From Alphaproteobacteria bacterium (lineage in GTDB: Bacteria > Pseudomonadota > Alphaproteobacteria > UBA828): 64,000 nucleotides of DNA. The DNA lies in contig CBDBLP010000002.1 in assembly GCA_965207055.1 (NCBI GenBank), positions 336,152 to 400,151 of the forward strand. Direction: 5' to 3'. The number at the start of each line of letters is the position of its first letter. Position 1 is the stretch's first letter. Positions 1-64,000 of this stretch are shown here, in pieces. Made by a program: the position numbers and the translations under genes. The notes beneath the pieces are model-generated. The model was given only the letters and a program-made list of their open reading frames with translations, did not search any database and had not been told where the DNA came from.

Positions 1-366
1 ACGCGGCGCTTTCCCCGCCGGGAGATCGAGGCGGCGCTCGACGCCGTCGGCCTGGAGCGGCTCGGCGATCCGCCCATCTCGACGCTCTCCGGCGGCGAGT
101 TCCAGCGGCTGTTGCTGGCGCGGGCGCTGATCGAGAGGCCCGACCTGCTGGTTCTCGACGAGCCGGCCCAGGGCGTCGATGTGAGCGGGGCGGACGTCTT
201 CCACGAGTTGATCGGGGAGATCCGCCGCACCCTTGGCTGCGGCATCCTGATCATCTCCCACGACATCGAGCTCGCGGCGCGAAGCGGCGACGATGTCGTC
301 GTCCTTGTGCCCCACGAGCATGACGCGGAGCCGGCCGGCGACGCCGCCGGTGCGCCGGGGACCTGA
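1..366 (+). CDS. znuC: Zinc-type ABC transporter ATP-binding protein (5' end outside window)
   Basis: Frame 1 is open from base 1. The translation has the ABC signature LSGGEFQR and Walker B LLVLDEP, and a ZnuB-like permease follows 3 nt downstream. Confidence 0.75.
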   Translation, partial: TRRFPRREIEAALDAVGLERLGDPPISTLSGGEFQRLLLARALIERPDLLVLDEPAQGVDVSGADVFHELIGEIRRTLGCGILIISHDIELAARSGDDVVVLVPHEHDAEPAGDAAGAPGT

Positions 367-369
367 GCG

Positions 370-1188
370 ATGCTCGACGACTTCTTCATGCGCGCTCTCA
401 TCGCCGGCATCGGGCTCGCGCTCGTCACCGGGCCGGCGGGGTGCTTCGTGGTCTGGCGCAGACTGGCCTACTTCGGCGAGACCATCGCGCACTCCTCGCT
501 GCTCGGCGTCGCGCTCGCCATCGTGCTGCAGTTCAACCTGGTCATCGGCATCCTGATCAGCGCCGCGCTGGTGGCCGTCATCATGTTCTATCTCGACCGG
601 CGCGGCACGCTGCCGACCGACACCCTGCTGGGCCTGCTCGCCCACGGCGGGCTCGCCCTCGGCCTGGTGATCCTCTCGTTCTTCCCGTCCATGCGGATCG
701 ACCTGCACGGGCTGCTCTTCGGCGACATCCTGGCCGTCCAGCGGATCGACCTGGCGGTGATCTGGGGTGGCGGCGCGGTCGTGTTGGGCGTGCTCGCGTG
801 GCTCTGGCGTCCGTTGCTGGCGGCGACCGTCAACCCGGACCTCGCCGCGGTGGCGGGCCTCAAGCCAGAGCGGGCGCGGCTGATCTTCGGACTGCTGGTG
901 GCGGCGATCATCGCCGTCGCCATCAAGATCGTCGGCATCCTGTTAATCGTGGCGCTCCTGATCATTCCCGCGGCCACCGCCCGGCGCTTCGCACCGAGTC
1001 CCGAATGGATGGCCGTGGGCGCCGCGGCGGTGGGCGCCTCCGCGACCGTGGGCGGGCTCTACGCGTCCGCGACCTGGGACACGCCCTCCGGCCCCTCCAT
1101 CGTCGTCACGGCGCTGGCGCTCTTCATCGTGACCCGCGCCGACGCCCTTCGGAAGGTGGGGCAATTGGTGGTCAGCCGGAGACGGTAA
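370..1188 (+). CDS. znuB: Zinc ABC transporter permease
   Basis: 272-aa polytopic membrane protein (MLDDFFMRALIAGIGLALVTGPAGCFVVWRRLAYFGETIAHSSLLGVALA...), typical of the ZnuB/ABC-3 family. It is tightly linked to the znuC-like gene. Confidence 0.85.
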   Translation: MLDDFFMRALIAGIGLALVTGPAGCFVVWRRLAYFGETIAHSSLLGVALAIVLQFNLVIGILISAALVAVIMFYLDRRGTLPTDTLLGLLAHGGLALGLVILSFFPSMRIDLHGLLFGDILAVQRIDLAVIWGGGAVVLGVLAWLWRPLLAATVNPDLAAVAGLKPERARLIFGLLVAAIIAVAIKIVGILLIVALLIIPAATARRFAPSPEWMAVGAAAVGASATVGGLYASATWDTPSGPSIVVTALALFIVTRADALRKVGQLVVSRRR

Positions 1189-1971
1189 CGGCCTCGTCGG
1201 CGCAGCCCTCCAGCTCGATCTGCACGGTGACGTGGCGGATGTCGAAGCGGTCCGCGAGGCGCTCCTGAATGGCGGCGACAGCCGAATCGGGATTGGTGCC
1301 CTCGGTGACACGGGCGTGGAGCGTGAGCAGCGAGTGCTCCTGCGAGAGCGACCAGGCGTGGACGTGATGCACGTCCTCGACGACGGGAACGTGCGAGACC
1401 AGATCGCGGCCGATGTCGCGAACGTCCAGCGCGGCGGGCACGCCTTCGAGCAGGACGTGCGCCGCGTCCTTCACCAGGAACCAGGCGCTGCGCAGCACCA
1501 AGAGCCCGACCACGATTGAGAGAATCGGGTCGATCGGCATCCAGCCGGTGGTCATGATGACCAGCGCCGCGCCGATCGCCGCCACCGAGCCCAGCATGTC
1601 GCCCCACACGTGGAGGAGCGCGCCCCGCACGTTGAGGTTGGTGCGGTCGGCACCATGGAGCACGGCGAACGCCGCAATGTTGACGGCCAGGCCAAGCCCC
1701 GCCACCGCCAGCATGGGGCCGGCCAGCACCTCCGTCGGGTTCAGCAGCCGCTCGGCGGCCTCGCTGAAGATCCAGATGCAGATGAAGACGAGGCTGATGC
1801 CGTTGGTGAAGGCGGCGAGGACGGGGAAGCGGTGATAGCCGTAGGTGCGTGCCGTATCGGCAGGGCGCCGGCTCAGCCTGAAGGCGAGCCAGGCGAAGAG
1901 CAGGGAGACCGAGTCGATGAGCATGTGCGCGGCATCGGCCAGCAGCGCGAGCGAGCCCGAGAGCACGCCGC
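1172..1971 (-). pseudogene. czcD: Cation diffusion facilitator (CzcD-like) gene, C-terminal 264-codon fragment cut off by transposon insertion
   Basis: CDF motifs run from VLSGSLALLADAAHMLIDSVSL onward (TM2-TM6 plus the cytoplasmic domain). The N-terminal 94 aa of the track ORF (1172..2248) are read-through into the transposon end and have no CDF character. Confidence 0.85.
1967..1971. repeat. 5-bp target-site duplication GCCGC (left copy)
   Basis: GCCGC lies directly before the TGAGCG terminus, and an identical pentamer is at 6397-6401. Confidence 0.8.
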
Positions 1972-2116
1972 TGAGCGGGCGCACGCTTTCAGCGGCGATC
2001 TGGGGCTGATCGGCTCGGATTAATCGAGGTTTTGGGATGGGTGCCCCCCGGCGATCTTGCAAGAAGGCCGCCGGAGGGCTTGTCTCGGTGACGGTGAAAT
2101 CATCTGAGACGCCCCA

Positions 2117-2731
2117 ATGTCGCACAAGCTGTTCCGCCACTCCATGCTTTCCGATGCCCGGGTGTGGGCTTTCCTGAAGCGGGTCGACGCGGCGGAGACG
2201 GAGACCTGCCGTGCGGCGGGCTGTCCGCGCTGCGGCGGGGCGCTTCACAGCGCGACCTACCCGCGCAAGCCGTACGGCCTGTCGGCCGATCTTCGGGACG
2301 ATGCCCGACGCTTCAGCCTGTGCTGTTCGGTGTGCCGGCGCCGCGTGAATCCTCCGTCGGTGCGTTTCTTCGGGCGCCGGTTCTATGTCGGGGCTGTGTT
2401 CCTCCTGGTGAGCGCTCTGGCTCTGGCCGGCGGCGTGCGGCTGCAGACGATCGCGCGGCGGTGCGGGGTTCCGGCGTCGACGCTGAGGCGCTGGCGGCGC
2501 TGGTGGCAGGAGATCTTCCCGCTCACCCGGGAATGGCGGGCCAAGCGGGGCGCGCTTGCAGCGCCGCCCGGCGAGGCGCCGCTGCGCTGGCTGCTGGGTT
2601 CGGTGCGGGGCGCCAGCTTCCGCTCGCGGCTGTTGCGCAGCCTGGTCTGGCTGATGCCGTGGACCGGCTTTTGCACGCTCGGCGCCGGGCCGGGATCTCC
2701 CGCAGAAAGCGTTTCTTTTATGAACGGATAG
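2117..2731 (+). CDS. Zn-ribbon plus HTH-like protein of the transposon, function unknown
   Basis: 204 aa with CPRCGG...CCSVCRRR cysteine pairs (putative zinc ribbon), followed by a hydrophobic segment and the HTH-like stretch IARRCGVPASTLRRWRRWW. It is the first gene inside the left end. Confidence 0.55.
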   Translation: MSHKLFRHSMLSDARVWAFLKRVDAAETETCRAAGCPRCGGALHSATYPRKPYGLSADLRDDARRFSLCCSVCRRRVNPPSVRFFGRRFYVGAVFLLVSALALAGGVRLQTIARRCGVPASTLRRWRRWWQEIFPLTREWRAKRGALAAPPGEAPLRWLLGSVRGASFRSRLLRSLVWLMPWTGFCTLGAGPGSPAESVSFMNG

Positions 2732-2780
2732 GCCGCTCTACACCGGCAACTCCCCAGGACGGCGAGGGAGGGATGCCGGG

Positions 2781-4262
2781 ATGGACAGCAACGACGGGAA
2801 CGGCCGCCGCGACCGGTGGGCGCGGCTGCGGTTCGCGGTGGTCGGGCCGCTGCTGGCCTCGCCGCCGCCGGCAGGGCGGCTGCGGGCGGAGCTTGAGCGG
2901 CTGTCGCGGCGCGACTGGGAGCACCCGTCGGGCAGGGGTCCGGTGCGCTTCGCGGCCTCCACGATCGAACGCTGGTACTACCAGGCGCGGGCGGCCGAGC
3001 ACGATCCGGTCAAGGCGCTGCGGCGGCGGCCGCGCGCCGATGCCGGGCGCGAGCGGGCGATGTCGCCGGCGCTGCTCGCGGCGCTGCGCGAGCAGTACCG
3101 GGCGCATCCGTCGTGGTCGGCGCAGCTGCACTACGAGAATCTCGGCGCGCTGGTCGAGGCCGACCCCGCGCTCGGCCCGATGCCGTCCTACGCGACGCTG
3201 ACCCGGGCGATGCGCAGCCGTGGCCTGGTCCGCAAGCGCCGGCGCCGGCGCTTCGAGCGCGAGCCCGAGCCGGTCGCGCAGACGCGCGAGGTGCTGAGCT
3301 ACGAGGTCGAGCGCAGCCACGGCCTCTGGCACTGCGACTTCCACCATGCGAAGCGCCGCGTGCTGACGCCGTCCGGCGAATGGAAGACGCCGATCCTGCT
3401 CGGGTTCCTGGACGATCGTTCGCGGCTCGGCTGCCACCTGCAGTGGTATCTGGCGGAGACCGCCGAGGTCTTCGTCCACGGGCTCTGCCAGGCCTTCATG
3501 AAGCGCGGCCTGCCGCGCGCCCTGATGAGCGACAACGGCTCGCCGATGATCGCCGGCGAGGTCGAGGAGGGGCTGCACCGGCTTGGCATCGTCCACTCCA
3601 CGACCCTCGCGGGAGCCCCTTATCAGAACGGCAAGATGGAGGTCCTGTGGGCCTCGGTCGAGGGCCGCCTGATGGCCATGCTCGAAGGGGTCGAGGCGCT
3701 CACCCTGAAGACGCTCAACGATGCCACCGTCGCCTGGGTCGAGCAGGACTACCACCGCCGCGTTCACCGCGAGCTCGGCACGACGCCGATGAAGCGACTG
3801 CTCGACAGCGTCGATGCGTCGAGGCCCTGTCCCGGCGTCGACACGCTCAGGGCTGCGTTCCGGATCACCCGGAAGCGCACGCTGAGGCGCTCGGACGGAA
3901 CCGTCTCGGTCGAGGGCGTGCGCTTCCAGATGCCGGCGCCATGGCGCCACCTGAACATGCTCTGGATCCGCTACGCGCGCTGGGACCTGTCCAGCGTCGA
4001 TCTGGTCGACGCCCCTGACGGCGAGCGGCTGTGCACCCTCTATCCGCTGGACAAGCGCGGCAATGCCGGCGGCATGCGCCGCCCCACCGCCCCTGGCGAT
4101 GACGATGGCGGCGGCAGCCCCGGCGCCGCCGGGGGCGAAGCCGCGCCGCTGCTCAGGCGCATCCTCGACAACCAGGCCGCCACGGGCCTGCCGCCGGCCT
4201 GGCTGCCCCATGCCGCAAGCCCCCGTCCCGACAAGGACGACCAACAGGGAGACCCCTCATGA
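2781..4262 (+). CDS. DDE (retroviral-integrase fold) transposase, TniA/TnsB/MuA-like
   Basis: 493 aa with an rve-type core: HGLWHCDFHH..., LMSDNGSPM..., YQNGKMEVLWASVEG (D, D, E context). The N-terminal region is HTH-like. Confidence 0.8.
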   Translation: MDSNDGNGRRDRWARLRFAVVGPLLASPPPAGRLRAELERLSRRDWEHPSGRGPVRFAASTIERWYYQARAAEHDPVKALRRRPRADAGRERAMSPALLAALREQYRAHPSWSAQLHYENLGALVEADPALGPMPSYATLTRAMRSRGLVRKRRRRRFEREPEPVAQTREVLSYEVERSHGLWHCDFHHAKRRVLTPSGEWKTPILLGFLDDRSRLGCHLQWYLAETAEVFVHGLCQAFMKRGLPRALMSDNGSPMIAGEVEEGLHRLGIVHSTTLAGAPYQNGKMEVLWASVEGRLMAMLEGVEALTLKTLNDATVAWVEQDYHRRVHRELGTTPMKRLLDSVDASRPCPGVDTLRAAFRITRKRTLRRSDGTVSVEGVRFQMPAPWRHLNMLWIRYARWDLSSVDLVDAPDGERLCTLYPLDKRGNAGGMRRPTAPGDDDGGGSPGAAGGEAAPLLRRILDNQAATGLPPAWLPHAASPRPDKDDQQGDPS

Positions 4263-5092
4263 ACCGCGAACTGCTCACCTTCTTCGGCCTCAAGTGGAAC
4301 CCCTTCTCAAGCGAGCTGCCGTTCGACGGCCTCATGGCGACCCCCGCCGTCGACAGCTTCTGCCACCGGGTGGAGCACCACCTGGTGCGCCAGGGTGGCT
4401 TCGCCCTGATCACCGGCGAGCCCGGCACCGGAAAGAGCGTCGCGCTTCGCCTGCTCGCCGACCGGCTCGCCCGCACCGACGGATTGCGCGTCGCCGCGCT
4501 CTCCCACCCGTCCTCGCGTCTCGGCGACTTCTACCGCGAGATGGGCGAGCTGTTCGGCATCACCCTGGTCACCGGCAGCCGATGGACCAGCTTCAAGGGG
4601 CTGCGCGAGCGCTGGCTCGCCCATCTCGACGACACCCGCATGCGGCCCCTGCTGCTGATCGACGAAGCCCAGGAGCTGCACGTCACGGTGCTGTCCGAGA
4701 TCCGCCTGCTCGGCTCCATCGACTTCGACTCGCGCGCCATCCTCTCGGTCGTCCTGGCCGGCGACAACCGCCTGCTCGACAGGCTCGGCCAACCCGACCT
4801 GCGGCCGCTCGCCTCGCGCATCCGACAGCGCCTCGTCATGGCGCCCGCCGAACACGAAGAACTCGCCCGGTTGCTCGACCACCTGCTGCAGGAGGCCGGC
4901 AACCCGGCGCTGATGACCGCCGACCTCAAGGACGCGCTCTGCGCCCATGCCTCGGGCAACCCCAGGACGCTCACCGTCATGGCCGATACCCTGCTCGCCA
5001 TCGCCGCCGAACAGGATCGCGAGGTGCTCGACGAGAAGCTCTTCCTGGAGACCTGGGGCGAGGCCCCGCCGCGCAGGGCAAATCGGCGATGA
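4259..5092 (+). CDS. AAA+ ATPase partner of the transposase (TniB/ExeA/AAA_22-like)
   Basis: 277 aa with Walker A GEPGTGKSV and Walker B LLLIDEAQEL. Its start overlaps the transposase stop. Confidence 0.75.
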   Translation: MNRELLTFFGLKWNPFSSELPFDGLMATPAVDSFCHRVEHHLVRQGGFALITGEPGTGKSVALRLLADRLARTDGLRVAALSHPSSRLGDFYREMGELFGITLVTGSRWTSFKGLRERWLAHLDDTRMRPLLLIDEAQELHVTVLSEIRLLGSIDFDSRAILSVVLAGDNRLLDRLGQPDLRPLASRIRQRLVMAPAEHEELARLLDHLLQEAGNPALMTADLKDALCAHASGNPRTLTVMADTLLAIAAEQDREVLDEKLFLETWGEAPPRRANRR

Positions 5093-6114
5093 AGGGCTTC
5101 CCGACCCGAACCCCGGCCGACCTCGAGAACCGGCCGCGCCGGCAGCAGTGGCTGGTCGACGGGCTCTGGGCGCGCCAGGCGGTCGGCATCGTCGGCGGCG
5201 AACCCAAGTGCGGCAAGTCCTTCCTCGCGCTCGACCTCGCCGTCGCCGTGGCCGCCGGCGTGCCCTGCCTGCGCCGCTTCGCCGCCGAACAGCCCGGACC
5301 GGTCCTGCTGTTCGCCGCCGAGGATGCCGGCCACATCGTGCGAGCCCGCCTCGAGGGCATCGCCCGCGCCGCCGGCGCCCGGTTCGAGACCCTCGACATC
5401 GCCGTCATCGACGTCCCGATCCTCCGCCTCGACCACCGCAACGACCGCCAGCGCCTGATGGAGACCGTGGAGCGCGTCGGGCCACGCCTCGTGGTCCTCG
5501 ACCCCCTGGTCCGCCTCCACGGCGTCGACGAGAACGCCGTCGCCGAGGTCGCCCCCATCCTCGGCTTCCTGCGCGACATACAGCGACGCTTCGAGACCGC
5601 AATCCTGCTCGTCCACCATGCCCGCAAGAGCGGCGCCGCCCGGCCGGGCCAGGCGCTCAGGGGATCGTCCGAGCTGCACGCATGGGGGGACAGCAATCTG
5701 TACCTGCGCCGGCGGGACAAGCAGATCGTCATGACCGTCGAGCATCGCGCCGCCCCGGGCCTCAACGATGTCGAAATCGAACTCGCCGATGACGGCGAGG
5801 GACCCGCCTTGCGCCTCCGGCGCCCGGCGCCGGCCGAAGCCGCGCCGGAGCCGGAAACCCCCGAACGGCGTATCCTCCAGGCACTCGCCGACGCCGACGC
5901 GCCGCTCTCCCAGCGCCAGATCCGCGAGCGCGCCGCGACCCGGCCGGCAACCGTCGCCGAGGCGCTGCACAAGCTCGTCCGCGAAGGACGCGTCGAGCGC
6001 GCTGCCGAAGGCGGATACCGCCTCACCGCCGACAACGCCACGCCCCCAGCCGCTGTCAATGGTCGGGGCCGCAACGACGTGTTACCGAAAACCGTTACCG
6101 CCTCGAACCCCTAG
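5089..6114 (+). CDS. RecA-fold AAA_25-type ATPase with C-terminal winged-helix domain
   Basis: The internal ATG at 5089 overlaps the preceding stop (ATGA). Walker A is GGEPKCGKSF, Walker B is LVVLDPLVRL, and LLVHHARK follows. The C-terminus ILQALADADAPLSQRQIRERAATRPATVAEALHKLVREGRVER looks like a MarR-type wHTH. Confidence 0.7.
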   Translation: MKGFPTRTPADLENRPRRQQWLVDGLWARQAVGIVGGEPKCGKSFLALDLAVAVAAGVPCLRRFAAEQPGPVLLFAAEDAGHIVRARLEGIARAAGARFETLDIAVIDVPILRLDHRNDRQRLMETVERVGPRLVVLDPLVRLHGVDENAVAEVAPILGFLRDIQRRFETAILLVHHARKSGAARPGQALRGSSELHAWGDSNLYLRRRDKQIVMTVEHRAAPGLNDVEIELADDGEGPALRLRRPAPAEAAPEPETPERRILQALADADAPLSQRQIRERAATRPATVAEALHKLVREGRVERAAEGGYRLTADNATPPAAVNGRGRNDVLPKTVTASNP

Positions 6115-6143
6115 GGAGGCAGGGTAACGGTAACGGGTAACAC
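6079..6143. repeat. GTTACC/GGTAAC inverted-repeat cluster spanning the stop codon of the AAA_25 gene
   Basis: GTGTTACCGAAAACCGTTACC (6079-6099) pairs with GGTAACGGTAACGGGTAACAC (6123-6143). As an inverted repeat 17 of 21 positions match, including two perfect 8-bp blocks. Confidence 0.7.
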
Positions 6144-6396
6144 CCCCCGCCAGCTTCCATCGCCGTACCGCGTCGAGCGATCGGCTCATGGCCGAAAGCT
6201 CTGCTTACGGCCATGGATGCACTCCGTCGGATGGACGGCGGCGGGTCACCCGAAGGGCCGGAGCGAAGCGAAGGAGCCGCGCAGCGGCTTGACGCGTCGA
6301 CGGCCGTCCGACACCCCGACAGCGTTCCTCCGAACCTGACCCGGCAACCATCGAATAACCCGATCACCGCACCATCAGATACCGGAAGCGCGCTCA

Positions 6397-6401
6397 GCCG
6401 C
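6397..6401. repeat. 5-bp target-site duplication GCCGC (right copy)
   Basis: It lies directly after the CGCTCA terminus of the transposon. Confidence 0.8.
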
Positions 6402-6525
6402 CGATCACCTCGGCGATCGTGAAGCCCGCGGTCAGCAGCAGCGCCCAGAAGATGCGGGTGGCGTTGTCGCCGTGCGCATGGTGGACGTGCGCGTGGCCAG
6501 CATGACCGTGGTGGTGGGCGGCCAT
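6397..6525 (-). pseudogene. czcD: CzcD-like CDF gene, N-terminal 43-codon fragment
   Basis: Translates to MAAHHHGHAGHAHVHHAHGDNATRIFWALLLTAGFTIAEVIGG and then runs into a TGA supplied by the transposon end (6394-6396). The His-rich N-terminus plus TM1 is typical of CzcD. Confidence 0.8.
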
Positions 6526-6657
6526 CACCGTGTAACCAGCGAATGGTCTGCCGAAGGCACCTGACGATCTCCTTCCGTCAGAACTGGGACAGTCTATTGC
6601 AAAGGGGACATGACGGGCCGCGCTTTCCCGCGATCTGCCGCTGCCCTTGCGGGCAAC

Positions 6658-7704
6658 TCAGCCGAGCGGCGTGTTGAGAAAGGCGATGAACGACACCAGG
6701 CCGACGAGGGTGACCAGTGCGGCGCCGGCGTAGTTCATGCCGTGGCGCAGCACGTTCGCCCCGCCGCCGCCCGAGCGCTCCATGACCCGCATCGCGGCTT
6801 GCCTGGCGAGGATCGCGCCGACCCCCAGCACGCAGATGCTCGAGCCGATACCGAGCGACATCGCCGCGACCAGCAGGGAGCCGGGAACGATCATGTCGTT
6901 GGCCACGGCGTAAAGCATGATCAGCACGGCGCCGGGGCAGGGGACCATGCCGGCCGCGAGCGCCAGAATGCCGCCTTCCGCCTTGCCGCCGTGACTGTGG
7001 CCATGGTGATGGCCGTGGTCGTGATGGTGGGGGTGGTCGTGATGATGAGGCGGGCTGTGCCCGTGGCTGTGATCATGGCTGTGCCCGTGTCCGTGCCCGT
7101 GTGCGCCGCCTGAGCGCGCCCTCAGCGAGGCACGCACGGCCTGGTAGAGCATGTAGAGCCCGATGCCGACGATGATGAGGAAGCTCGCGGCGCGCACGCC
7201 CGGCACGTCCGATAGCCCGAGGCCGAAGCCGCCGCGCAGCACGAGGTCGGCCAGCCAGACGATGACGACGGCGGCGATGACGTGGACGATGGCGATCTGC
7301 ACGGCCATGACAACGCCGCGCATCACCCGTGCCTCGCGCCCGAGGAAATAGGAGACGACCACGAACTTCCCGTGCCCCGGCCCGAGCGCATGGACGGCGC
7401 CGTAGGCGAACGCGACCGCAAGGGCCAGGAGGAAGGCGCCGAGGTTCTCGCCCCGCTCGATGGCGTTCATGTGGAGGGCGACCTCGGCGTTGGCGCGGCG
7501 CTGGAAGTCCATCAGGAAGTCGGTGAAACCCTCGAACAGGCCGCCGTCTTCCTCGACGATCTCGACCTCGACCGGGGCGGGCGCTGCGCCGTCGGTCTGC
7601 GAGAGCGCGAGCGGTGCCGTGAACAGGCTGGTCAGAAGCAGCACGCACACCAGGCCCAGCAGCGCGGCCGGCCTGCGGCGGCGTCTATGGGGCCGATTGC
7701 TCAT
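6658..7704 (-). CDS. RcnA/NicO-like nickel-cobalt (metal) transporter with a His-rich loop
   Basis: 348 aa with the HALGPGHGK motif, the loop HGHGHGHSHDHSHGHSPPHHHDHPHHHDHGHHHGHSHGG, and a VPCPGA motif. Confidence 0.75.
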   Translation of the reverse strand: MSNRPHRRRRRPAALLGLVCVLLLTSLFTAPLALSQTDGAAPAPVEVEIVEEDGGLFEGFTDFLMDFQRRANAEVALHMNAIERGENLGAFLLALAVAFAYGAVHALGPGHGKFVVVSYFLGREARVMRGVVMAVQIAIVHVIAAVVIVWLADLVLRGGFGLGLSDVPGVRAASFLIIVGIGLYMLYQAVRASLRARSGGAHGHGHGHSHDHSHGHSPPHHHDHPHHHDHGHHHGHSHGGKAEGGILALAAGMVPCPGAVLIMLYAVANDMIVPGSLLVAAMSLGIGSSICVLGVGAILARQAAMRVMERSGGGGANVLRHGMNYAGAALVTLVGLVSFIAFLNTPLG

Positions 7705-7710
7705 TGCGGT

Positions 7711-8301
7711 TTACCCCTCGCACGCCAGCGTGACCGGCTGGGGATGGCCGGATTGCGCGCCCTTGCCGCGCGCGATGCGGAACTTGCATCCCGGCGTCAT
7801 CTCGCCGCTAACCAGCAGGAAGTGCCCATCGGAAAAGCTGAAATCCACGAAGTTTTCGCGATCGAACAGGCTGACGGCCACCGCTTCTACCTTCGGATCG
7901 AGGGGCGGCGTAAGGCCCATGGAAAACTCGTAAACGAGGCGTGCCTGCTCGATCCGCGCCGCAAAGCGATCCACGTTGTGGACCTTCTGTTGTTCCTCCC
8001 CCGCCCAGATGTGAACGAAATAGTCTGCGGGCGCGAGCGGGTCGAAGGTCTCGGTGCGCAGGTTCCTGACCTCGAGAGAATTGAGCGTTCCATCCCCGTC
8101 CAGATCGTAGGTTTGGATGGTATGGGCGCTGTAGAAGTCATCGAATGTCCACGAAAACTCCAATCCGCTGACCCGCTGATCGTCGAACGCGACGGTGAGC
8201 GTGGTCTCGACCCACACGTCCGGATTGGCGCGCGCCTCGGCTGCTGCCAGCAGCGGGATCAGTGCGAGTGCCGGCGCCCATAGCCTGACGATCGCCGCCA
8301 T
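7711..8301 (-). CDS. DUF1007-family periplasmic protein, partner of the RcnA-like transporter
   Basis: 196 aa with a signal peptide (MAAIVRLWAPALALIPLLAAAEARA) and the stretch HPDVW-like...LSFSWTFDDFYS. It lies 6 nt upstream of the transporter gene. Confidence 0.65.
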   Translation of the reverse strand: MAAIVRLWAPALALIPLLAAAEARANPDVWVETTLTVAFDDQRVSGLEFSWTFDDFYSAHTIQTYDLDGDGTLNSLEVRNLRTETFDPLAPADYFVHIWAGEEQQKVHNVDRFAARIEQARLVYEFSMGLTPPLDPKVEAVAVSLFDRENFVDFSFSDGHFLLVSGEMTPGCKFRIARGKGAQSGHPQPVTLACEG

Positions 8302-8340
8302 GCTGGAAACTTATGACATGTTAGGTGACATGTCAACGAG
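8302..8340 (-). promoter_or_regulatory. Candidate sigma70-type promoter with two ACATGTCA repeats (possible metal-regulator operator)
   Basis: The minus strand reads cgTTGACAtgtcacctaacatgtcaTAAGTTtccagcATG. TTGACA and TAAGTT are 17 nt apart. ACATGTCA occurs twice, overlapping the -35 element and the spacer/-10 region, and TGACATGTCA is a perfect palindrome. Confidence 0.4.
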
Positions 8341-8408
8341 CCAGCGCACAGGAAATGCGCCGCCGCGCTGCCCTCCCGCGGCTGAACAAGCGAGGTGCCC
8401 GGTGTGTG

Positions 8409-9155
8409 TTAGGAGCTGAGGTCCACAGGCCCGAGGGAGATCTGCGGGGACGAGTCGGTCAGCGCCTCCATCACCTTCCTCTGGCTGCCGCGCAGCGCGT
8501 GCTCGGTCAATTGCGCGGCTCGCTCGCCGTCGCCCTCGATCAGTGCCTCGACCAGGTCGTCGTGGAAGTGGTGGAACTCGTGCTCCCGCCGCTGCATGGC
8601 GAGCCCCAAGTGCACGATGCGCTCGTGCTGCTCCATGAGGCCGACGACCAGGGTGACCAGGCGCTGGTTGCCGGAACTCTCCGCAACGTAGCGGTGGAAC
8701 TCGCGATTGGCCCGCAGGTAGGCCGCCTGGCCGGCCTTGTCGCCTTCCGGATAGGTCGCGTGCGCAGCCTCGTTGAGTGCGCGCAGGCGCTCGGCATCCA
8801 CCTTGCCGGCGGCGAGCCTCACGGCAGTGACGTCGAGCACGAGGCGGAGCTGGAAGATCTCCTGAATGTCGCGCAGCGTGACCGGGGAGACCGCGTTGCC
8901 CTGCCGCCCGCGCGAGACGATCAGCCCTTCCTGACGCAGGCGCATCATGGCGCTGCGGATGGGCGCCTTGCTCATGCCGTAGCGCGCGACGAGCAAGCCC
9001 TCGGAGATCTCCTCGCCCGGCTGCAGGGCGCAGGAGATGATCTCGTCTTTGATCGTCGCGTAGGCGATATCGTTCAGGTTCGGCTCGGCCGTTCGCGTGC
9101 TTTCGTTCAGCGATTCAGAGGGTTGCGGGGCGGCACGATGTTTCGTGGATGGCAT
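8409..9155 (-). CDS. GntR-family transcriptional regulator (FadR/FCD subfamily)
   Basis: N-terminal wHTH (ISEGLLVARYGMSKAPIRSAMMRLRQEGLIVSRGRQGNAV) with an all-helical FCD-like C-terminal domain. The start is placed at the ATG at 9155 (MPSTKH...). Confidence 0.8.
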   Translation of the reverse strand: MPSTKHRAAPQPSESLNESTRTAEPNLNDIAYATIKDEIISCALQPGEEISEGLLVARYGMSKAPIRSAMMRLRQEGLIVSRGRQGNAVSPVTLRDIQEIFQLRLVLDVTAVRLAAGKVDAERLRALNEAAHATYPEGDKAGQAAYLRANREFHRYVAESSGNQRLVTLVVGLMEQHERIVHLGLAMQRREHEFHHFHDDLVEALIEGDGERAAQLTEHALRGSQRKVMEALTDSSPQISLGPVDLSS

Positions 9156-9636
9156 GGATCGTCGGGTCCTTGCCGGCTCCTGCCGGCGTAGGCGGCCGCG
9201 CGGCGCGCCGATACTGCCCGAACGTAGCGCAAGTGTCTGCCGCTCGCGAGGGCCGGCACAACCGGGCGCGAGCGCCGCTGCGAATCGGCGAGAGACCGAC
9301 GCGTCGCGGCTGGTTATCGCACACAAATGCAGCTATAATACTGATTATGATATATCTTATACGCTATAGAATAAACTGAGAACTGTATACCATATCTAGG
9401 GCAAAAATCTATATATGGTGGGATATGATAGACTTACCAGCGACTCGAGATAGCTCGGATGCATTCGTGAACGCTAACGCCCACGAACGCTGGCCTTCTT
9501 CTGGTGCCCCGAACCGCTAATTCCGCTCATCGAAGAATGCTGTTGTCGGCCCGCGGGCTGAGGCGCTTCTGCCTCCGCTGGCCAGGCCTCGTCGTCTTCG
9601 CCGTCGTCATCGCGTTCTCAGCGCTCTGTAGCCGCG

Positions 9637-9692
9637 GAAAAGTCGTGGCCAGTCACGCGAAAGGTCGTGGCCAATCGCGCGGTGGCCACGAC
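9637..9692. repeat. Iteron-like repeats: two direct 22/23-bp copies plus one inverted copy of the GTCGTGGCCA core
   Basis: GAAAAGTCGTGGCCAGTCACGCG (9637-9659) and GAAAGGTCGTGGCCAATCGCGCG (9659-9681) match at 20 of 23 positions. The inverted core TGGCCACGAC is at 9683-9692. Confidence 0.7.
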
Positions 9693-9920
9693 GAGTAGAA
9701 AATAGCGGGTGCGAAGCTGCGGTGTGGAACAGTTAGCCGGAGCGCGCGATGGCGCGGATAACCGCCTCGCGGGAGGGCGCACTACTCCCCGCGCCGCCGG
9801 TGTTTGCGGGCTCTACGGAGACTCGCTGCGGCCACCCTGAAGGGTCGGTGCATTGCCCCTGCATGGCCCCATCACGCCTGTTTCAGGGCCGAGGAAGCGG
9901 GATTGTCGCACCCGAGTGCC

Positions 9921-10391
9921 CTACACATGCCAGCGCCTGTCCCGGCCTACCGGATCGAACAGCCGAGGCCGGCGGCCGTTGCGCTTCGCCCCGGTCCAAT
10001 CCACCGCAACTATGGTCGCGTCCGCCAGGCCTGCCCCACGGAGGTCCGCCATGGAAAAATCCGCCGCAGTGAGGTCAGCGCCCATCATGGCTGCGTCACA
10101 CAAGCGAGCGGACGCGAAGCAGGCGCGCGTTGCGTCCGCTTGTCGCAGGTCAGCCCCGATCAGCACCGCCTGGCGGAGCGAAGCTGCGATCAGGTCCGCC
10201 GAATGAAGCACCGCGCCGGTGAGGTTGGAATTGCTGAGGTCGCTGCACGTCAAATCCGACCCAGAGAGGTCAGCCTGCACGAGCCGAGCCCCGGCCAGCC
10301 GCTTGCACCGCAGGTCCAGGCGCCGCAGATCGGCGCCGGCAAAGTCCCGCTCGCCGGCCGCGTATCGGGACAGCAATTCATCGGCCGTCAT
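9921..10391 (-). CDS. Pentapeptide-repeat protein
   Basis: 156 aa. A(D/N)L-type pentapeptide periodicity is visible throughout (ADLRRLDLRCKRLAGARLVQADLSGSDLTCSDLSNSNLTGAVLHSADL...). Confidence 0.85.
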   Translation of the reverse strand: MTADELLSRYAAGERDFAGADLRRLDLRCKRLAGARLVQADLSGSDLTCSDLSNSNLTGAVLHSADLIAASLRQAVLIGADLRQADATRACFASARLCDAAMMGADLTAADFSMADLRGAGLADATIVAVDWTGAKRNGRRPRLFDPVGRDRRWHV

Positions 10392-10484
10392 CGAGGCGTC
10401 TATATCGCCCTGCCACGGCCCGCGACAAGCCCCTTCCCAACATCGCGCGGGAGGTAACAGGCGGCATCTGAGTGCCCGCCTGCA

Positions 10485-13400
10485 TCAATACTCCACTTCG
10501 GACGAAGGGCTGGCGATCACGTTATCGCGGAGTTGGTTGTACCGGTCCCGCATCCTGCGCTCGATCTCGTCGGCAACCTCTTCGGCGACCTCGCGCGGAT
10601 CGGCGGCGTTTGAATGGACCGTGAGAGAACCGATGACCGACTGGATATTTACCGTGCCCGCCCGCTCGGCCCTGCGCTGACGGCGCCCCCTCGGCCCGGA
10701 CGCGGCCGCCTCCGCCTCGGGCTCCGGCGGTGTCCACACCTGATCGCCGTGGCGCTCGGCCATATCTGCGGCCCGCCGCCGCCGCCGGCGCTGAACGTGC
10801 GGAACCTGTCTGAGCCCGACGCCGCGCCAGTTTCCGATCTCCGGTGGCGCGTTCGGGTCGCGCTTGGGAATCAGGTCGAGGATCCACTGCGCCGCGTTCT
10901 CGCTCTCCTTCGAGGTCCAGCCTGGATCGAATGCCGCCTTGGTGGCGGCGCGGCCCGCGCTCTCGCCGCCCATAAAGCCACCCAGGCCGGCCAGGAGCGA
11001 CCCGCCGAATCGGATCGGTCCCGGCAGGGATCGCATGAGGCTGCCCGCGACACGCCCGGCTGCTGAAGATCCAGCCAAGCCGCCGGCGAGGCCGCCCACC
11101 TCGGGTGCGACCTGGTCGTCCGGTATCGCGCCTGTAGCGATGTCGTGTGCCGTGAGGCCCATGAGCGCACCGGCGCTGGCCGGGCCGAGGCCGCGGGTAA
11201 GGAGCCGCCACAGGCCGCCAGCCCTCGGCCGCGAGCCCGGACCAGTGCCGCTGAGGCGGCCTTCGCCGACCCTTGGTCGGGTGCCGGGGCCTGTGCCGCT
11301 GAGACGACCTTCGCCGAGACGTGGCCTGGTACCGGGTCCTGTGCCGCTGAGGCCGCCGCCCCTGGGTCCCGCCCGCGAGCCGGGGCCTGTGCCGCTGAGA
11401 CGCCCGCCGCCTGACCTGGGCCGCGTCGTTGGACCTGTGCCGCCCAGGTGCGCCGGTGTGAGCCGAGGCCGCGAGCCGGGGCCTGTGCCGCTGAGACGGC
11501 CTTCGCCTGCTCTCGGCCGCGAGCCAGGGCCGCTGCCGCTGAGACGACCTTCGCCGACCCTTGGTCGGGTGCCGGGGCCTGTACCGCTGAGACGACCTTC
11601 GCCGAGACGTGGCCTGGTACCGGGTCCTGTGCCGCTGAGGCCGCCGCCCCTGGGTCCCGCCCGCGAGCCGGGGCCTGTGCCGCTGAGACGACCTTCGCCG
11701 AGACGTGGCCTGGTACCGGGTCCTGTGCCGCTGAGGCCGCCGCCCCTGGGTCCCGCCCGCGAGCCCGGACCAGTGCCGCTGAGGCGGCCTTCGCCGACCC
11801 TTGGTCGGGTGCCGGGGCCTGTGCCGCTGAGACGACCTTCGCCGAGACGTGGCCTGGTACCGGGTCCTGTGCCGCTGAGGCCGCCGCCCCTGGGTCCCGC
11901 CCGCGAGCCGGGGCCTGTGCCGCTGAGACGCCCGCCGCCTGACCTGGGCCGCGTCGTTGGACCTGTGCCGCCCAGGTGCGCCGGTGTGAGCCGAGGCCGC
12001 GAGCCGGGGCCTGTGCCGCTGAGACGGCCTTCGCCTGCTCTCGGCCGCGAGCCAGGGCCGCTGCCGCTGAGACGACCTTCGCCGACCCTTGGTCGGGTGC
12101 CGGGGCCTGTACCGCTGAGACGACCTTCGCCGAGACGTGGCCTGGTACCGGGTCCTGTGCCGCTGAGGCCGCCGCCCCTGGGTCCCGCCCGCGAGCCGGG
12201 GCCTGTGCCGCTGAGACGACCTTCGCCGAGACGTGGCCTGGTACCGGGTCCTGTGCCGCTGAGGCCGCCGCCCCTGGGTCCCGCCCGCGAGCCGGGGCCT
12301 GTGCCGCTGAGACGCCCGCCGCCTGACCTGGGCCGCGTCGTTGGACCTGTGCCGCCCAGGTGCGCCGGTGTGAGCCGAGGCCGCGAGCCGGGGCCTGTGC
12401 CGCTGAGACGGCCTTCGCCTGCTCTCGGCCGCGAGCCAGGGCCGCTGCCGCTGAGACGACCTTCGCCGACCCTTGGTCGGGTGCCGGGGCCTGTACCGCT
12501 GAGACGACCTTCGCCGAGACGTGGCCTGGTACCGGGGCCTGTGCCGCTGAGGCCGCCGCCCCTGGGTCCCGCCCGCGAGCCGGGGCCTGTGCCGCTGAGA
12601 CGCCCGCCGCCTGACCTGGGCCGCGTTGTTGGACCGCCGCCCAGCCCGGCGAGCCGCGTGAACAGGCGGCCAGCCCCGCGAAGAGCCTTGAACGCGTACC
12701 AGCTGCCGGCGAGCAGGCCCACCCCGACCAGCAGCTCATCCTTGAACGAGGTGAGCGCGGTCACAACCTCGCCGACCGGACCGGTGAGCTTGTCCTGCAT
12801 CCAGGCATCGACGTCGGTCTTGGTCTCCTGGACCTTCGCGGCGGACGTTTCGGCCATCCTCGCGGCATCGCGCGACAGCATGTCCGGCGGCGCCTCGATC
12901 GTGAGAAAGCGTTCGTAGTCGGCCCGCCCCTGCGCCGTGAAAAGGCCGGAAATCGCGCGTACCCCTTCGGCGTCGATAATCCCCGACAGGCGAGTGATGT
13001 CGCCGTCTACTGCGTCGACGACCTCCTTGACGATGCGGTCCAGCGGGCGGAAAGCGCCCGTGGCGTCGCGAACGTTGACGCCGAGCTGCTCCCAGATCAG
13101 GTCGATCTTCTGAGCATCGGAGAGCGTGCGCAGGAACGCTTCCACGGCGGTCGTCGCCTGTTCGCTCGATCCGGTGGACTGGCGGGCCATCTGGGCGAAC
13201 GCGCCGAGCTGGCGAGCGGCGGCGGGGCCCTGGTAGCCGAGGCGGGCAAAGGCCGAGGTCAGACGCTCGCCCTGGGCGGCCATGTTGCCGACCGTAAACG
13301 CGCCGGACTTCCCCTGCGCCGTCCACAGGTTGAAGGCCCGCGCGACGCCGGCCGGATCGGTGATGCCGAGTTTGCGCATCTCGGCGGCAAGGCGGCCGAT

Positions 13401-14174
13401 GGCGTCGCCAGTGCCGCCCGATCCCTGAATTGCCTGGGCGACCAGCACCAGATTGTCGCGCACAAAGTCCAGGTCTCCCGTCTTCTCGATGACTGCCTCG
13501 GCGGCGGCGAGAAGCTGCGACGGATCGAGGCGTATTTCCTTCAGGTTGGCAGTCGCGTTCACTTCCTGCTGAAACCGTTTGATCTCTTCCCTGGACCGCC
13601 CGGTCTGTATTTCGAGCCGCGCGTAGCGCTGCTCCAGGGTGAGCATGCGCTTGAGGCCACTGGCGATGGCAAAGCCGCCGCCTGCAATTCCGAGGACGCC
13701 TGCGCCCAGGCCGATTCCGCCGCGCAGCCTGCCTGCGGTACGGGCCGCGAGGCCGGCTTCCGTGCGGAATCCCTTCAGGCGCCGGGTGAGGCGGCCAAGG
13801 GACCGCTCGCCGTCCCGGCCGGCCCGGCGGAGCCCGTGGCCGAGGCGGTTTGCTTCCTGGGTGGTCCGCTGGATCTCGCGCCGCGCGCCGCGCGCGCCCT
13901 CACGGACGCCGCGGCCCATGAGCGAGCCGCTGCGGCTTGCCTTCATCAATCCGCCGCTGAGGCGGCTCGCTTCCTTGGTGGTCCGCTGGACTTCGCGCCG
14001 TGCGCCGCGCGTGCCCTTGGCGACGTTGCGGCCCATGAGCGAGCCGCTGCCTGCGGCCTTGCGGAGGCTGCCGCCGAGGCGCTCGGTGTCCTGCGCCGCC
14101 CCCTTCGCGCCGCGGCGGAAGCGCCCCGCCGCGAGGTCGAGGAGGACGCCTACGCGATAGGTGGAATCGGCCAT
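10485..14174 (-). CDS. Phage tail tape-measure-like protein with a large internal G/P/R-rich repeat array
   Basis: 1,229 aa. Residues about 180-420 resemble the TP901-type tape-measure N-terminal domain (LEIQTGRSREEIKRFQQEV..., LGITDPAGVARAFNLW..., AFLRTLSDAQ...). Gly-rich hydrophobic segments follow. Confidence 0.7.
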   Translation of the reverse strand: MADSTYRVGVLLDLAAGRFRRGAKGAAQDTERLGGSLRKAAGSGSLMGRNVAKGTRGARREVQRTTKEASRLSGGLMKASRSGSLMGRGVREGARGARREIQRTTQEANRLGHGLRRAGRDGERSLGRLTRRLKGFRTEAGLAARTAGRLRGGIGLGAGVLGIAGGGFAIASGLKRMLTLEQRYARLEIQTGRSREEIKRFQQEVNATANLKEIRLDPSQLLAAAEAVIEKTGDLDFVRDNLVLVAQAIQGSGGTGDAIGRLAAEMRKLGITDPAGVARAFNLWTAQGKSGAFTVGNMAAQGERLTSAFARLGYQGPAAARQLGAFAQMARQSTGSSEQATTAVEAFLRTLSDAQKIDLIWEQLGVNVRDATGAFRPLDRIVKEVVDAVDGDITRLSGIIDAEGVRAISGLFTAQGRADYERFLTIEAPPDMLSRDAARMAETSAAKVQETKTDVDAWMQDKLTGPVGEVVTALTSFKDELLVGVGLLAGSWYAFKALRGAGRLFTRLAGLGGGPTTRPRSGGGRLSGTGPGSRAGPRGGGLSGTGPGTRPRLGEGRLSGTGPGTRPRVGEGRLSGSGPGSRPRAGEGRLSGTGPGSRPRLTPAHLGGTGPTTRPRSGGGRLSGTGPGSRAGPRGGGLSGTGPGTRPRLGEGRLSGTGPGSRAGPRGGGLSGTGPGTRPRLGEGRLSGTGPGTRPRVGEGRLSGSGPGSRPRAGEGRLSGTGPGSRPRLTPAHLGGTGPTTRPRSGGGRLSGTGPGSRAGPRGGGLSGTGPGTRPRLGEGRLSGTGPGTRPRVGEGRLSGTGPGSRAGPRGGGLSGTGPGTRPRLGEGRLSGTGPGSRAGPRGGGLSGTGPGTRPRLGEGRLSGTGPGTRPRVGEGRLSGSGPGSRPRAGEGRLSGTGPGSRPRLTPAHLGGTGPTTRPRSGGGRLSGTGPGSRAGPRGGGLSGTGPGTRPRLGEGRLSGTGPGTRPRVGEGRLSGTGPGSRPRAGGLWRLLTRGLGPASAGALMGLTAHDIATGAIPDDQVAPEVGGLAGGLAGSSAAGRVAGSLMRSLPGPIRFGGSLLAGLGGFMGGESAGRAATKAAFDPGWTSKESENAAQWILDLIPKRDPNAPPEIGNWRGVGLRQVPHVQRRRRRRAADMAERHGDQVWTPPEPEAEAAASGPRGRRQRRAERAGTVNIQSVIGSLTVHSNAADPREVAEEVADEIERRMRDRYNQLRDNVIASPSSEVEY
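11215..12645. repeat. About 30 tandem in-frame copies of a 48-bp (16-aa) unit organised in higher-order repeats
   Basis: The unit is GEGRLSGTGPGSRPRx. The TPAHLGGTGPTTRPRS variant recurs at 528-bp and 384-bp spacing (11 and 8 units). Long stretches are nearly identical at the DNA level. Confidence 0.85.
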
Positions 14175-14177
14175 CGG

Positions 14178-14666
14178 CTAATTCGGCGGCCCGGCACCGG
14201 CGAAGCGCCATTGCGTGCCTGGAGAGGTATGCACGGCCGCGCGGTTCTTGGTCGGGGTGGCAACCCCGGACAGGTCCGCGTCGCCGACCCAGGTGCCGCC
14301 CATGTCCGCATCCGTGAGCACGGCGCCCGCCAGGTCGACGGCGCTCATATAGGCGTGGCGCAGGTCGGCACGCTCGAGGTTCGCGCCAGCCATATAGGCA
14401 TTGGTCAGGATCGCATGGCGCAGGTCAGCGGCGCCCAGGTACGCGCCGGCAAAGCAGGCTCCGATGAGATTCGCCCCCCGAAGATCCGCGCCGCCGAGAA
14501 AGGCGCCAGCGAAGCGCGATCCCTCCAAATCGGCAGCTTGGAGACAGCACCCGGTGAGGTCCGCCCCCGCAAAATCGGCGAAGGGCAGACGCGCCGCCCA
14601 GAAGTCAGCATGCGACAGGTCGAAGCCGGCAAAATCACGGCCGGCTACGAGCAGTGCGGCCGCCAT
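14178..14666 (-). CDS. Pentapeptide-repeat protein
   Basis: 162 aa with continuous pentapeptide periodicity (ADFAGADLTGCCLQAADLEGSRFAGAFLGGADLRGANLIGACFAGAYLGAADLRHAIL...). Its stop is 4 nt upstream of the tape-measure start. Confidence 0.85.
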   Translation of the reverse strand: MAAALLVAGRDFAGFDLSHADFWAARLPFADFAGADLTGCCLQAADLEGSRFAGAFLGGADLRGANLIGACFAGAYLGAADLRHAILTNAYMAGANLERADLRHAYMSAVDLAGAVLTDADMGGTWVGDADLSGVATPTKNRAAVHTSPGTQWRFAGAGPPN

Positions 14667-14667
14667 G

Positions 14668-15666
14668 TCAGGCGGCCCGCGCGACCAAGTCGAAATTCGG
14701 ATCGTTCACGAGCGCGACGGATGACAGGCCGGTTACCTCGCCCGCGCTGTCGTGCGTGAGGGCCGGCGACAGGTGCCGGTACTCCCCGTTTGCGATCGCC
14801 GCAGCGGCCGCGTCGCCGAGCTGCATGTCCGCGTCGAGTCCGCCGTTCCCGTTGACGCGGAAATTCGAGAGCCAGCCCTCGGCCCGCGTGCTGCCGGCGA
14901 AGGTCGGCGAAACGCGCTCCGACCTATGGTCGAAGTCGATGCGGGGCGCCACGGCCTGCGCGTTGATGCGCGCCGCGAGCGCGGCCATGCTCTTGACCCG
15001 AAAGCGGCGGCCGTCGCGGCCTGTCAGGTAGCCGCCGCGCGGGGGAGGAATCACCTCCATCGTGAGCGAAGCGCCGCGCAGGTTCAGGGAAACCACCCAA
15101 GGATTGAGTGCAGAATCCGACGCCGCCATCATCGCCCGCTGGCGCGGCGGTGCGCTGCCCGGCGTTTTGCTGGTCAGCGCCCTATAGAATACCGCTCGCG
15201 CGTCGCGGTGCTCCATGGCGACCTCGCCGAGCCGATAGAACACGCGGGCGGTGCCCGCTTCGTCCGGATCGCCGCTACCGAGATCAATGTCCATGACCTC
15301 GGCCACCGCGCGCTTCTCCGCAGGCAAGGCGGCCACCCATGCCTGGACTACCAACTTGATGCTCTTGTCGCCGCCCTCCGCCATGAGGCCGATGGCGAAG
15401 GCGTCCCGCGAGGCGAAGTCAACCCCGCCCATCGCCTCGGCCACCACGTCGTGGGGCGTAGGTATGAGCGCCTGGCGAATCTGTTCCTGGTCGACATGCA
15501 TGCCCATGGCGCCCACGCCGTACCAAAAGCACGCCGTGGCCTTTTCGCCCTTCTCGCCGGCCGCGTAGAGCGGCCCGAGGCCTACCGATTCGGCGGCGCG
15601 CTTGCGCCGAGCCTCGGCGGCCCCGCACCATGCAGCGATTATGCTGTCCGGACCGCCCAACATCAC
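14668..15666 (-). CDS. Protein with a C-terminal Mu gpI-like (Mu-like_Pro) prohead protease domain and an unknown N-terminal half
   Basis: The C-terminal half (IPPPRGGYLTGRDGRRF...RIDFDHRSE...AEGWLSNFRVNGNGGLDADMQL...ANGEYRHLSPAL...GLSSVALVNDPNF) parallels Mu gpI landmarks recalled from memory: RARDGRP, IDYEHQ, AGWF, EYRYISPVF, ALTNxPAL. Confidence 0.6.
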   Translation of the reverse strand: MMLGGPDSIIAAWCGAAEARRKRAAESVGLGPLYAAGEKGEKATACFWYGVGAMGMHVDQEQIRQALIPTPHDVVAEAMGGVDFASRDAFAIGLMAEGGDKSIKLVVQAWVAALPAEKRAVAEVMDIDLGSGDPDEAGTARVFYRLGEVAMEHRDARAVFYRALTSKTPGSAPPRQRAMMAASDSALNPWVVSLNLRGASLTMEVIPPPRGGYLTGRDGRRFRVKSMAALAARINAQAVAPRIDFDHRSERVSPTFAGSTRAEGWLSNFRVNGNGGLDADMQLGDAAAAAIANGEYRHLSPALTHDSAGEVTGLSSVALVNDPNFDLVARAA

Positions 15667-16175
15667 GCCGCCCTCTGGCCGCGCAGCTGCGCCAGGCGGT
15701 CTTCGGCTGCCCGCTCGGCCGGAGTGAGTGCCGCCCGGCGGGCCTTCTCGGCCTCGGCCGCTTCGCGCTCGGCCGCCTTGCGCTCGCCTCTCTCTTTCGC
15801 CAGGCGCTCGCGCTCGGCTTTCTCGGCCGCCTTGCGCTCGGCCTTCTCGGCGGCCTCGTCCAGCGCGCGCTGCTGGGCCTCCGCCTCCCGCATTTCGGCG
15901 GCGAACTGGCGCGCCTCGATCATCCGCGCCTGGATGCGCTCAATGATTGTGACGGCATTCTGGTGCGCGGCAGCCACCTTTCTCCAGTCGTCAACGGCGG
16001 CTTCGCAGTAGTTCTCATCGCCGCTGTACCGGCGGCCGCATATCGACCCCTGAAACTCGGCGTCGTGCGAAACTCGCGCCAGCTCTCGCCGGTCCTTGGT
16101 ATCAGCCTCGCCGAGAGCGGCCAGCGCCTCCGCCAGGGTGGCCGCGTGGCGGCCGGGATCACTCCATTTGCTCAT
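15663..16175 (-). CDS. Coiled-coil, charge-repeat protein (scaffold-like), function unknown
   Basis: 170 aa from the ATG at 16175, which forms an ATGA overlap with the upstream gene. The C-terminal half is AEKAERKAAEKAERERLAKERGERKAAEREAAEAEKARR. Confidence 0.5.
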   Translation of the reverse strand: MSKWSDPGRHAATLAEALAALGEADTKDRRELARVSHDAEFQGSICGRRYSGDENYCEAAVDDWRKVAAAHQNAVTIIERIQARMIEARQFAAEMREAEAQQRALDEAAEKAERKAAEKAERERLAKERGERKAAEREAAEAEKARRAALTPAERAAEDRLAQLRGQRAA

Positions 16176-16549
16176 GTTTCCTCGCTTCGTTGCGGCCCGT
16201 CCGGGCCGGCCAGTATCGACGTTGCGTCCGCCGCGAGTCTGTGTGTCGCCCGCGCCAGCGCATACGCTCTCAGTTGCTCGCGCGTCCAGCCGCTGCGACC
16301 GGTTCCGGCGACATTGCGGGCGGCCGGCGCCAGGTGGCGCGCCTCCGCCGAATCGGGGTGGTCGCGCCTGTAAAACGGTTTGCTGTAGATCTCGAAGGTC
16401 CCAGGGGCGGGCGCAAACGGTCCCATGAGCTCGCTGAGATATCGGGCGGCTTCCTTCGTTGTCAGGAGGCCTTCGTATGCAGCGAGGCGGGCCATGGTCG
16501 GCTGGCTGTCGTTTCCGGGTTGCGGCAGGTCCACCATGCGATACCACAC
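16172..16549 (-). CDS. Small putative DNA-binding protein (HTH-like LLTTKEAARYL)
   Basis: The ORF is coupled to the downstream gene. The motif GLLTTKEAARYLSEL resembles MerR/excisionase-type HTH proteins. The real start may be the internal ATG at 16495. Confidence 0.4.
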   Translation of the reverse strand: MWYRMVDLPQPGNDSQPTMARLAAYEGLLTTKEAARYLSELMGPFAPAPGTFEIYSKPFYRRDHPDSAEARHLAPAARNVAGTGRSGWTREQLRAYALARATHRLAADATSILAGPDGPQRSEET

Positions 16550-16640
16550 TTCACCGGGGGTTTTTGGAACAAAACGGAGAAAATTGCAGAGGGCCCTGGG
16601 GGCGGCTCACCACGGGACACGACCGGACAATGTGTGCGCG

Positions 16641-17780
16641 TCAGACCACCCGATCGGCGGCGCGTGCGGCACCTTCCTCGGGCTCTTCGTCGTCCATCTG
16701 AAGGAAAAGCGCACGGATATCGGCTTGGAGGCGCTCGGACTCCTCGTCGCTCAGATTCCTTCCTAGGGGACCAATCGTGGTGATAACCAAATCAATGATT
16801 TGGTCGAAGAGGTCATTGTGGTCGCCAACACTGGGCGCCTCAGCCCGATCGCGATTCGCCAAGGCCTTGACGCGTGGCGGCAGGGGCTGTCCCGGTTCAA
16901 GCCTGCCGTCTCCGTGCTCATCTTGCCAGCGATTGAGCCAGCGGCGAATTGTCGAGACATTGGGTGCCTCGCCATGGTGTTCGATCAGCGCCTGTCGCGC
17001 ATCCTTGGCCGTGAGATGGCGACCGCGAAGCGTGGCGAGGCCCTCGAGCGTCTTCTGCATCGACGCGTCCAGCGACGTCGGTCTTCCCGTTCGGGGCCTG
17101 TCGAGTAGCGCCTCCTGTCGCGCTATTGGGTTGGCGATCCCCTTGACCTTGCCGCGCCAAGCCCCTACCGCAGATGCTGACACGCCTGCCTCTTTCCCAG
17201 CTATGGCATCAGCCTCGGCGCGCGACTTGCCCTCGCTCTTGAGGGCGTCGGAGCGCTCGATCACTGCAAGCCGTTGCGTGGCCTGTTCGCGTTGGGCTTC
17301 TGTGGCGGGTTCCGAGGCGCCGGCACCCAACACCGCTTTCGTTCCGGCGTCCTGCAGCGGCTGGTGCGGAATGGCTGCAACGGTCAGTGCCGCCACCTCC
17401 CGGCGTAAGGTGGCAATCTCGTTGAGAAATTCTCCAAGGCGGTTGCTGAGAGCGGCTTGACTGCGCTCTACGCGCTGCCGGTCTGGCGCCTCATCGATGT
17501 CGCCCGCGCCGCCCGCGAGACCCCACTCTCGAGGCGGGCCGATATAGAACTCAAGGCCCAGAGCGTCACATACGTCGGCGACGCGCGAAAGCTTTGGCTC
17601 GTGCCCGTCGAGGATGCTGCGTATAGCATCACGCGGCAGTCCGGCTGCCGTTGCGACGCCGGCCCTGGAACGACGGCCAAGCGCCGCCTCGACCGCCTTC
17701 CGAAAATCATCGAGAACTGGCGGCATAGGGTACTTGTGCCACGTTTGCCGTGCGAACACAACGGGGCGCGTGGAATACAC
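16641..17780 (-). CDS. Repressor-like protein: N-terminal XRE-type HTH plus a domain shared with the MuA-like transposase N-terminus
   Basis: The XRE-like stretch is GVATAAGLPRDAIRSILDGHEPKLSRVADVCDALGLEFYIG. Residues about 160-237 align with the transposase N-terminus. The gene is divergent from the early operon, as for Mu c. The start is uncertain (GTG 17780 or ATG 17729). Confidence 0.6.
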   Translation of the reverse strand: MYSTRPVVFARQTWHKYPMPPVLDDFRKAVEAALGRRSRAGVATAAGLPRDAIRSILDGHEPKLSRVADVCDALGLEFYIGPPREWGLAGGAGDIDEAPDRQRVERSQAALSNRLGEFLNEIATLRREVAALTVAAIPHQPLQDAGTKAVLGAGASEPATEAQREQATQRLAVIERSDALKSEGKSRAEADAIAGKEAGVSASAVGAWRGKVKGIANPIARQEALLDRPRTGRPTSLDASMQKTLEGLATLRGRHLTAKDARQALIEHHGEAPNVSTIRRWLNRWQDEHGDGRLEPGQPLPPRVKALANRDRAEAPSVGDHNDLFDQIIDLVITTIGPLGRNLSDEESERLQADIRALFLQMDDEEPEEGAARAADRVV

Positions 17781-17827
17781 TCGACGAATCTTTTGACTCT
17801 TCGTGTAATTCGTGCCACGATCGACGT

Positions 17828-18142
17828 ATGGATTCGACGCTGAGGTTGATGGAGCTCTATTCGGAGCACCGCGGCATTGCCCCGACGACGTTGGGCAGGC
17901 TCACGGTCAGCTCCTCTACTGTGGCAAAGCGCATCGGCCGAGGAGCGGTCACGATCCGCACCACCCGGAAGATTGAACGTTGGCTTTCCGACCATTGGCC
18001 AGCGGGCCTTGAGTGGCCATCCGATATCCCTCGACCGACGCCCAACCAATCACAACCTGCGGCCCGGCCAGAGGGGGGGGCGATGACTGACCCCTCGCCC
18101 GGCACCGGCGCGCGCGCCATCCGAAACCAACTTCACACCTGA
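17828..18142 (+). CDS. Small protein in the Ner position (first gene of the early operon)
   Basis: The internal ATG at 17828 gives MDSTLRLMELYSEHRGIAPTTLGRLTVSSSTVAKRIGRGAVTIRTTRKIERWL. The call rests on position and size only. Confidence 0.4.
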   Translation: MDSTLRLMELYSEHRGIAPTTLGRLTVSSSTVAKRIGRGAVTIRTTRKIERWLSDHWPAGLEWPSDIPRPTPNQSQPAARPEGGAMTDPSPGTGARAIRNQLHT

Positions 18143-18156
18143 CAGGGAGGATCACA

Positions 18157-18480
18157 ATGAGCGACGCGACACATGGCGACAATAGAAGAACGGTTGCGCT
18201 GGCGGGCGACGCGCTGACGGCCGTGGGCGACGTGCGCAGGCTCTCTGAGCACTTCGCCTGGTATGCGGACCAGGTCGCCTCGGAGGACGCTAAGGGGTGC
18301 AAAAACGGTCTCGCAGTCCTGGAATCCGCATTGCGCAGCATGAATGCGCTCGCAGACGAGGCGGAGCGGCCGCTCGAAGAGGTCTATGACCGGGCGTGCA
18401 GGGAGGAGATGGACCATGGCTCTCACCAGGAACCAGTACGCAGTTGTCCACATTGCGCGGAAGGCGCTCGGCCTGTCTGA
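18157..18480 (+). CDS. Hypothetical early-region protein
   Basis: 107-aa ORF in operon context. Its 3' end overlaps the GemA-like start by about 65 nt, so its extent is uncertain. Confidence 0.3.
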   Translation: MSDATHGDNRRTVALAGDALTAVGDVRRLSEHFAWYADQVASEDAKGCKNGLAVLESALRSMNALADEAERPLEEVYDRACREEMDHGSHQEPVRSCPHCAEGARPV

Positions 18481-18880
18481 CGGGGAATATCGCGAGGTTC
18501 TGCGAAAGATGGCCGACGTGGAGAGCTCCAAGGATCTCGACCAGGACGGCTTTGAGCTGGTCATGCAGGGCTTCGCCGCCATGGGCTACCGCTCTGATTT
18601 CACCAAGAGTTTCTACGGCCGCCGTCGAGATCGGGCCACACCGGCGCAGGTCTCCCGAATCCGCCAGCTCTGGGGCGAGTACACCGGGGGCGGTGGCGGG
18701 CAACTCTCCCTCGACAATTGGATTGAGCGCACCTTCCGGGTCTCTGCGCTGAGATTTCTCACCGCCGAGCAGGCGGAGAAGGCTGTCAAGGCCTTGTGGG
18801 CCATGCGGAATCGCCAGAAGGCCGAGCGGCGCAAGCGGCGGACCACCGCCACACCCGCTGCGGTGGGGCCTGCGGAGTGA
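18416..18880 (+). CDS. GemA-like (Mu gp16, DUF1018) regulatory protein
   Basis: MALTRNQYAVVHIARKALGLSDGEYREVLRKMADVESSKDLDQDGFELVMQGFAAMGY... is the typical DUF1018 opening. Confidence 0.65.
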   Translation: MALTRNQYAVVHIARKALGLSDGEYREVLRKMADVESSKDLDQDGFELVMQGFAAMGYRSDFTKSFYGRRRDRATPAQVSRIRQLWGEYTGGGGGQLSLDNWIERTFRVSALRFLTAEQAEKAVKALWAMRNRQKAERRKRRTTATPAAVGPAE

Positions 18881-20622
18881 CACGCACGGCGCACCACGAG
18901 CCCCGCGATGATGGGGCCTGGGAACGCGCCAGCGAGGCGCAGCGCGCTGCGGCCACGGCGCGCCTCGAAGCCGTGCGGCGAGCCGTTGCCCTCCACGCCG
19001 AAGGGCTTCCGTGTGGAGATGCGGATGCGCTCGCGGCCGAGGAGGCCGGCGTCTCGGCCAAGTCTGTCAGGCGTTGGCGTAGGGCGGTCAAGCGCGCGCC
19101 GCGCGGCATGGAGCTCGGCGCGCTGATTGACAGGCCCCGCACCGGCAGGCCGGCGGGCAAGTGGAGCGGCGCCGGGGCGCGGGAGCTCTGGCGTTTCTGG
19201 TGCAGCGACTACATGCGCGAGGAGGCGCCGCCCGCGCCGGCCGTACACCGGCGCCTCGCCGACGTAGCGGGGCAGCGGGGCTGGGAGCTCCCGCCGCTCG
19301 ACGCCTTCGTCCGGCGCACCAGGAAGGAATTCACGCGGACGGAGATCGTCCGTGCCCGGGAGGGCGCACTCGCGGCCATGAACCTGGTGCCCCACCAGAC
19401 CCGCTCCGTCGCCGGCCTCAAGCCGCTGGACATCATCAACGGCGACGGGCGCCGCCACGACGTGCTGGCGACGCTGCCCTCCGGCAAGGAGGGGCGCCCC
19501 GTAATCTGGGCGTGGCAGGACGTGCGCACGCGCAAGATCCTCGCCTGGCGCGCCGGCGAGACCGAGAGCGCCGACCTGGTGCGGACCTCGCTGCACCAGG
19601 TCATCGACGAACATGGCGTGCCCGGCCGGGTCCTCATCGATTCGACCCGCGCCGCATCGGCAAAGTGGGCGACGGGCGGACAGCCCGGCCGCAAGCGCTG
19701 GCGCTCCACCGACGAAGAGCTGCCAGGCCTGCTGAAGACGCTGGACATCGGTTATTCGGCGACGAAGGTGGACCGGGACGCGGCCGGCCGGGGCAAGGGC
19801 CGCGGGCGGGCCAAGCCCGTCGAGCGCGCGTTCCTCGATCTCGCCAACCATATCGACACGCACCCACTGCTGGCCGGCGCCTACACCGGCCGCTCGACGG
19901 TCGACCGGCCCGAGACCCACCGCATGCGTCCGGTGCCGTGGGAAACCTTCATCGACGTCGTCACCCGCTGTGTCGCCGAACACAACGCCCGCGAGGGGCG
20001 GCAGACCGAGGCCGCTGCGGGCCGGAGCTTCGACCAGGTGTGGGCGGAGGAGATCGCCGACACCGTCGTCAGCCGCCTGTCTCCGGCGCAGGCGGCGATC
20101 CTGCTGCTCGCGGCCGAGCCCTCCACGATCGACCGCTCCGGCTGCCTGATGCTGAAGGCGGGCAGGGGCGCAGGGCTGCCGGCAAACCGCTACCACAATC
20201 CCGACCTGGTCGAGCGCACCGGTGAGCGGGTGGTCGCCCGCTTCGATCCCGAGGACCTGCACGGCACGGTCCACGTCTTCGACGCCAAGGGACGCTACGT
20301 CTGCGCCGCCGGCTGCATCGCGCCCACCGGGTTCGGCGACACCGCTGCCGCCAAGGAGTGGGAGGCCGCGCGCCGACGCCGGCGCCGCAGCGCCGAGCAA
20401 GGGCTCGCGGCGCAGCGAGATATGGACGAGCTGCAACGCACCATGGCGGCGCTGCCCCCGACGACGGCAGCGCCCGAGCCCCAGCCCGCCGCCGTCCGTC
20501 TCGTGACGGGCGAGAGCGTGCCGCGGCCCCCGACCGGCGGTGATGTGCCAGCCCCGCGCGGCCGCAGTGCATTCATGACGGCGCTCAGGACCGTCCGGCA
20601 GATCGAGGAGAGCGAAGAATGA
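18877..20622 (+). CDS. MuA-like DDE transposase
   Basis: The GTG at 18877 overlaps the GemA-like stop (GTGA). N-terminal HTH modules are present. The catalytic core has DIINGDGRRHD, VLIDSTRAAS and AKPVERAF. The C-terminal region is typical of Mu-transposase-family proteins. Confidence 0.75.
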   Translation: MTRTAHHEPRDDGAWERASEAQRAAATARLEAVRRAVALHAEGLPCGDADALAAEEAGVSAKSVRRWRRAVKRAPRGMELGALIDRPRTGRPAGKWSGAGARELWRFWCSDYMREEAPPAPAVHRRLADVAGQRGWELPPLDAFVRRTRKEFTRTEIVRAREGALAAMNLVPHQTRSVAGLKPLDIINGDGRRHDVLATLPSGKEGRPVIWAWQDVRTRKILAWRAGETESADLVRTSLHQVIDEHGVPGRVLIDSTRAASAKWATGGQPGRKRWRSTDEELPGLLKTLDIGYSATKVDRDAAGRGKGRGRAKPVERAFLDLANHIDTHPLLAGAYTGRSTVDRPETHRMRPVPWETFIDVVTRCVAEHNAREGRQTEAAAGRSFDQVWAEEIADTVVSRLSPAQAAILLLAAEPSTIDRSGCLMLKAGRGAGLPANRYHNPDLVERTGERVVARFDPEDLHGTVHVFDAKGRYVCAAGCIAPTGFGDTAAAKEWEAARRRRRRSAEQGLAAQRDMDELQRTMAALPPTTAAPEPQPAAVRLVTGESVPRPPTGGDVPAPRGRSAFMTALRTVRQIEESEE

Positions 20623-21578
20623 CCGAGACCGTCACCGCGTTCCCCGGCCCGGACGCGATGCCCACCGCTCACGAGGCGGCCGTAGAGGCATGCCGGGCGG
20701 AGATAAAGGCCACGGGCCTCTCCATCGCCCAGGCGGCACGCGAGATGGACCGCGTCTCCAACACCACGCTCTCGAAGTGGCTGCGCGGCGTCTATGACGG
20801 CGACGTGCCGGCGGTCACCGAGTGCGTGATGGCCTGGCTTGCGACACGTCAGGAAAAGGCCCGCCGCGACATGGGCGCGGCGGGGCTCGATCGCTTCGCC
20901 GATCTCCGGGTCACTGCGGAGGTCGAAGACGCCCTCAGCTATGCCCAGGCCACCGGTGACATCGTTCTCGTGCACGGCCGCTCCGGCTGTGGCAAGAGCT
21001 GGGGCGTAACGCGCTACTGCAACGGGCACGGCGCCACCCATCGCCTCACCGTCACCAAAGCCGTGGTGAGGCTGGCCGGGCTGGTCAACCGCATATCGGC
21101 TGCCGTCGACGCGGGCACCGGCCATTCCTCCACCCTCGCGGCCGAGACGGCGGTGATCCGCAAGTTGGAGGGGCGGGGTGCGTTGCTCTGCATCGACGAG
21201 GCGCAGCGCCTCTCGGTCCCGCTTCTCGACGAAGTCCGCAGCATCCGCGACGAAGCCGGTTGCGGCGTCGCGCTGATCGGCGACAACAGGATCTGGAATA
21301 CGTTGACCAAGTCCGAAGACTGCGATCAGATCGTCGGCCGCATCGGAATACGCCTGCCCCTGGAGCCCACCTACGATTCCGACATCCTCGAGCTCGCCCG
21401 CAGCGTCCTCGGCCGCGATCCCGGCAAGGGCGAGATCAAACGCCTCAGAGCAGCCGCCTGCGGTGCGGGCGGGTTGCATGCGCTGCGCCGACTTCTGGCC
21501 CGCGCCTGGATGATCGCGCGTGCCGGCGATCGACCGATCGCGGCGGACGATGTTGCCGCTGCGGCCGAGGCGGCGTGA
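20619..21578 (+). CDS. MuB-like AAA+ transposition ATPase
   Basis: N-terminal HTH (GLSIAQAAREMDRVSNTTLSKWLRG), Walker A GRSGCGKSW and Walker B LLCIDEAQRL. Its start overlaps the transposase stop. Confidence 0.75.
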   Translation: MTETVTAFPGPDAMPTAHEAAVEACRAEIKATGLSIAQAAREMDRVSNTTLSKWLRGVYDGDVPAVTECVMAWLATRQEKARRDMGAAGLDRFADLRVTAEVEDALSYAQATGDIVLVHGRSGCGKSWGVTRYCNGHGATHRLTVTKAVVRLAGLVNRISAAVDAGTGHSSTLAAETAVIRKLEGRGALLCIDEAQRLSVPLLDEVRSIRDEAGCGVALIGDNRIWNTLTKSEDCDQIVGRIGIRLPLEPTYDSDILELARSVLGRDPGKGEIKRLRAAACGAGGLHALRRLLARAWMIARAGDRPIAADDVAAAAEAA

Positions 21579-21609
21579 GTTTTCTCAGCGAACACCGGGG
21601 CGCGTAGCG

Positions 21610-22653
21610 GTGGCCGGGAGATTCGGCGGGGCCTTCGCCCCCACGCCCTTCGATCTGCACCACGGCTCCACGCTGCGGGTGCTGACCAGGGACAACGCCC
21701 GCAGGGTCGACAAGCTGCTCTCGCAGTGGGGCGGGGAAGGCCCCGTAACAAGCAAGTTGCGGGACGCCATCACCGCCGAACACGATGCGAAGGTCTTGCG
21801 TGCGGTGACCGAGCCGCTCTGCCGGGGCTGGTCTCTCCAGTGGATCGCGAACTTCCTGGAGCGGGAGCCCCATCTGCTCCCTCCAGCTGACTACCGGGAG
21901 TTGCGGTTGGGTCGGGACGCGTCCGGTGGCGGCTGGTACCCTGAGACGGTGGCCAGAATATTCCGGCGCAACGGCATTTCCACCGTGGATGCCACCTGGC
22001 GGCACAAGCTTTGCGAGGCCGTCGAGGCAGTGGTTGGTCACGCGCCCCACGCCGGCTGCGACTTCAAGCAGGCCGTGCGCGAGATCACGGATAGGCGCGT
22101 CCTTACTGAAGCCCAGGCGCGGGCATGGCAGGCGCGGATCGAGCCGCCCTCCGACAAATGGGGGGTGAGGACGCTCAAGGCGTTTCTCATGCTCGGCGGC
22201 GGCGACTATGGGGCCGTGCACACCCCTCCTGCCGAGTACCAGGCCGGTCTGTGGCGGGAGCACATTGGGTGCCGCTGGCTGGACGGCGAATCACCTGAAG
22301 CGATCGCAGACGCGCTGGATGCGGCCGGCGTTCTCACGCCCTCCCAGCAGCGCGCTCTCTACGAGGGGCGGCTCGTGTGGAAAAGGAAGTGGACCGCCTC
22401 GACCGTCCGCGGCCTGGTGCGGCGGCGGGGCAAGCACCGCACCTGGTCAGAAGCGGAGAGGCAGGCGCACCGCTGCGCCTCTCGCGGGCACATCTCCCCG
22501 CTCCGCGCTGTCGGCAAGAGCGCACGTGCCGTAGCCGACGCGCTGAACGCTGCCGGCGTCCTAACGCCTTCCCAGCAGCGCGCGAGGGATCAAGGGCGGG
22601 CACCGCCCGATGCCCGCTGGAGCGCCGGCTCCGTACTTCGCCTCGCCGCTTGA
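21610..22653 (+). CDS. Protein with three serine-recombinase 'Recombinase'-domain-like modules and no catalytic domain
   Basis: Module 1 is WIANFLERE...GGGWYPETVARIFRRNG, module 2 is IADALDAAGVLTPSQQRALYEGRLVWKRKWTASTVRGLVRR, and module 3 is VADALNAAGVLTPSQQRARDQGRAPPDARWSAGSVLRL. The start is uncertain; the GTG at 21610 is the first start codon after the MuB stop. Confidence 0.45.
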   Translation: MAGRFGGAFAPTPFDLHHGSTLRVLTRDNARRVDKLLSQWGGEGPVTSKLRDAITAEHDAKVLRAVTEPLCRGWSLQWIANFLEREPHLLPPADYRELRLGRDASGGGWYPETVARIFRRNGISTVDATWRHKLCEAVEAVVGHAPHAGCDFKQAVREITDRRVLTEAQARAWQARIEPPSDKWGVRTLKAFLMLGGGDYGAVHTPPAEYQAGLWREHIGCRWLDGESPEAIADALDAAGVLTPSQQRALYEGRLVWKRKWTASTVRGLVRRRGKHRTWSEAERQAHRCASRGHISPLRAVGKSARAVADALNAAGVLTPSQQRARDQGRAPPDARWSAGSVLRLAA

Positions 22654-23074
22654 CTCTGGTGAGCGCAACCGGATAACGGGAGCGCTTTTGCCGTTTTGCG
22701 CCAGTTAAGCGATTTCGGCGCCGCCGCACTCTACTTTCCCTGAACTTAGACTCCCGGAGCCGCGAAGCCCCCATGCCGGGGCTGACGCCGCTCTGACTCA
22801 GTATTGCGCTCATAACGTTAAGAAGTCGTGGGAAACGCCTTCCGGAGGCCTTGATCGCAGCGCGCGCCACCCACCACGGGCGCCACGTCACCGGCCCCTC
22901 AGCGCTCGTTCTGGATAACCGGCCCGACTGTGCGGCGCCCATTCATATGCCCTGCACGGTCCTTGTATCCCGCTGTCACCGCCGGTTTCCGGCCGGCGCG
23001 GCGCCCTTGCCCGACTGCTCTCCGCACCCGCGCCTGGCGCTCCGGGCGGATCGCGAGATTCGAGATGCTTCCGG

Positions 23075-26000
23075 ATGATTCCACCCATCGCACCTCATCA
23101 GGCCTACTCAGGACTAGTCAGCCCACGACTTAACCGTATCTACACGCTCCTCTCCACCTTCCTAGGACCTCAGCCCCACGCCCAGAGCCAAGACAGGAAT
23201 GCTACCGATATTTGGGTCGACGAAGGCGGGAATGTAGAGGCAAGCACTGCCACGTTGACGATCAACGAAGGAGAGACCAAGAGCTACAGCGTGCGACTCA
23301 CGAAGCAACCACATTCGGAAGCCGACCAAGACTGGTGGGTCATGATCGTGGTCGACGGCAAGCGGCGCAACGACAGATTCTATCCCAACGAAGAGAATCC
23401 GATCGTCAGCTGGTCACCGTCGATCGGGAGAACATTCGACAGGGGCAACTGGAACCGATGGAAAGACATCACAATTACGGCGCACCAGGATGACGACGAC
23501 GATGATCACACAATAATCTTTTCCTCCGAACTGTGGGATCACGACGCCTACTGTCCTCCAGACTTGCACGGGGGTGGCACACCCCTGGCGATGGTGACCG
23601 TCCACATTATTGACGACGATGGCGACTTGCCGAGCCTGTCTATCGAAGACACGACGGTCGACGAGGGAGACGAGGCAGAATTCGTCGTAAAGCTGAGCAA
23701 GGTGAGCGACGAGACCGTGTCGGTGAGGTACGCGACGTCGGGAGGAACCGCCACCGAGGGCACGGACTACACCCGTGAAACCGGCACACTTACCTTCGAG
23801 CCTGGCCAAACACAAAAGTCCATCGAAGTACAGACAACCCAGGACGAGCTCGACGAACCGAACGAGGAGTTCTCCCTAACCCTGAGCAACCCCGACCGCG
23901 CGGCACTGAGCAGGGGCACGGGAACCGGGACGATCAAGGACAACGACGATCCGAATCTCTCCATCGCGGATGCGACGCCGGTGGTCGAGGGCGGGACGGC
24001 AGAGTTCGTCGTGACGATGAGCATAGAGAGCACGCGAAGCGTGACGGTCAACTACCAGACCAGGAGCGGGACGGCAGTCGCGGGACAGGATTTCCAGACG
24101 ACGTCGGGCATCCTGACTTTCAACCCGAACACCACGCAGCAGACCATCTCGGTGCCCACAACCGACGATGCGACCGACGAGGTGGACGGGGAGACCTTCA
24201 CGGTGACGCTGAGTGCTCCCAACGGCGCGACGCTCGAAGACGGCTCCGCAACGGGAACCATCAACGACAACGACGAGGCGAAGCTCTCCATCTCGGATGC
24301 CACGGCGGTTGAGGGAAACCCGGCGCGATTCGACGTGACGCTGAGCCCGGCGAGCGACCGGACCGTGACGGTGAGCTACGCGACGTCGGGGGTGACGGCG
24401 ACCGAGGGCACGGACTACACCGGGACGTCCGACACAACACTCACCTTCTCGGCCGGCGAACTGCAGAAAAGGATCGAGATAGCGACCCACACGGACTCTA
24501 CCGTCGAGCCCGATGAAACCTTTAGGGTCACGTTAAGCAGCCCGAGCGAAGCGGGCATAGAGGACGGCACCGCGACGGGGACGATCACCGACGATGACCT
24601 GCCGGCGCTCTCCATCGCGGACGCGCCGGCGGTGACCGAGGGTGAGACGGCAGAGTTCGTCGTGACTCTGAGCGCGCCCAACATGGATCCCGTGACGGTC
24701 AGCTACGAAACGGCAAGCGGGACCGCGACCGAGGGCACGGACTTCACCCGGACGACCGACACGCTGAACTTCAGCGCAAACTCGAACACACCGCAAATCC
24801 GGACCATCTCGGTGCCGACGGAAGATGACGGTGACGAGGAGACGAGCGAGACCTTCACAGTCCGACTGACCAACGCCGACGGCGCAACAGTGGAGGACGG
24901 CACTGCAACGGGGACCATCAACGATAACGACGACCCAGAACCAAACCCGAATCCGAATCCCAACCCGAACCCCAACCCCAACCCCAACCCCAACCCCAAC
25001 CCCAACCCCAACCCCAACCCCAACCCCAACCCCGACCCGGGTGATAACAACGACAACAACGACAACGGGGGCGACGGAAATGGCGGCAACGGGGGCAACG
25101 GCGGCAATGGTGGGAACGGCGAGAACGGCGAGAACGGTGGAAACGGTAACGGTGACGGAAACGGCGGAAATGACGGCAACGGCGAAAATGGCGAAAACGG
25201 TGAGAGCGGTGGCAACGGTGAGAACGGCGGCAACGGAAACGGCGACGGAAACGGCGGAGGCAGCCTCCCGACCCTCTCCATTGCGGACGCGACGGCGGAC
25301 GAGGGAGAAAGAGCAGGCTTCGCAATAACGCTGAGCGCGTCCAGCGACCAGGACGTGACCGTGCAATATCGGACGGTGGACGGAACGGCGGAATCGGGCA
25401 CTGACTACACCGCGATATCCGACACGCTCACCTTCCCCTCCGGCACCACACGGCAACTTGTGGAGGTGTCCACCCTCGACGATGCATCCCGAGAAGCGGA
25501 CGAGACGTTCACGGTGACGCTGGGCAACCCCACCGGCGCGACGCTGGAAGACGGCTCCGCAACGGGGACGATCATCGACAATGACGACGCACCAACCCTC
25601 TCCATCGCTGACGCGACTGCCATCGAGGGAGGAGGTGCGGAATTCCTCGTAACGCTCAGCCCGGCGAGCGCGGAAACCGTGACGGTCGACTACCGGACGG
25701 CCAGCGGAACGGCCATCGCGGGAGAGGATTTCGACACCACATCGGGCACTCTGACCTTCGCTCCCAATGCCACAGAGCAGACCATCACGGTTCAGACCCG
25801 CGAGGACGACCTGGACGAGCCGGAAGAGATCTTTGCCTTGACGCTGAGTAACCCCGACGGGGCGACGCTGGCGGACACCAGCGCGACGGGGACGATTGTC
25901 GACGATGACGTGTCGGGCTTCTCCATCGCGGACGCGGCGGTGGAGGAGGGAAGCACGGCAGAGTTCGTCGTGACGCTCAGCGTGCCAAGCTGGCAGAGAA

Positions 26001-29000
26001 TGACGGTCAATTACCAGACATCGAACAGAACAGCGGTTGCGGGCCAGGACTACGAGGCGACGTCCGGTACGCTCATCTTCTACCCTGGCGACACGCGGAA
26101 GCCTGTCCGGGTGCATACGCGCGAGGACGATCTGGACGAGCCGGACGAGACCTTCACGGTGTCGCTGATCGGACCGAGCGGCGCGACGCTGGCGGACGCC
26201 ACCGCCACAGGCACGATCACCGACGACGATCAGGCGAGCCTCTCCATCGCGGATGCGATGGTGGAAGAGGGGAGCACGGCGGCATTCGTCGTGACGATGA
26301 GCGTACCGAGCACGCAGAGCGTGACGGTGAGCTTTCGGACGGCGAGCGGCACGGCGGCCGAGGGCACGGACTACGACGCGGCGTCAGGCACTCTCACCTT
26401 CTCGGTCGGAGAGGTCGAGAAGAGAATCCTGGTGCGGACTATCGCGGACGAGCTCGACGAGCCGGACGAGACCTTCACGGTGTCGCTGATCGGACCGAGC
26501 GGCGCGACGCTGGCGGACGCCACCGCGACGGGCACGATCACCGACGACGACCATGCGAGCCTCTCCATCGCGGATGCGATGGTGGAAGAGGGGAGCACGG
26601 CGGCATTCGTCGTGACGATGAGCGTACCGAGCGCGCAGAGCGTGACGGTGAGCTACCGGACAGCGGGCGGCACGGCGGCCGAGGGCACGGACTACGACGC
26701 GGTGTCGGGCACTCTCACCTTCTCGGCCGGCGATGTAGAGAAGACCATCCGGGTGCAGACCCGCGAAGACGACCTGGACGAGTCGGAAGAGACGTTCAGG
26801 GTGACGCTGAGCAACCCCAGCGGCGCGACGTTGGGGGACGCCACCGCGACGGGGACGATTGTCGACGACGACCGGGCGAGCCTCTCCATCGCGGATGCGA
26901 CGGTGCTTGAGGGGAGCACGGCGGCATTCGTCGTGACGATGAGCGTACCGAGCACGCAGAGCGTGACGGTGAGCCTTCGGACAGCGAGCGGCACGGCGGC
27001 CGAGGGCAGGGACTACGACGCGGCCTCGGGCACTCTCACTTTCTCGACCGGAGAGGTCGAGAAGAGAATCCTGGTGCGGACTCTCGCGGACGACCTCGAC
27101 GAGCCGGACGAGACCTTCACGGTGTCGCTGATCGGACCGAGCGGCGCGACGCTGGCGGACGCCACCGCAACGGGCACGATCATCGACGACGATCAGGCGA
27201 GCCTCTCCATCGCGGATGCGACGGTGCAAGAGGGGAGCACGGCGGCGTTCGTCGTGACGATGAGCACTCCGAGCACGCAGAGCGTGACGGTGAGCTACCG
27301 GACAGCAAGCGGCACGGCGGCCGAGGGCACGGACTACGACGCGGTGTCGGGCACTCTCACCTTCTCGACCGGCGATGTAGAGAAGACCATCCGGGTGCAG
27401 ACCCGCCAAGACGACGTCGACGAGCCGGACGAGACGTTCGGGGTAACGCTGAGCAACCCCAGCGGTGCGACGCTGGCGGATGCCAGCGCGACGGGGACGA
27501 TTGTCGACGATGACGTGTCGGGCTTCTCCATCGCGGATGCGCGGGTGGCGGAAGGCGGAACGGCGCGCTTCACGGTGACGCTCAGCCCGCCAAGCGAGCA
27601 GACCGTGACGGTCGACTACCGGACGGGCAGCGGAACCGCGGCGGCGGGCCTCGACTTCGACGCGGCATCCGGCAGGCTGACCTTCGGTCCCCGCGTCACA
27701 CGGCAGATCATCGCGGTGCAAACCCGCGCGGACGACCTCGACGAGCCGGACGAGACCTTCACAGTGACGTTGAGCAGCCCGGGCGGCGCGACGTTGGCGG
27801 ACGCCACCGCGACGGGGACGATCACCGACGACGACGTGAGACCGCTGGCGCCGATCAATGAGGAACTCATTCCCGAGCTGGGCCGCGCACTGGCGTTCAC
27901 TGCCGTCCGCTGCCGGATCGAGCAGGTGTTCTCCGACATGGCGCGCGGCTGGGCGAAGCCTTACGTCAATACGTCGTTGTCCGCCGCCCCGACATCCGTT
28001 GCGCCCGCCTCTCTCGATTGGGCCGAGGACGACGACGACGATCGTTCGCCGGCGCTCGAGCAGGTGCTCGACAACACGGCGTTCCTCCTGCCGGTGCTGG
28101 ATGAGAATGGCGAAAGCACGCGTTTCGCGGCTTGGGGCTGCGGCGACTACCGTGCCCTCTCTGGCGACGGAGGAGGCTCCGCCGGAGCCTGGGACGGCCA
28201 GGCGTTCAGCATGCAGGTGGGGGCCGACGCGATCGTCGGACGCAATCTGCTAGCGGGCGTATCCCTCTCCCAGTCGCAGGGCTCGCTCGAATTCGATGGC
28301 GTGGGGATCGGTAACGACCGCTCCGATGGGGGCTACGATCTGCAGCTCACCGGAGTGCACCCCTATCTCGCCTGGTGGATGTCGCGCGATCTGGAAGTCT
28401 GGGGGACCATCGGCCTGGCCCGGGGCGAGCTGCAGGTTGCGGACGACGCCTCCGGATCGTCCCACGCCAGCGAGGCAACGCTGGCCTCGGGCACGATCGG
28501 CCTCAACGGCCGGCTGCTGGAGCTCGGCGGGACGACGCTCCGGCTGAAGGGCGAGTGGGCCCTCGCGCAGCTCGATGTCGCCCGCAGGACCGCTGCGTTC
28601 CGCAACGCGGCGGTGGACCTGCAACGGCTGCGGCTCGCGGCCGAAGTCGAGCATGAGGAAGTCGTCCCCTACGTCGGCGTGCTCGCGCCCTGGGCGGAGC
28701 TCGGTCTGCGCCACGAGGGCGGCGACGGGGCGACCGGCTCCGGCCTGGAACTCGGCGGCGGGCTGCACTACCGGCAAATCGAGCAGGGCTGGAACGCGGA
28801 GCTCTATGGCCGCTGGGTCCTGGTGCAGGACGACGCGCTACCGGAAGAGCAGGGGTTCGGCCTGCGCTTCCGCTACGATCCAGAGGCGCCCAACTTCGGC
28901 CCGTGGGTGAGCCTGTCGCAGACCTGGGGCGAGCCGGCGAGCGGCTTGCAGCAGCTGTGGGAAGACGGCCTGCGCGCTTCGGCCACGGACGAGCCGTTGG

Positions 29001-29233
29001 CGGGGCGCCTGGAACTGGAGATTGCTTACGGTGTCCCGGCGTTCAGGGAACAGGGCGTGCTGGTACCCTTTGGCGCGTTGAGCCTGGGGAAGGACGGTGA
29101 GCGGACCTTGAGGGTGGGCAGCCGCCTGGTGCTGGGATCGATAGGCGTCCTGAGCCTCGAGGCGGTGCGCCGCGAATACGCCTCCACGCCGACGCACCAC
29201 GCGGTCATGCTGCGGGGCATCCTCCGCTACTAG
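23075..29233 (+). CDS. Giant autotransporter with at least 12 Calx-beta-like modules, a PN/GN low-complexity linker and a C-terminal beta-barrel
   Basis: The module LSIADAxVxEGxTAxFVVTLSxPSxxxVTVxYxTxxGTAxxGxDYxxxSGTLTFxxGxxxKxIxVxTxxDxxDEPDETFxVxLSxPxGATLxDxxATGTIxDDD recurs at least 12 times. The C-terminal roughly 360 aa has alternating-strand barrel character and ends ...VMLRGILRY. Confidence 0.8.
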   Translation: MIPPIAPHQAYSGLVSPRLNRIYTLLSTFLGPQPHAQSQDRNATDIWVDEGGNVEASTATLTINEGETKSYSVRLTKQPHSEADQDWWVMIVVDGKRRNDRFYPNEENPIVSWSPSIGRTFDRGNWNRWKDITITAHQDDDDDDHTIIFSSELWDHDAYCPPDLHGGGTPLAMVTVHIIDDDGDLPSLSIEDTTVDEGDEAEFVVKLSKVSDETVSVRYATSGGTATEGTDYTRETGTLTFEPGQTQKSIEVQTTQDELDEPNEEFSLTLSNPDRAALSRGTGTGTIKDNDDPNLSIADATPVVEGGTAEFVVTMSIESTRSVTVNYQTRSGTAVAGQDFQTTSGILTFNPNTTQQTISVPTTDDATDEVDGETFTVTLSAPNGATLEDGSATGTINDNDEAKLSISDATAVEGNPARFDVTLSPASDRTVTVSYATSGVTATEGTDYTGTSDTTLTFSAGELQKRIEIATHTDSTVEPDETFRVTLSSPSEAGIEDGTATGTITDDDLPALSIADAPAVTEGETAEFVVTLSAPNMDPVTVSYETASGTATEGTDFTRTTDTLNFSANSNTPQIRTISVPTEDDGDEETSETFTVRLTNADGATVEDGTATGTINDNDDPEPNPNPNPNPNPNPNPNPNPNPNPNPNPNPNPDPGDNNDNNDNGGDGNGGNGGNGGNGGNGENGENGGNGNGDGNGGNDGNGENGENGESGGNGENGGNGNGDGNGGGSLPTLSIADATADEGERAGFAITLSASSDQDVTVQYRTVDGTAESGTDYTAISDTLTFPSGTTRQLVEVSTLDDASREADETFTVTLGNPTGATLEDGSATGTIIDNDDAPTLSIADATAIEGGGAEFLVTLSPASAETVTVDYRTASGTAIAGEDFDTTSGTLTFAPNATEQTITVQTREDDLDEPEEIFALTLSNPDGATLADTSATGTIVDDDVSGFSIADAAVEEGSTAEFVVTLSVPSWQRMTVNYQTSNRTAVAGQDYEATSGTLIFYPGDTRKPVRVHTREDDLDEPDETFTVSLIGPSGATLADATATGTITDDDQASLSIADAMVEEGSTAAFVVTMSVPSTQSVTVSFRTASGTAAEGTDYDAASGTLTFSVGEVEKRILVRTIADELDEPDETFTVSLIGPSGATLADATATGTITDDDHASLSIADAMVEEGSTAAFVVTMSVPSAQSVTVSYRTAGGTAAEGTDYDAVSGTLTFSAGDVEKTIRVQTREDDLDESEETFRVTLSNPSGATLGDATATGTIVDDDRASLSIADATVLEGSTAAFVVTMSVPSTQSVTVSLRTASGTAAEGRDYDAASGTLTFSTGEVEKRILVRTLADDLDEPDETFTVSLIGPSGATLADATATGTIIDDDQASLSIADATVQEGSTAAFVVTMSTPSTQSVTVSYRTASGTAAEGTDYDAVSGTLTFSTGDVEKTIRVQTRQDDVDEPDETFGVTLSNPSGATLADASATGTIVDDDVSGFSIADARVAEGGTARFTVTLSPPSEQTVTVDYRTGSGTAAAGLDFDAASGRLTFGPRVTRQIIAVQTRADDLDEPDETFTVTLSSPGGATLADATATGTITDDDVRPLAPINEELIPELGRALAFTAVRCRIEQVFSDMARGWAKPYVNTSLSAAPTSVAPASLDWAEDDDDDRSPALEQVLDNTAFLLPVLDENGESTRFAAWGCGDYRALSGDGGGSAGAWDGQAFSMQVGADAIVGRNLLAGVSLSQSQGSLEFDGVGIGNDRSDGGYDLQLTGVHPYLAWWMSRDLEVWGTIGLARGELQVADDASGSSHASEATLASGTIGLNGRLLELGGTTLRLKGEWALAQLDVARRTAAFRNAAVDLQRLRLAAEVEHEEVVPYVGVLAPWAELGLRHEGGDGATGSGLELGGGLHYRQIEQGWNAELYGRWVLVQDDALPEEQGFGLRFRYDPEAPNFGPWVSLSQTWGEPASGLQQLWEDGLRASATDEPLAGRLELEIAYGVPAFREQGVLVPFGALSLGKDGERTLRVGSRLVLGSIGVLSLEAVRREYASTPTHHAVMLRGILRY
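24935..25262 (+). repeat. Low-complexity coding tract: (PN)n encoded in part by a perfect (CCCCAA)11 run at 24968-25033, then a GNG/GEN-rich segment
   Basis: A direct read gives aaccccaaccccaacccc... The translation is PNPNPNPN...DPGDNNDNNDNGGDGNGGNGGNGGNGGNGENGENGG... Confidence 0.9.
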
Positions 29234-29377
29234 AGCGCATCCGTTTCACCCGGAAGCGCTCTGATTCTCTGTCGCTCACGGCAGCCGGCCTAAGGCCGGC
29301 GCCTCCGCGAGGGCGCCGCATTCGCGGCGGGCCGCGGTCGCGGCCTGTCGCGCATCCGTCAAGGACGGACGCGCTCT
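29232..29377. repeat. REP/MITE-like palindromic element bounded by 13-bp inverted repeats
   Basis: AGAGCGCATCCGT (29232-29244) pairs with ACGGACGCGCTCT (29365-29377), matching at 12 of 13 positions as an inverted repeat. Internal hairpins include GCCGGCC-taa-GGCCGGC (29284-29300) and GGCGCC...GGCGCC. Confidence 0.6.
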
Positions 29378-29489
29378 AACCCGGAATTCCCGGCAGAGGT
29401 CACGCTTTGCGCGGCGCAGGACACTCGGGGCTGCTTGCGCGGGCGCGCCGATCGGCTAGGCTCGGGCCGCCACGCCAAGGGAGAGCCCA

Positions 29490-30008
29490 ATGAGCCACGC
29501 CACCGCCTCCGTCACCCGCATCTCGGCGCCGAGCGCCCATCCCTTCTCGCCCCCCGATATCGTGCTTCAGACCGATCCCGAGGACGAGCGGATCTGGGTG
29601 CCGCTGAAGGAAGGCGTCTGGCTGCGCCCGCTGATGTACAACACCGTGCAGGGCGGCTGGTGCGAGGTGGTGAAGGTCAGGGGCGGCGGCTTCGTCTCGC
29701 GCCACCGGCACCCGGCGCCGGTCCACGGCCTCGTGCTCAAGGGCGCCTTCCGCTATCTGGAGCACGACTGGATCGCCGATCAGGGCACCTACATCTACGA
29801 GCCGCCGGGCGAGGTTCACACTCTGGTGGTGGATGACGACTGCCCCGAGATGCACTGCTTCTTCGCGATCTCCGGCTCGGTCAACTACGTGGACGAGGAT
29901 GGCCGGGACGTCCGCGCCGAGGACGTTTTCCACCGCCTCGACCGTGCCCGGGAGCACTACGAGGAAGTCGGCCTCGGCGCCGACTACGTCAAGAACTTCG
30001 TGCGCTAG
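29490..30008 (+). CDS. Cupin-fold protein, 2,4'-dihydroxyacetophenone dioxygenase-like family
   Basis: 172 aa with a cupin core (RHRHPAPVHGLVLKGAFRYLEHDWIADQGTYIYEPPGEVHTL). Confidence 0.6.
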   Translation: MSHATASVTRISAPSAHPFSPPDIVLQTDPEDERIWVPLKEGVWLRPLMYNTVQGGWCEVVKVRGGGFVSRHRHPAPVHGLVLKGAFRYLEHDWIADQGTYIYEPPGEVHTLVVDDDCPEMHCFFAISGSVNYVDEDGRDVRAEDVFHRLDRAREHYEEVGLGADYVKNFVR

Positions 30009-30072
30009 GCAACGCCGGCGATCGTGCGACGCGGATCGGGTCGGCAGGCAGTCAAAGCGGGAGTGGGTCACC

Positions 30073-30285
30073 ATGCAGGACGGGTTTAGGGCTGTCGTGA
30101 AGCAATCCGGTCCCTGGTGGATCGGCTGGATCGAGGAGATTCCCGGCGTCAATTGCCAGGAGCGCACCAGGGAGGAACTGCTGGAAACGCTCCGGGTGAC
30201 CCTGCGGGAAGCGCTGGAGCACAATCGTCGCGAGGCCATCGAGGCCGCAGGGCAGGACTATGAGGAAGCCACCGTCGTCGTATGA
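30073..30285 (+). CDS. hicB: HicB-family antitoxin (short form)
   Basis: 70 aa (MQDGFRAVVKQSGPWWIGWIEEIPGVNCQERTREELLETLRVTLREALE). An ATGA overlap couples it to the hicA-like gene. Confidence 0.75.
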   Translation: MQDGFRAVVKQSGPWWIGWIEEIPGVNCQERTREELLETLRVTLREALEHNRREAIEAAGQDYEEATVVV

Positions 30286-30470
30286 AACGACGCAAGCTCC
30301 TGCGGCACCTGCGCAGGCATGGCTGCGTGCTGCTGCGTGAGGGCGGGCGGCATTCCTGGTGGCACAACCCCGCGTCGAACAGGCGGTCCGCTGTTCCGCG
30401 TCACGCGGAGATCGACGACCGCTTGGCGCGCAAGATCTGCAAGGACCTCGACGTACCCTTTGTTGAATGA
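30282..30470 (+). CDS. hicA: HicA-family mRNA interferase toxin
   Basis: 62 aa (MKRRKLLRHLRRHGCVLLREGGRHSWWHNPASNRRSAVPRHAEIDDRLARKICKDLDVP). Confidence 0.8.
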   Translation: MKRRKLLRHLRRHGCVLLREGGRHSWWHNPASNRRSAVPRHAEIDDRLARKICKDLDVPFVE

Positions 30471-30589
30471 TCGAACGAGCCGGGGCCCAGGCGAGCGGGG
30501 CACTGGGGGCCCGCCCGTCAAACTACCGTGCATGGGCGCGCCTGCGGCTCCTATAATGGCGCGCCGGTGAGCGAGGGGGAGCAGCCACC

Positions 30590-31468
30590 ATGTATCCAGC
30601 ACCGATTGACGAGTACGTGCGGCCGGCGACGGTCTCGGACGCGCTCGCCGCACTCGGCCGCTACGACGAAGGCGACGCGGTCTTCGTGGCCGGCGGCCAG
30701 AGCCTCATGCAGGCCGTCAAGGCGCGCCTCGTGCGCCCGCGCTGCCTGATTGACCTTCAGGCGGTGGACGGGCTTTCCGGCATCGATGTCGGCGCGGACG
30801 GGGTCCGCATCGGGCCCATGACGCGATATGTGGAGATCGCCCGCGACGAACGGCTCGGCGGCGCCTACGGCGCGCTCCGCGACGCGGCAGAGCGTGTCGG
30901 CGACCGCCAGGTCCGCAACCGGGGCACCATCGGCGGAAGCCTTTGCTGGAACTACGTCGCCGCCTGCACGCCGCCCACGGCGATCGGGCTGGGCGCTGAG
31001 CTGGAGCTGACGGCGGCCGACGGCGCCACGCGCACCCTGGCTGCAGAAGACTTCATCGGCGGCCCCCTGGAGACGGCGCGGGAGGACAACGAGATACTCA
31101 CCGCCATCACCATCCCGGCCGCCAGGGGGAGCGCCGGCAGCGCCTACAAGAAGTGGGGCCTGGTGACCGACGCGCTGCCCGTAATCGGTGTTTGCGTCGC
31201 GCTGGAGGTGGCGGACGGGCGTTGCGCCAGCGCGCGCGTCGCGGTCGGCGGTCTCGCGAACGGGCCCACGCGCTCCGGCGCCGCCGAGGAGGCGCTGGCC
31301 GGCGTGGCTGCCGGCGATGGGGACGGCATCGCGGCGGCACTCGCCAAGGCCGCAGACGAGATCGAGACCCAGGGGGATCTCTGGGCCGACAGCGACTATC
31401 GAAAGCAGCTCATCCGCTCGCTCGGCGCCGAGGTCACGGCCACGGCGTTTGCGCGAGCGGCCGGCTAA
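30590..31468 (+). CDS. Molybdopterin dehydrogenase FAD-binding (medium, CoxM-like) subunit
   Basis: 292 aa with an FAD_binding_5-type N-terminus (FVAGGQSLMQAVKARLVRP...RNRGTIGGSL) and a CO_deh_flav_C-like C-terminus. Confidence 0.8.
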   Translation: MYPAPIDEYVRPATVSDALAALGRYDEGDAVFVAGGQSLMQAVKARLVRPRCLIDLQAVDGLSGIDVGADGVRIGPMTRYVEIARDERLGGAYGALRDAAERVGDRQVRNRGTIGGSLCWNYVAACTPPTAIGLGAELELTAADGATRTLAAEDFIGGPLETAREDNEILTAITIPAARGSAGSAYKKWGLVTDALPVIGVCVALEVADGRCASARVAVGGLANGPTRSGAAEEALAGVAAGDGDGIAAALAKAADEIETQGDLWADSDYRKQLIRSLGAEVTATAFARAAG

Positions 31469-31490
31469 GGGCGGGGAGAGGAATCCGGCA

Positions 31491-31964
31491 ATGAGCACGA
31501 CCACGATCACGGTGACGATCAACGGCGAGGTCTTCGAGGAGACCGTGCCGGTCCGCATGCTGCTGGTCGACTTCATCCGCGAGCGCGCGGCGCTCACCGG
31601 CACCCACATCGGCTGCACCTACGAGGGCGTCTGCGGCGCCTGTACGGTCCAGCTCGATGGCGAGGCGGTGAAGTCCTGCCTGATGGTGGCCGCCCAGGCC
31701 GACGGGCACGAAATCACAACCGTCGAGGGCTTGGCCCAGGGCGGCGAGCTCTCGCCCCTGCAGCGGGCCTTCAACGAGCAGCACGCCCTGCAGTGCGGCT
31801 TCTGTACGCCGGGCATCCTGATGAACATGGAAGAGTTCCTGCGCGAGAACCCGGACCCGACGGATGACGAGATACGCCGCGGGCTGGTCGGCAATCTCTG
31901 CCGCTGCACCGGGTATGCGCACATCGTCGATGCGGTCCGCCAGGCCGCGAAAGAGACCAGGTGA
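31491..31964 (+). CDS. (2Fe-2S)-binding small (CoxS-like) subunit
   Basis: Cysteine motifs CTYEGVCGACTV and CGFCTPG...CRCTGY are present, and a GGAGAGG-like RBS lies upstream. Confidence 0.85.
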   Translation: MSTTTITVTINGEVFEETVPVRMLLVDFIRERAALTGTHIGCTYEGVCGACTVQLDGEAVKSCLMVAAQADGHEITTVEGLAQGGELSPLQRAFNEQHALQCGFCTPGILMNMEEFLRENPDPTDDEIRRGLVGNLCRCTGYAHIVDAVRQAAKETR

Positions 31965-34384
31965 CGGAGGCGACGCGGATGACCGGGACAAGCCAAGGCT
32001 GGGTCGGCAGCCACTTCCACCGCAAGGAAGATCATCGCCTCATCACGGGGAGGGGCCGGTTCCTGGCCGATCTCGCGAAGCCGGGCGCACTCCACATCGT
32101 GTTCAGGCGCAGCGACCACGCGCATGCCATGATCGAGAGCATCGACGTGAGCGCGGCCACGGCGATGCCGGGCGTCGTCGCGGTGGTCACCGGCGACGAC
32201 ATCAAGGACGAGATCCTGCCGATGCCGCAGCCGGTGGTGCAGCCGGCGCTGCCCGCCACCTATCCCAAGCACTGGCCGCTCGCGGTCGGCAGGGTGAAGT
32301 GGCACGGCGAGCCGGTGGCGGCGGTGATCGCCCGCGATCCCTACATTGCCGCGGACGCGGCCGAGGCCATCGAGGTCGAGTACGACCCGCTCCCCTATGT
32401 CGGCGATCCGGAGAGTGCGCTCGCCGAGGGTGCCACCATCGTCCACGAGGGCTGGACCGACAACATCATCTTCCAGATGGACTTCACCGGCGGCGCCGAC
32501 GAGGAGAGCCAGAGGGCGCACGAGGCCAAGGTCCAGGAGGTCTTCGACGGCGCCGATATCGTGATCAAGCAGCGCTTCACCTGCCACCGCTGCGGCGTAG
32601 CCCCGATGGAGACCAGAGGCGCGCTCTTCGAATGGGACGAGTCCGACGGCCTGACCGGCTGGCTCACCACCCAGCGCCCGCACATCGACCGCCTCGCGCT
32701 CTCGGACATTCTCGATATCCCGGCGGAAAAGGTCCGCATCATCGCCCCGCGCGACCAGGGCGGCGGCTTCGGCGTCAAGGCGCCCTTCTACCGCGAGCCC
32801 ATGCTGATCGCCTACATGGCGAAGAAGCTGAACCGACCGGTTCGCTGGATCGAGACCCGCCAGGAGCACCTGATGGCGGTGAGCCAGGAGCGCGACCAGA
32901 TTCACGATCTCGAGGTCGCGGCGGCGAGCGACGGCAAGCTGCTGGCGATCCGCGATCGCGGCCTCGCCGACTGCGGCGATGGCTGCGAGGGGGTCTACTG
33001 GGGCTTCCTGATGCCCTTCCTCGGCGCGGTCGAGCTGCCCAACGCCTACGACTGGCCGATCGGCGACATCAAGGTGAAGGTCGCCATCACCAACAAGTCA
33101 GCGCTCTCGCCGGCGCGGGCCTTCGGCGAGCTGCCCACCCGCTTCGCCATGGAGCGCGCCATCGACATGGTGGCCAAGCGCTGCGGCATGGAGCCGGCGG
33201 ACGTCCGCCGCAAGAACCTGGTCGCCTCGCTCCCCTACACCTCGATCACCAACGAGTATTTCGACAGCGGCGACTTCATCAAGGTGTGGGACAACCTGAT
33301 GGCGGAGGCCGATCTCCCCGCCTTCCGCGCGCGTCAGGCTGAGGCGCGGGCCGAGGGCCGCTATCTCGGCATCGGCTTCGGCCTCGGCGTGGAGCTTTCG
33401 GGCGTCGCCTCCGAGCTCTTCGTGCCGATGGAGAACCAGCCGGGCTACGGTGCGGCGACCGTGCGGCTCGACCCGCGCGGCAAGGTGCTGGTCTTCGAGG
33501 GCGACGCGCCCGGCGGGCAGGGGCACGAGACCACGGTGGCCCAGGCCGTCGCCCAGAGCTTCGGCATCCATCCCAACGATGTGGTGGTGACGACCGGGGA
33601 CACGGGCACGACGCCCTTCGGCTCCGGCACCGTCGGCGCCCGCGCGGGCTCCTACTTCGTCAGCGCTGCGGTCCAGGCCTGCGATTTCCTGAAGGACAAG
33701 ATCGGGCGCATCATGGCCCACGACCTGGCCCTTGGAGATACGACGCCGGCCGACTTCTCCTTCCAGGACGGCTACGTGACCTACCAGAAGGACACCAACA
33801 TCAAGAAGACCTTCCGCGAGGCGGTGGAGCGCATCATCATGGCGCCGATCAACCTGCCGGACGGAGAATCCGGCGGCCTCGAACACACCGCCTTCTTCGA
33901 GGCCGAGAAGCCGATGATCGCTTTCAACGCCGATGTCTGCACGGTCGAGGTCGATATCGAGACCGGCCAGTTCAAGATCCTGAGCTGGACCACCTCGGAG
34001 GACGTGGGGCAGATCATCAATCCCCAGATCGTCGAGGGGCAGATGCAGGGCGCCATCGTCCAGGGCCTCTCGAACACCATGTTCGAGGAGTTCGTGTACG
34101 ACGAGAACGGCCAGCAGCTCACCGCCGACTTCGAGAACTACAAGCTCGCGACCGCGGCGGACGTGCCCGACATCAAGGTGACCCATGCGCCAACGCCTTG
34201 CCCCTACACGCCGCTCGGCAGCCGGGGCATCGGCGAGGGGCGGCCGTCGGACGTGCCGGGCACGCTCTGCAACGCGATCTGCGACGCGCTCAGCCCCTTC
34301 GACATCGAGATCACGGACCTGCCGCTGCGGCCGGATTCGCTCTGGCGCAAGATCCGGGCGGCGCGCGGCAACGGAGCCTCCTGA
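31961..34384 (+). CDS. Xanthine dehydrogenase/aldehyde oxidase-family molybdopterin-binding large subunit; substrate unknown, not a CO dehydrogenase by signature
   Basis: 807 aa with the typical opening HFHRKEDHRLITGRGRFLADL. The active-site-loop region reads SPARAFGELP rather than the CODH signatures (V)AYRCSFR or AYRGAGR. Confidence 0.8.
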   Translation: MTEATRMTGTSQGWVGSHFHRKEDHRLITGRGRFLADLAKPGALHIVFRRSDHAHAMIESIDVSAATAMPGVVAVVTGDDIKDEILPMPQPVVQPALPATYPKHWPLAVGRVKWHGEPVAAVIARDPYIAADAAEAIEVEYDPLPYVGDPESALAEGATIVHEGWTDNIIFQMDFTGGADEESQRAHEAKVQEVFDGADIVIKQRFTCHRCGVAPMETRGALFEWDESDGLTGWLTTQRPHIDRLALSDILDIPAEKVRIIAPRDQGGGFGVKAPFYREPMLIAYMAKKLNRPVRWIETRQEHLMAVSQERDQIHDLEVAAASDGKLLAIRDRGLADCGDGCEGVYWGFLMPFLGAVELPNAYDWPIGDIKVKVAITNKSALSPARAFGELPTRFAMERAIDMVAKRCGMEPADVRRKNLVASLPYTSITNEYFDSGDFIKVWDNLMAEADLPAFRARQAEARAEGRYLGIGFGLGVELSGVASELFVPMENQPGYGAATVRLDPRGKVLVFEGDAPGGQGHETTVAQAVAQSFGIHPNDVVVTTGDTGTTPFGSGTVGARAGSYFVSAAVQACDFLKDKIGRIMAHDLALGDTTPADFSFQDGYVTYQKDTNIKKTFREAVERIIMAPINLPDGESGGLEHTAFFEAEKPMIAFNADVCTVEVDIETGQFKILSWTTSEDVGQIINPQIVEGQMQGAIVQGLSNTMFEEFVYDENGQQLTADFENYKLATAADVPDIKVTHAPTPCPYTPLGSRGIGEGRPSDVPGTLCNAICDALSPFDIEITDLPLRPDSLWRKIRAARGNGAS

Positions 34385-34419
34385 GCCGAGTCTCCGCCAT
34401 GCCACGCCGGTAGGGGGCG

Positions 34420-35766
34420 ATGGCGGGAGACAGAGTACGGATCGGCTCCGGCGCGGGATTCGCCGGCGATCGCTGGGAGCCGGCGGTCGAGCTGGTCGAA
34501 CGCGGCGGCCTCGATTACATCGCCTTCGAGTGCCTGGCCGAGCGCACCATTACGCGTGAGACCCTTGCGCTGAGGCGGGGGCAGGGGAGCGGCTACAACC
34601 CCCAGCTTGAGGAGCGCATGCGCGCGGTATTGCCGGCGGCGGCGGCGCAGGGCGTGCGCGTGCTCAGCAACATGGGCGCGGCCGACCCGCTGGCGGCGGG
34701 CCGCAAGACTTCGGAAATCGCGGTCGAGCTCGGGCTCGCCGACCGGCGCTGCGCCGTGCTGCTGGGCGACGACGTGCGCGACGCCGTCGCGGCACGCCCG
34801 GATCTGCCCCTGATGGAGACCGGCGCGCCGCTGGAGAGCATCCTGCCGCGCATGGCGTCCGCCAACGCCTATCTCGGCGCGGATGCGGTGGCGGCTGCGC
34901 TCGCGACCGAGGCGCCGGTGGTGGTGACCGGCCGGGTCGCCGACCCTTCGCTCTTCGTCGGCCCCATCCTCCATGCTCTCGGCTGGGGCCACGACGATTA
35001 CGGTCGTCTCGCCCAGGCCACGGCGGCGGGCCATCTGCTGGAGTGCGCGGGCCAGGTGACGGGCGGCTATTTCGCCGACCCCGGCGTCAAGGACGTGCCC
35101 GGTCTGGCGCGCCTCGGCTTCCCCTTCGCCGACGTGACCGACGCGGGCGCCGTGACCATCGGCAAGTGCGCCGGCTCGGGCGGGCGCATCGACGCCGCCA
35201 CCTGCACCGAGCAGCTTCTCTACGAGGTCGACGATCCTGCGGCCTACGTTACACCCGACTGTGTGCTCGACATGACCGGCATCGCCATTCGCGAGGTCGG
35301 GCCCGACCGGGTGGCGGTCAGCGGCGCCCAGGCACAGCCGCGCACCGACGCCTACAAGGTGAGCATCGGCTATTTCGACGGCTATCTGGGCGAGGGGCAG
35401 CTCTCCTACGGCGGGCCCAACGCGGTCGCACGCGCCCGCCTTGCCGGCGAGATCGTGGCGGAGAGGCTGCGCCTGCGCGGCTTCGCCTACGACGCGCTCG
35501 ACGCCCGCCTGATCGGGATCGACAGCCTGCACGGGCCCGGCGCGGGCCGGCCCGAGCCATACGAGGTCAGGCTCCGCGTCACCGGCCGCACGCAGGATGA
35601 GAAGGCGGCGCAAGCGGTGGGCTTCGAGGTCGCGGCGCTCTACACCAACGGGCCGGCGGGCGGGGCAGGGGACGCGGCGAGCGTGCGCGAGATCCTCGCG
35701 GTGCAGTCGGTGCTGCTGCCGCGCGATCTGGTCACGCCCCGCGTCGAGGTGGTGGACGCCGGCTGA
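34420..35766 (+). CDS. DUF1446 (AtuA-like, acyclic terpene utilisation family) protein
   Basis: The opening VRIGSGAGFAGDRWEPAVELVERGGLDYIAFECLAERTI is characteristic of the family. Confidence 0.7.
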   Translation: MAGDRVRIGSGAGFAGDRWEPAVELVERGGLDYIAFECLAERTITRETLALRRGQGSGYNPQLEERMRAVLPAAAAQGVRVLSNMGAADPLAAGRKTSEIAVELGLADRRCAVLLGDDVRDAVAARPDLPLMETGAPLESILPRMASANAYLGADAVAAALATEAPVVVTGRVADPSLFVGPILHALGWGHDDYGRLAQATAAGHLLECAGQVTGGYFADPGVKDVPGLARLGFPFADVTDAGAVTIGKCAGSGGRIDAATCTEQLLYEVDDPAAYVTPDCVLDMTGIAIREVGPDRVAVSGAQAQPRTDAYKVSIGYFDGYLGEGQLSYGGPNAVARARLAGEIVAERLRLRGFAYDALDARLIGIDSLHGPGAGRPEPYEVRLRVTGRTQDEKAAQAVGFEVAALYTNGPAGGAGDAASVREILAVQSVLLPRDLVTPRVEVVDAG

Positions 35767-36089
35767 TGCTCACCGTGCATGACCTCGCTCACGCCCGCGC
35801 CGGCGACAAGGGGCACAGCGTCAACGTCTCGGTGATCGCCTATGACGAGGCGGGCTACGAGCGGCTCAAGCGGGAGCTGACCGAGGCGCGCGTCGCGGCG
35901 GCCTTCGCGGCGCTGGCCGACGGTCCCGTGCGCCGCTACGCCCTGCCGGGGCTCGGGGCGTTCAACTTCGTCATCGAGCGGGTGCAGGGCGGCGGCGTCA
36001 CCGCGACCGGCGCGCTCGACATCCACGGCAAGAGCCTGTCCTCGCTGATGCTCACGATCCCGCTGCCCGGCAACGAGCCGGAGGGTTAG
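35766..36089 (+). CDS. Small partner protein of the AtuA-like gene
   Basis: 107 aa (DLAHARAGDKGHSVNVSVIAYD...), translationally coupled through a TGATG overlap. Confidence 0.55.
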   Translation: MLTVHDLAHARAGDKGHSVNVSVIAYDEAGYERLKRELTEARVAAAFAALADGPVRRYALPGLGAFNFVIERVQGGGVTATGALDIHGKSLSSLMLTIPLPGNEPEG

Positions 36090-36098
36090 TCGAGGCGC

Positions 36099-36542
36099 TC
36101 AGGCCGCCGTATCGATCCAGATCGTAACCGGGCCGTTGTTGACGAGGTGGACCTGCATCTCGTGGCCAAAGCGCCCGGTCTGAACCGGCACCCCGTGCTC
36201 GGCGAGGGAGGCGGTGAAGAGTTCGTAAAGGCGCTCGCCCTCGTCCGGGGGTGCGGCGTAGGAAAAGCCCGGCCGGTTGCCGCGGCTGGTGTCGGCGGCG
36301 AGGGTGAACTGGCTCACTACTAGGGCGCTGCCTTCGCTCGCCAGCACCGAGAGGTTCATCTTGCCGGGCTCGCTCTCGAAGATGCGCAGGTTGGCGACCT
36401 TGCGCGCGAGGAACTGCGCCTGCTCGTCGCCGTCGCCCTGCATCGCGCAGACGAGCACCAGCATGCCCTTGCCGATCTCGCTGACGGTCTCGCCGGCAAT
36501 ATCGACGCGGGCTTGCGCGACCCGCTGGATCAGCGCCCTCAT
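36099..36542 (-). CDS. dtd: D-aminoacyl-tRNA deacylase
   Basis: [32 protein letters not shown]...[17 protein letters not shown]...[11 protein letters not shown]. Confidence 0.85.
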
Positions 36543-36832
36543 GAGTCGATCGGCGCGTAGTAGGTGCGGACGGGCGCTTCGGCGAGCAGCGCCAGGAAGT
36601 CGTCCAGCGCACCCGCTTCTTCCAGGGCGGCGAGGCTGGCCTTGTGCGCCTCCACCGAGGTCCATTCCTCGATGATGATCAGCCCGTCCGGCGCGGCGGC
36701 ATCCACCACGAGCTCGACGCGGGAGCAGCCCTCCAATCCAGGGTTCTCACCCACGAAGGGGGCGAGCATGTCGACCACCTCCTGCCCCTTCCCGGGCTTC
36801 GCGGTCGCCCGCACCAACACCAGCACGCTCAT
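36539..36832 (-). CDS. ABM-domain (antibiotic biosynthesis monooxygenase-like) protein
   Basis: 97 aa ([23 protein letters not shown]...[16 protein letters not shown]). Confidence 0.6.
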
Positions 36833-37023
36833 CGTCCTCTCCCTCGCACGAAGGGCAGGCGCCGGGAGGCCGGGGCGGCGTACCTCCGGCCCCCGCGACG
36901 CGGCTATATCGCTATATAGGGGGTTGGCCCAACACGCCAGTCGTCGCGCAGGCCGCCCTCCGGATTGCGGCCGCGGGGCCACCGTGTACCATCGGCGCGA
37001 GCGGGGAAACGCGGAGGGAGAGA

Positions 37024-38436
37024 GTGACGAGCTGGCCCACTCAGGCGGAAGGCGCGAGCGGCGCCACGCTCAGGCTCGGGCGCTGGGTCGCCGAGGTGCC
37101 CCGTGCGTGGAGCAAGGAGGCGGAGCGCCGAGCCGCGAGCGCCTTCGTGGACACGGCCGCCTGCATGCTGGCGGGCGCGGACGATCCCGCGCCACGTGCG
37201 GCCCATGCCGGCGTCGCCCGCTGGGGCGCGGGCAGCGCGGTCGTCGCCGGCACGCCGCAACGGCTTGCCGCGCCCTGGGCCGCGCTGGTCAACGGCACGG
37301 CGGCCCATGCGCTCGATTACGACGACATCCTGGAGATCAGCAACGCCCACGTCAGCGCCGTGCTGGTGCCCGCCCTGCTCGCGCTCGGGCAAGAGCGGGG
37401 CGCCGACGGCGCGGCCTGCGTGGACGCGTTCATCGTGGGCGTCGAGGTCATGGCCCGCCTCGGCGAGGCGCTCAACCCCACCCTCTACTTCAAGGGCTGG
37501 CACACCACGTCGACCCTGGGCGCACCTGCTGCTGCCGCCGCCTGCGCCCGGCTGCTTCGCCTCGACGCCGCCAAGGCCACGGCCGCGCTCGGCCTCGCCA
37601 CCAGCCTCGCCTCCGGCGGCAAGCGACAGTTCGGCACCATGGCGAAGCCGCTCCACGCCGGGCTCACGGCCAAGAACGGCATCCTGGCGGCGGCGCTGGC
37701 CGAGTCCGGCGTCAGCGCTGCGGCGGACGCCTACGAGGGCGCGCGCGGCTTCGTCGACCTCTTCGCCGGCGTGCCGCGCGAGCGGCTGGAGGCGGCGGTC
37801 GCGGCCTTCGACGGGCCGCCCGCGATCGAGCGCTACGGGCTCTGGCAGAAGGTCTACCCCTGCTGCGGCAGTGTTCATCGCCCCCTCGATGCCCTGCTCG
37901 ATATCCGGGGGGAGGGCGGCCTCGCACCGCAGGCGGTGGCCGGGATCGACGCGCTGCTGGCGGAGATCGAGACGCACAACCTGCCCTATAGCGCGCCCGC
38001 CGATGCCATGCAGGCGCGCTTCAGCCTGCCCTACCTGCTGGCGAGCGCGCTGGTGGACGGCCGCCTCGCCCTCGACGCCTTCACCGTAGACGCGCTTGCG
38101 CGGCCCGGCGTGCGCACGCTGCTCCGCCGAGTGAATATGCGCCCGGACCCGTCCCAGCCCGGCGATGCGAACGACGACGAGGCGCCGCTCAGGGCGACGG
38201 TCACGGTGCGGCTCGCGGGCGGGGCCGAGCGCTCGCGCACGGTGCAGGAGCCGAGGGGCCATCCGTGCCGGCCGCTCGGCCGGAACGCGCTCCACGCCAA
38301 GTTCGTGGACTGCGCCTCGCGCGCCTTGCCGCCGACGGCACACGATGCCGCCTTCGCGGCCTTCGACGAACTCGCCCAGGCACCTGACCTCGACGCCCTA
38401 GCGGCGCATCTCGGGGGAGGCCATGGCCCAGGCTGA
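37024..38436 (+). CDS. MmgE/PrpD-family protein
   Basis: 470 aa with family landmarks FVDTAACMLAGADDP, NGTAAHALDYDD and KPLHAG. Confidence 0.75.
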   Translation: MTSWPTQAEGASGATLRLGRWVAEVPRAWSKEAERRAASAFVDTAACMLAGADDPAPRAAHAGVARWGAGSAVVAGTPQRLAAPWAALVNGTAAHALDYDDILEISNAHVSAVLVPALLALGQERGADGAACVDAFIVGVEVMARLGEALNPTLYFKGWHTTSTLGAPAAAAACARLLRLDAAKATAALGLATSLASGGKRQFGTMAKPLHAGLTAKNGILAAALAESGVSAAADAYEGARGFVDLFAGVPRERLEAAVAAFDGPPAIERYGLWQKVYPCCGSVHRPLDALLDIRGEGGLAPQAVAGIDALLAEIETHNLPYSAPADAMQARFSLPYLLASALVDGRLALDAFTVDALARPGVRTLLRRVNMRPDPSQPGDANDDEAPLRATVTVRLAGGAERSRTVQEPRGHPCRPLGRNALHAKFVDCASRALPPTAHDAAFAAFDELAQAPDLDALAAHLGGGHGPG

Positions 38437-39436
38437 CGTGAGCACGCCCGACGCTGCCGCCTTCACCCGGGCGGCTACGGTGTTCGACTGCCTCGGGCTC
38501 TACTACGTGCTCGACGAGCCCTATGCGACCCGCTGCCTGGAGGCGGGCGTCAACATCTGCAACGTGACCTTCGCGCTGGAGAGCACCTGGGACCAGACCA
38601 TGAGCGCCGTGGACGAGGGTTTTGGCAAAATCGAGGCCAGCCCCGTGCTCGCGCTCGCCCGCAACCGGGCGGAGATCGAGGCGGCGCTCGCGGCCGGCCG
38701 GCTCGCCGTGGTCCCCGGCACGCAAGGCTCCAGCATGATCGACAAGGAGCTCGCGCGCGTGGGCGTCCTCGCCCGGCTCGGCTTCCGCTTCTTCGGCCTC
38801 GCCTACACCGGCGCCACCCTCTTCGCCGACGGCTGCGGCGAGAAGCGCGACGCGGGCCTCAGCTTCCTTGGCGAGGAGCTGATCGCGGCGGTGAACGAAA
38901 CGCCGATGATCCTCGACCTCTCCCACGCCGGCCACCGCTCCCGCGCCGAGGCGGTGCCGCTCGCCCGCGCGCCGGTCTGCACCCATTCCAACGCATGGCA
39001 CCACGTGCCCAACGAGCGCAACACCAGGGACGAGACCGTGCGCGCCATCTGCGCCAAGGGCGGCATGATGGGCGCCTGCTGCCTGCCCCTCTCGGTGAGC
39101 CCGGCGGACCAGACCCTCGACCGCCTGGTCGACCACATCGACCACTTCAAGGCGCTGGTGGGTGCGGAGCACATCGGCATCGGGCTCGACTTCACCGAGG
39201 CCTATCAGGAGTCCAAGACCGTGCTGCCGGAATCGGTCCGCTGGCGCACGCTCCGCCCCGACATCTTCGGGCCGGTCGAGGCCTTCGTGACCCAGCGCTA
39301 TCCGGCGGGTCTCAGCGGCATCGCCGAGCTCCCCAACCTCGCCCGGCGGCTCCTTGAGCGCGGCTACGGCGAGGACGAGGTCGCCGGCATCCTCGGGGCA
39401 AACTGGCTCCGCACTTTCACCCGCTTCGTCGGCTGA
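38423..39436 (+). CDS. Membrane dipeptidase-family (peptidase M19) protein
   Basis: MILDLSHAGHRS..., PVCTHSNAW...NERNTRDE..., HIGIGLDF. Confidence 0.75.
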   Translation: MAQADVSTPDAAAFTRAATVFDCLGLYYVLDEPYATRCLEAGVNICNVTFALESTWDQTMSAVDEGFGKIEASPVLALARNRAEIEAALAAGRLAVVPGTQGSSMIDKELARVGVLARLGFRFFGLAYTGATLFADGCGEKRDAGLSFLGEELIAAVNETPMILDLSHAGHRSRAEAVPLARAPVCTHSNAWHHVPNERNTRDETVRAICAKGGMMGACCLPLSVSPADQTLDRLVDHIDHFKALVGAEHIGIGLDFTEAYQESKTVLPESVRWRTLRPDIFGPVEAFVTQRYPAGLSGIAELPNLARRLLERGYGEDEVAGILGANWLRTFTRFVG

Positions 39437-39478
39437 GCACCGCGCCCCGTCGCTACATGCCGCCGTCTACCGCCACCG

Positions 39479-42025
39479 TCACCAGCGGAGCGCGCCGCGC
39501 AGCATCAGGCCGTGCGCGGGGCCGTTGTCGTTGGCGGCCTCGTGCAGGGTGCCTTCGACGCTGAGGCTCGCGTCCGCCGCTAGCTGCCAGCGGGCTCCCA
39601 TGCGCCACGACCGCGCGCCACCGCCGCTGAGCCCGAGCCCCGTGTAAGGCGTCACCAGCCCGAGACCGTGCGCCGCGCCGAGACCGTAGCCGATCTCCGT
39701 GTTCAGGCGTGCCCTCGCCTGGTCGGCCGGTGAGGCGCCCGCGGCGACGCCATTCTCCCACAGCTGCTGCACGCCGCTGGCCGTCTGGCCCCACGCCGGC
39801 TCCACGCTGAGCGCGAGACCCTGGCCGGACGCACCCGGATCGATGCGCACCAGCCCGCTCACGCCGGTCTCCTCGTAGTCGCCGCTGTGGTTGAGCAGGG
39901 TCCGGACCCGGCCTTCGACGGTGAGCCCCGACTCCGCGTCGGCGTAGCGAAGCGCGCCCCCAGCCTCGATGCCGGTGCCGGTCTCGCCGTCGCCGCCGTC
40001 CTTGCGCAGGCCGAGCTCGAGCGAGGGGGTGAGTGTCGCGCCCGAGTCGAGCTTCTGGTCATGGCTCCCTTCGAGCAGCAGCCGCTGCCGGCTGGCGCTC
40101 AGCGACATGCTCTCGAGAGTCCCGGGGCCGTCGACGTCGGCCGACGTGAAGGCCACCTCGCCCTTGAGCCGCAGGTTCGTGGTGCCGCCGGCGATCATCT
40201 GATCGCTGGACATGAGGGTCCCGCTCACGCCCGCCGCGACCATCCGCTGGGTCAGGTCGCTGGTTTGCGCGCCCGCCGACTCATCGTCGATCTCCACCTC
40301 GCCCGAGCCGAAGCCGGCCATGGCCCACAGGTTCATGCCGCCCGGCATCTGCCAGCCCAGGTAGGGACTGACGCTGGTCAGAGAGGTCGTGAGCTCGCCC
40401 GTCAGCGCGTAAGAGTCCGTGTAATCCACGGTCCCGCTCGTCTGGGTCATCGACACACCCGCGAGCATGTCCGCGCCAATCCGGGTGTCGATCCCGAGGC
40501 TGGCGCTCACCACGCTGCCGTCATAGTCGACGGACTGCGGGCTGCCGCCGGAGATGCTGCGGTAGTCCCCGCTGCCCCAGAACGACAGGTTCCCGAACAG
40601 GCCGCCGCTCCCCTTATCCGCCGCGCCGAGCGGCATGGTGAAGGAGGAGTTCGCCAGCAACCGACTGAGGTCGAAGGTGCCGCTATCCAGCGCATGCCCG
40701 TTTGCCAGGATGGCGTCGGAGAGGGTGGAGGCGCCACCGAAGCTGAGCTCTGCGGCAGGTGGGATGTCGGAGATTGCCTGCTCGATGCGGCCCGAGACGG
40801 CATCGACCGTGCTCGCGGTCATGGCCCGCACCACCTGCGGCAGCACCGATTCGACAGCGGAGTTCTGGCGCGCTGCGATCACCTCCGGTGTGCTCAGATA
40901 AAAGCCCGAATTGATGATGAAGTGGGCTGGGCCGATGGTTCCGTCCGGCGACGGGATGTTGCCGGTGATCACGCGGGCGTAGCCCACCTTGGGAATGTCA
41001 GCGCTGTCGCTATCGTCGGCGGGATCGTCGAAGTGATACGTCCAGAAACCGCCTTCCGGGCCGCTTTCCGCCGCTTGGATGAGCTGATCCACGATGAGCT
41101 CTCCAGTCACGACGTCGTGGGAAACCCCTCCTCTTCGATACTCGAACCTGTTCGGAAACGCTCCATGAAACAGGATGAGCTTGCTGTCAGCTCGCATCAC
41201 GCCGAGATACACGGGACCATGCCTCCAGGGCCCGTTCGGATCCCGCAAGGCGATCTTGGCTTGCGAGATAGCGGACGGATCGCCGGACTCCATGAGTTCG
41301 ACGAAGTACTCCCCCGCAGCGGTGACGAAGGCTTTCAAGGTTGCGCGATCCACCACGTCCCTGGCCGTAACGGCCGGTTGGCGGTGATCGATTTGTTCAT
41401 CAACCAAGTGAGACTCGTCGAGATCGAATCCCGCCAGCAGCACGATCGGAGACCGCAATTCAGTCGAGAAATATGCGGTGGCGTAGCCGGCGTCGGCGCC
41501 TACATTGAACTGACCGCCATTCCCCATTGTCGCGCTCACGAGCGCAGTATAAACCGCAGCAGTGTCGGTTAGAGTAGCCGGGTCAATTCCCAACGCTTTA
41601 AGGATCGCTCCGTAAGTCATCTGGTTCAGCAGCCCGCCTGACAGCGACATGTCCTTGGCGTGAACGAACACGCGACCATCGGGCGTCAGGGTCACGATGT
41701 AGGTGTCACCGGAGCGCCAGTGCCCGCCTTCCACCCTTATGAGACATCCGATATAGAACCCTTGTTCCACGTTCGTAGCCTGTTGCGAATGTTCTACGGA
41801 CTGTTCTCTCACAGCCAGCGCGAAGCCCATCTGGCTGGCGCTGCCGTCCTCCACCTCTTGCGCTGTCACACGTGGGGGGTCAACAGGATCTACGCCGGCG
41901 GGACGGGGACAAGCGTCCTCCGTCTGCGCCAAGGCGGGGTACGCATTGGAAAACGCGACTGCCAGCCCAATAAGGCCGACTGCGAGAAACGAACGACACC
42001 TAGTTTTCAATGTCGCGGTTTTCAT
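39479..42025 (-). CDS. Autotransporter with a passenger resembling tandem Cache domains
   Basis: Signal peptide MKTATLKTRCRSFLAVGLIGLAVAFSNAYPALAQ. The C-terminal barrel is homologous to that of the 23075..29233 protein and ends LMLRGALRW. The passenger contains GDTYIVTLTPDGRVFVHAKD and GPVYLGVMRADSKLILFHGAFP...GGFWTYHFDDP...KVGYARVI...FIINSGFYL. Confidence 0.75.
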   Translation of the reverse strand: MKTATLKTRCRSFLAVGLIGLAVAFSNAYPALAQTEDACPRPAGVDPVDPPRVTAQEVEDGSASQMGFALAVREQSVEHSQQATNVEQGFYIGCLIRVEGGHWRSGDTYIVTLTPDGRVFVHAKDMSLSGGLLNQMTYGAILKALGIDPATLTDTAAVYTALVSATMGNGGQFNVGADAGYATAYFSTELRSPIVLLAGFDLDESHLVDEQIDHRQPAVTARDVVDRATLKAFVTAAGEYFVELMESGDPSAISQAKIALRDPNGPWRHGPVYLGVMRADSKLILFHGAFPNRFEYRRGGVSHDVVTGELIVDQLIQAAESGPEGGFWTYHFDDPADDSDSADIPKVGYARVITGNIPSPDGTIGPAHFIINSGFYLSTPEVIAARQNSAVESVLPQVVRAMTASTVDAVSGRIEQAISDIPPAAELSFGGASTLSDAILANGHALDSGTFDLSRLLANSSFTMPLGAADKGSGGLFGNLSFWGSGDYRSISGGSPQSVDYDGSVVSASLGIDTRIGADMLAGVSMTQTSGTVDYTDSYALTGELTTSLTSVSPYLGWQMPGGMNLWAMAGFGSGEVEIDDESAGAQTSDLTQRMVAAGVSGTLMSSDQMIAGGTTNLRLKGEVAFTSADVDGPGTLESMSLSASRQRLLLEGSHDQKLDSGATLTPSLELGLRKDGGDGETGTGIEAGGALRYADAESGLTVEGRVRTLLNHSGDYEETGVSGLVRIDPGASGQGLALSVEPAWGQTASGVQQLWENGVAAGASPADQARARLNTEIGYGLGAAHGLGLVTPYTGLGLSGGGARSWRMGARWQLAADASLSVEGTLHEAANDNGPAHGLMLRGALRW

Positions 42026-42355
42026 CGTGAGGGGCTCCTGCTGCGGAAAGGCGGGACATCTATTGCCGAAAACGACTCAATGAGGAGCCGAGTCGTACGG
42101 GTTGTCTTTGCCGAAATCAAGTTGCAAAAAACTAGAATCACGAAAGAAAAGCGCAGCGCATATCAAATTTTCATGGGTTGTTACTGAATAGAGATAAGTG
42201 ATTCGATAAAGCAGATTACTCAGCGGAGCCAGTGAGAGTGTTGGACACACTCGCGAACTTTCTACGGGCAGGACCCCATCCTGCTGATGAAGTTGCAGAC
42301 GTCGCCCCGCCACCCGATGGCCGAACTCAACGGGGCGAATCGGGAGCCTTGGTCG

Positions 42356-42934
42356 TTACCGTAACTGATCCAGGTCAGGGTCGGCGGTTGCTTCCAGCCA
42401 GCGGGGGGCGAAGGCGAGGATCGGGATGTCTGGCGGGAGCTGCGGGTTGAAGAGCGCGTTGTGCCACCAGGTCTCGTCGCGGCGCGGGTCGTCGGGCCTG
42501 AGCCTCCGGACGGTGCAGGGTAGCGTGTAGCGCTGGTTGTCCTGGGCGAAGGCTAGGGTGCAGCGCCGCTCATGCTCCAGGTCGGCGGCAAGCGCCGAGC
42601 CGGGCGCGAAGGTCGCCGTGAGATGGTCGCTGAAAGCGCGCGCGTGCTGGTAGTAGCGCTCCGCCAGCAGGGCGAGCGCCGCCTCGCGCTGATCGCGCGG
42701 ATCGTGGGTGCGCCGCGCCAGGTGGCGGAACTCGGGCGCGAAGGACTCGGCCTCCCGCCGAACCAGGAGTGTGGTCACCGCCGGCGCAAGCTCCTCGCCT
42801 GCAGCGCTCAGCACCTGCGGTCGCATCCCGGGCGACGGCTGACCGGCGCGGCGGCGCATGGCGTCGGCGCGGATGCGGCACTGCCAGCCGACGAAGTGAT
42901 CGCGCAGGCGCTCGGCCCGCGGCGCAGCTGTCAC
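42356..42934 (-). CDS. Hypothetical protein (no recognisable family)
   Basis: 192-aa ORF, divergent from the amidase gene, with codon usage like its neighbours. Confidence 0.45.
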   Translation of the reverse strand: MTAAPRAERLRDHFVGWQCRIRADAMRRRAGQPSPGMRPQVLSAAGEELAPAVTTLLVRREAESFAPEFRHLARRTHDPRDQREAALALLAERYYQHARAFSDHLTATFAPGSALAADLEHERRCTLAFAQDNQRYTLPCTVRRLRPDDPRRDETWWHNALFNPQLPPDIPILAFAPRWLEATADPDLDQLR

Positions 42935-43241
42935 GGCCCCTCAACCCCTGTTCGCATGGTTCGCGTGCATGGTGCGCCGGCGATGGTAGCCGCGGCCTCC
43001 GCTTCGGGCCATCGGGTTCGGCGCCCCCTGTATGCGGTGCTCTCACGGTCCTGTCGAGGGCGGCTGCCGCCTGCCACGTGGCGGCTCGATCATCGCACTC
43101 GTCCCGCCTGTCCCGCTTAATCCCGGCAAATCCCGCATCAAAATTTCTTGCCGTCCGTATCGGGCCCCGCGCGTGCAGCGTGACCGTGCCGAGAATTCCG
43201 CTAGGATCGCAGGCCGCCCCCACCAACCGAACGAGGCCCCC

Positions 43242-44807
43242 ATGTCGCGCGGTCCGGAACTTCCCTCCGTCAATCAACTCGCCGCCATCGCCCAGGACTT
43301 CAAGCTCGACATGACGCTGGAGGATGTGACGAACCAGCGGGAGGCCATGCGGGGCGCCATCGCGAGCCTGCGCCATATCGACGACCTGCCTGAGGAGCGG
43401 CCTGCCGTTACCTATCCGCGCACCTCCGGCTACCGGCCGCACCCGGACGAGAACCCCTACAACGCCTGGTATTGGCGGACCGAGGTCAAGGGCGCGGACT
43501 CAGGCCCGCTCGCGGGCGAGGAGATCGGCGTCAAGGACGTGGTCTCGCTGGCCGGCGTCCCGATGATGAACGGCTCGCGCGCCCTCGAAGGCTATGTGCC
43601 CACCATCGACGCCACCATCGTGACCCGCATGCTCGACGCGGGCGCCACCATCGTCGGCAAGACCGCCTGCGCCGACTTCTCCTTCTCCGGCGGCGGCCAC
43701 ACCAGCGGCTACGGCCCGGTGCGCAACCCGCGCAAGCCCACCCATGCGCCCGGCGGCTCGTCCAAGGGGAGCGCCGCGGCGCTGGCCGCAGGCGATGTGG
43801 CCATGGCGATCGGCGGCGATCAGGGCGGCTCGATCCGCATCCCCGCTTCCTGGTGCGGCGTGGTCGGCCACAAGGCGACCTTCGGCCTCATCCCCTATAC
43901 CGGGTGCCTCGCGATCGAGATGACCCTCGATCACATCGGCCCGATGACGAACACCGTCGAGAATTGCGCCCGCATGCTCTCGGTCCTCGCCGGCCCCGAC
44001 CCGCTCGATCCGCGCCAGCGGGGCGTGGTTCCGGCCGACTACGTGCAGGACTACATGCCGGCGATCGGTGCCGGCTGCGAAGGTGTGCGCATCGGCGTGC
44101 TGACCGAGGGCTTCGGCCAGACCGAGGAGAGCTGGCCCGAGTTCGGCCTGCCGGGGAGCGACCCGGCGGTGGACGATGCGGTCCGCGCCACGGTGCGCCG
44201 GCTGGAGGAGCGGGGTGCCGAGGTCACCGAGGTCTCGGTGCCCGAGCATTACCACGGGCTCCGGCTCTGGTTCGCGATCGCGGCCGAGGGTGCGACCGAG
44301 TTCATGCTGAAGAACGGGGGCGTCGGCACCGGCTGGTTCGGCTACTACGACACGCAGTTTCTCGAGCATGCGTCGCGCGCGGCGAAGACCCGCCAGAACG
44401 ACTATCCACTCACCGTGAAGAACGTGCTCCTGCTGGGCGCTTACCTCAAGCGCTACTACCACGGCACCTACTACGCAAAGGCGCAGAACCAGCGCGGACG
44501 GCTGACCGCGGCCTACGACAAGGCGCTTCAGGATGTGGACGTGCTGGTGCTGCCGACCATTCCGCACCTGCCGGGGCCGATCCCCGGCCCGGATGCGGAT
44601 TTTGGGGAGTACATGTCGCGCGCGCTTTGCATGATCAACAACACGCCGCAGCTCAACCTGACCGGCCATCCCGCGATCAGCGTGCCCTGCGGCGTGTCGG
44701 ACGACCTGCCCATCGGATTCCAGATCGTCGGCCGCCACTTCGACGATCTCACGGTGCTCAAGGTCGCCGACGCGGTGGAGAAGAGCGCGGATTGGCAGAG
44801 CGTGTAA
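43242..44807 (+). CDS. Amidase-signature family amidase
   Basis: The start is the ATG at 43242. The GGSSKGSAAALAAG signature region and the Ser-cisSer-Lys context (GGDQGGSIRIPAS) are present. Confidence 0.8.
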   Translation: MSRGPELPSVNQLAAIAQDFKLDMTLEDVTNQREAMRGAIASLRHIDDLPEERPAVTYPRTSGYRPHPDENPYNAWYWRTEVKGADSGPLAGEEIGVKDVVSLAGVPMMNGSRALEGYVPTIDATIVTRMLDAGATIVGKTACADFSFSGGGHTSGYGPVRNPRKPTHAPGGSSKGSAAALAAGDVAMAIGGDQGGSIRIPASWCGVVGHKATFGLIPYTGCLAIEMTLDHIGPMTNTVENCARMLSVLAGPDPLDPRQRGVVPADYVQDYMPAIGAGCEGVRIGVLTEGFGQTEESWPEFGLPGSDPAVDDAVRATVRRLEERGAEVTEVSVPEHYHGLRLWFAIAAEGATEFMLKNGGVGTGWFGYYDTQFLEHASRAAKTRQNDYPLTVKNVLLLGAYLKRYYHGTYYAKAQNQRGRLTAAYDKALQDVDVLVLPTIPHLPGPIPGPDADFGEYMSRALCMINNTPQLNLTGHPAISVPCGVSDDLPIGFQIVGRHFDDLTVLKVADAVEKSADWQSV

Positions 44808-44853
44808 CGCACCCGGCGCCCGGCGCACGCTCAGGCGGCCGCGAGGTGGGGCG

Positions 44854-46416
44854 GTGACGGAAAAGCCGGAACGCTGGCTCGTGCGCAAGCCGGCGGTGAC
44901 GAGCCGCGCCGGCGTGGTTGCGACCCAGCACCAGGCCGCGTCGGAGGTCGGCGCGCGGGTGCTGGCCGAGGGCGGCAATGCAGTCGACGCCGCCATCGCC
45001 GCGAGCCTTGCGCTGGCGACGGTCGAGCCCTGGATGAGCGGCCTCGGCGGCGGCGGGTACATGCTGGTCCGCCCAGCCGGCGAGGAGCGGACGCACGCCC
45101 TCTCCTTCGGCATGGTGGCGCCGGGCGCGCTGGACCCTGCGGACTACCCGCTCACCGGTGAGGCCGGCGCTGACATGTTCGGCTGGCCGGCGGTGCTGGA
45201 GGACCGCAACATGCGCGGCCCGCTCGCGGTGGCGGTGCCGGGTCAGGTCGCGGGCCTCGGATTGGCGCACGAGCGCTTCGGCACCCGGAGCTGGTCCGAC
45301 CTCGTGGCGCCCGCATGCGAACTCGCCGAGCGGGGCATGGAGGTGGACTGGCACGCCACCCTCGCGATCGCGGCGTCGGCGCCTGAGCTCGCGTATGACA
45401 CCGGCTGCGCCGCCGCGTATCTGGCGGACGGGTTCCCGCTGGCGACGCCCTGGACCGGGGACGCGCCGCGTATCCGGCTGGGCCGGCTCGCGGAGACCCT
45501 GCGCCGGCTTGCGGAGGCGGGGCCTCGGGACTTCTACACGGGCGAGATCGCGGGAGCGATCTGCGCCGACATGGCGGCGCTCGGCGGACGTCTTTCGGCG
45601 GATGACCTCGCGGCCTACGAAGCGCAGGTCGAAGAAGCCCCGGCGACCCGCTACCGCGACGCCCTGGTGATGACCGCGCCGGGGCTGACCGCAGGGCCGA
45701 CACTGGTGGACGTGCTGGACCGTCTCGCCGCCTCGCTCGAGCCGGGCGAGGCGCCCGGCGGCGAGGCCTACGTGGCTTACACTGAGGCGTTGCAGGCGGC
45801 CTACGCCGAGCGTCTTCAGGGCATGGGCGCGGGCACCGACGGAGACCCCGCATCCTGCACCAGCCATCTCGGCGCGGCCGACCGGGACGGCACCGTGGTC
45901 GCGCTGACCCAGACCCTGCTCTCGCCCTTCGGCGCCAAGGTGATGCTGCCGCAGACCGGGATCCTGCTGAACAACGGGATCATGTGGTTCGACCCCCGGC
46001 CGGGCGGCCCGAATTCGATCGCCCCCGGCAAGCGGCCGCTTTCCAACATGTGCCCGACCATCGTCGAGTTCGCGGACGGCAGACGTGCGGCGCTCGGCGC
46101 CTCCGGCGGGCGGCGCATCCTGCCCGCCGTCGCGCAGCTGCTCTCCTTCCTCGCGGACTTCGGCATGAGCCTCGACGATGCCGCGCACTGCCCGCGCGTC
46201 AATTCGGACGGTGCCGACCTCGTCGATGCGGATGCCAGGTTGCCGGCGGAGACGCTGGCTCTGCTCGAGGCCCGGTTCGCGCTCTCGGTGCGCCCGCACG
46301 GCGTCCACCCGTCCCTCTACGCCTGCCCGAACGCGGTCGTCTGGGACCCGCACAGCGGGACCGCAAGCGGCGCTGCCCACGTCATGTCCCCCAACGCCTG
46401 CGTCGGCGCGCCCTGA
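44854..46416 (+). CDS. Gamma-glutamyltransferase-family protein
   Basis: 520 aa with the autoprocessing/catalytic Thr context SCTSHLGAADRDG, and GILLNNGIMWFD...GKRPLSNMCP. Confidence 0.8.
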   Translation: MTEKPERWLVRKPAVTSRAGVVATQHQAASEVGARVLAEGGNAVDAAIAASLALATVEPWMSGLGGGGYMLVRPAGEERTHALSFGMVAPGALDPADYPLTGEAGADMFGWPAVLEDRNMRGPLAVAVPGQVAGLGLAHERFGTRSWSDLVAPACELAERGMEVDWHATLAIAASAPELAYDTGCAAAYLADGFPLATPWTGDAPRIRLGRLAETLRRLAEAGPRDFYTGEIAGAICADMAALGGRLSADDLAAYEAQVEEAPATRYRDALVMTAPGLTAGPTLVDVLDRLAASLEPGEAPGGEAYVAYTEALQAAYAERLQGMGAGTDGDPASCTSHLGAADRDGTVVALTQTLLSPFGAKVMLPQTGILLNNGIMWFDPRPGGPNSIAPGKRPLSNMCPTIVEFADGRRAALGASGGRRILPAVAQLLSFLADFGMSLDDAAHCPRVNSDGADLVDADARLPAETLALLEARFALSVRPHGVHPSLYACPNAVVWDPHSGTASGAAHVMSPNACVGAP

Positions 46417-46435
46417 CGCCGGAAGGGAGAACTCG

Positions 46436-47194
46436 ATGAGCAATCACACGCGCCTCGGCATGATCACGCCCTCGCTCAACACGGTGCTGGAGCCCGTGAC
46501 CTACGCCCTGCTCGCGGACCTGCCCGACGTGACGGCGCATTTCAGCCGGGTGCAGGTGACTCAGATATCGCTAGGCGAGGACTCGGCGGCCCAGTTCGCC
46601 GACGAGCCGATGCTCGCTGCTGCGCGCATGCTGGCCGACGCCCGCGTTCACGCGATCTGCTGGAACGGAACGGCAGGCAGCTGGCTCGGCCCCGACTTCG
46701 ACCGCCGGCTCTGCCAATCAATCGCGCGCGAGACCGGCATTCCGGCGACGAGCGCGACGCTGGCGCTGGCCGAGCTCTTCCGCAGCCGGGGCATCAGGCG
46801 CTTCGCCCTGGTCACGCCCTTCGAGGACGCGCTGCAGCAGGCGATCATCGAGACCTACGGGCGCGAGGGCTTCGAGTGCGTCGCCGAGCGTCATCTCGAC
46901 AGCGACGATACCTTCGGCTACGCGAGCATCCCGCCGGCGACGACCGAAGGGATGATCCGCGACGTGGTCGGCGCGGAGCCGGACGCGATCGCCGCGGTAT
47001 GCACGAACCTGAAGGGCGCGTCCCACGCCCGGGCGCTGGAGGCGGAATGCGGCCGGCCTGTCTACGACAGCGTGGCGGCGGCGCTCTGGGGCACGCTCGC
47101 GCTTGCCGGCGCGGACCCGAGCCGGATCGCGGGCTGGGGAGAAATCTTCTCCGTCGCGCCCGCTTCGCTGGAACGCCTCGGCGCCCTGGCTTAA
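46436..47194 (+). CDS. Asp/Glu/hydantoin racemase-superfamily protein (maleate cis-trans isomerase/arylmalonate decarboxylase-like)
   Basis: RLGMITPSLNTVLEPV...ICWNGTAGSWLG...AVCTNLKG. Confidence 0.65.
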   Translation: MSNHTRLGMITPSLNTVLEPVTYALLADLPDVTAHFSRVQVTQISLGEDSAAQFADEPMLAAARMLADARVHAICWNGTAGSWLGPDFDRRLCQSIARETGIPATSATLALAELFRSRGIRRFALVTPFEDALQQAIIETYGREGFECVAERHLDSDDTFGYASIPPATTEGMIRDVVGAEPDAIAAVCTNLKGASHARALEAECGRPVYDSVAAALWGTLALAGADPSRIAGWGEIFSVAPASLERLGALA

Positions 47195-48123
47195 GCGCTC
47201 GCGGCCTGTTCCTCCTCGGGCTCGAGCAGGTCGGCCACCGGCGTCGAGTGCCAGCCGTCGGCGCGCTTTGCCCAATAGAGGTCGGAGAGCCGGCCGGTGG
47301 TGATACCCGGCGCGCCGTTGCCGATGGGCTTGTCGTTGACCCGGACGACCGGCACGACCCCGCCGGCCGACGACGAGATGAAGGCCTCGCCGGCCTCCTC
47401 CAGGTCCTCGGCCTTGAGGTCGGTGGCCTCGGCTTTCAGTCCGATGTCCTGGCAGAGATCGAACACGGTCTTGCGGGTGATCCCCTCCAGCAGGTTGTCG
47501 CCGGGGGTGAGCGCCTTGCCGTCGCGGATGATCCAGACGTTGAAGCCCGGGCCTTCCGTGACGTAGCCGTCGGTCGAGAGCAGCACGGGCTGGTCGGCGC
47601 CGGCATCGAGCGCCTCGAAGTGGGCGGCGGTCAGATCCATCCGGTTAAAGTTCTTGCACTTCTGGTTGATCGCGGCGTCGGGCGCGCGGCGGGTCTGGGC
47701 AATCCAGAGGTGGGCGCCGGACTTCACCTTGGGCTCGGCGACGATGGTGTAGTAGGGCACCGCATAGGCGATCAGCTCGTTCTCGGCAGTGCGCGGGTCG
47801 CCGAACGCGCCGCCGCCGGCGTAGCGGCCGCGCGTGCAGAGCACGTAGACGATCGAGTCCGTGAAGCCGGCGCGATGCACGCACTGCGCCATGATGCTTC
47901 TGATCTGCGCATCCGGCATGGGCGGCGTGAGCCGGATGTGATCGCACGAGGCGTAGAAGCGGTCCATATGATCGTCGAGCCGGAAGAACGCGTTGTCACA
48001 CACCGTGACCGCGTCGAACACCACATCGCTCTTGTGGAAGGCCGGGTCGAGGATCGGTACCGACGCTTCCTCGATCGGCAGGTATTGTCCCTGGCAGTAG
48101 GCGATTCCCTTCGAATCCGACAT
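47191..48123 (-). CDS. Class IV (branched-chain/D-amino-acid) aminotransferase
   Basis: 310 aa from the ATG at 48123. Landmarks are FHKSDVVFDAV, KNFNRMDL and EGPGFNVW...GITRKTV. Confidence 0.8.
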   Translation of the reverse strand: MSDSKGIAYCQGQYLPIEEASVPILDPAFHKSDVVFDAVTVCDNAFFRLDDHMDRFYASCDHIRLTPPMPDAQIRSIMAQCVHRAGFTDSIVYVLCTRGRYAGGGAFGDPRTAENELIAYAVPYYTIVAEPKVKSGAHLWIAQTRRAPDAAINQKCKNFNRMDLTAAHFEALDAGADQPVLLSTDGYVTEGPGFNVWIIRDGKALTPGDNLLEGITRKTVFDLCQDIGLKAEATDLKAEDLEEAGEAFISSSAGGVVPVVRVNDKPIGNGAPGITTGRLSDLYWAKRADGWHSTPVADLLEPEEEQAASA

Positions 48124-48360
48124 GGTTGCAGCCTCCCTGGCGGCGTTGCGGTTCGAAGCGGACGGTAAGGCGGTGCAGCCCTCGCCGTCAATGTCCCGCG
48201 TCTCGGTCCCGAAAGCGCTTTTCGAAAAATTCGCAGCGAACCCTGCGAAAAGCGCAGAATCGGATGGGGAGGCGGCACGGAAGCCGCTATGATGGATCAT
48301 CCATACGAAGCGGGAGTACCCGCCGAAGCGCCCGTCTCACAGAAAACAAGTTGGTCCATC

Positions 48361-48909
48361 ATGTCAGACATCGGTTCGCCGCCCAGCGAAGGCGGCTCAA
48401 TCACGGCTCAGGTCAAGTGGTTCAACCCGACCAAGGGGTTCGGCTTCCTCGTGCCCGATGACGGCTCGCCTGACGTATTTTGCCACGTCTCGGCGGTCGA
48501 ACGGGCGGGCTACGACACGCTGCCCCAAGGAGCCACCGTCAGTTGCGAGATCGTGCAGGGGCAAAAGGGCCCGCAAGTCTCGCAGATCCATAACGTCGAC
48601 ACCTCGACCGCGACCGTCATGCCGCCGCGGGGCGACCGACCGCGCCGCCCCAGCCCCGGCGGTTTTCAGGCCCGGCGCTTTGACGAGCCAATGGGCCCGA
48701 CCGAGGAGATCGAGGGCACGGTCAAGTTCTACAACGTCGGCAAGAGCTACGGCTTCGTGACGCCGGACAGCGGCGGGCAGGACGTGTTCATCCACGCCAA
48801 GGTGCTTGCCCGCTCCGGCCTCGACGACCTGGAGCCTCAGCAGCGCGTACGGATGGAGATCACGCAGGGTCCGCGCGGGCCGCAGGCGACCAACGTCGAG
48901 CTGATCTGA
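48361..48909 (+). CDS. Cold-shock protein with two tandem cold-shock domains
   Basis: There are two CSD cores: GSITAQVKWFNPTKGFGFLVPDDGSPDVFCHVSAV and IEGTVKFYNVGKSYGFVTPDSGGQDVFIHAKVL. Confidence 0.85.
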   Translation: MSDIGSPPSEGGSITAQVKWFNPTKGFGFLVPDDGSPDVFCHVSAVERAGYDTLPQGATVSCEIVQGQKGPQVSQIHNVDTSTATVMPPRGDRPRRPSPGGFQARRFDEPMGPTEEIEGTVKFYNVGKSYGFVTPDSGGQDVFIHAKVLARSGLDDLEPQQRVRMEITQGPRGPQATNVELI

Positions 48910-49063
48910 GCCTGGCTATCGGCGCGCGGCCCGCTTCGGCAGGCCGCGCCGCCGGACCTTACAGGGGGCGCGGCCCCACAGGACGACCGGAATGATAGGG
49001 GATACGGTCGCCACGCCCATCCTTGCGCGCCGTATCGACGCCATCGTGCGCGGCGCAGGGTGG

Positions 49064-49966
49064 TCAGTCGGCGCGGGCGGAGCGCCGGCGGGACAGAATC
49101 GAGCCGATTACCATCATGACGAAGGCGGTGAGCATGAGCCCGGCCGCGCCCCAGATGTAGGCCGAATGGACTTCGTCGAAGAAGAGAATGCCCCAGCCGA
49201 TGCCGCCGACCACTCCGATGATGGTCATGATGGAGAAGAGCGATGCGCCGGCGCGGCGCACGATGACGTAAAACATCGGCCACATGATCGCGTTGATGAC
49301 GACTGCGGCGCCGAGCGCGAGGTCGCCGTCCAGCTCCGGTCCGGGGAAGAGGTAGAGCTGGCCGGTTGCAGGCAGGAAGGGAATCAGCAAGAGCGCGCCC
49401 GCGAAGAGGTTGCCGATGGCGAGGCCGAGCGAGGACGATTCCGGTGGACGAAAGCGCTCGACGATCACGTTGAGCGCGCCGAACCCGAAAGGGATGAGCA
49501 GCGCGACAAGAAACCAGACGGCCATGCTCGGCGCCGGCAGGCTGTCGCCGGGGACGACGATGAGGAGAACCCCGCCGATTCCCGCAAGCAGCCCCACCGC
49601 GCAGATCGGCTGGAAGCGCTCGAGCCGGGCGAGGACCGCGAGGGTATAGGTGAAGAGCGGCGTCAGCGTGATCAGGAGCACGGTGACACCGGAAGGAAGC
49701 TTGGTCGCGATGAAGGCGAGCAGCGCAAAGGGAAAGGCGAAGCCCAAGGCGGCGCTGGTGAAATAGAGCCTGAGGTGCGGCCACGTGAACTGCGGTAGCT
49801 CGCGGCGGATCACCGCCGGCACCAGCAGAATCAGCCCGGCGCCGAGCGCGTACCAGAAGACATAAGCGAAATGGGGGAAGCCGGCGTCGCCCGCGATCTT
49901 GTTGACCGGGATCAGCAGGCTGAAATTGATGCCGGCGATCAGGATGAGAGCGAGCGAAAGGGCCAT
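49064..49966 (-). CDS. EamA/DMT-family transporter
   Basis: 300-aa protein with 10 predicted TM segments and two EamA-like halves. Confidence 0.7.
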   Translation of the reverse strand: MALSLALILIAGINFSLLIPVNKIAGDAGFPHFAYVFWYALGAGLILLVPAVIRRELPQFTWPHLRLYFTSAALGFAFPFALLAFIATKLPSGVTVLLITLTPLFTYTLAVLARLERFQPICAVGLLAGIGGVLLIVVPGDSLPAPSMAVWFLVALLIPFGFGALNVIVERFRPPESSSLGLAIGNLFAGALLLIPFLPATGQLYLFPGPELDGDLALGAAVVINAIMWPMFYVIVRRAGASLFSIMTIIGVVGGIGWGILFFDEVHSAYIWGAAGLMLTAFVMMVIGSILSRRRSARAD

Positions 49967-49987
49967 GACGTTGGTACGTAATCGGGA

Positions 49988-51169
49988 TTAGCGCGCGTTG
50001 AAACGGGGGGCGCCCGTCCCGATGACGTCCAGAATCACTTTGGCGGCGCGTTCGCTCGGCGGTGGGCCGCCGCGCCCGAGTCGGGCGGCGATTTCCCGAA
50101 AACTCTCGATCTGGTCCTGCCGTTGGCCGGGGTCCTGCAGCAACTGCTCGAGCGCCGGCACCAGGCGCTGAGGGGAGCAGTCGTGCTGCACGAACTCCGG
50201 TGCCGCCCGGCGCTCGGCGATGATGTTGGGCATCGCGATGTGCGGCACGATGAGGATGCGCCGCGCGATCGCCGCGGTGAGCGGGTTCACCCGGTAGCAG
50301 ACGATCATGGGAAGGGCCGCGAGCGCCAGTTCCAGGGTCGCCATTCCCGAAGCTGTGAGCGCTGCGTTGCTCGCAGCAAAGGCGGCGTACTTCTCGGCCT
50401 TGCCCTCCACCACTGTGACGGGCGCGCCCCACGACGCTGTCTTGTCGGCAACGGCTGCGCGATTCTGCGGCAGCGTCGGCACCAGGACGCGGAGCCCCTC
50501 GATGCGCCGGGCGAGCGTGCGCACGGTCTCCGCGAACACCGGCTCGTGCCGGCGCAACTCGCTCGTCCGGCTGCCCGGCAGGGCGGCGATCACGGGTTGT
50601 GCGGGCGCGATACCCAGGCGTTTGCGGAAGCCCGCCCCGTCGGCCTCGCCGATGGGCTCCTCGATCAGGGGATGGCCGACGAAGCTGGCATCCAGACCCT
50701 CGGCCTCGAAGTAGGGCGGCTCGAAGGGGAAGAGGCAAAGCACGTGGTCGAGGTAGCGCGCGATCTCGGCCGCGCGACCCGCCCGATAAGCCCAGACCGT
50801 TGGCGCCACGTAGTGGATCAGGGGAAAGCCCGCGCTCTTCAGCCTGCGCGCGACGCGGAGCGCGAAGCCCGGCACATCGACCGAGACGAAGGCTGCCGGC
50901 CGCAGCCGGCGGGCGGTGCGCGCCGTGGCCCGGATGCGCCCCAGCAGCCGCCCTATGTGGGGGACGACCTCCAGAAAGCCCATCAGCGACAGCTCGGAGT
51001 AGGGAAAGAGGCTCTCCAGCCCCTGCTCGGCCATGAGCGGGCCGCCGATGCCGGCGAAGCGCACGCGATTGCCGGTGCGCCGCTTGAGCGCGACCATCAG
51101 GCGGGAGGCGATAAGGTCGCCGGAGGGCTCGCCGGCGATCAGGAAGATCAGCGGCGCGTCTCGATCCAT
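49988..51169 (-). CDS. lpxB: Lipid-A-disaccharide synthase
   Basis: The opening IFLIAGEPSGDLIASRLM plus conserved synteny with lpxA/lpxI. Confidence 0.85.
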   Translation of the reverse strand: MDRDAPLIFLIAGEPSGDLIASRLMVALKRRTGNRVRFAGIGGPLMAEQGLESLFPYSELSLMGFLEVVPHIGRLLGRIRATARTARRLRPAAFVSVDVPGFALRVARRLKSAGFPLIHYVAPTVWAYRAGRAAEIARYLDHVLCLFPFEPPYFEAEGLDASFVGHPLIEEPIGEADGAGFRKRLGIAPAQPVIAALPGSRTSELRRHEPVFAETVRTLARRIEGLRVLVPTLPQNRAAVADKTASWGAPVTVVEGKAEKYAAFAASNAALTASGMATLELALAALPMIVCYRVNPLTAAIARRILIVPHIAMPNIIAERRAAPEFVQHDCSPQRLVPALEQLLQDPGQRQDQIESFREIAARLGRGGPPPSERAAKVILDVIGTGAPRFNAR

Positions 51170-51177
51170 TCCCGCCG

Positions 51178-51996
51178 TCAGCTCACGCCGACCATGAACA
51201 CGCCGTGCTCGTCGGCCCGTGCGACCGCCTTCGCACGCTCCAGGATCAGCGTCTCGCCGGCCTCGACTGCGATCCCCCGGAAGCCGGCTTCGGCGAGCCT
51301 CTCGATCGTGGTCGCCCCGATCGTCGGCAGATCGGCCCGGCGCTCCTGATCCGGTTTCTTCATCTTGACCAGCACGGCGCCTGGCCCTGCCTCCTGAAGC
51401 GCGGCGCAGCGCTTGATGAGTTCGTCCGTCCCTTCGACCCCTTCGACGCCCAGCACCCGACCGGCCTGCACCACGACGGCCTGTCCGATATCCTGCGCCC
51501 CGAGCGCACGAGCGGCCTCGATGCCGATTGCAATGTCGCGCTCGGCGTCTTCGTCGGGCGCGCGCCCGCCGAGCACGCCGGCGGGCGCGCAGAGCGTTGC
51601 GATCAGGTCGTCGGCGCCGATCACGCTAAAGCCCTCCGCCTCGAGCTCTTCGATCACGACCGAAAGGAGCGCATCGTCGCCCCTGCCCTTCGCACGCGCG
51701 ATGCGTCCCATGAGGCGCATGCCGCGCAGATCGACCTTGAGTGAGGAGAGAGAGGGCCGGCGGATCGCCCCGGCGAGCACCACCTCGCGGCAGTCTGCCT
51801 GGCGCAGAGACTTGAGCAGGGTCCCCACTGCGCCGAGCCCGAGCCAGCGGTGAGGAACGCCCGCGCAGGTCGCGGGGTCCGTTTCGCCCTCGAAGGCGAT
51901 GACCAGGATCTCGCGGCCTTCGCCCTCGCACGCCCGGGCGATGAGGCCGGGTAGCGCCCCCCCGCCCGCGATGATTCCCAGCCTACTCGCCGCCAT
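51178..51996 (-). CDS. lpxI: UDP-2,3-diacylglucosamine pyrophosphatase LpxI (DUF1009)
   Basis: RLGIIAGGGALPGLIA...KPDQERRADLPTIG, located between lpxA and lpxB as in alphaproteobacteria. Confidence 0.8.
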   Translation of the reverse strand: MAASRLGIIAGGGALPGLIARACEGEGREILVIAFEGETDPATCAGVPHRWLGLGAVGTLLKSLRQADCREVVLAGAIRRPSLSSLKVDLRGMRLMGRIARAKGRGDDALLSVVIEELEAEGFSVIGADDLIATLCAPAGVLGGRAPDEDAERDIAIGIEAARALGAQDIGQAVVVQAGRVLGVEGVEGTDELIKRCAALQEAGPGAVLVKMKKPDQERRADLPTIGATTIERLAEAGFRGIAVEAGETLILERAKAVARADEHGVFMVGVS

Positions 51997-52783
51997 CGTC
52001 CCGCGGCTGACAGATCGAGCGTTCGCGGTCGAGTTGCATGAAGTCGACGATGTCCATGACCGGCTCGTTGTCCTGAAACAGCTCGGTGACGTCGGCGAGC
52101 CGCTCGGACATGGTGCCCTCGTGCGCAAAGAGCAGGCGAAAGGCGCGTCTGAGGTCGTGGACGATGTCGCGGCTGAAGCCCCGGCGCTTGAGCCCGATCA
52201 GGTTGAGCCCGGTAAGCCGTGCGCGGTCGCCCATGGCCGAGCCGTAGGGAATGATGTCGTGCTCGACCCCGGACATGCCGCCGACGATCGCATGGCGCCC
52301 GATGCGGACGAACTGATGAATGCCGGCGAGGCCGCCGATGATGGCCCATTCGTCCACCGTCACGTGGCCGCCCAAAGTCGCGTTGTTGGCCATGACGACA
52401 TGGTCGCCGACGATGCAGTCATGGGCGACGTGGGTCGCAATCATGAAGAGGCAGTTGTTGCCGACGCGCGTGAGCATGCGACCGTGGGGCGTCCCCGGGT
52501 TCATGGTCACGTGCTCGCGGATGACATTGTCGGCGCCAATCTCAAGACGCGACGGCTCGCCCCGGTACTTTGTGTCCTGGGGCGGATGGCCGATCGAAGA
52601 AAAGGGATAGATGCTGGTGCGCGCTCCGATCGACGTGCGCCCGGTAACGATGGCGTGCGAGATCAAGCGGACGTCGTCGCCGAGGACGGCATTGGCCCCC
52701 ACGATGCAATAGGGGCCGATGCTGACGCCGTCGCCGAGCTCTGCGCCCGGCTCGACGATCGCGGTCGGGTGGATGTCCGTCAC
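51983..52783 (-). CDS. lpxA: Acyl-ACP--UDP-N-acetylglucosamine O-acyltransferase
   Basis: Hexapeptide-repeat N-terminus (IHPTAIVEPGAELGDGVSIGPYCIVG...) with the LpxA-type helical C-terminal domain. Confidence 0.9.
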   Translation of the reverse strand: MTDIHPTAIVEPGAELGDGVSIGPYCIVGANAVLGDDVRLISHAIVTGRTSIGARTSIYPFSSIGHPPQDTKYRGEPSRLEIGADNVIREHVTMNPGTPHGRMLTRVGNNCLFMIATHVAHDCIVGDHVVMANNATLGGHVTVDEWAIIGGLAGIHQFVRIGRHAIVGGMSGVEHDIIPYGSAMGDRARLTGLNLIGLKRRGFSRDIVHDLRRAFRLLFAHEGTMSERLADVTELFQDNEPVMDIVDFMQLDRERSICQPRDDGGE

Positions 52784-52784
52784 G

Positions 52785-53255
52785 TCAGGTATCTTCCAGG
52801 ATCATCGCCGAATACGTTGCTTCCGCGACCGCCTGGCCTTCCACTTTCGCCGTTGCCTCGAACTTCCAGACGTTCCGGCGGCGGTGCTTCTTGATGACAT
52901 GAACGAAGAGCTGATCGCCCGGCACGACAGGCCGTCGAAAGCGGCAATGTTCGACCGACATGAAGTAGACGAGCTTGCCGGCCATGGCAGGGCCGAGCGT
53001 CGCCACAACGAGCACGGCAGCGCTTTGCGCCATCGATTCGATGATCAGCACACCCGGCATGACCGGCCGGCGCGGAAAGTGGCCGTGGAAATACGATTCG
53101 TTGATCGACACGTTCTTGATGCCGATGGCGCTCGCATCGGGAACCACGTCGATCACGCGGTCGATCATGAGGAAGGGATAGCGATGCGGGATCGCATGGA
53201 GGATCTCCTCGATGTCCATGCGCTCCACCGTTTCCCTCGGTGCGGTCTCGTTCAT
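52785..53255 (-). CDS. fabZ: 3-hydroxyacyl-ACP dehydratase
   Basis: [13 protein letters not shown]...[15 protein letters not shown]. The ATG at 53255 overlaps the lpxD stop. Confidence 0.9.
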
Positions 53256-54280
53256 TCCGGTGCTGCCTTGCCTCTTGCCAGCCGCGCCAGCTGCGCGCTT
53301 TGACGGTGCCATTGCCGGATCGGCACGGCGGGCGTGCCGCCATAGGTCCCGCCCGGCTCGATATCACGGGTCACGCCGGTCTGGCCTGCAAGGCGCACGC
53401 CGTCGCCCACCGTGCGGTGGTCCGCCACACCCACCTGGCCCGCAATCTGAACGAATTCGCCGACCCTGGCGCTGCCGGCCACCGCACTCTGGGCGGCGAT
53501 CACGCTGCCCTTCCCGACACGGACGTTGTGGGCGATCTGCACCAGATTATCGATCCGGCATCCCTGGGCGATCACCGTGTCGGGGCCGGAGCCGCGGTCG
53601 ATCGTGGTGTTGGCGCCGATCTCGACATCGTCCTCGATCAGGACACGGCCGAGTTGCGGAATTTTCACGTGGCCGCCTCGATCGATCGCAAAGCCGAACC
53701 CCTCCTGACCGATCCTTACGCCGGGGAAGATCGACACCCGGGCGCCGATCAGGCAATGACTGAGAGTGGTGCCGGCCCCGACCCGTGTGTCGTCGCCGAT
53801 CTCCACCGCGTGTCCGATCGTGACGTTGGCTCCGATCAGGCAGCGCGCGCCGATACGCACGCCTGCGTCGATCACGGCACCGGCCTCGACACGACACTCC
53901 GGGCCGAGATCCGCCGTCGGGTGGATCTCCGCCGCCGGGTGCATCCCAGGCTCCGGCGCCGGAACCGGGTAAAAATGCTGGGCAGCCAGCGCGAAGGACT
54001 TGTAAGGGTTCTCGCTGGTCAGAACCGCCACCTCCGCCGGCGCGCGGTCAGCCAGCTTGGCCGGCGCGATGCAGGCACCCGCACTGCAGGCGGCGAACGC
54101 TTCGACATATTTTGAGTTCACGAGGAAGCTCAGATGCTCGGGCGTGGCGTGGCTGAGCGGTGCTACGTCGGAGACCCGCCTTTCCGGGTCCGCGCCGGCC
54201 GTGAGCTCCGCCTCCACGACCTGGGCAATCTCGGCCAGCGTGAACGGCCCCGCCACGGCGTAGAAGCGTGGATCGGGCAT
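53252..54280 (-). CDS. lpxD: UDP-3-O-acylglucosamine N-acyltransferase
   Basis: 342 aa with hexapeptide repeats and conserved position. Confidence 0.9.
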
Positions 54281-54840
54281 CAGTTCTCGTCGAAGGTTAG
54301 CGCAATCTCGGGAAACGATTCGTTCAACCGTCCGATCACCAGATCGGTCAGATTGAACTCGTCGACGGCGAATATGGACACGTGAACCGGCAGCACGACG
54401 TCGATTCCCTGCTCGGTCGCGACGGCCTCGACGACGACACCGAGGGCTTCCCGGAACCGGACCTCACCCTCAGCCACGGCGCGCTGCAGGAATTGCCCTT
54501 GGGCCTTTGCCCTTTGATCGGCCGCCGCTACCAGTGCATTGAATGCCCGCTGCCGTTCCTCGAGCGCTGCGGGCGCGAGTAGCGTCGCCTGCTGCTGGAG
54601 CTCGTCACGGATTTCCCGCAGCCGCACCGACTCGCGCTGAGCCTCCTCGGCGTACGTCTTGCGCTGCGCTTCGCCCTGGCTACGGATCGAGTGGATCGCC
54701 GACGCCTCTTCGAGAACTCGCGCCATCTCGATGACGGCCACGCGGGTTCCGTGCTGCTCCGCCCAAGCGCCAGTATTGCCAATCAGCACGCTCGCAAGGG
54801 CGAGCGCAAGGGCGAGCGAGAGCCGCCGAAAACTCTGCAT
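54280..54840 (-). CDS. OmpH/Skp-family periplasmic chaperone
   Basis: 186 aa with a signal peptide and a coiled-coil body, located between bamA and lpxD. Confidence 0.75.
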
Positions 54841-54841
54841 C

Positions 54842-57157
54842 CTAGAACCTCGTTCCGAAACTGAAGCGGAAGTTTTCGGTTCGATCGAAATCTTCCTGGA
54901 TCAGGGCTTGTGAGAAGTCGAGCCGAATTGGACCGATTGGCGAGCGGAAGTTGAGCCCGACACCCACCGAAAGCCGCGGCGAGGCCTCGTCCAGAAGTTC
55001 CGGCCCCGAGACATCAATTGTGGTGAGGCTGCCGACGTCGGTGAAGATGGCGCCTCGCAGGTTGAGCTCGTCTGCCAGACCCAACGGAAAGCCCAACTCG
55101 CCCGACACCGAATAGAACAGATTGCCGCCGAGCGCATCGTCGGTCTCGGCGTCGCGCGGTCCCACGCCACTCGGCTCGAAGCCCCGGAGCGTGCGGCCCC
55201 CGATGAAGAACCGGTCGGCGATTCGAACGTCGTCGTCGATGCCCATGATGTGGCCGGATCGAAGCACGCCGCTCAGAACCCACCCATCCGCTATCGGGAA
55301 GAAGTGGCCGTAGGTAAGGGTATGCTTGAGGTACTGGGTATCGCCGCCGAGCCCGGCGAGCTCCTGTCCGAAGCGGACGAAGTACCCTTCGGTGGGGTCG
55401 ATACGGCTATCGCGCAGATCGTAGCTCAGCCGGTGCGCGATGGCAGAGGTGAGCGCTTCGGCCTCTTGTTCGCGAATAAATCGCGAGGTGTCCGCCGCAA
55501 AGTCGCTAACCTCGTCGTGCTTGAGCGTGTAGGAAACGGTCTGCCGCAGATGCTCGGCCAGCGGATACCCCGCACGCACCGAGAAGCCGATGGTGTCGCG
55601 ATCGTACGAACTCTCCTCCTGCAGATCGATCGTCCTGTTGAACACGTCGAATCCGGCGGCGACATCACGATCCAGGAAGTAGGGCTCGGTGAAGCTCAGG
55701 TCGATCTCCTGTCGCCGCGCCGAGGCTGTCAGCCCGAGCCGGAGATCCTGGCCACGGCCAAGCAGATTGCGCTCCCGAATGGAAATATCGCCGAGGACGC
55801 CGTCCGCCGACGAGACGCCGGCGCCGAAGCTGAGCTCGCCGGTGGGCACGTCGCTGACTTCCACCGTCAGCACCGAGCGATCCGGCGCTGAGCCGGCGCC
55901 GGTGCCGATTTCAACCTTGTCGAAGAATCCCAGGTTCATGATGCGTTGGCGGGAGCGGCGGATGAGCGCCGAATTGAAGGCGTCGCCCTCGGCCAGCCGG
56001 AACTCGCGGCGGATCACCTCGTCAAGGGTGCGGACGTTGCCCACGATGTCGATGCGCTCGATGTAGACCCGCGGGCCCTCGTCGATCTGGAACGTCACGT
56101 CGACGGTCGTGGCCTCGCGGTCGCGCTCGACGCGAGGCTGAACATCGACGAACGCGTAGCCAAGGCTGCCCACGGCTTCTGAGAGCGCGACCAGCGTCTC
56201 TTCGACCTGCTCTGCGTCGTACCAATCGCCCGCTTCGATCTCGACGGTCGGCAGAAGTTGCTCCGGCGCGAGGTCCCGCAGCTGGCTTTCGACATCGATG
56301 GCCGCCACCCGATAGCGCTCTCCTTCTTCGAGCGAGAAGGAGACGATGAAATCACTACGGTCGGGCGTGAGCTCGGCAACCGCCGAGATGACGCGAAAGT
56401 CGATGTAGCCATTGGCGAGATAGAACCGGCGGAGCAGCTCACGATCGAAGGTCAGGCGGTCGGGATCATAGGTGTCGGCGCTCGTGGCAAAGCGATACCA
56501 GGCGCTCTCCACAGTCTGGATGACGTCCCTGAGTGCGCTGTCGCTGAAGCGGCTGTTGCCGATGAAGTTGATCCGCCGGATGCCGGTAACCGGCCCTTCG
56601 TTCACCTCGAAGACGAGATCGACCCTGTTCTGCGGAAGTTGGATGACCTTGGGCTCGATGGTGGCGGCAAACCGGCCGCTGCGCCGATAGATTTCCGTCA
56701 ACCGCTGCAGGTCTTCCTGCACCCGCGGCCGGGTGTAGACCACCCGGGGCTGAAGCTGGATCTCGGACTCGAGCTCTTCGTCCTCGATCGCGTCGTTACC
56801 CTCGAAGACCACGCGGTTGATGATCGGGTTCTCGACCACGCTGACGACCAGGGCATTTCCTTCCTGCCGGATCGCCACGTCGGCGAAGAGGCCGCTCTCG
56901 AACAGGCTCTTGAGGGACTGGTTGACCGCGCTGGAATCGAACGCGTCTCCGGGGCCGACCGACAGATAAGACCGCACGGTATCCGCTTCGATGCGCTCGT
57001 TCCCCTCGACGAGCACGGAGTCGATCGTCTGCGCCTGCGCCGCGGCCGCGCTCATCCACACACCGATGACGACCGCCGCCAGCCAGACGACGCGCCGCAT
57101 CCGGCCCCTTGAACCTGCCGTTGTCATTCCAGGCATTTGTCTTGCTCGCCGGGTCAT
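54842..57157 (-). CDS. bamA: Outer membrane protein assembly factor BamA
   Basis: POTRA repeats plus an Omp85 barrel ending RFSFGTRF. The ATG at 57157 overlaps the rseP stop (ATGA). Confidence 0.9.
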   Translation of the reverse strand: MTRRARQMPGMTTAGSRGRMRRVVWLAAVVIGVWMSAAAAQAQTIDSVLVEGNERIEADTVRSYLSVGPGDAFDSSAVNQSLKSLFESGLFADVAIRQEGNALVVSVVENPIINRVVFEGNDAIEDEELESEIQLQPRVVYTRPRVQEDLQRLTEIYRRSGRFAATIEPKVIQLPQNRVDLVFEVNEGPVTGIRRINFIGNSRFSDSALRDVIQTVESAWYRFATSADTYDPDRLTFDRELLRRFYLANGYIDFRVISAVAELTPDRSDFIVSFSLEEGERYRVAAIDVESQLRDLAPEQLLPTVEIEAGDWYDAEQVEETLVALSEAVGSLGYAFVDVQPRVERDREATTVDVTFQIDEGPRVYIERIDIVGNVRTLDEVIRREFRLAEGDAFNSALIRRSRQRIMNLGFFDKVEIGTGAGSAPDRSVLTVEVSDVPTGELSFGAGVSSADGVLGDISIRERNLLGRGQDLRLGLTASARRQEIDLSFTEPYFLDRDVAAGFDVFNRTIDLQEESSYDRDTIGFSVRAGYPLAEHLRQTVSYTLKHDEVSDFAADTSRFIREQEAEALTSAIAHRLSYDLRDSRIDPTEGYFVRFGQELAGLGGDTQYLKHTLTYGHFFPIADGWVLSGVLRSGHIMGIDDDVRIADRFFIGGRTLRGFEPSGVGPRDAETDDALGGNLFYSVSGELGFPLGLADELNLRGAIFTDVGSLTTIDVSGPELLDEASPRLSVGVGLNFRSPIGPIRLDFSQALIQEDFDRTENFRFSFGTRF

Positions 57158-58500
57158 GAGGTCAGACCAATTATGTCCTTCGTCGTCACCCATACCATCA
57201 ATGCGATAACGAGCGTTAGCCCGACCGTCGTGCCGATCTGCTGAATCCGGGCGTTCAGCGGGCGCCTGAACAACGCTTCCAGGCCGTTGTAAAGCAGGTG
57301 TCCGCCGTCGAGCGGCGGGATCGGGAACAGATTGATCAGGCCGAGGGCTATGGAGATCAGCGCAGCAAACTCCACGAAGCCGGCGACGCCGCGCTCGAGC
57401 ACGCTTCGCGACATGACGGCGATGCCGACGGGGCCGCTCAATTGCTCGGTGGAGCGGGTGCCGGCAATCATCTGGCCGACCGCGCGGAGATTGGCGGCGG
57501 CCAGGGCATAGGTGTGTTCGACGCCGGCCCAGATCGACTCGCCAATCCCCAGATCGCGGAACGCCGACTGATCCTGGGGGTAAACGCCGACCCGCCCCGT
57601 CCCGTTCATATCGTCCGGCGTCACGGTCAGCGTCTCCTCGCGCCCGCCCCGCTCAACGACGAAGGTTAGCGGCACGCCCGCGCTCCCTTCCACGATGCTG
57701 CGCAGGTGATCGAAGCTCTCGATCGCCACGTCTCCGATACGGAGGATGTCATCGCCCGGTTGGAGACCGCCCCGCTCGGCTGGGCTATCTGCGACCACCT
57801 GCGAGACCGAGGCCGGCATGAAGGGCCGGACTCCGATATCGCCCAACTGCTGCGGCCGGTCGAAGGCGTCCAGAACCTCGATGATCTCCGGCTTCACCGC
57901 GAACTCGAGCTCTGCGCCGCCGCGCTCGATCGCCAGCGTGATCGGCTCGCCCAAACTCTGCAGCAGGGCAAACTCCAGCTCCTCGAAGCGCTCGACGCGG
58001 TTGCCGTTCAGCTCGACCAGCCTGTCACCCGGTTGAAGCCCGGCGACATCTGCCGGGCTGCCCGCGCGCACGGTGCCGATCTCCACCGGCGTGTAGCGTT
58101 GACCCACGACGATGAAAAAGATGGCGAAGATCGCTGCCGCCAGCACCAGGTTCGCCATTGGGCCCGCGAACGCGATCGCCGAGCGCCGGCCCACGGACTT
58201 GGCGAAGAATGAATCGGCCGGCGGCGGCCCGTCCTCTTCCTCGGCGGACGAGCTGGCAACGTCGGCGTCGCCGTGGAACTTGACGTAGCCGCCGAGCGGC
58301 AGCGCGCAGAGCTTCCAGCGCGTGCCGTGGCGGTCGTCGATGCCGACGATCTCCGGCCCGAAGCCGACCGCAAACACCTCCACGCGCACGCCGTTGAGCC
58401 GGGCTACGAGGTAATGGCCGAGCTCGTGGAAGAACACGACGGGCGTGATCACCGCGAGAAAGGGCCAAATATAGTTTAGTTTGTCGACGAGCAGGTCCAT
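57154..58500 (-). CDS. rseP: RIP zinc metalloprotease RseP (M50 family)
   Basis: HELGH motif within FFHELGHYLVA, PDZ-like middle regions and an NLFPIPPLDGGH motif. Confidence 0.9.
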   Translation of the reverse strand: MDLLVDKLNYIWPFLAVITPVVFFHELGHYLVARLNGVRVEVFAVGFGPEIVGIDDRHGTRWKLCALPLGGYVKFHGDADVASSSAEEEDGPPPADSFFAKSVGRRSAIAFAGPMANLVLAAAIFAIFFIVVGQRYTPVEIGTVRAGSPADVAGLQPGDRLVELNGNRVERFEELEFALLQSLGEPITLAIERGGAELEFAVKPEIIEVLDAFDRPQQLGDIGVRPFMPASVSQVVADSPAERGGLQPGDDILRIGDVAIESFDHLRSIVEGSAGVPLTFVVERGGREETLTVTPDDMNGTGRVGVYPQDQSAFRDLGIGESIWAGVEHTYALAAANLRAVGQMIAGTRSTEQLSGPVGIAVMSRSVLERGVAGFVEFAALISIALGLINLFPIPPLDGGHLLYNGLEALFRRPLNARIQQIGTTVGLTLVIALMVWVTTKDIIGLTS

Positions 58501-58752
58501 GGTGGCAGACGAGTGGTTATGATTGAACGAAGGCGAAAGGCCGAGCTACGCCGGGCAATCGAACTGGAGGGGCGATTGCGGCGCCGCGCGGGATTATACA
58601 TGACCGCGCCGCCCGCGCCCCGCAATTCCCTGTGAGCGTGCGGGCGCTCGCCAGATGGGGGCAGGTTGCAACGCGATGGGACCCGTTTCGGCCAATGGAT
58701 TGCGTTACCGCGAGGGACGGCCCTGGGCAGCCTGCGGCCCGTACCGGCAGCG

Positions 58753-61524
58753 ATGAACGCGCCTGACGCGAGGCCGGAGCTCTTCGACCGACAGGCTCTC
58801 GCCGGGGCGATCGCCGGGTTCGGGCGAGACAACCGAAAGGGCGCCCTCGAACTCCTGCGGCGTGCCCGCGACGATGGCCGCCGGGAGCTTTGCCGGCGCC
58901 TCGATGCGGGAGCATCGGGCGCGGAGATTGTCGCGGCTCAAACCTCAATGATCGACCTTCTGCTCCGCGTGGAGCTCGATCGCGCGGCACGCACGATTTA
59001 CCTCGAGCCGAATCCGACCACCGCCAACCGTCTCTCGCTGGTGGCGGTCGGCGGCTACGGCCGGGGCGACCTGTCGCCCCATTCCGATATCGATATCCTC
59101 TTCCTGCATCCATACAAGCTGACCGGCCGCGGCGAGCAGATCATCGAGCATCTGCTCTACATGATGTGGGACTTGGGGTTCACCGTCGGCCATGCAACCC
59201 GTTCGGTCGCCGATTGTTTGCGGCGGGCACGGGAAGACATGACGATCCGGACCTCGGTGCTCGAATCGCGCCTCGTGTGGGGCGACGAGGCTCTCTACGA
59301 CGGGTTCCGCCGGCGTTTTCTCACCGAGCTGGTGCCCGGCACCGAGGCCGAGTTCGTCGCCGCCAAGCTCCGCGAGCGCGACGAGCGCCACGTACGCGCG
59401 GGCGGTTCCCGCTATCTCCTGGAGCCCAACGTGAAGGACGGCAAGGGCGGCTTGCGCGACCTCCACGTGTTGTTCTGGATCGCGAAGTACCTCTTCCGCG
59501 TCGACCGCTTCGGCGAGCTCCTCGGGCGCGGCGTGCTCAATCAGCACGAGTACGATCGCTTCGCCCGGGCGGAAGACTTCCTCTGGAGGGTCCGCGCCCA
59601 CCTCCACATCGTCTGCGACCGCGCGGAGGACCGACTCACCTTCGACCGGCAGCCTGAAATTGCGGTGCGCATGGGGTACGGACCGCGCGGCGGCAATCTG
59701 GCCGTCGAGCAGTTCATGAAGCACTACTTCCTGGTGGCGAAGGAGGTGGGCGAGCTCACGCGGGTCTTCTGTGCGGTGCTGGAGGCGGAACGGCTCCACA
59801 CCGCTCCGGTCCACCGATCCGGCACGGTGACGGGGCCTGCCCGCGACGGGCTCTTCGTCTCGGGCGGGCGAATCGCCGCGGTCGGCGAGGACACCTTCAA
59901 CGAGCGCCCGACGCGGCTCGTCACGATCTTCCGCCGCGCGCAAACCGAAGGCCGCGACATCCATCCGGCGACATTGCGCCTGATTCATCAGGGGCACGGG
60001 CTGATCACCGCCGAGGTGCGCGACGACCCGGAGGCCAACCGGGCCTTCCGCGCGATCCTCACCGACCGGCGTAACCCCGACATGATTCTTCGGATGATGA
60101 ACGAGGCCGGGGTGATGGGTTGCTTCCTGCCGGATTTCGGCCGTGTCGTCGCGCAGACCCAGCTCGATCTCTATCACGTCTACACCGTCGACGAGCACAG
60201 CATCCGGGCTGTCGGCGCGCTCGCCGCCATCGAGCGCGGCGCTCTCTCCGACGAGCTCCCGCTCGCCAGCACCCTCATTCACCAGTTGCGAATGCGCGAC
60301 GTGCTCTATCTCTCGATCCTCCTGCACGACGTCGCGAAGGGGCGGGGCGGCGACCACTCGGAGATCGGCGCCGCTATCGCGCGCGAGGTCGCCACCCGGC
60401 TGAAATTCACGCCGGACGAGGTCGAGACCGCCGCCTGGCTCGTGCGCTGGCACCTCCTGTTCAGCATGACCGCGTTCAAACGCGACCCCAACGATCCGCG
60501 CACCGTGGACGATTTCGTCGGCCGGGTCCGCTCACTGGAGCGCCTGCGGCTTCTGCTGGTGCTGACCGCCGCCGACATCACCGCCGTGGGACCGGGGCGC
60601 ATGACGGCGTGGAAAGGCTCGCTCCTGCGCATGCTTTACCACCGGGCCGAGGCGGTGCTCGCCGGCGGCCGCGAGGCCGAGGACCGGGAAGCACGGGTGG
60701 CGAAGGCCCGGCAGGCCCTGCGTGCCCGCCTCGCGGACTGGACCGAGGCCGACATCACGTACTTCGAGGCCAGACTTCCCGTGAATTATTGGCTCTCCAC
60801 CGACAGCGCGGTGCAGGAGCGCCATGCCCGCCTCGTGCAAGGCGGGGGCAGGGGGCCCCTGGTCGAGACCCGAATCGACCGGGCCAGGGAAGCGACGGAG
60901 ATGACGCTTTATACGCCCGACTACATCGGCCTCTTCGCCGCCATTGCCGGCGCGATGGCGACGTCGGGCGCGAACATCGTCGACGCCCGCGTCTTCACCA
61001 CCAGCGACGGGATGGCAATCGACACGATCTGGATTCAAGCCGCGGATGGCCGCGCGATCCGCGACGAAGAGCGCTTGGAGCGGCTCAAGCAAAGCGTGGT
61101 CCGCGCCCTCTCCGAAGATCATTCAGGTGCCGGACACACGGATGAAGTGGCCTTCGATGCCGCGCCGCAGCCAGTGCGCTCCGCCCCGATTGCCCTCGAG
61201 CCGCATGTCCTCGTAGATAACGGCGCGAGCCGCGGCTACACGGTGATCGAGGTGAGCGCGCGCGACAGGCCGGGGCTTCTCCACGACATTACGCGGACGC
61301 TCAGCGCCTGCGGCGTCTCGATCAACTCGGCGCATATCTCGACGGTCGGCTCCCGCGCCGTCGATGTCTTCTACGTGAAGGACCGCTTCGGCCTGAAGCT
61401 TTCTCACGATACCCAGTTCGCGCAGGTGCATGAGCGCCTGACCGAGATGCTCGAGCGCCAGCCCGGCGTCGCGCCCGGCAGGGGCGCGGACGATCCCGCG
61501 CCGCTTCGCCGCGCGGCCGGCTGA
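58753..61524 (+). CDS. glnD: [Protein-PII] uridylyltransferase/uridylyl-removing enzyme
   Basis: Nucleotidyltransferase motif (AVGGYGRGDLSPHSDIDILFL), an HD domain (LLHDVAKG) and two C-terminal ACT domains. The start is the ATG at 58753. Confidence 0.9.
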   Translation: MNAPDARPELFDRQALAGAIAGFGRDNRKGALELLRRARDDGRRELCRRLDAGASGAEIVAAQTSMIDLLLRVELDRAARTIYLEPNPTTANRLSLVAVGGYGRGDLSPHSDIDILFLHPYKLTGRGEQIIEHLLYMMWDLGFTVGHATRSVADCLRRAREDMTIRTSVLESRLVWGDEALYDGFRRRFLTELVPGTEAEFVAAKLRERDERHVRAGGSRYLLEPNVKDGKGGLRDLHVLFWIAKYLFRVDRFGELLGRGVLNQHEYDRFARAEDFLWRVRAHLHIVCDRAEDRLTFDRQPEIAVRMGYGPRGGNLAVEQFMKHYFLVAKEVGELTRVFCAVLEAERLHTAPVHRSGTVTGPARDGLFVSGGRIAAVGEDTFNERPTRLVTIFRRAQTEGRDIHPATLRLIHQGHGLITAEVRDDPEANRAFRAILTDRRNPDMILRMMNEAGVMGCFLPDFGRVVAQTQLDLYHVYTVDEHSIRAVGALAAIERGALSDELPLASTLIHQLRMRDVLYLSILLHDVAKGRGGDHSEIGAAIAREVATRLKFTPDEVETAAWLVRWHLLFSMTAFKRDPNDPRTVDDFVGRVRSLERLRLLLVLTAADITAVGPGRMTAWKGSLLRMLYHRAEAVLAGGREAEDREARVAKARQALRARLADWTEADITYFEARLPVNYWLSTDSAVQERHARLVQGGGRGPLVETRIDRAREATEMTLYTPDYIGLFAAIAGAMATSGANIVDARVFTTSDGMAIDTIWIQAADGRAIRDEERLERLKQSVVRALSEDHSGAGHTDEVAFDAAPQPVRSAPIALEPHVLVDNGASRGYTVIEVSARDRPGLLHDITRTLSACGVSINSAHISTVGSRAVDVFYVKDRFGLKLSHDTQFAQVHERLTEMLERQPGVAPGRGADDPAPLRRAAG

Positions 61525-61558
61525 GCGCTCGGCCGCCCGCAGGCCAGACGCGCGAACG

Positions 61559-63136
61559 ATGGCACTTGCCCGCTGGGCCGCGACGGTCGGCGGCTACACC
61601 TTGGGCTCGCGCGTTCTCGGCTTCCTGCGCGATATCCTGATTGCCTCGGTGCTCGGCGCAGGCCCGGTCGCCGATGCCTTCTTCGTCGCCTTCAAGCTGC
61701 CGAACTTCCTGCGGCGGCTGTTTGCGGAAGGCGCGTTCAACGCGGCCTTCGTGCCGCTCTTCGCCGGCACGCTGGAGCGCGACGGGCGCGAGGCGGCCAA
61801 GTCGTTCGCGGAAGACGTGCTGACCGTCCTGCTGTGGACGCTGCTCGTGCTGGTCATCGTGGCGCAGATCGTGATGCCGTGGCTCATGCACGCGCTGGCG
61901 CCCGGCTTCGCCGACGAGCCCGGCAAGCTCGATCTGACCGTGCAGCTCACGCGGCTCACGTTCCCCTATATCCTCCTGATTTCGCTAGTCTCCCTCCTCG
62001 GCGGGGTGCTGAACTCGCTCTATCGCTTCGCTGCGGTGGCGGCCACGCCGATCCTGCTCAATCTCTGCCTGATCGGGGCCCTGCTCGGACTCGCGCGCTG
62101 GACCGAGACGCCAGGCCACGCACTGGCAGTGGGCGTCACGGTCGGCGGGATCGTCCAGTTCGTCTGGCTGATCGTCGCCGCCTCGCGCGCAGGCATGTCG
62201 CTCCGCCTGCGCTGGCCCCGGCTCACACCGGGGGTCAAGCGCCTGCTGATCCTCGCCGCACCGGCGGCGCTCGGCGCCGGTGTCGCGCAGATCAATCTCG
62301 TCGTCGACATCATCATCGCGTCGCTGCTGCCGCCGGGCTCGGTTTCCTTTCTCTATTACGCCGACCGCGTGAACCAGCTTCCCCTCGGCGTCGTCGGGGT
62401 CGCCGTGGGGACGGCGCTGCTGCCCCTGCTCAGCCGGCAGCTGCGCGCGGGCGATACCGAAGATGCCGCGAACAGCCTCAACCGGGCGATCGAGATGGCG
62501 CTGCTGCTGGCGATCCCGGCGGCGGTCGCGCTCGTCGTCATCGCGAGCCCCGTGATTGCGGTCCTGTTCGAGCGCGGCGCGTTCGGCGTGGCGGAAAGCG
62601 ATGCCACGGCCGGGGCGCTGATAGCCTACGCCGCAGGGTTGCCCGCGTTCGTGCTGATCAAGGTTCTGGTACCCGGCTATTTCGCGCGTCAGGACACCAG
62701 GACGCCGGTGCGCATCGCGGTGCTCTGCCTCGTGGTGAATGTCGCGCTGAACCTCGCGCTCATGGGGCCGCTCGCCCATGTCGGGATAGCGCTGGCGACC
62801 ACGCTCGCCGGTTGGCTCAATGTCGGCCTGCTGGCTGCCGGCCTCGCCCGGCGCGGCTACCTGAAGCCGGACGGCAGGCTGAGGCGCCGGCTGCCGCGCA
62901 TGGTCGCGGCCTCGGCGGGCATGGCGGTCGTCCTCTGGGCGCTCGCGCTTGCCCTGGAGATGGCCCTCGAGATGGGGGGCATGCGCATTGCGGCGCTCGC
63001 GGCTCTCGTCGCCGCCGGCCTCGTCGCCTATGGCGCTCTCGCCATCGTCTCGGGCGTCGTGTCAGTGGGCGAAGTGCGTGCGCTGTTGGCCCGGCGGGAA
63101 GGCCAGGATCAAGGCCAAGACCAGGCCGGAGGTTGA
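61559..63136 (+). CDS. murJ: Lipid II flippase MurJ (MviN)
   Basis: [50 protein letters not shown]. Confidence 0.9.
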
Positions 63137-63188
63137 CGGCGCCGCGCGGGAGCGCGATAAGGCGCGCCCCCGGTGGAGCGTTCCTGAC

Positions 63189-64000
63189 ATGAAGCGGGTC
63201 TTTTCCGGCGTACAGCCGACCGGCAATCTGCACCTCGGCAACTACCTCGGCGCGATCAAGAATTGGGTCGCGATGCAGCGGGAGTACGACTGCATTTATT
63301 GCATCGTCGATCTGCACGCGATCACGGTGCCGCAGGATCCGGAAGAGCTCACCAACAACACGCGCGAGGTCACCGCCGGACTGATCGCCGCCGGGCTCGA
63401 CCCCAAGACCTGCATCATCTTCAACCAGAGCCGCGTGGCGGGACATGCGGAGCTCGCCTGGATCCTCAACTGCTTCACCCCGCTCGGCTGGCTCAACCGC
63501 ATGACCCAGTTCAAGGAGAAGGCGGGGAAGAAGCGGGACAGCGCGCTCCTCGGCCTCTACGCCTACCCGGTGCTGATGGCGGCCGACATCCTGCTCTACC
63601 ACGCGACAGCCGTGCCGGTGGGCGAGGACCAGAAGCAGCACCTGGAGCTATCCCGCGACATCGCCAGCGCCTTCAACCGCGCCTACGACCGGGAGTTCTT
63701 CCCCCTGCCCGAGCCGATGATCTTCGGCGCCGCGACGCGGGTGATGAGCCTGAGAGACGGCCGCAAGAAGATGAGCAAGTCGGACGGGTCCGACTACGCG
63801 CGGATCAACCTGACCGACGACGCCGACACGATCGCGCTCAAGATCAAGCGCGCCAAGACCGACTCCGAGCCCGGTCTCGCTTACGACGTCGAGCGCCGGC
63901 CCGAGGCCTCGAACCTGCTGAGCATCTACGCCGCGCTCGTCGACGAGCCCATCGAGAGGGTTGCCGCCGAGCATTCCCTGATCGGCTTTTCCGACTTCAA
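63189..64000 (+). CDS. trpS: Tryptophan--tRNA ligase (3' end outside window)
   Basis: The frame is open from the ATG at 63189 to the window end. It carries a HIGH-type motif ([16 protein letters not shown]) and KMSKS. Confidence 0.9.

Follow-up and report, generated by a model that had tools for sequence, protein, structure and literature searches.

A Tn6049-family transposon of 4425 bp interrupts a CDF exporter gene and probably moves by Mu-type machinery

In the window (the whole 64,000-nt stretch of alphaproteobacterial DNA that was analysed), a CDF gene of the ZitB/CzcD type lies in two pieces on the minus strand, separated by 4.4 kb. This arrangement raises the question of what split the gene, and by which machinery. 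The answer is, with high confidence, a Tn6049-family transposon (4425 bp), which inserted in codons 42-43, duplicated the target GCCGC, inactivated the exporter, and would rely on Mu-type machinery.

The split CDF gene and its empty sites

The 3' part of the CDF gene (1172-1971, minus strand) runs from the second base of codon 42 to codon 307 and the stop codon, and the 5' part (6397-6525, minus strand) holds 43 codons, with the start codon, the His-rich N-terminus, and the first transmembrane segment (TM1). Each part includes one copy of GCCGC, at 1967-1971 and 6397-6401, respectively, as read from the window sequence. The DNA between these copies (1972-6396, 4425 bp) begins with TGAGCG and ends with CGCTCA. 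The original prediction had given this duplication and these ends, and is correct to the base; it had also proposed that in silico excision restores a CDF of about 307 amino acids, and the join of 1172-1971 to 6402-6525 indeed yields, on the minus strand, an in-frame ORF of 924 nt encoding exactly 307 aa (MAAHHHGH...VTVSG*). Moving the join by a single base destroys the reading frame.

The joined protein matches CDF homologues from end to end. Residues 10-302 align with positions 6-298 of the 313 of the NCBIfam ZitB model (NF002923, 1.8e-96) and residues 23-296 with the CDF superfamily model TIGR01297 (2.6e-81, above its cut-off), both matches crossing the junction at residue 43/44, so that the full-length CDF architecture, including the C-terminal dimerisation domain, is recovered. 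As the ZitB match is below the equivalog cut-off, no metal specificity is assigned. Intact 307-aa orthologues, which carry PF01545 and PF16916, are 96-97% identical to the joined protein; one of them (P0003) shares 296 of the 307 residues without any gap, and reads the same AEVIGG|VLSGS across the junction.

Three related contigs (L082, L083, and L084) provide the empty site, with an uninterrupted CDF gene containing a single GCGGC (...GTGATCGGCGGCGTGCT...); the target that forms the left copy in the window (1967-1971) is present once at the empty sites in L082 and L084. The flanks of the window are 92-96% identical to these sites, up to 6397 and from 1974 on, the latter alignment corresponding to the flank to 1971 plus three element bases that match by chance. 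The gene neighbourhood is also the same (GntR, DUF1007, NicO, CDF, ZnuB, ZnuC, ZnuA). The exporter had been placed between zinc-uptake genes and an RcnA-like system, which agrees with ZnuB/ZnuC/ZnuA on one side and, on the other, DUF1007 and GntR together with a His-rich gene of the NicO/RcnA type.

These data bear on the possibility that the split is not an insertion, but an ancestral gene arrangement or an assembly artefact produced through a repeat. A metagenome assembly may be the source of the window, and the element is multi-copy in related genomes, a situation in which assemblers err. Nevertheless, perfect synteny with the relatives continues on both flanks, the empty sites have a single 5-bp target where the window has two (the signature of transposition and not of misassembly), and the two CDF pieces join in frame with single-base precision, which leaves this explanation a practically negligible probability. 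The exact fit of duplication, termini, and restored frame is far beyond chance, and the insertion itself is ordinary biology. The exporter is inactivated, because its His-rich N-terminus and TM1 have been parted from the remainder of the protein. A mechanical ORF (1172-2248, minus strand) starts within the element and runs out into the CDF 3' fragment; its product would have neither the His-rich N-terminus nor TM1.

Copies, ends, and genes of the element

The element (1972-6396, plus strand) carries four co-oriented genes. It is present only once in the window, and 64 further full-length copies, from several MAGs, align with it over its entire length (bases 1-4425), each with TGAG...CTCA ends, which bears out the claim that both termini are defined to the base. 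A duplication of 4, 5, or 6 bp, at different sites, flanks 57 of the 64 copies. The 5-bp duplication that had been proposed holds for the insertion in the CDF gene (GCCGC), but not as a strict rule, since the family also makes 4-bp duplications (23 of the 64 copies, against 33 with 5 bp). Two pairs of copies without duplications show swapped flanks, the pattern that recombination of one copy with another would leave. The insertions are dispersed, with no attachment-site or res-site targeting among the copies, and the 5-bp targets favour N-C-S-G-N.

Copies inside one genome show 0 differences in a set of 10 and, in a set of 33, a median of 0, although they sit in long-read MAGs, for which assembly polishing could inflate copy-to-copy identity. 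As these copies are identical or nearly so, the data fit a recently active, and little-studied, relative of Tn6049. The suggestion that the insertion in the window is itself recent is plausible, given the perfect duplication, the otherwise intact gene halves, and the identical sister copies in related genomes. Many identical copies are compatible with, but do not prove, replicative transposition via a strand-transfer intermediate.

Both ends share a terminal motif (TGAG[C/A]G[G/C]GC) and a subterminal motif (TGATCGG..TTAWTCGAKG), which are conserved across lineages. At the left end (1972-2029, plus strand), they take the form of terminal TGAGCGGGCGC and subterminal CTGATCGGCTCGGATTAATCGAGG (2006-2029); at the right end (6348-6396, minus strand), of terminal TGAGCGCGC (read inward) and subterminal GGTGATCGGGTTATTCGATGG (6348-6368). 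Judging from this conservation, the motifs are probably the binding sites of the transposase.

The first gene, ORF1 (2117-2731, plus strand), encodes a 204-aa protein with a zinc ribbon (CxxC...CCxxC) and an HTH (Pfam HTH_23 at 6e-7), in which Cys31, 36, 39, 69, 70, 73, and 186 and His44 are invariant. It is homologous to the first gene of Tn6049 (40% identity to a 181-aa ORF, E = 5e-33). Profile comparison with a DUF6431 protein, itself encoded upstream of a related transposase, gives an hhalign probability of 92.6%, and ORF1 is a distant relative of DUF6431 proteins; a fold search with ORF1 returned no match. Conserved throughout the Tn6049 family, it is probably a DNA-binding accessory protein or regulator.

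The second gene, tnpA (2781-4262, plus strand), encodes a 493-aa DDE (rve) transposase, the DD(35)E residues of which (D186, D251, E287) are invariant in 33 homologues. Its only Pfam matches (rve, HTH_32, and rva_4) are below the Pfam cut-offs, and it matches PHROG 310, annotated 'transposase', at 1e-34. The nearest model for its catalytic region (residues 57-340) is IS481 (NCBIfam NF033577, 2.8e-30), and PGAP calls the Tn6049 protein an 'IS481 family transposase'. Membership in IS481 was considered and rejected: the score is 105.8 bits for a cut-off of 224, and IS481 elements are roughly 1-kb, single-gene units devoid of an ATPase, whereas the element has four genes. Beyond IS481 proteins, it also possesses about 150 additional C-terminal residues, including a predicted beta-barrel. 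A cited IS481 member duplicates a 6-bp NCTAGN target (PMC6794481). The best Foldseek matches of tnpA are all TnsB, MuA, or IstA, at a TM of about 0.2 with a weak model (pLDDT of about 30-40 in the catalytic core, pTM 0.31).

The third gene (4259-5092, plus strand) encodes a 277-aa AAA+ ATPase (the 'GspA' of Tn6049), with Pfam AAA_22 at 1e-21, a Walker A motif at residue 53, and a Walker B motif at 132. Its start overlaps the stop of tnpA (ATGA). It matches PHROG 296 ('DNA transposition protein') at 4e-23, and its profile finds, as the best match in the PDB, MuB of phage Mu (8xvb, named 'ATP-dependent target DNA activator B'), with E = 3.5e-7, whereas TnsC reaches only 0.15.

Relationship to Tn6049 and to Mu

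Tn6049 is a 3.5-kb element present in 12 copies in Cupriavidus metallidurans CH34, and also found on the Pseudomonas aeruginosa plasmid pHS87a. It has TG..CA ends with inverted repeats that are short and imperfect, as well as a direct repeat of 4 bp (PMC4739549); its pMOL28 copy, as read here, is flanked by a 5-bp TATGG duplication. The first three genes of both elements are syntenic (zinc-ribbon/HTH ORF, DDE transposase, and AAA+ 'GspA'), at 40%, 50%, and 50% identity. For tnpA, the identity to the Tn6049 TnpA of pMOL28 and pMOL30 covers residues 10-469 (E = 7e-121) and, for the ATPase, all 277 aa of a protein of equal length. Both elements also combine TG...CA termini and short imperfect inverted repeats with 4-5-bp duplications, are multi-copy in host genomes (for the element, in related genomes), and interrupt metal-resistance genes, which for Tn6049 is pbrU (PMC2864759, PMC3384475). 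TnpA homology, a downstream 'GspA' ATPase gene, a co-oriented upstream zinc-ribbon/HTH ORF, and the ends and duplications thus place the element in the Tn6049 family. It differs in having 4.4 kb instead of a 3.5-kb unit, a 341-aa ORF4 where the ATPase gene of Tn6049 is followed by no more than a 71-aa ORF, and a non-coding block that is structured and conserved. Apart from TG/CA, the terminal sequences are unrelated, and the hosts are uncultured alphaproteobacterial MAGs for the element, versus Burkholderiales for Tn6049. With its 4425 bp and its 341-aa gene, the element is therefore a distinct sub-type and not a copy of Tn6049.

As for the mode of transposition, IS21, Tn7 (TnsABCDE), and Tn5053 (TniABQR) follow the same logic as the element, namely an AAA+-dependent DDE transposase, TG..CA ends, and short duplications of fixed stagger. 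The original prediction had listed Mu, Tn7, and Tn5053-type transposition together; the Mu type is the one retained, as the ATPase is a MuB homologue and the element a relative of Tn6049. A Tn7-like or Tn5053/Tn402-like element, with TnsB/TniA, TnsC/TniB, and a TniQ-type target selector, would explain the 5-bp duplication at the insertion site, the resemblance of the AAA_22 ATPase to TniB, the presence of TnsB among the top Foldseek matches, and the zinc ribbon and HTH of ORF1, which are loosely like the TniQ N-terminus. However, Pfam and NCBIfam detect no TnsA, TniQ (PF06527), or TniR resolvase in the four ORFs, MuB outscores TnsC, and both the 4-bp duplications and the dispersed, untargeted insertions argue against it. 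Since the sequence relatives are, moreover, Tn6049 and not Tn7 or Tn402, this reading is largely refuted and very improbable.

An enlarged IS21-family member, with an IstA-like DDE transposase, an IstB-like AAA+ helper, and passenger genes, is likewise highly unlikely. IS21 elements typically have TG..CA ends, subterminal repeats, and duplications that vary between 4 and 5 bp, and the element shows all of these; IstA is among the fold matches, and transposase and ATPase genes form an operon in that order, with overlapping stop and start codons. Nevertheless, the ATPase lacks IstB_IS21 (PF01695) and the transposase has no IS21 match in NCBIfam or Pfam, whereas a genuine IS21 element adjoining one of the copies (L001) is recognised as IstB_IS21. 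By sequence, the element is linked best to MuB and PHROG 310/296, and the upstream ORF1, kept in Tn6049, is no IS21 feature.

The Mu-type reading thus retained rests on a DDE transposase gene followed by that of an AAA+ ATPase homologous to MuB, on TG..CA ends, and on the 5-bp duplication. The target preference of phage Mu is NYSRN, which the N-C-S-G-N of the element resembles. Unlike phage Mu, the element has no phage genes and makes 4-bp duplications too, and, unlike MuA, tnpA has no match to DDE_2, HTH_Tnp_Mu, or Mu-transpos_C in Pfam. Because this MuA domain set is lacking, although tnpA does match PHROG 310, the element would work like Mu without being a member of the Mu A/B module. A separate, true Mu-type transposase, which carries all three of these domains, is encoded elsewhere in the window (18796-20622).

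By homology, the element would be moved by a two-protein machine of the Mu type. The repeats, both terminal and subterminal, would be bound by the DDE transposase, which would cut at the conserved CA-3' ends and link these to target DNA at positions staggered by 4 or 5 bp. Selection or activation of the target would fall to the MuB-like AAA+ ATPase, which is translationally coupled to the transposase.

The fourth gene and the non-coding block

ORF4 (5089-6114, plus strand), the start of which overlaps the stop of the ATPase gene (ATGA), encodes a 341-aa RecA-fold ATPase of the RepA/DnaB class (AAA_25 at 1.9e-38), with a C-terminal winged helix of the IclR/MarR type (Pfam). Every four-gene relative conserves it, at 70-80% amino-acid identity. 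It contains Walker A and B motifs, and matches the helicase domains of phage primase-helicases (PHROG), as well as RSF1010 RepA (1g8y, 4e-11, residues 32-196). The AAA_25 RecA-fold ATPase is common to ORF4 and the hexameric helicase RepA. Unlike RepA, ORF4 is fused to a winged helix and lies inside a transposon, with no adjoining primase or initiator gene. A search of PLSDB plasmids at E <= 1e-8 yielded no homologue of ORF4. The best guess is that it helps to replicate or repair the transposition intermediate.

The ORF4 stop codon is spanned by a strong hairpin of GTTACC repeats (6079-6143, plus strand; -46.2 kcal/mol, z = -3.3), kept in four of the five aligned lineages. It is followed by a conserved non-coding block with a covarying structure (6170-6320, plus strand), composed of a hairpin (6184-6220) and a long bipartite stem (6226-6312). 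In this block, 96.5% of cells are paired, against 29-44% in slid controls; six pairs show compensatory changes, the covariation score is reached by none of 500 shuffles, and G-U pairs occur only on the plus strand. The block has no match in Rfam, and is not detected in the four-gene lineages L045-L047 and L064, the contigs of which run well past ORF4.

Tn6049's transposition module, as one paper puts it, "could not be categorized" (PMC6210171). From the homologies described above, it resolves into a DDE transposase, an AAA+ ATPase related to MuB, and a small protein with a zinc ribbon and an HTH. What is new within this known, but poorly characterised, family is a variant with a conserved fourth gene, in which a winged helix is fused to a helicase ATPase resembling RepA.

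A CDF gene split by the element

The original prediction, made from the sequence, placed a transposon insertion inside a czcD-type gene, and its coordinates proved exact. A script located GCCGC at 1967-1971 and again at 6397-6401, and the DNA between the two copies, a 4425-bp element (1972-6396, plus strand), starts with TGAGCG and ends with CGCTCA. As had been proposed, an open ORF of 307 codons is restored on the minus strand when 1172-1971 is joined to 6402-6525, whereas shifting the join by one base breaks the frame. The product matches TIGR01297, the CDF superfamily model, above its cut-off (2.6e-81), and its residues 10-302 (of 307) match the ZitB model, below the equivalog cut-off (1.8e-96). 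By these matches, the interrupted gene is therefore a ZitB/CzcD-type CDF gene, whose metal specificity the models leave unassigned. A database search returned intact orthologues of exactly 307 aa, with 96-97% identity and 100% coverage. The rebuilt protein aligns end to end and gap-free with one of these (P0003, 296/307 identical residues), including an identical AEVIGG/VLSGS junction.

The flanking genes encode ABC-3/ZnuB (370-1188), a NicO protein with a His-rich loop (6658-7704), DUF1007, and GntR/FCD proteins, in agreement with the position first suggested for the gene, between zinc-uptake genes and an RcnA-like system. The insertion removes the His-rich N-terminus and TM1 of the exporter. 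A mechanical ORF (1172-2248, minus strand) starts within the element and could read through into the remaining 264 codons, without TM1. Judged from gene content, the interrupted gene encodes the sole CDF exporter of a compact zinc/nickel homeostasis locus, and the insertion knocks it out.

The regions surrounding two of the intact orthologues were compared with the window (loci L082/L083, which are near-identical contigs from the same sample, and L084). Both share its gene order, GntR, DUF1007, NicO, CDF, ZnuB, ZnuC, and ZnuA. The window flanks are 92-96% identical to these loci; the alignment ends at 6397 on the one side and runs from 1974 onward on the other, the latter boundary corresponding to the flank to 1971 plus three element bases matching by chance. 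At the insertion point, the relatives read GTGATCGGCGGCGTGCT, with a single GCGGC, where the window has two copies around the element. This comparison of filled and empty sites excludes an ancestral origin of the split, and leaves misassembly as a very unlikely explanation. The duplication is perfect and the two gene halves are otherwise intact, which fits a recent event; the proposed recency is compatible with the data, which do not by themselves fix a date. Both the initial observation and its interpretation are confirmed, and the insertion constitutes ordinary biology.

Two further observations concern the same locus in the relatives. The ZnuC ATPase gene beside the intact CDF gene (9730-10401 in both L082 and L083) is read as two ORFs (95 and 109 aa) in one of these two contigs versus 223 aa in the other, reflecting either a frameshift or an assembly error. 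Upstream of the GntR-DUF1007-NicO-CDF genes, L084 carries IS21, IS110, and DDE_Tnp_1 transposase genes (1-4751); mobile elements frequently land in the neighbourhood of the metal locus.

Copies, termini, and target sites

The survey of other copies used the 493-aa transposase as query, with one genome per species, and covered 80 loci out of 200 relatives. Full-length copies were found at 64 loci, matching the window element from base 1 to base 4425 with 76-96% identity, and all 64 start with TGAG[A/C] and finish with CTCA, the same ends as those predicted from the window, which holds a single copy in its 64 kb. They occupy differing locations in several MAGs, with 10, 33, 18, and 2 full-length copies analysed per genome. 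Both ends share a terminal motif, TGAG[C/A]G[G/C]GC, and a subterminal one, TGATCGG..TTAWTCGAKG, 30-55 bp in.

Target duplications among the 64 copies measure 5 bp (n = 33), 4 bp (n = 23), 6 bp (n = 1), or 3 bp (n = 1), and six copies have none. The 5-bp duplication announced for the window, GCCGC, is therefore real at that site, but is not the only length made by the family, since 23/64 copies show 4 bp. Chance extension of uniformly 4-bp duplications was rejected as an explanation (P = 7e-7), so that the stagger truly varies between 4 and 5 bp. Among the duplication-less copies, those at L049 and L060 have exchanged flanks, which inter-copy recombination would be expected to produce, and three others are one base off a match. 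The 5-bp targets follow a preference for N-C-S-G-N, with C at position 2 and G at position 4 in 23/34 cases each, which the window GCCGC fits.

Within a genome, copies are identical or nearly identical, which by sequence indicates recent bursts, with the caveat that repeats can be homogenised by assembly polishing. On one metagenome contig (L001), a copy 99% identical to the window element carries CACCCG in place of its first 5-6 bases (TGAGAG) at 3620-3660, beside an IS21 (IstA/IstB); the left tip is thus lost in that copy. In one MAG, fragments of a second, 81%-identical relative, running from ORF4 to the structured block of the right arm, lie within 1-3 kb of full copies (L025 10165-11415, L030 12101-13351, L040 2248-3498, and L043 10374-10515), and elements appear to insert near each other there.

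Element genes and family placement

The element carries four ORFs in one orientation, with ATGA overlaps between ORF2 and ORF3 and between ORF3 and ORF4. ORF1 (2117-2731, plus strand, 204 aa) combines a CxxC...CCxxC zinc ribbon with an HTH. Profile comparison relates it to a DUF6431 protein (probability 92.6%), which an Acidithiobacillus plasmid encodes upstream of a distantly related transposase; a fold match was not found with its AlphaFold model (pLDDT 62).

ORF2 (2781-4262, plus strand, 493 aa) encodes a DDE transposase, whose D186, D251, and E287 are invariant across 33 homologues. A match to PHROG 310 (1e-34) links it to a family annotated 'transposase'. The nearest curated sequence family is IS481, but the match falls below the cut-off and the element has four genes, so that a canonical IS481 assignment is rejected. 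Sequence and profile searches against the PDB returned retroviral integrase cores only. The AlphaFold model is good only in the N-terminal helical domains and the C-terminal beta-barrel, the core being poor. Its Foldseek matches are all TnsB, MuA, and IstA and, because the TM scores are low, they are taken as consistent with these folds rather than as proof, and are thus suggestive.

For ORF3 (4259-5092, plus strand, 277 aa), an AAA_22 ATPase, the family profile found phage Mu MuB as its best solved structure (8xvb, 3.5e-7), with TnsC far behind at 0.15, and the protein also matches PHROG 296, 'DNA transposition protein'. PADLOC assigned the element ORFs to no defence system, giving only a weak mads_8 match for the ATPase.

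Megablast of the element DNA against PLSDB plasmids gave no match. By tblastn against plasmids, the transposase was detected on pMOL28 and pMOL30 of Cupriavidus metallidurans and on a P. aeruginosa plasmid, with 50% identity. The pMOL28 locus is Tn6049, comprising a small ORF (40% identical to ORF1), the transposase, a 277-aa ATPase (50%), and a 71-aa ORF. From these plasmid matches and this gene set, the window element is identified as a Tn6049 relative. Tn6049 is a 3.5-kb transposon with 12 copies in CH34, all with the 'gspA' ATPase gene, one of which interrupts pbrU (PMC2864759, PMC3384475). Its imperfect inverted repeats of 12 bp are TGTGCATAAGCA and TGCTCACGCACA, with a direct repeat of 4 bp (PMC4739549), and its transposition module 'could not be categorized' (PMC6210171). 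A 5-bp TATGG duplication was read in pMOL28, against the published 4 bp; Tn6049 thus varies between 4 and 5 bp like the window family. The window element differs from Tn6049 in carrying ORF4, and no description of a four-gene version of a Tn6049-type element was found in the literature.

The suggestion of Mu-, Tn7-, or Tn5053-type transposition holds for its Mu-like part, MuB being the best structure for ORF3; Tn7 and Tn5053 are rejected, as none of the four ORFs matches their defining TnsA, TniQ, or TniR in Pfam or NCBIfam. IS21 is likewise rejected, since IstB/IstA signatures were not found there. The element adds a novel form to a known, uncharacterised family, and protein comparison places it next to the Mu A/B system.

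The window also contains an unrelated Mu-like prophage remnant (10485-22653). It includes a tail tape-measure-like ORF (PhageMin_Tail, 10485-14174, minus strand), a Mu-like prophage I protein (14668-15666, minus strand), a true MuA-type transposase with DDE_2, HTH_Tnp_Mu_2, and Mu-transpos_C domains (18796-20622, plus strand), a MuB-like AAA_22 ATPase (20619-21578, plus strand), and an ORF with a weak 'Recombinase' domain (21520-22653, plus strand). Two different A/B-type transposition modules therefore lie about 12 kb apart. Directly after this region, a 2052-aa ORF (23075-29233, plus strand) with at least 12 Calx-beta repeats (Pfam 2e-205) probably encodes a giant surface or adhesion protein.

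ORF4, the right arm, and their possible role

ORF4 (5089-6114, plus strand, 341 aa) fuses an AAA_25 ATPase to a winged helix, a layout found in 516 cluster representatives (E <= 1e-30). It matches the RSF1010 RepA helicase (1g8y, 4e-11), and resembles phage primase-helicases in their helicase domains. It was not found on PLSDB plasmids (tblastn, 1e-8). Every relative whose transposase is at least 67% identical keeps ORF4, at an amino-acid identity of 70-80%, and these relatives include contigs binned to several phyla, although the binning of short contigs is unreliable. Some copies carry insertions of 2.7-3.7 kb in ORF4 (L028 8772-11449; L077 and L078 8787-12500), and in L079-L081 it is truncated after about 160 codons. 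ORF4 can thus be lost from individual copies, though conserved across lineages.

A strong hairpin of GTTACC/GGTAAC repeats (6079-6143, plus strand; -46 kcal/mol, z = -3.3) spans the ORF4 stop; Tn6049 has a different hairpin, containing GTAAC, after its last ORF (L085 6524-6554). Further along the right arm, a covarying, structured non-coding block (6170-6320, plus strand) is more conserved across lineages than the coding genes. Its predicted structure has 47 pairs, with 96.5% of cells paired and six pairs showing compensatory changes, as scored on the same nine distinct sequences from which it was derived. The covariation score was reached by 0/500 shuffles, slid controls were 29-44% paired, and the G-U pairs work on the sense strand only. 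The structure could form in RNA (a small RNA or a 3' UTR) or in single-stranded DNA. Rfam gave no family match over 1900-6600 (E <= 1), and a promoter/terminator scan found nothing exceeding shuffled expectation. The covariance model retrieved no instances outside the lineages it was built from, and nothing significant in Tn6049 or in the four-gene lineages L045-L047 and L064, whose contigs extend well past ORF4; the block is therefore a feature of particular lineages, one that the family can do without.

By homology, from which the whole transposition scheme is drawn, the transposase would assemble on the terminal and subterminal end motifs, cut at the CA-3' ends, and join them to target DNA at a stagger of 4 or 5 bp, while binding and presenting that DNA would fall to the MuB-like ATPase. 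ORF1 probably acts as an accessory or regulator that binds DNA. A more speculative reading, which we consider unlikely, is that the sub-family is a Mu-type transposon with its own ATPase of the replicative-helicase class (the RepA/DnaB-like ORF4, with its DNA-binding winged helix). ORF4 would then be loaded by the element on the strand-transfer intermediate or an excised circle, independently of host replication-restart factors. This may, optionally, involve a dedicated structured nucleic-acid site near the right end (the GTTACC hairpin and/or 6170-6320). If true, it could account for bursts that leave 10-33 or more identical copies in a genome, and for the occurrence of the element in contigs assigned by binning to several phyla.

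The intact and interrupted CDF alleles in close relatives offer a natural comparison for mobile-element-driven gene loss in uncultured bacteria. For mobile DNA, the value lies in the element more than in the insertion, with exact ends, dozens of independent target sites, and a target preference. The Tn6049 family, whose module was published as uncategorised, gains a protein placement (DDE transposase, MuB homologue, and DUF6431-like zinc-ribbon protein), and the four-gene sub-family, with its helicase-like gene and structured block, provides leads on intermediate replication in AAA+-assisted transposons.

Follow-up and report, generated by a model that had tools for sequence, protein, structure and literature searches.

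The window, a stretch of 64,000 nucleotides, contains a transposon, complete, intact and recently active, at positions 1972-6396 (Table 1); it belongs to the little-known Tn6049 family. The core trio of its genes was already known from Tn6049; what is new here is an AAA_25 helicase-like gene in place of the small fourth gene of that family. In our reading, to which we assign a probability of about 0.5, this is an active Tn6049-family transposon in which a DDE transposase and its ATPase partner carry out transposition, and the slot of the fourth gene couples transposition to replication. The initial annotation had proposed a four-gene unit pairing a DDE transposase with an NTPase, and this is confirmed as a real mobile unit.

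Table 1. Features of the transposon and of the interrupted gene, in window coordinates.
Feature	Position	Strand	Basis or match
czcD-like cation-diffusion-facilitator (CDF) gene, 3' part (target)	1172..1971	-	
Target-site duplication, left copy GCCGC	1967..1971	.	in-silico excision
Transposon, 4,425 bp	1972-6396		GCCGC on both flanks, copy divergence points, excision test
Left end, terminus TGAGCGGGCGCA, then subterminal sequence conserved in relatives	1972..2036	+	
orf1, 204 aa, four-Cys zinc-ribbon-like N-terminus and HTH	2117..2731	+	Pfam HTH_23, E 6e-7
DDE (rve) transposase, 493 aa	2781..4262	+	Pfam rve, E 1e-6
AAA_22 (ExeA-like) ATPase, 277 aa	4259..5092	+	Pfam AAA_22, E 1e-21
AAA_25 RecA-fold NTPase with C-terminal winged helix, 341 aa, RepA(RSF1010)-like	5089..6114	+	Pfam AAA_25, E 1.9e-38
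Hairpin across AAA_25 stop codon, GTTACCG / GGTAAC heptad repeats	6081..6141	+	
Conserved structured non-coding element (CNS)	6173..6332	+	covariance model
Right end, ...CCATCGAATAACCCGATCACC...ACCGGAAGCGCGCTCA	6342..6396	+	
Target-site duplication, right copy GCCGC	6397..6401	.	in-silico excision
czcD-like CDF gene, 5' part, MAAHHHGH...IAEVIGG	6397..6525	-	

Copies found in one metagenome sample (n = 6) diverge at the left boundary, which recurs in 72 end-paired copies, the window copy included. When the element and one GCCGC were deleted in silico, a 307-aa ORF was regained, which spans the Pfam Cation_efflux model over its whole length (2-198/198) and also matches ZT_dimer; the disrupted target is a czcD-like metal-efflux gene, a chromosomal transporter. 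Related MAGs hold copies that are 95.8-98.7% identical in nucleotides, and several MAGs and metagenome samples carry many copies each. Relatives were also found in one-genome-per-species contigs (n = 585), and clustering at 90% identity yielded more than 7,700 clusters for the transposase and likewise for the AAA_25 protein. The MAGs with relatives are assigned to Alphaproteobacteria, Acidobacteriota, Actinomycetota and Chloroflexota. The coordinates 2117-6114, under which the four genes had been described, cover the genes alone, and the ends of the transposon lie outside them.

The initial annotation could not assign this architecture to a named transposon; this no longer holds, as Tn6049 has three of the four genes in unchanged order, and its ends and duplication are comparable. 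The window element belongs to a large uncharacterised family, of which Tn6049, from Cupriavidus metallidurans CH34 and the Pseudomonas aeruginosa plasmid pHS87a, is the sole named representative. Tn6049 is a registered element with 12 copies in CH34 (PMC2864759), and its transposition module 'could not be categorized' (PMC6210171). Homology extends over the first three genes, whose order is kept, with identities of 40% for orf1, about 50% for the transposase and 50% for the ATPase ('gspA'). As in Tn6049-like elements, the termini are TG...CA and form a short, imperfect inverted repeat of about 12 bp, and the duplication measures 4-5 bp; the duplication of Tn6049 is given as 4 bp (PMC4739549), and from its sequence we read the ends TGTGCATAAGCA.../...GCTCACGCACA and the duplication TATGG. 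Tn6049 is likewise multi-copy, with a tendency to occur in islands and plasmids (PMC2864759). The two elements differ in length (3.5 kb for Tn6049, 4.4 kb here) and in the fourth gene, which in Tn6049 encodes a 71-aa protein without similarity to the AAA_25 protein; Tn6049 also lacks the CNS and the Toprim gene described below. Since its small fourth gene is replaced by the AAA_25 gene, the window element is a variant rather than another copy of Tn6049, which in turn gains the context of a family with thousands of members.

All four genes lie on the plus strand and partly overlap, the last two junctions being ATGA stop/start overlaps, and the ORF list leaves no room for a further ORF inside the element. 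The cysteines of orf1, read from the sequence, follow the pattern CxxC...CCxxC, and the gene is a conserved part of the family core, present in nearly all relatives. The transposase scores 29.4 bits against Pfam rve, slightly below the cut-off of 32.6; its triad D186/D251/E287 does not vary among 11 aligned relatives, and its C-terminal part carries the conserved motif APLL...AATGLPPAWLP. Pfam gave no Mu-transpos_C match in this protein, whereas a homologous type-2 transposase reaches 31.3 (cut-off 21.7); the window transposase is 25% identical to this Mu-transpos_C-bearing transposase over residues 3-384, and the pairwise alignment extends into that region. The AAA_22 ATPase, which matches TIGR03015 over its full length (E 1e-28, under the cut-off), is probably the transposition and target-capture partner. 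The HMM searches suggested earlier thus matched HTH_23, rve (under its cut-off), AAA_22 and AAA_25, but not TniB or TniQ; at E<=0.1, neither Pfam nor NCBIfam listed a match between any of the four and a family of the TnsA, TniQ/TnsD, TniB, IstB or resolvase type, in agreement with the reported lack of TnsA, TniQ and resolvase.

An rve-type DDE transposase gene followed, with a stop/start overlap, by a P-loop ATPase gene is the arrangement of Mu A/B, Tn552 p480/p271, Tn5053 TniA/TniB, Tn7 TnsB/TnsC and IS21 IstA/IstB. With the Mu/Tn7/Tn5053/Tn552 class the element shares the rve core, the DDE triad, TG...CA termini and a mostly 5-bp duplication; it differs in lacking TnsA, TniQ/TnsD, TniB and a resolvase, and in carrying extra Zn-ribbon/HTH and helicase-like genes. 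Comparison of the transposase profile with MuA or TnsB structures reached no match, and the ATPase shows no IstB_IS21 match (Pfam, E<=0.1) that would place it with IS21. The best curated transposase model is that of IS481 (NF033577, E 3e-30), and IS3 models, too, outscore MuA and TnsB. IS481 elements are single-gene insertion sequences of about 1 kb without an ATPase partner. Assignment to that family, an annotation that NCBI gives to the Tn6049 transposase, was rejected, the score of 105.8 bits being far under the cut-off of 224 and the element having four genes.

The AAA_25 protein resembles a replicative helicase. Its best solved relative is RSF1010 RepA (PDB 1g8y, E 4e-11), with which residues 32-196 align, matching Walker A, AED, Walker B, HHxxK, RGSS and a candidate arginine finger; the NTPase motifs are invariant among 33 homologues. 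We infer that it is a RepA-like hexameric helicase; its AlphaFold model is of low confidence (pLDDT 53). It also matches winged-helix models, of which HTH_IclR exceeds its cut-off, whereas RSF1010 RepA lacks a winged helix at its C-terminus and acts at a plasmid origin together with a separate RepC initiator and the RepB' primase. Unlike RepA, the AAA_25 protein is encoded within a DDE transposon; a search of 72,556 plasmid records at E<=1e-8 gave no close relative.

The same four genes, with differing flanks, were found in 16/16 places of two close AAA_25 homologues. Among about 80 genome loci, in which transposase identity falls from 98% to 55%, the AAA_25 gene is fourth in nearly all, intact and translationally coupled. 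It is shown to be an integral fourth gene that diverged together with the transposase, and the concern that it might be unlinked cargo can be set aside. It is quite unlikely that the module is selfish or beneficial cargo outside transposition, such as a replication remnant of an integrative element or an anti-defence or addiction function in the right end. The region 3' of the ATPase gene is indeed a variable slot and the module moves between lineages, as would be expected of cargo; however, besides this long conservation, the AAA_25 gene takes the place of a conserved family gene and is not an addition to the set, PADLOC gave no matches, and the 4.4-kb elements are free of any other cargo.

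The slot holds a small gene, AAA_25, AAA_25 with Toprim, or AAA_25 with the CNS. In a second, distant transposon lineage, with ends beginning TGTTGTTTCC..., unlike those of the window, and a 5-bp duplication, the AAA_25 gene is again fourth and 79-82% identical, while transposase and ATPase share just 25-30% identity with those of the window. Variants of 5.2 kb carry a primase-like gene (DUF3991 and Toprim_2) directly 3' of AAA_25; since both this gene and the CNS are missing from many elements, not every member has a full priming module. Relatives without AAA_25 have a protein of about 70 aa in the fourth position. These small proteins are homologous between the two lineages, and no homologue occurs anywhere in the window: the fourth position is filled either by the small protein or by AAA_25, never by both. 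Of 194 small-protein homologues found, 120 are among the matches listed; 111 of these 120 have F as their last residue, as a rule after ...QxDLF..FD(D/E)(E/D)(I/L)P(x)- or QLxLFPELDxP-. On a motif-level reading from general knowledge, we take this C-terminus to resemble a beta-clamp-binding motif followed by an SSB C-terminal tail.

The helicase-like fourth gene suggests that the element may supply part of its own copying machinery. The transposase and ATPase would work as in other DDE/ATPase pairs (Mu A/B, Tn552, IS21), with the ATPase capturing the target and the transposase joining the 3' ends across a 4-5-bp stagger. As the element has neither a TnsA-type second nuclease nor a resolvase, the joined intermediate would have to be finished by DNA synthesis, and the fourth slot would link transposition to replication. 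In Tn6049-type relatives, the adaptor of about 70 aa may bring in replication or restart proteins of the host; in the window type, a RepA-like hexameric helicase, anchored on DNA through its winged helix and in some variants working beside the Toprim primase-like protein, would be loaded by the element itself onto the forked intermediate, without dependence on host restart factors. Tentatively, and with the odds somewhat against it, this may be extended to a widespread DDE transposon family with its own replisome-assembly module, comprising the tethered helicase, to which some variants add a Toprim primase or a structured DNA/RNA element, and interchangeable with an adaptor that mimics SSB-tail and clamp motifs, so that the slot would act as a 'replication hiring' device.

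We know of no system other than phage Mu in which the handover of transposition intermediates to replication has been worked out in detail. In the Tn3 family it is still debated, with a 2026 preprint weighing 'replication hijacking' against 'replication hiring' (10.64898/2026.05.30.728999). The present family offers a natural experiment, in which one transposase/ATPase core is combined with either a tiny clamp-/SSB-tail-like protein or a helicase-like protein, the latter sometimes accompanied by a primase-like gene; if our inference holds, these module swaps are a direct handle on the coupling step. The window element would then also be, to our knowledge, the first bacterial DDE transposon to encode its own helicase. 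On the extended reading, the helicase version would free replicative transposition from most of its need for host restart proteins, and this could be part of the reason for the spread across MAG phyla.

The initial annotation had left the accessory proteins as either target selectors or replication functions; the evidence on AAA_25 favours replication. We consider it rather unlikely that the AAA_25 winged-helix protein is a target selector or regulator (TnsE-, TniQ- or TnsD-like) or an immunity factor, recognising DNA or structures such as conjugating or replicating DNA and signalling to the AAA_22 ATPase. Its translational coupling to the ATPase gene would fit such a role, as would the mobile DNA that hosts all 16 annotated insertions (relaxase, T4CP, Toprim/SSB/ParB/YAcAr regions, integrases and other IS). 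Tn6049 is likewise 'often associated with genomic islands' (PMC2864759); yet it lacks AAA_25, so the bias does not require this gene. The window copy, moreover, interrupts a chromosomal transporter gene, and insertions show no orientation bias relative to local GC skew (35 positive and 36 negative, of 72). Docking on one particular ATPase is not expected of a module that swaps freely between lineages, staying about 80% identical where the ATPases are less than 30% identical. The catalytic motifs of a replicative helicase, and the primase-like neighbour in some variants, also argue against target selection.

A role in replication could take another form, in which the helicase-like protein, aided by the Toprim protein or the CNS in elements that have them, would replicate a circle that was excised or copied out, as a transient mini-replicon or by IS3/IS481-type copy-out/paste-in. 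IS3 and IS481 families use circular intermediates and their models score best for the transposase, so that details of the pathway may differ from those outlined above. Small plasmid replicons use RepA-type helicases, and the heptad repeats beside AAA_25 are candidates for iteron-like winged-helix sites. The hairpin they form, a candidate terminator or protein-binding site, has arms that co-change between variants (GTTACCG/GGTAAC, GGTTCCCG/GGGAACC, GTTTCCG/GGAAAC), but the helicase-less Tn6049 has a comparable one (GTAAC...GTTAC). Stand-alone contigs of 4.3-4.5 kb consisting of the element alone occur in many assemblies, although any multi-copy repeat is expected to produce them; no circular junction was observed, and IS3/IS481 pathways have no AAA+ target-capture partner. 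On balance, such circle replication appears improbable. The CNS is an optional occupant between hairpin and right end: its covariance model (26 sequences, covariation at 15/29 predicted pairs) scores 158 bits at its sole match in the window, and no Rfam covariance model matched positions 1900-6500 at E<=1.

The termini of the window copy are TGAGCG...CGCTCA; beyond the tip, left and right ends show weak similarity, and inverted repeats in relatives reach 12/12. The conserved left subterminal sequence probably contains transposase-binding sites. A 5-bp duplication flanks 40 copies and a 4-bp one 20, while 12 have none; in Mu and Tn7, by contrast, the length is strictly 5 bp. Tabulating the 40 five-bp duplications for target preference, as had been proposed at the outset, gave the pentamer C19 C28 N G26 G22, a CCNGG-like pattern that recalls Mu. 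Annotating these elements in MAGs, whose assemblies they break, requires their ends, duplication and target pentamer, and all three are now defined.

Four genes on the plus strand make up the transposon in the window (see table), and the initial annotation's description of this module proved accurate: the open reading frames lie where it had placed them, and Pfam and NCBIfam profiles back its domain calls. The last two gene junctions (transposase/ATPase and ATPase/AAA_25) are ATGA overlaps. The best curated NCBIfam model for the transposase is IS481, with a score far below the model cut-off, and its DDE triad (D186/D251/E287) is invariant in the relatives aligned. No Pfam or NCBIfam match to TnsA, TniQ, TniB, IstB or a resolvase was listed for the four proteins.

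The boundaries of the element were determined by comparing six copies from one metagenome sample whose AAA_25 proteins are identical. These copies diverge at exactly TGAGAGGGCGCA... and ...GCGCACTCA, and they carry short direct repeats on both sides that differ from copy to copy. The insertion has split a czcD-like cation-diffusion-facilitator gene on the minus strand, leaving its 3' part up to about position 1971 and its 5' part (MAAHHHGH...IAEVIGG) at 6397-6525 on the other side of the element. In-silico excision of the element together with one GCCGC yields a 307-aa open reading frame that matches Cation_efflux (2-198 of 198) and ZT_dimer. An empty target site was sought by exact look-up of two neighbouring window proteins, neither of which was on record.

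Features of the transposon, its relatives and its neighbourhood. L numbers denote collected genome or metagenome loci and P numbers listed homologues of the small fourth protein; CNS, conserved structured non-coding element at the right end.
Feature	Locus	Position	Strand	Length	Details
orf1	window	2117-2731	+	204 aa	HTH_23 helix-turn-helix (Pfam); CxxC...CCxxC cysteines read in sequence
Transposase	window	2781-4262	+	493 aa	rve core (Pfam)
AAA_22 ATPase	window	4259-5092	+	277 aa	full-length match to ExeA-like TIGR03015
AAA_25 protein (fourth gene)	window	5089-6114	+	341 aa	Pfam AAA_25 (E 1.9e-38) and winged-helix models
Transposon	window	1972-6396		4,425 bp	termini TGAGCGGGCGCA.../...GCGCGCTCA; duplication GCCGC; boundaries from six-copy comparison
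CNS	window	6173-6332	+		wider motif class: L099-L193
Type-2 transposon	L067	1220-5605		4,386 bp	ends TGTTGTTTCC...GAGACAACA; duplication TCTGG; best example of type 2
Type-2 transposon	L037	about 10050-13475	-		second lineage
Further type-2 loci	L145, L149, L180, L182, L185
Toprim-bearing variants	L069; L088, L090, L042, L050, L071, L083	9405-10274 (gene, L069)		5.2 kb
Small fourth genes	L001; L002; L092; L096; L009	7303-7518; 7266-7481; 2360-2590; 3716-3931; 9221-9427			P0241-P0360
Metal-homeostasis neighbourhood	window	370-1188, 1172-1971 / 6397-6525, 6658-8301, 8409-9326
Pentapeptide-repeat protein (putative)	window	9921-10391	-	156 aa	ADLSGSDLTCSDLSNSNLTGAVLHSADL...
Phage minor-tail protein	window	10485-14174	-	1,229 aa	tape-measure-like
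Tandem-repeat ORF	window	23075-29233	+	2,052 aa	AACCCC run at 24944-25038

With nhmmer models of the ends, left and right termini could be paired in 72 copies including that of the window (L003-L090 plus the window). Their target duplications differ in length: 40 copies have 5 bp, 20 have 4 bp and the other 12 show no duplication, although one of the latter, in L007, can be read as a 6-bp repeat. These 12 tend to pair up within one genome, perhaps through recombination or intramolecular events between the copies; their flanks could not be matched up among the collected loci. The 40 duplications of 5 bp give the consensus C19 C28 N G26 G22, a palindromic pentamer that resembles CYSRG, the target preference of Mu. 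Since related alphaproteobacterial MAGs hold copies with 95.8-98.7% nucleotide identity, the element has been active recently; the copy in L019 is 95.9% identical. Nested or damaged copies were also observed (L004, L011, L015, L040, L079-L082, L090, L086): one element in L004 sits within an IS110-family transposase gene, insertions of 2-3.7 kb occur inside element copies, in some of them within the AAA_25 gene, and L086 is a deletion derivative in which codon 86 of the ATPase gene is fused directly to the CNS.

The initial annotation had further held that the architecture could not be assigned to a named transposon, and in this part its interpretation did not stand. A tblastn search of plasmids revealed transposases with about 50% identity on the Cupriavidus metallidurans CH34 megaplasmids and on pHS87a, where the four genes of the Tn6049 locus are annotated as 'transposase' (181 aa), 'IS481 family transposase', 'AAA family ATPase' and hypothetical protein (71 aa). 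Tn6049 is 3.5 kb long and present in 12 copies in CH34, with its ATPase named gspA (PMC2864759); 12-bp inverted repeats have been described for it (PMC4739549), and its transposition module 'could not be categorized' (PMC6210171). We read the copy on pMOL28 as TGTGCATAAGCA...GCTCACGCACA with the duplication TATGG. Because the three core proteins are 40% (orf1), about 50% (transposase) and 50% (ATPase) identical to those of the window whereas the fourth protein is unrelated, sequence comparison places the core of the element in this named but uncharacterised family, with the AAA_25 gene as the difference. A nucleotide search with the element returned nothing among PLSDB plasmids, nor did tblastn with the AAA_25 protein among plasmids or with the ATPase among phages; the transposase gave a marginal phage match only, and PDB sequence searches with the ATPase and transposase returned only P-loop noise and retroviral integrase cores.

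The AAA_25 gene is an integral part of the transposon. Clustering at 90% identity divides its homologues into more than 7,700 groups, many of them on contigs of 4.3-4.5 kb, and in all 16 places with two homologues the same gene string (204, 492-497, 277 and 341-344 aa) recurs between unrelated flanks. With each species represented by a single genome, 585 relatives of the transposase were found, and nearly all of the best 80 of these loci keep the order orf1-tnpA-ATPase-AAA_25, with identities dropping roughly in parallel over all four genes. This order extends to Beta- and Deltaproteobacteria and Terriglobia MAGs at 55-57% transposase identity; the exceptions, with a gene for about 70 aa in the fourth position, are Tn6049, a PsJN plasmid copy, L092 and L096. 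With such conserved synteny the AAA_25 gene is not unlinked cargo, and we regard unrelated cargo as the least probable account of the module.

The only significant solved relative of the AAA_25 protein is the hexameric helicase RepA of RSF1010 (1g8y, E 4e-11). The alignment spans GxxGKS, AED, a VLD Walker B, HHxxK and RGSS, which we take to be the catalytic residues and arginine finger of RepA, and all five motifs are invariant in 33 AAA_25 homologues. The C-terminal 80 residues or so match MarR/IclR/GntR-type winged helices in Pfam. The AlphaFold2 model reached a pLDDT of only 53, from a shallow alignment (74-91% identity), and PADLOC made no defence-system assignment. That the fourth gene might serve to replicate a circular form of the element appears improbable to us, if slightly less so than unrelated cargo.

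The AAA_25 gene also occurs in a second, distant lineage (type 2; the Tn6049-like lineage of the window is type 1), whose best example sits in orf1 of a type-1 copy. Functionally, type-2 elements are laid out as in type 1, with genes for a Cys-rich protein, for an rve transposase in which Mu-transpos_C passes its Pfam cut-off, for an AAA_22 ATPase and for an AAA_25 protein. Given that their transposase and ATPase are only 25-30% identical to those of the window while the AAA_25 protein is 79-82% identical, and that other type-2 copies carry a 68-72-aa gene in its place, the AAA_25 module has been exchanged between lineages with different ends and distant ATPases. The module common to both types, at about 80% identity, includes the CNS. 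Downstream of the AAA_25 gene and a hairpin of heptad repeats (6081-6141 in the window) lies either nothing, a 289-aa DUF3991+Toprim_2 gene, or the CNS of about 160 nt, as in the window; in the 5.2-kb variants this primase-like fifth gene directly follows the AAA_25 gene, in the CNS slot. Target selection, or any other role in which the protein must fit closely to the ATPase, is hard to reconcile with such free movement of the module between lineages whose ATPases are this distant. All 16 annotated insertions do lie in mobile DNA, which either targeting or selection could explain, but Tn6049 has the same association without an AAA_25 gene, and no TnsE-like orientation bias relative to local flank GC skew was found. 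A target selector or regulator is thus an unlikely identity for the AAA_25 protein, though likelier than either replication of a circular form or unrelated cargo.

The proteins of about 70 aa in the AAA_25-less relatives belong to one homologous family shared by types 1 and 2. A profile search put its size at 194 members or more, 120 of which were listed; they match no Pfam family. No such gene is present in the window or in any AAA_25-bearing element. A C-terminal F ends 111 of the 120 listed homologues, and typical tails read ...QxDLF(E/D)xFD(D/E)(E/D)(I/L)P(x)F, QL(T/A)LFPELDxPF and ...DEPF (examples are DLFEGFDEIPF and QLTLFPELDSPF). QLxLF is the consensus for β-clamp binding, and acidic residues followed by -IPF-COOH form the C-terminal tail of SSB, to which PriA, chi, DnaG and numerous repair proteins are recruited. 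To judge from their residues, the small-protein tails closely resemble a β-clamp-binding motif followed by an SSB-tail mimic.

The comparisons establish the boundaries and family of the mobile element, its target duplication and pentamer, and the constant position and exchange of the AAA_25 module. Going beyond them, we propose, with a probability of about 50%, that the fourth gene links transposition to DNA synthesis and that the window's type supplies a helicase. By analogy with other DDE/ATPase pairs, the transposase and AAA_22 ATPase would capture the target in an ATP-dependent manner and transfer the 3' ends to it. Because the element has no second nuclease and no resolvase, DNA synthesis would be needed to finish the strand-transfer product, and the fourth gene would provide the link, recruiting host factors in the Tn6049 type and supplying a helicase, sometimes with a primase-like protein too, in the window's type.

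Type-1 and type-2 elements share about 93% identity in the CNS, more than in their coding sequence. Matches to the CNS in 1.1 Mb of loci all lie inside the transposons, and 95 metagenome stretches share an 18-mer with it. About 28 of these are the same transposons. About 25 lack an AAA_25 or transposase match and keep a hairpin whose loop is AAGCUCCGCUU, together with several helices arranged around the invariant GGGUCACCCGAAGGGCCG...AGCGNAGGAG...CUUGAC, with helix sequences that are wholly different and compensating; the remainder look like chance matches. An alignment of 26 sequences shows covariation at 15 of the 29 predicted pairs, with the G-U pairs on the plus strand; ten close copies alone gave only modest structure support. 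On this comparative evidence the CNS, which has no Rfam match, belongs to a wider structured motif class outside Rfam. Copies beyond these transposons adjoin putative IS30, ISL3 or IS110 transposase genes (from N-terminal motifs) or lie in ordinary intergenic sequence. A protein-coding function was rejected, as indels of 1 and 4 nt, together with one codon that varies among CAG, TAG and AAG, leave no frame intact; so was a dispersed genomic repeat in these hosts, with a single match in the 64-kb window, and so was RNA-guided targeting, given identical element copies at unrelated sites and many active-looking variants that lack the CNS. The slot that the CNS fills in some variants is taken by the Toprim gene in others, which makes it tempting to guess at a signal for priming or single-strand initiation; this is no more than a guess, and an RNA role would be an equally good one.

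In the literature searched, we did not find the helicase-like-gene variant, its Toprim and CNS sub-variants, the module exchange or the motif-bearing small protein. The element lies among metal-homeostasis genes: besides the disrupted CDF exporter, its neighbourhood encodes an ABC-3 (ZnuB-like) permease, NicO with DUF1007, and a regulator of the GntR/FCD type. Metal-resistance genes of CH34 are likewise interrupted by copies of Tn6049 (pbrU, PMC2864759). The minor-tail protein, whose presence suggests that a prophage or GTA-like region lies a few kb away from the transposon, contains a central array of about 1.4 kb in which 96/240/384-nt tandem repeats encode GTGPGSRPR..GEGRLS units. The putative pentapeptide-repeat protein was recognised by its look. 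The tandem-repeat ORF contains 7.3 copies of a 321-nt unit, putatively Calx-beta-type by eye (DETFTVTLISPSGATLADATATGTIIDDD), and its AACCCC run comprises 15.8 copies.

Follow-up and report, generated by a model that had tools for sequence, protein, structure and literature searches.

A compact Mu-like transposable element with a conserved block of morphogenesis-derived genes: a candidate transposition-based phage satellite

The six co-oriented minus-strand genes described here are best explained as a late-type operon conserved across a family of compact Mu-like transposable elements that had not been described before. They lie in a 64-kb stretch of an alphaproteobacterial contig, hereafter the window. 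An earlier note on this DNA called them an orphan block, a label that proved misleading: together with the neighbouring Mu-like transposition module they form one element of 13,518 bp (9627-23144) with TG...CA ends and a 5-bp target duplication, CGCTC. We propose, with a probability of about one half, that this element is a helper-dependent mini-Mu satellite, which alters the heads and tails of its helper and builds no virion on its own. If true, it would represent a new, transposition-based kind of phage satellite.

A complete transposable unit in a chromosomal gene

The features of the element are as follows.

9622..9626, no strand: target-site duplication, left copy CGCTC, same as 23145-23149
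9627..9920, plus: left element end, opening 5'-TGTAG, with three GTCGTGGCC repeats
9921..10391, minus: PRP_A, near-neutral pentapeptide-repeat protein of 156 aa (Pfam PF00805 Pentapeptide, E=2e-21)
10485..14174, minus: TMP, tape-measure protein of 1,229 aa, net charge +90 (PF10145, PhageMin_Tail, E=6e-13; phrog_973, tape measure, E=2e-25)
11227..12626, minus: tandem-repeat tract within the TMP gene (Tandem Repeats Finder, period 48/96/384 nt)
14178..14666, minus: PRP_B, mildly acidic pentapeptide-repeat protein of 162 aa (PF00805, E=4e-32), with a 3-nt spacer to the TMP start
14668..15666, minus: ProtFus, 332 aa, helical N-domain plus Mu gpI-type head-protease domain
15663..16175, minus: CC170, 170 aa, globular N-terminal half, charged coiled-coil and C-terminal motif
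16172..16549, minus: HTH125, small conserved protein without a family match, 71% identity in L152
16641..17780, minus: Rep379, c-repressor-like regulator (HTH_32), opening the minus-strand transcription unit
18157..18480, plus: small conserved 107-aa ORF, first gene of the early operon (by-eye resemblance)
18344..18880, plus: GemA homologue (PF06252, E=1e-19)
18796..20622, plus: MuA-type DDE transposase (DDE_2, E=3e-49; HTH_Tnp_Mu_2; Mu-transpos_C)
20619..21578, plus: MuB-type AAA+ target-capture protein (AAA_22, Phage-MuB_C; phrog_296, E=4e-48)
21520..22653, plus: Rec377, repeated recombinase-domain-like HTH units (weak PF07508 match), last gene before the right end
22654..23144, plus: right element end, closing ...CTACA-3', inverted match to the left end
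23145..23149, no strand: target-site duplication, right copy CGCTC, same as 9622-9626

The element forms a complete unit for transposition, comprising a c-like repressor, GemA, MuA and MuB between TG...CA ends and flanked by a 5-bp duplication. The terminal motif TGTAGnnnCGGnnAAGTCGTGG is common to both ends in inverted orientation, and the GTCGTGGCC repeats of the left end (at 9642+, 9664+ and 9684-) are likely candidates for transposase binding sites. Ends resembling the left one also occur in the related loci L002, L007 and L152, and the right end is 71% identical to those of L006 and L007. The host gene is a giant Calx-beta gene, otherwise intact, and the insertion preserves its frame: when the element and one duplication copy were removed in silico, a 2,068-codon ORF was restored. 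The insertion into this intact gene is recent.

Outside the element, the window carries ordinary chromosomal genes (GntR, NicO, Calx-beta, xanthine-dehydrogenase-type genes, AtuA, BamA, RseP and LpxD/I/B). As the earlier note had stated, there are no terminase, portal, capsid, sheath/tube or baseplate genes in the window; the element lacks all of these together with recognisable lysis genes, and neither further virion genes beyond the six-gene block nor a full-size helper phage was identified in the visible 64 kb.

Residues of about 153-289 of Rep379 are similar to the MuA N-terminus, as is the case for Mu c and MuA, and the Rep379 homologue in L007 matches both Phage_CI_repr and HTH_32. The 107-aa ORF resembles, in a by-eye comparison of its N- and C-terminal sequence, the 109-aa ORF upstream of GemA in L152. 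GemA itself probably starts near 18410-18480, and Rec377 is conserved in L002, L006 and L007.

The six-gene block

All six ORFs were confirmed where the earlier note had placed them, and they are intact, also when compared with their closest homologues in L152. The tight coupling that had been noted before was borne out from HTH125 to TMP, with ATGA and TGATG overlaps followed by 1-nt and 3-nt spacers, and PRP_A is set off from the preceding TMP gene by a 93-nt gap. A Pfam search with the block proteins returned the Pentapeptide, PhageMin_Tail and Mu-like_Pro domains. The 125-aa ORF described earlier as HTH-like is a real conserved gene, with homologues at 71% identity in L152, 64% in L005 and 54% in L151; the HTH assignment is a tentative one made by eye, and no family match was obtained in Pfam, PHROGs or NCBIfam.

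The stop of this ORF overlaps the start of CC170 (ATGA), and the coiled-coil gene measures 170 and not 294 aa. CC170 homologues (35-82% identity) were found in all compact loci, always directly upstream of ProtFus and with an invariant C-terminal motif, ALTPAERxAExRL. CC170 had no match in Pfam, PHROGs, NCBIfam or PADLOC and no similarity to phage scaffold and about 50 phage proteins, and neither it nor the ProtFus N-domain resembles known capsid-size or scaffold proteins.

ProtFus, which likely starts at the ATG at 15663, indeed has a gpI-type protease domain, as had been suggested; rather than a remnant, it is a domain-swapped fusion. A new, predicted all-helical N-domain (about 1-185) is joined by a linker to the protease domain (186-332), and the scaffold half that follows the protease domain in genuine phage relatives has been lost. 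Residues 212-326 alone match the N-terminal third of Mu-like_Pro (E=3e-20), the PHROG head maturation protease is matched at E=8e-27, and residues 186-329 align at 62% identity with residues 8-158 of a genuine phage protease. D244, H247 and S300 are invariant across the fusion and genuine phage proteases; the catalytic His and Ser are kept. The AF2 model was of low confidence. Among 1.84 billion representatives, the N-domain had seven matches, all within the compact-element family. The fusion proteases compose one clade, as deep as its phage sister clade, a topology pointing to a single origin of the fusion.

TMP is conserved in its N-terminal (1-510) and C-terminal (985-1229) parts. Residues 528-976 comprise 29 exact 16-residue periods (consensus about GEGRLSGTGPGTRPRL) with a net charge of about +65, the motif spacing being exactly 16 residues 28 consecutive times; the repeat unit at this site differs in other lineages. 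Its identity of 61-72% to the TMPs of sheath-tube-TAC-TMP-gpU-gpX-gpD modules (L008, L009) indicates that the gene derives from Mu-like myophage tail modules. TMPs of compact elements interleave with those of full phages, and no gene differs more between the window element and L152, its closest relative, than TMP, a pattern suggestive of exchange with phages. TMP is not essential to the element, since L002 and L004 lack it.

PRP_A is a core gene of the compact-element family: homologues with 48-88% identity occur in eight of the nine other loci (L001, L002, L004, L005, L006, L007, L151 and L152), the one in L007 being split by a frameshift, and none was identified in L149, where the contig is cut. 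Its pI is about 7.7 in four of five orthologues and its dN/dS 0.22-0.27. PRP_B (pI 4.2-5.1, dN/dS 0.24-0.34) lies between the fusion gene and TAC/TMP in L001, L006, L007, L149, L151 and L152.

Conservation among compact elements

Compact elements sharing the hallmark genes were found in ten metagenomic loci, namely the window element and L001, L002, L004, L005, L006, L007, L149, L151 and L152; many of these are low-coverage long-read assemblies with frameshifts. The CC170-ProtFus pair is present in 10/10, usually with PRP_B, TAC, TMP and PRP_A, and terminase, portal, capsid, sheath and tube genes are absent from all ten. The relatives with both ends mapped span 8.5-12.5 kb, compared with 13.5 kb for the window copy. 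L002 is a second bounded element of 11.9 kb with its own duplication, GGGGG, at another site, and the window flanks had no match in L001-L007, the seven loci compared. A small-terminase-like gene, Gp27, is additionally present in L001 and L149. Neither in IMG/VR viral contigs nor in JGI metagenomes does the family occur; hence, no member has been seen in a virion fraction.

For all six block genes, dN/dS is 0.2-0.5, compared with 0.31 for MuB. Purifying selection maintains the block, which also occurs as a conserved unit in other elements at other sites. The genuine relatives of the protease and TMP sit in complete head and contractile-tail modules (L003, L008, L009). In Mu-like myophages, the sources of two block genes lie apart within the late region, one being the head protease, here joined to a new N-domain that takes the place of the scaffold, and the other the tail chaperone/tape-measure pair. 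Of the observations that the earlier note had named as refuting, neither was made: relatives of the fusion protein lie in compact loci in 10/10 cases and never inside complete prophages, and all six ORFs are intact.

Of the two alternatives raised earlier, very recent deletion or a selected, repurposed module, these data favour the latter. Simple decay would mean that most late genes of a once-complete Mu-like prophage were deleted so recently that the ORFs are still intact; ends and target duplication would survive such internal deletions, and two genes are clearly phage-derived. Against it, ten loci share the compact layout, with protein identities as low as 51% and different insertion sites, two conserved block components have no counterpart in the full-phage loci examined, and the fusion arose once and forms a deep clade. 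Together with dN/dS values like that of MuB, these observations refute simple decay, to which we give next to no credence.

Possible lifestyle of the element

In the helper-dependent satellite scenario, the derepressed element would amplify itself by transposition, as a natural mini-Mu, and be packaged by the headful mechanism into particles of a related full-size Mu-like myophage. The targets of CC170 and of the re-targeted protease would be helper procapsids, which might be remodelled towards a size fitting about 13 kb, or else the helper heads might be sabotaged. The element's own TMP, with a chaperone in some lineages, would give rise to chimeric tails on the helper tube, sheath and baseplate, as in the Vibrio PLE. 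The pentapeptide-repeat proteins would be accessory factors; since PRP_B is acidic and coupled to a very basic TMP, it may act on the tape measure, either the element's own or the helper's. Candidate helpers co-occur with compact elements: in L004 the MuA gene of a full Mu-like prophage is interrupted by a compact element, and L001 and L003 come from one sample, as do L006 and L009.

It is also conceivable, albeit unlikely in our estimate, that the element is an autonomous mini-Mu transposon that is itself unpackaged and carries lysogen-expressed anti-phage cargo poisoning the assembly of related Mu-like phages, incoming or resident: its free protease domain would cleave the head proteins of the phage too early, and a decoy TMP and the pentapeptide proteins would block tails. 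A protease without its scaffold half would suit such a role, as would the insertion into a prophage MuA gene in L004. The block is co-oriented and downstream of the repressor gene, a frequent position of prophage defence genes, with no recognisable terminator in between, so its expression in a lysogen is possible and, if real, might suit defence better. Interference with tail assembly is known for prophages and satellites (Tai systems, PMC11364771; Rta of PLE11, PMC12987554). The position is, however, an inherited one without diagnostic value, since in full phages of the same type (L004) the late genes likewise follow the c-like gene in the same orientation. None of the proteins has a PADLOC match; a chaperone and a full-length TMP with conserved termini, and Gp27 in some lineages, fit assembly use better; and the spread of a chromosomal transposon between cells is hard to explain without packaging. 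Interference and satellite lifestyles are compatible and not mutually exclusive.

The earlier note had linked the pentapeptide proteins to gyrase and Mu replication, that is, to DNA mimics like Qnr and MfpA that support or regulate replicative transposition. GemA of Mu is linked to DNA supercoiling, and a GemA gene is present in the element; both proteins are true pentapeptide-repeat proteins with weak similarity to the structures of MfpA and Qnr (E from 1e-10 to 1e-6), and PRP_B is mildly acidic. Nevertheless, the link went unsupported and we regard it as improbable. Their scores are far below the curated Qnr/MfpA cut-offs (about 33 vs 240 bits; 31-42 vs 360 bits), the best structure matches are generic cyanobacterial and designed repeat proteins, and PRP_A is near neutral. 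PRP_B is embedded in, and translationally coupled to, morphogenesis genes rather than a replication operon, and similar small stand-alone pentapeptide proteins are common in phages of many types (at least 364 records).

Comparison with known systems

The helper-dependent satellite reading finds its closest analogue in the PLE satellites of the Vibrio cholerae phage ICP1, whose tails then contain TMP, TAC and hub of satellite origin; the PLE TMP enters tails made of helper tube, sheath and baseplate, and a PLE protein blocks the helper TMP (PMC12987554). In both cases a mobile element without shell genes encodes a TMP related to that of contractile-tailed phages, and some compact-element lineages also encode a chaperone. 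However, PLE integrates by a recombinase and replicates episomally, while the window element relies on MuA/MuB transposition. Identity between the TMPs of PLE and its helper is about 20%, compared with 61-72% to full-phage TMPs here, and no hub gene or Rta homologue was identified in the window element. PLE remodels capsids with an external scaffold, TcaP; the capsid candidates here are instead the protease fusion and the coiled-coil protein.

TMP-encoding EPIP satellites of Mycolicibacterium yield particles with smaller heads and with longer and more variable tails than those of the helper (PMC12822802, preprint). The window element is likewise small and TMP-encoding, its TMP having 1,229 aa compared with about 800-890 aa in related full phages. 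EPIPs differ in carrying a serine integrase, a small terminase, head-tail connectors and a capsid or scaffold gene (PMC12822802), their hosts are actinobacteria and their helpers siphoviruses, and they have no sequence relationship to the window element.

As in the P4/P2 and SaPI/80alpha pairs, the element is about one third of a Mu-sized genome (13.5 kb vs an assumed 37-40 kb or so), and head-assembly-related genes lie beside its regulators. Sid, Psu and CpmA/B are scaffolds, not proteases, and no similarity between them and the element proteins was detected; we might only speculate that the element redirects capsids. With Qnr, MfpA and McbG, the pentapeptide proteins share a sequence class and an expected right-handed quadrilateral beta-helix, while the curated thresholds are unmet, PRP_A is not acidic, and the context is morphogenesis rather than resistance or toxin immunity.

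Mu-like myophages have the transposition module, repressor, GemA, end structure and 5-bp duplication in common with the element, as well as early genes towards one end and repressor and late genes towards the other (L004), a layout of both that we take to be BcepMu-type. About 25 kb of lysis, head and tail genes are missing here, and the protease gene has been rebuilt. Laboratory mini-Mu transpose alone and are headful-packaged only when a helper Mu supplies particles; like them, the element has Mu ends and A and B genes and misses the virion genes. Yet those are engineered deletions with markers, whereas the window element belongs to a diversified lineage found in nature, in which an operon of its own, derived from morphogenesis genes, is conserved.

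Boundaries, gene content and insertion site of the element

The six genes under study lie within a 13,518-bp element that starts with 5'-TGTAG at position 9627 and finishes with CTACA-3' at position 23144. The ends were located through three GTCGTGGCC repeats near 9640, at the left end. A 22-nt terminal motif is common to both ends in inverted orientation, and a 5-bp target-site duplication, CGCTC, flanks the element on both sides. Such a combination of TG...CA termini, repeated subterminal sites and a 5-bp duplication is that of a Mu-like transposable element. An ORF start listed at 23075 falls inside the right end and is spurious.

The element is organised into two divergent units. The minus-strand unit consists of a c-like repressor gene followed by the six-gene block, while the opposite-strand unit carries a small conserved gene, GemA, a MuA-type transposase (DDE_2, E=3e-49; HTH_Tnp_Mu_2; Mu-transpos_C), a MuB-type AAA+ partner (phrog_296, E=4e-48) and a protein with repeated recombinase-domain-like units. 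The principal features are as follows:

9921-10391, minus strand: PRP_A, a pentapeptide-repeat protein
10485-14174, minus strand: TMP, a tape measure protein of 1,229 aa with a PhageMin_Tail core, matching PHROG tape-measure families
14178-14666, minus strand: PRP_B, a second pentapeptide-repeat protein
14668-15666, minus strand: ProtFus, a fusion protein of 332 aa whose C-terminal part matches the Mu gpI head protease
15663-16175, minus strand: CC170, a coiled-coil protein of 170 aa
upstream of CC170, minus strand: HTH125, an ORF of 125 aa
16641-17780, minus strand: repressor-like protein
18796-20622, plus strand: MuA-type transposase
21520-22653, plus strand: last gene of the early operon

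Residues about 153-289 of the repressor-like protein resemble the N-terminal DNA-binding region of the element's MuA, a similarity also well known for the c and MuA proteins of Mu itself. The product of the last early-operon gene contains three to four tandem copies of a motif (...AIADALNAAGVLTPSQQRA...) that resembles the DNA-binding 'recombinase domain' of large serine recombinases; a catalytic domain is absent from it. This gene is kept in three related loci (L002, L006 and L007).

All ORFs between 9627 and 23144 were checked, and none encodes a terminase, portal, major capsid, tail shell or lysis protein. The earlier note had claimed that virion genes are also missing from the rest of the 64-kb window; indeed, none was found there, this being ordinary chromosome. 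The host is probably an alphaproteobacterium, as suggested by LpxI, a G+C content of 70% and the Rhodospirillaceae labels of related phage proteins. The complete gene set of a transposable bacteriophage is lacking both in the element and in the nine related compact loci described below. Overall, the element is a self-sufficient Mu-type transposable unit that is unable to make particles.

When the element and one copy of the duplication are deleted, positions 9504-9626 join 23150-29233, restoring an uninterrupted ORF of 2,068 codons, whose giant product has twelve Calx-beta domains behind an N-terminus that resembles a signal anchor. The insertion point lies between codons 41 and 42, cutting off the N-terminus, and both halves are intact and in frame. 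As no decay of the interrupted gene is seen so far, the element must have arrived recently; its insertion probably inactivates a surface or secreted Calx-beta protein.

The six-gene block and the family of compact loci

The six co-oriented minus-strand ORFs reported previously are real, and family searches upheld most of the labels assigned to them. The coiled-coil gene is present, its product being in fact 170 aa long, and the gpI-protease-like label is correct for the last 120 residues of ProtFus only, which match the first third of the profile. HTH125 has no family match, yet it is conserved in other loci; the idea that it is a truncated Gp27 small-terminase-like protein was discarded, as BLASTP gave no real similarity. 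From HTH125 through TMP, the stop/start junctions read ATGA and TGATG, followed by 1-nt and 3-nt spacers, and, judged from the sequence, they show translational coupling along this whole stretch.

Full-length relatives of ProtFus number at least 13 in metagenome assemblies, at 51-88% identity. Context look-ups together with tblastn mapping gave ten compact loci in all, the window included, several of them from low-coverage long-read assemblies with frameshifts. A search for the same arrangement in other genomes, as suggested earlier, was successful: the exact order of the window (repressor, (small HTH gene), CC170, ProtFus, PRP_B, TMP, PRP_A, beside GemA-MuA-MuB) recurs in L152, L007 and L006, the L152 contig ending within MuA. 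The loci L001, L149, L151 and L005 are more distant and, alone among the ten, have a TAC_7 tail-chaperone gene added before TMP; Gp27 is also added in L001 and L149. PRP_B is missing from L005, and TMP from L002 and L004. Terminase, portal, capsid, sheath and tube genes are found in none of the ten loci, which answers the concern that homologues of the block might always sit inside complete prophages.

It is also important to note that the L002 element (11.9 kb) has the same kind of ends and its own duplication, GGGGG, at a different site. Together with the sizes of the L001 and L004 elements (~12.5 kb and ~8.5 kb, respectively), this indicates that compact units move as units. No clear target duplication was found for L001, where an IS abuts one end. 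Pairwise dN/dS values are 0.2-0.5 for all six genes, with 0.31 for MuB in the same comparisons. The block had been attributed either to a recent deletion or to a selected, repurposed module; the layout common to ten loci and these dN/dS values argue for the latter.

In L004, the compact element (8.5 kb, about 2906-11446) lies within a MuA gene split into 12863-11457 and 2899-2621, which codes for the transposase of a Mu-like prophage of full size. It carries a PRP_A-like gene, a 683-aa putative transposase, GemA, CC166 and ProtFus, with no TMP, and its ends are formed by a different inverted repeat (ACGGAnTnTACnAAATGGGAC) flanked by CTAG. At about 2090-2125 of L002, another Mu-like element ends (...CCCACGACATATGAACATTTACA) directly beside the compact one. 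As only the GGGGG duplication separates them, two Mu-type elements were inserted end to end.

A profile of the ProtFus N-terminal domain had no match in GTDB genomes (185,579 representative genomes), IMG/VR or JGI metagenomes, and neither had a full-length profile in IMG/VR; a mixed protease profile retrieved four distant matches of the full-phage type alone from GTDB genomes. Scans with the terminal motif returned 13 loci in viral contigs and at least 120 in metagenome contigs. None of these encodes a relative of any element protein, and thus we regard them as chance matches. A PRP_A homology search, run at an overly strict threshold, gave one relative in an IS-rich context.

A head protease detached from its scaffold

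Over its C-terminal 147 residues, ProtFus shares 62% identity with a genuine protease (residues 8-158) from L003, a full Mu-like phage locus with the head module order Gp27, terminase, portal, MuF, protease, cement, capsid. Against PF10123, ProtFus matches profile positions 7-128 of 330 only. In an alignment of 23 sequences, genuine proteases continue into a scaffold half of ~170 residues, whereas all 13 compact-class proteins end directly after the protease domain and carry a conserved N-domain of ~185 residues instead. D244, H247 and S300 are invariant in both classes across the 23 sequences; this invariance and their spacing suggest that they are the catalytic residues.

Among 1.84 billion representative proteins, the N-domain had only seven matches, all within the ProtFus family. 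It is predicted, with low confidence, to be all-helical. With Foldseek, the AF2 model of ProtFus (pLDDT 58) found no match in the PDB; in BFVD, its C-terminal domain alone drew matches, all weak, to Mu-like I and prohead proteases. The fusion-type protease domains form a single clade in a simple NJ tree without support values, with the phage proteases as a sister clade of similar depth. Such a topology indicates that the fusion arose once and persisted.

We also considered CC170 or the N-domain as a diverged phage scaffold. Profile-profile comparison with genuine C-terminal scaffold halves gave a probability of 0.1%, and the best value against about 50 proteins from three full-phage loci was 7%; such a likeness was therefore rejected. 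Overall, the block is a selected operon in which genes for the head and the tail of Mu-like myophages, one of them from the head, are combined with two new components.

An expanding tape measure

TMP scores 49.5 bits against PF10145, above the cut-off of 33.2, and has the PhageMin_Tail core, hydrophobic glycine-rich segments and large size of a tape measure protein. Its N-terminal 510 residues are 61-72% identical to tape measures from ordinary contractile-tail modules of two full Mu-like phage loci (L008 and L009), ordered sheath, tube, TAC_7, TMP, gpU, gpX, gpD. In the window, there is no tube, sheath, gpU/X/D or chaperone gene to provide such a setting.

Unlike the protease, the tape measures of compact elements interleave with those of full phages (in a simple NJ tree without bootstrap, with only two context-anchored phage sequences). 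Moreover, no gene has diverged further than TMP when the window is compared with L152, its closest relative: its identity is 62-65%, against 82-92% for its neighbours; in the direct comparison of the window's 10485-14174 with 5069-7588 of L152, the flanking PRP_B, ProtFus and PRP_A are 83-92% identical. The interleaving and this confined divergence suggest, at the sequence level, either fast evolution of TMP or recombination and exchange with phages.

All tape measures of the lineage contain tandem repeats at one central site, with one to four units in full-phage proteins. In the window, this tract (11227-12626) comprises 29 exact 16-residue periods, is rich in Gly, Pro and Arg and has a net charge of about +65; L007 and L001 have units of 66 and 13 residues, respectively, at this site. 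Each lineage having expanded a different unit at the same site, the length of TMP must have changed repeatedly and independently. Compact-element tape measures range from 839 to 1,229 aa. Two further ORFs, 10864-12918 (+, 684 aa) and 10871-12739 (-, 622 aa), are not genes, being by-products of the G+C-rich TMP repeats.

The pentapeptide-repeat proteins

The earlier note linked the two pentapeptide-repeat proteins to gyrase, following Qnr and MfpA. We found no support for such a role, which we consider unlikely. PRP_A and PRP_B are generic members of the class, scoring 32-33 bits for Qnr and 31-42 bits for MfpA against curated NCBIfam cut-offs of 240 and 360, and the structures nearest to them in sequence belong to cyanobacterial and designed repeat proteins. 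Calculated from sequence, the net charge is +1 for PRP_A (pI 7.7, near neutral) and -6 for PRP_B (pI 4.9, mildly acidic). Similar small pentapeptide proteins are moreover common in phages, occurring in at least 364 phage records.

In six of the nine other loci, PRP_B has a fixed place, with the ProtFus gene on one side and the chaperone/TMP genes on the other. Homologues of PRP_A, present in eight of the nine, occupy varying places, and PRP_A adjoins the element end in the four elements where both gene and end were located (window, L002, L007 and L152). In Ralstonia phage PQ43W (L015), a pentapeptide-repeat-containing gene (40372-41172) belongs to a small accessory cluster on the opposite strand, which separates the head-morphogenesis (MuF-like) gene from that of the head maturation protease, making another pentapeptide/head-protease neighbour pair.

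A possible satellite of Mu-like phages

Like phage satellites, the element lacks most virion genes, yet it regulates itself and brings along the functions for its replication or integration. We infer, at about even odds, that it is a helper-dependent satellite, a natural mini-Mu. More tentatively, it may be the first of a satellite class that replicates and integrates by Mu-type transposition and parasitises Mu-like myophages with a kit of head protease and private tape measure. Several observations bear on a helper. The L004 compact element sits in the MuA gene of a full Mu-like prophage; compact and full elements share a sample in two pairs (L001/L003 and L006/L009); and Gp27 is kept in some lineages. 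The element is about one third of a Mu-type genome, given an assumed size for Mu. No full-size helper phage is visible in the 64-kb window.

ProtFus, CC170, TMP and the pentapeptide proteins, helper-derived or new and all under selection, are candidates for redirecting helper assembly or interfering with it. At the head, the protease, freed of its scaffold and possibly given another target by the new domain, might act with its coiled-coil partner CC170 on helper procapsids, remodelling or sabotaging helper capsids. At the tail, the private tape measure would build chimeric tails, and by analogy with other satellites, the enlarged TMP of the window would make them longer. PRP_B might act on a tape measure, and the pentapeptide-repeat proteins in general could be tape-measure-directed partners or inhibitors.

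Simple decay of a prophage is contradicted by the compact layout conserved in other loci, by bounded units at other sites, by the dN/dS values, and by a fusion that arose once and persisted alongside new components unlike the phage scaffold and the full-phage proteins compared. A closer competitor is that the block is interference-only cargo, expressed from the repressor transcript and poisoning related phages. Its position agrees with this, as do known tail-interference systems (PMC11364771) and the scan of the block for promoters and terminators, which gave nothing beyond shuffle expectation and thus no terminator. However, PADLOC models had zero matches among nine element proteins, and full phages have the same strand layout (L004). 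Even as an interference cassette only, the block would be defence cargo of a new type, derived from phages and carried by a transposon.

If the satellite reading is true, the use of Mu transposition machinery would represent a new route to phage parasitism and a natural counterpart of mini-Mu elements, which have served as genetic tools for decades. ProtFus can be seen as an evolutionary experiment, in which a head-maturation protease lost its scaffold and gained a new domain in one event, the product being kept for as long as related phages diversified; its target could point to an unknown means of redirecting or blocking the assembly of capsids. The lineage-specific repeat expansions predict altered tail lengths, and the small phage pentapeptide-repeat proteins, widespread and unexplained, would gain a testable context beside a tape measure.

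Comparison with known satellites

Satellites, satellite-encoded tape measures and mini-Mu elements are already known. To our knowledge, the phage satellites that have been studied well (P4, PICIs, PLEs and more recent classes) all integrate with recombinases, and we found no transposition-based phage satellite in the literature searched. The Pseudomonas AH14a/b helper-satellite pair, considered as a parallel, is unrelated to Mu-type elements.

The published parallels concern the tail. In Vibrio, PLE satellites bring a TMP, a chaperone and a hub of their own and form chimeric contractile tails with helper parts, while Rta, a PLE protein, acts as a block on the TMP of the helper; other satellites, too, contain putative tmp genes (PMC12987554). 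A TMP is likewise encoded by the EPIP satellites of mycobacteria, whose particles combine smaller heads with longer tails (PMC12822802). The element's own TMP fits the very recent finding of chimeric satellite tails and would extend it to another bacterial group. The tape measures of PLE and EPIP provide a precedent for the tail half of our model.
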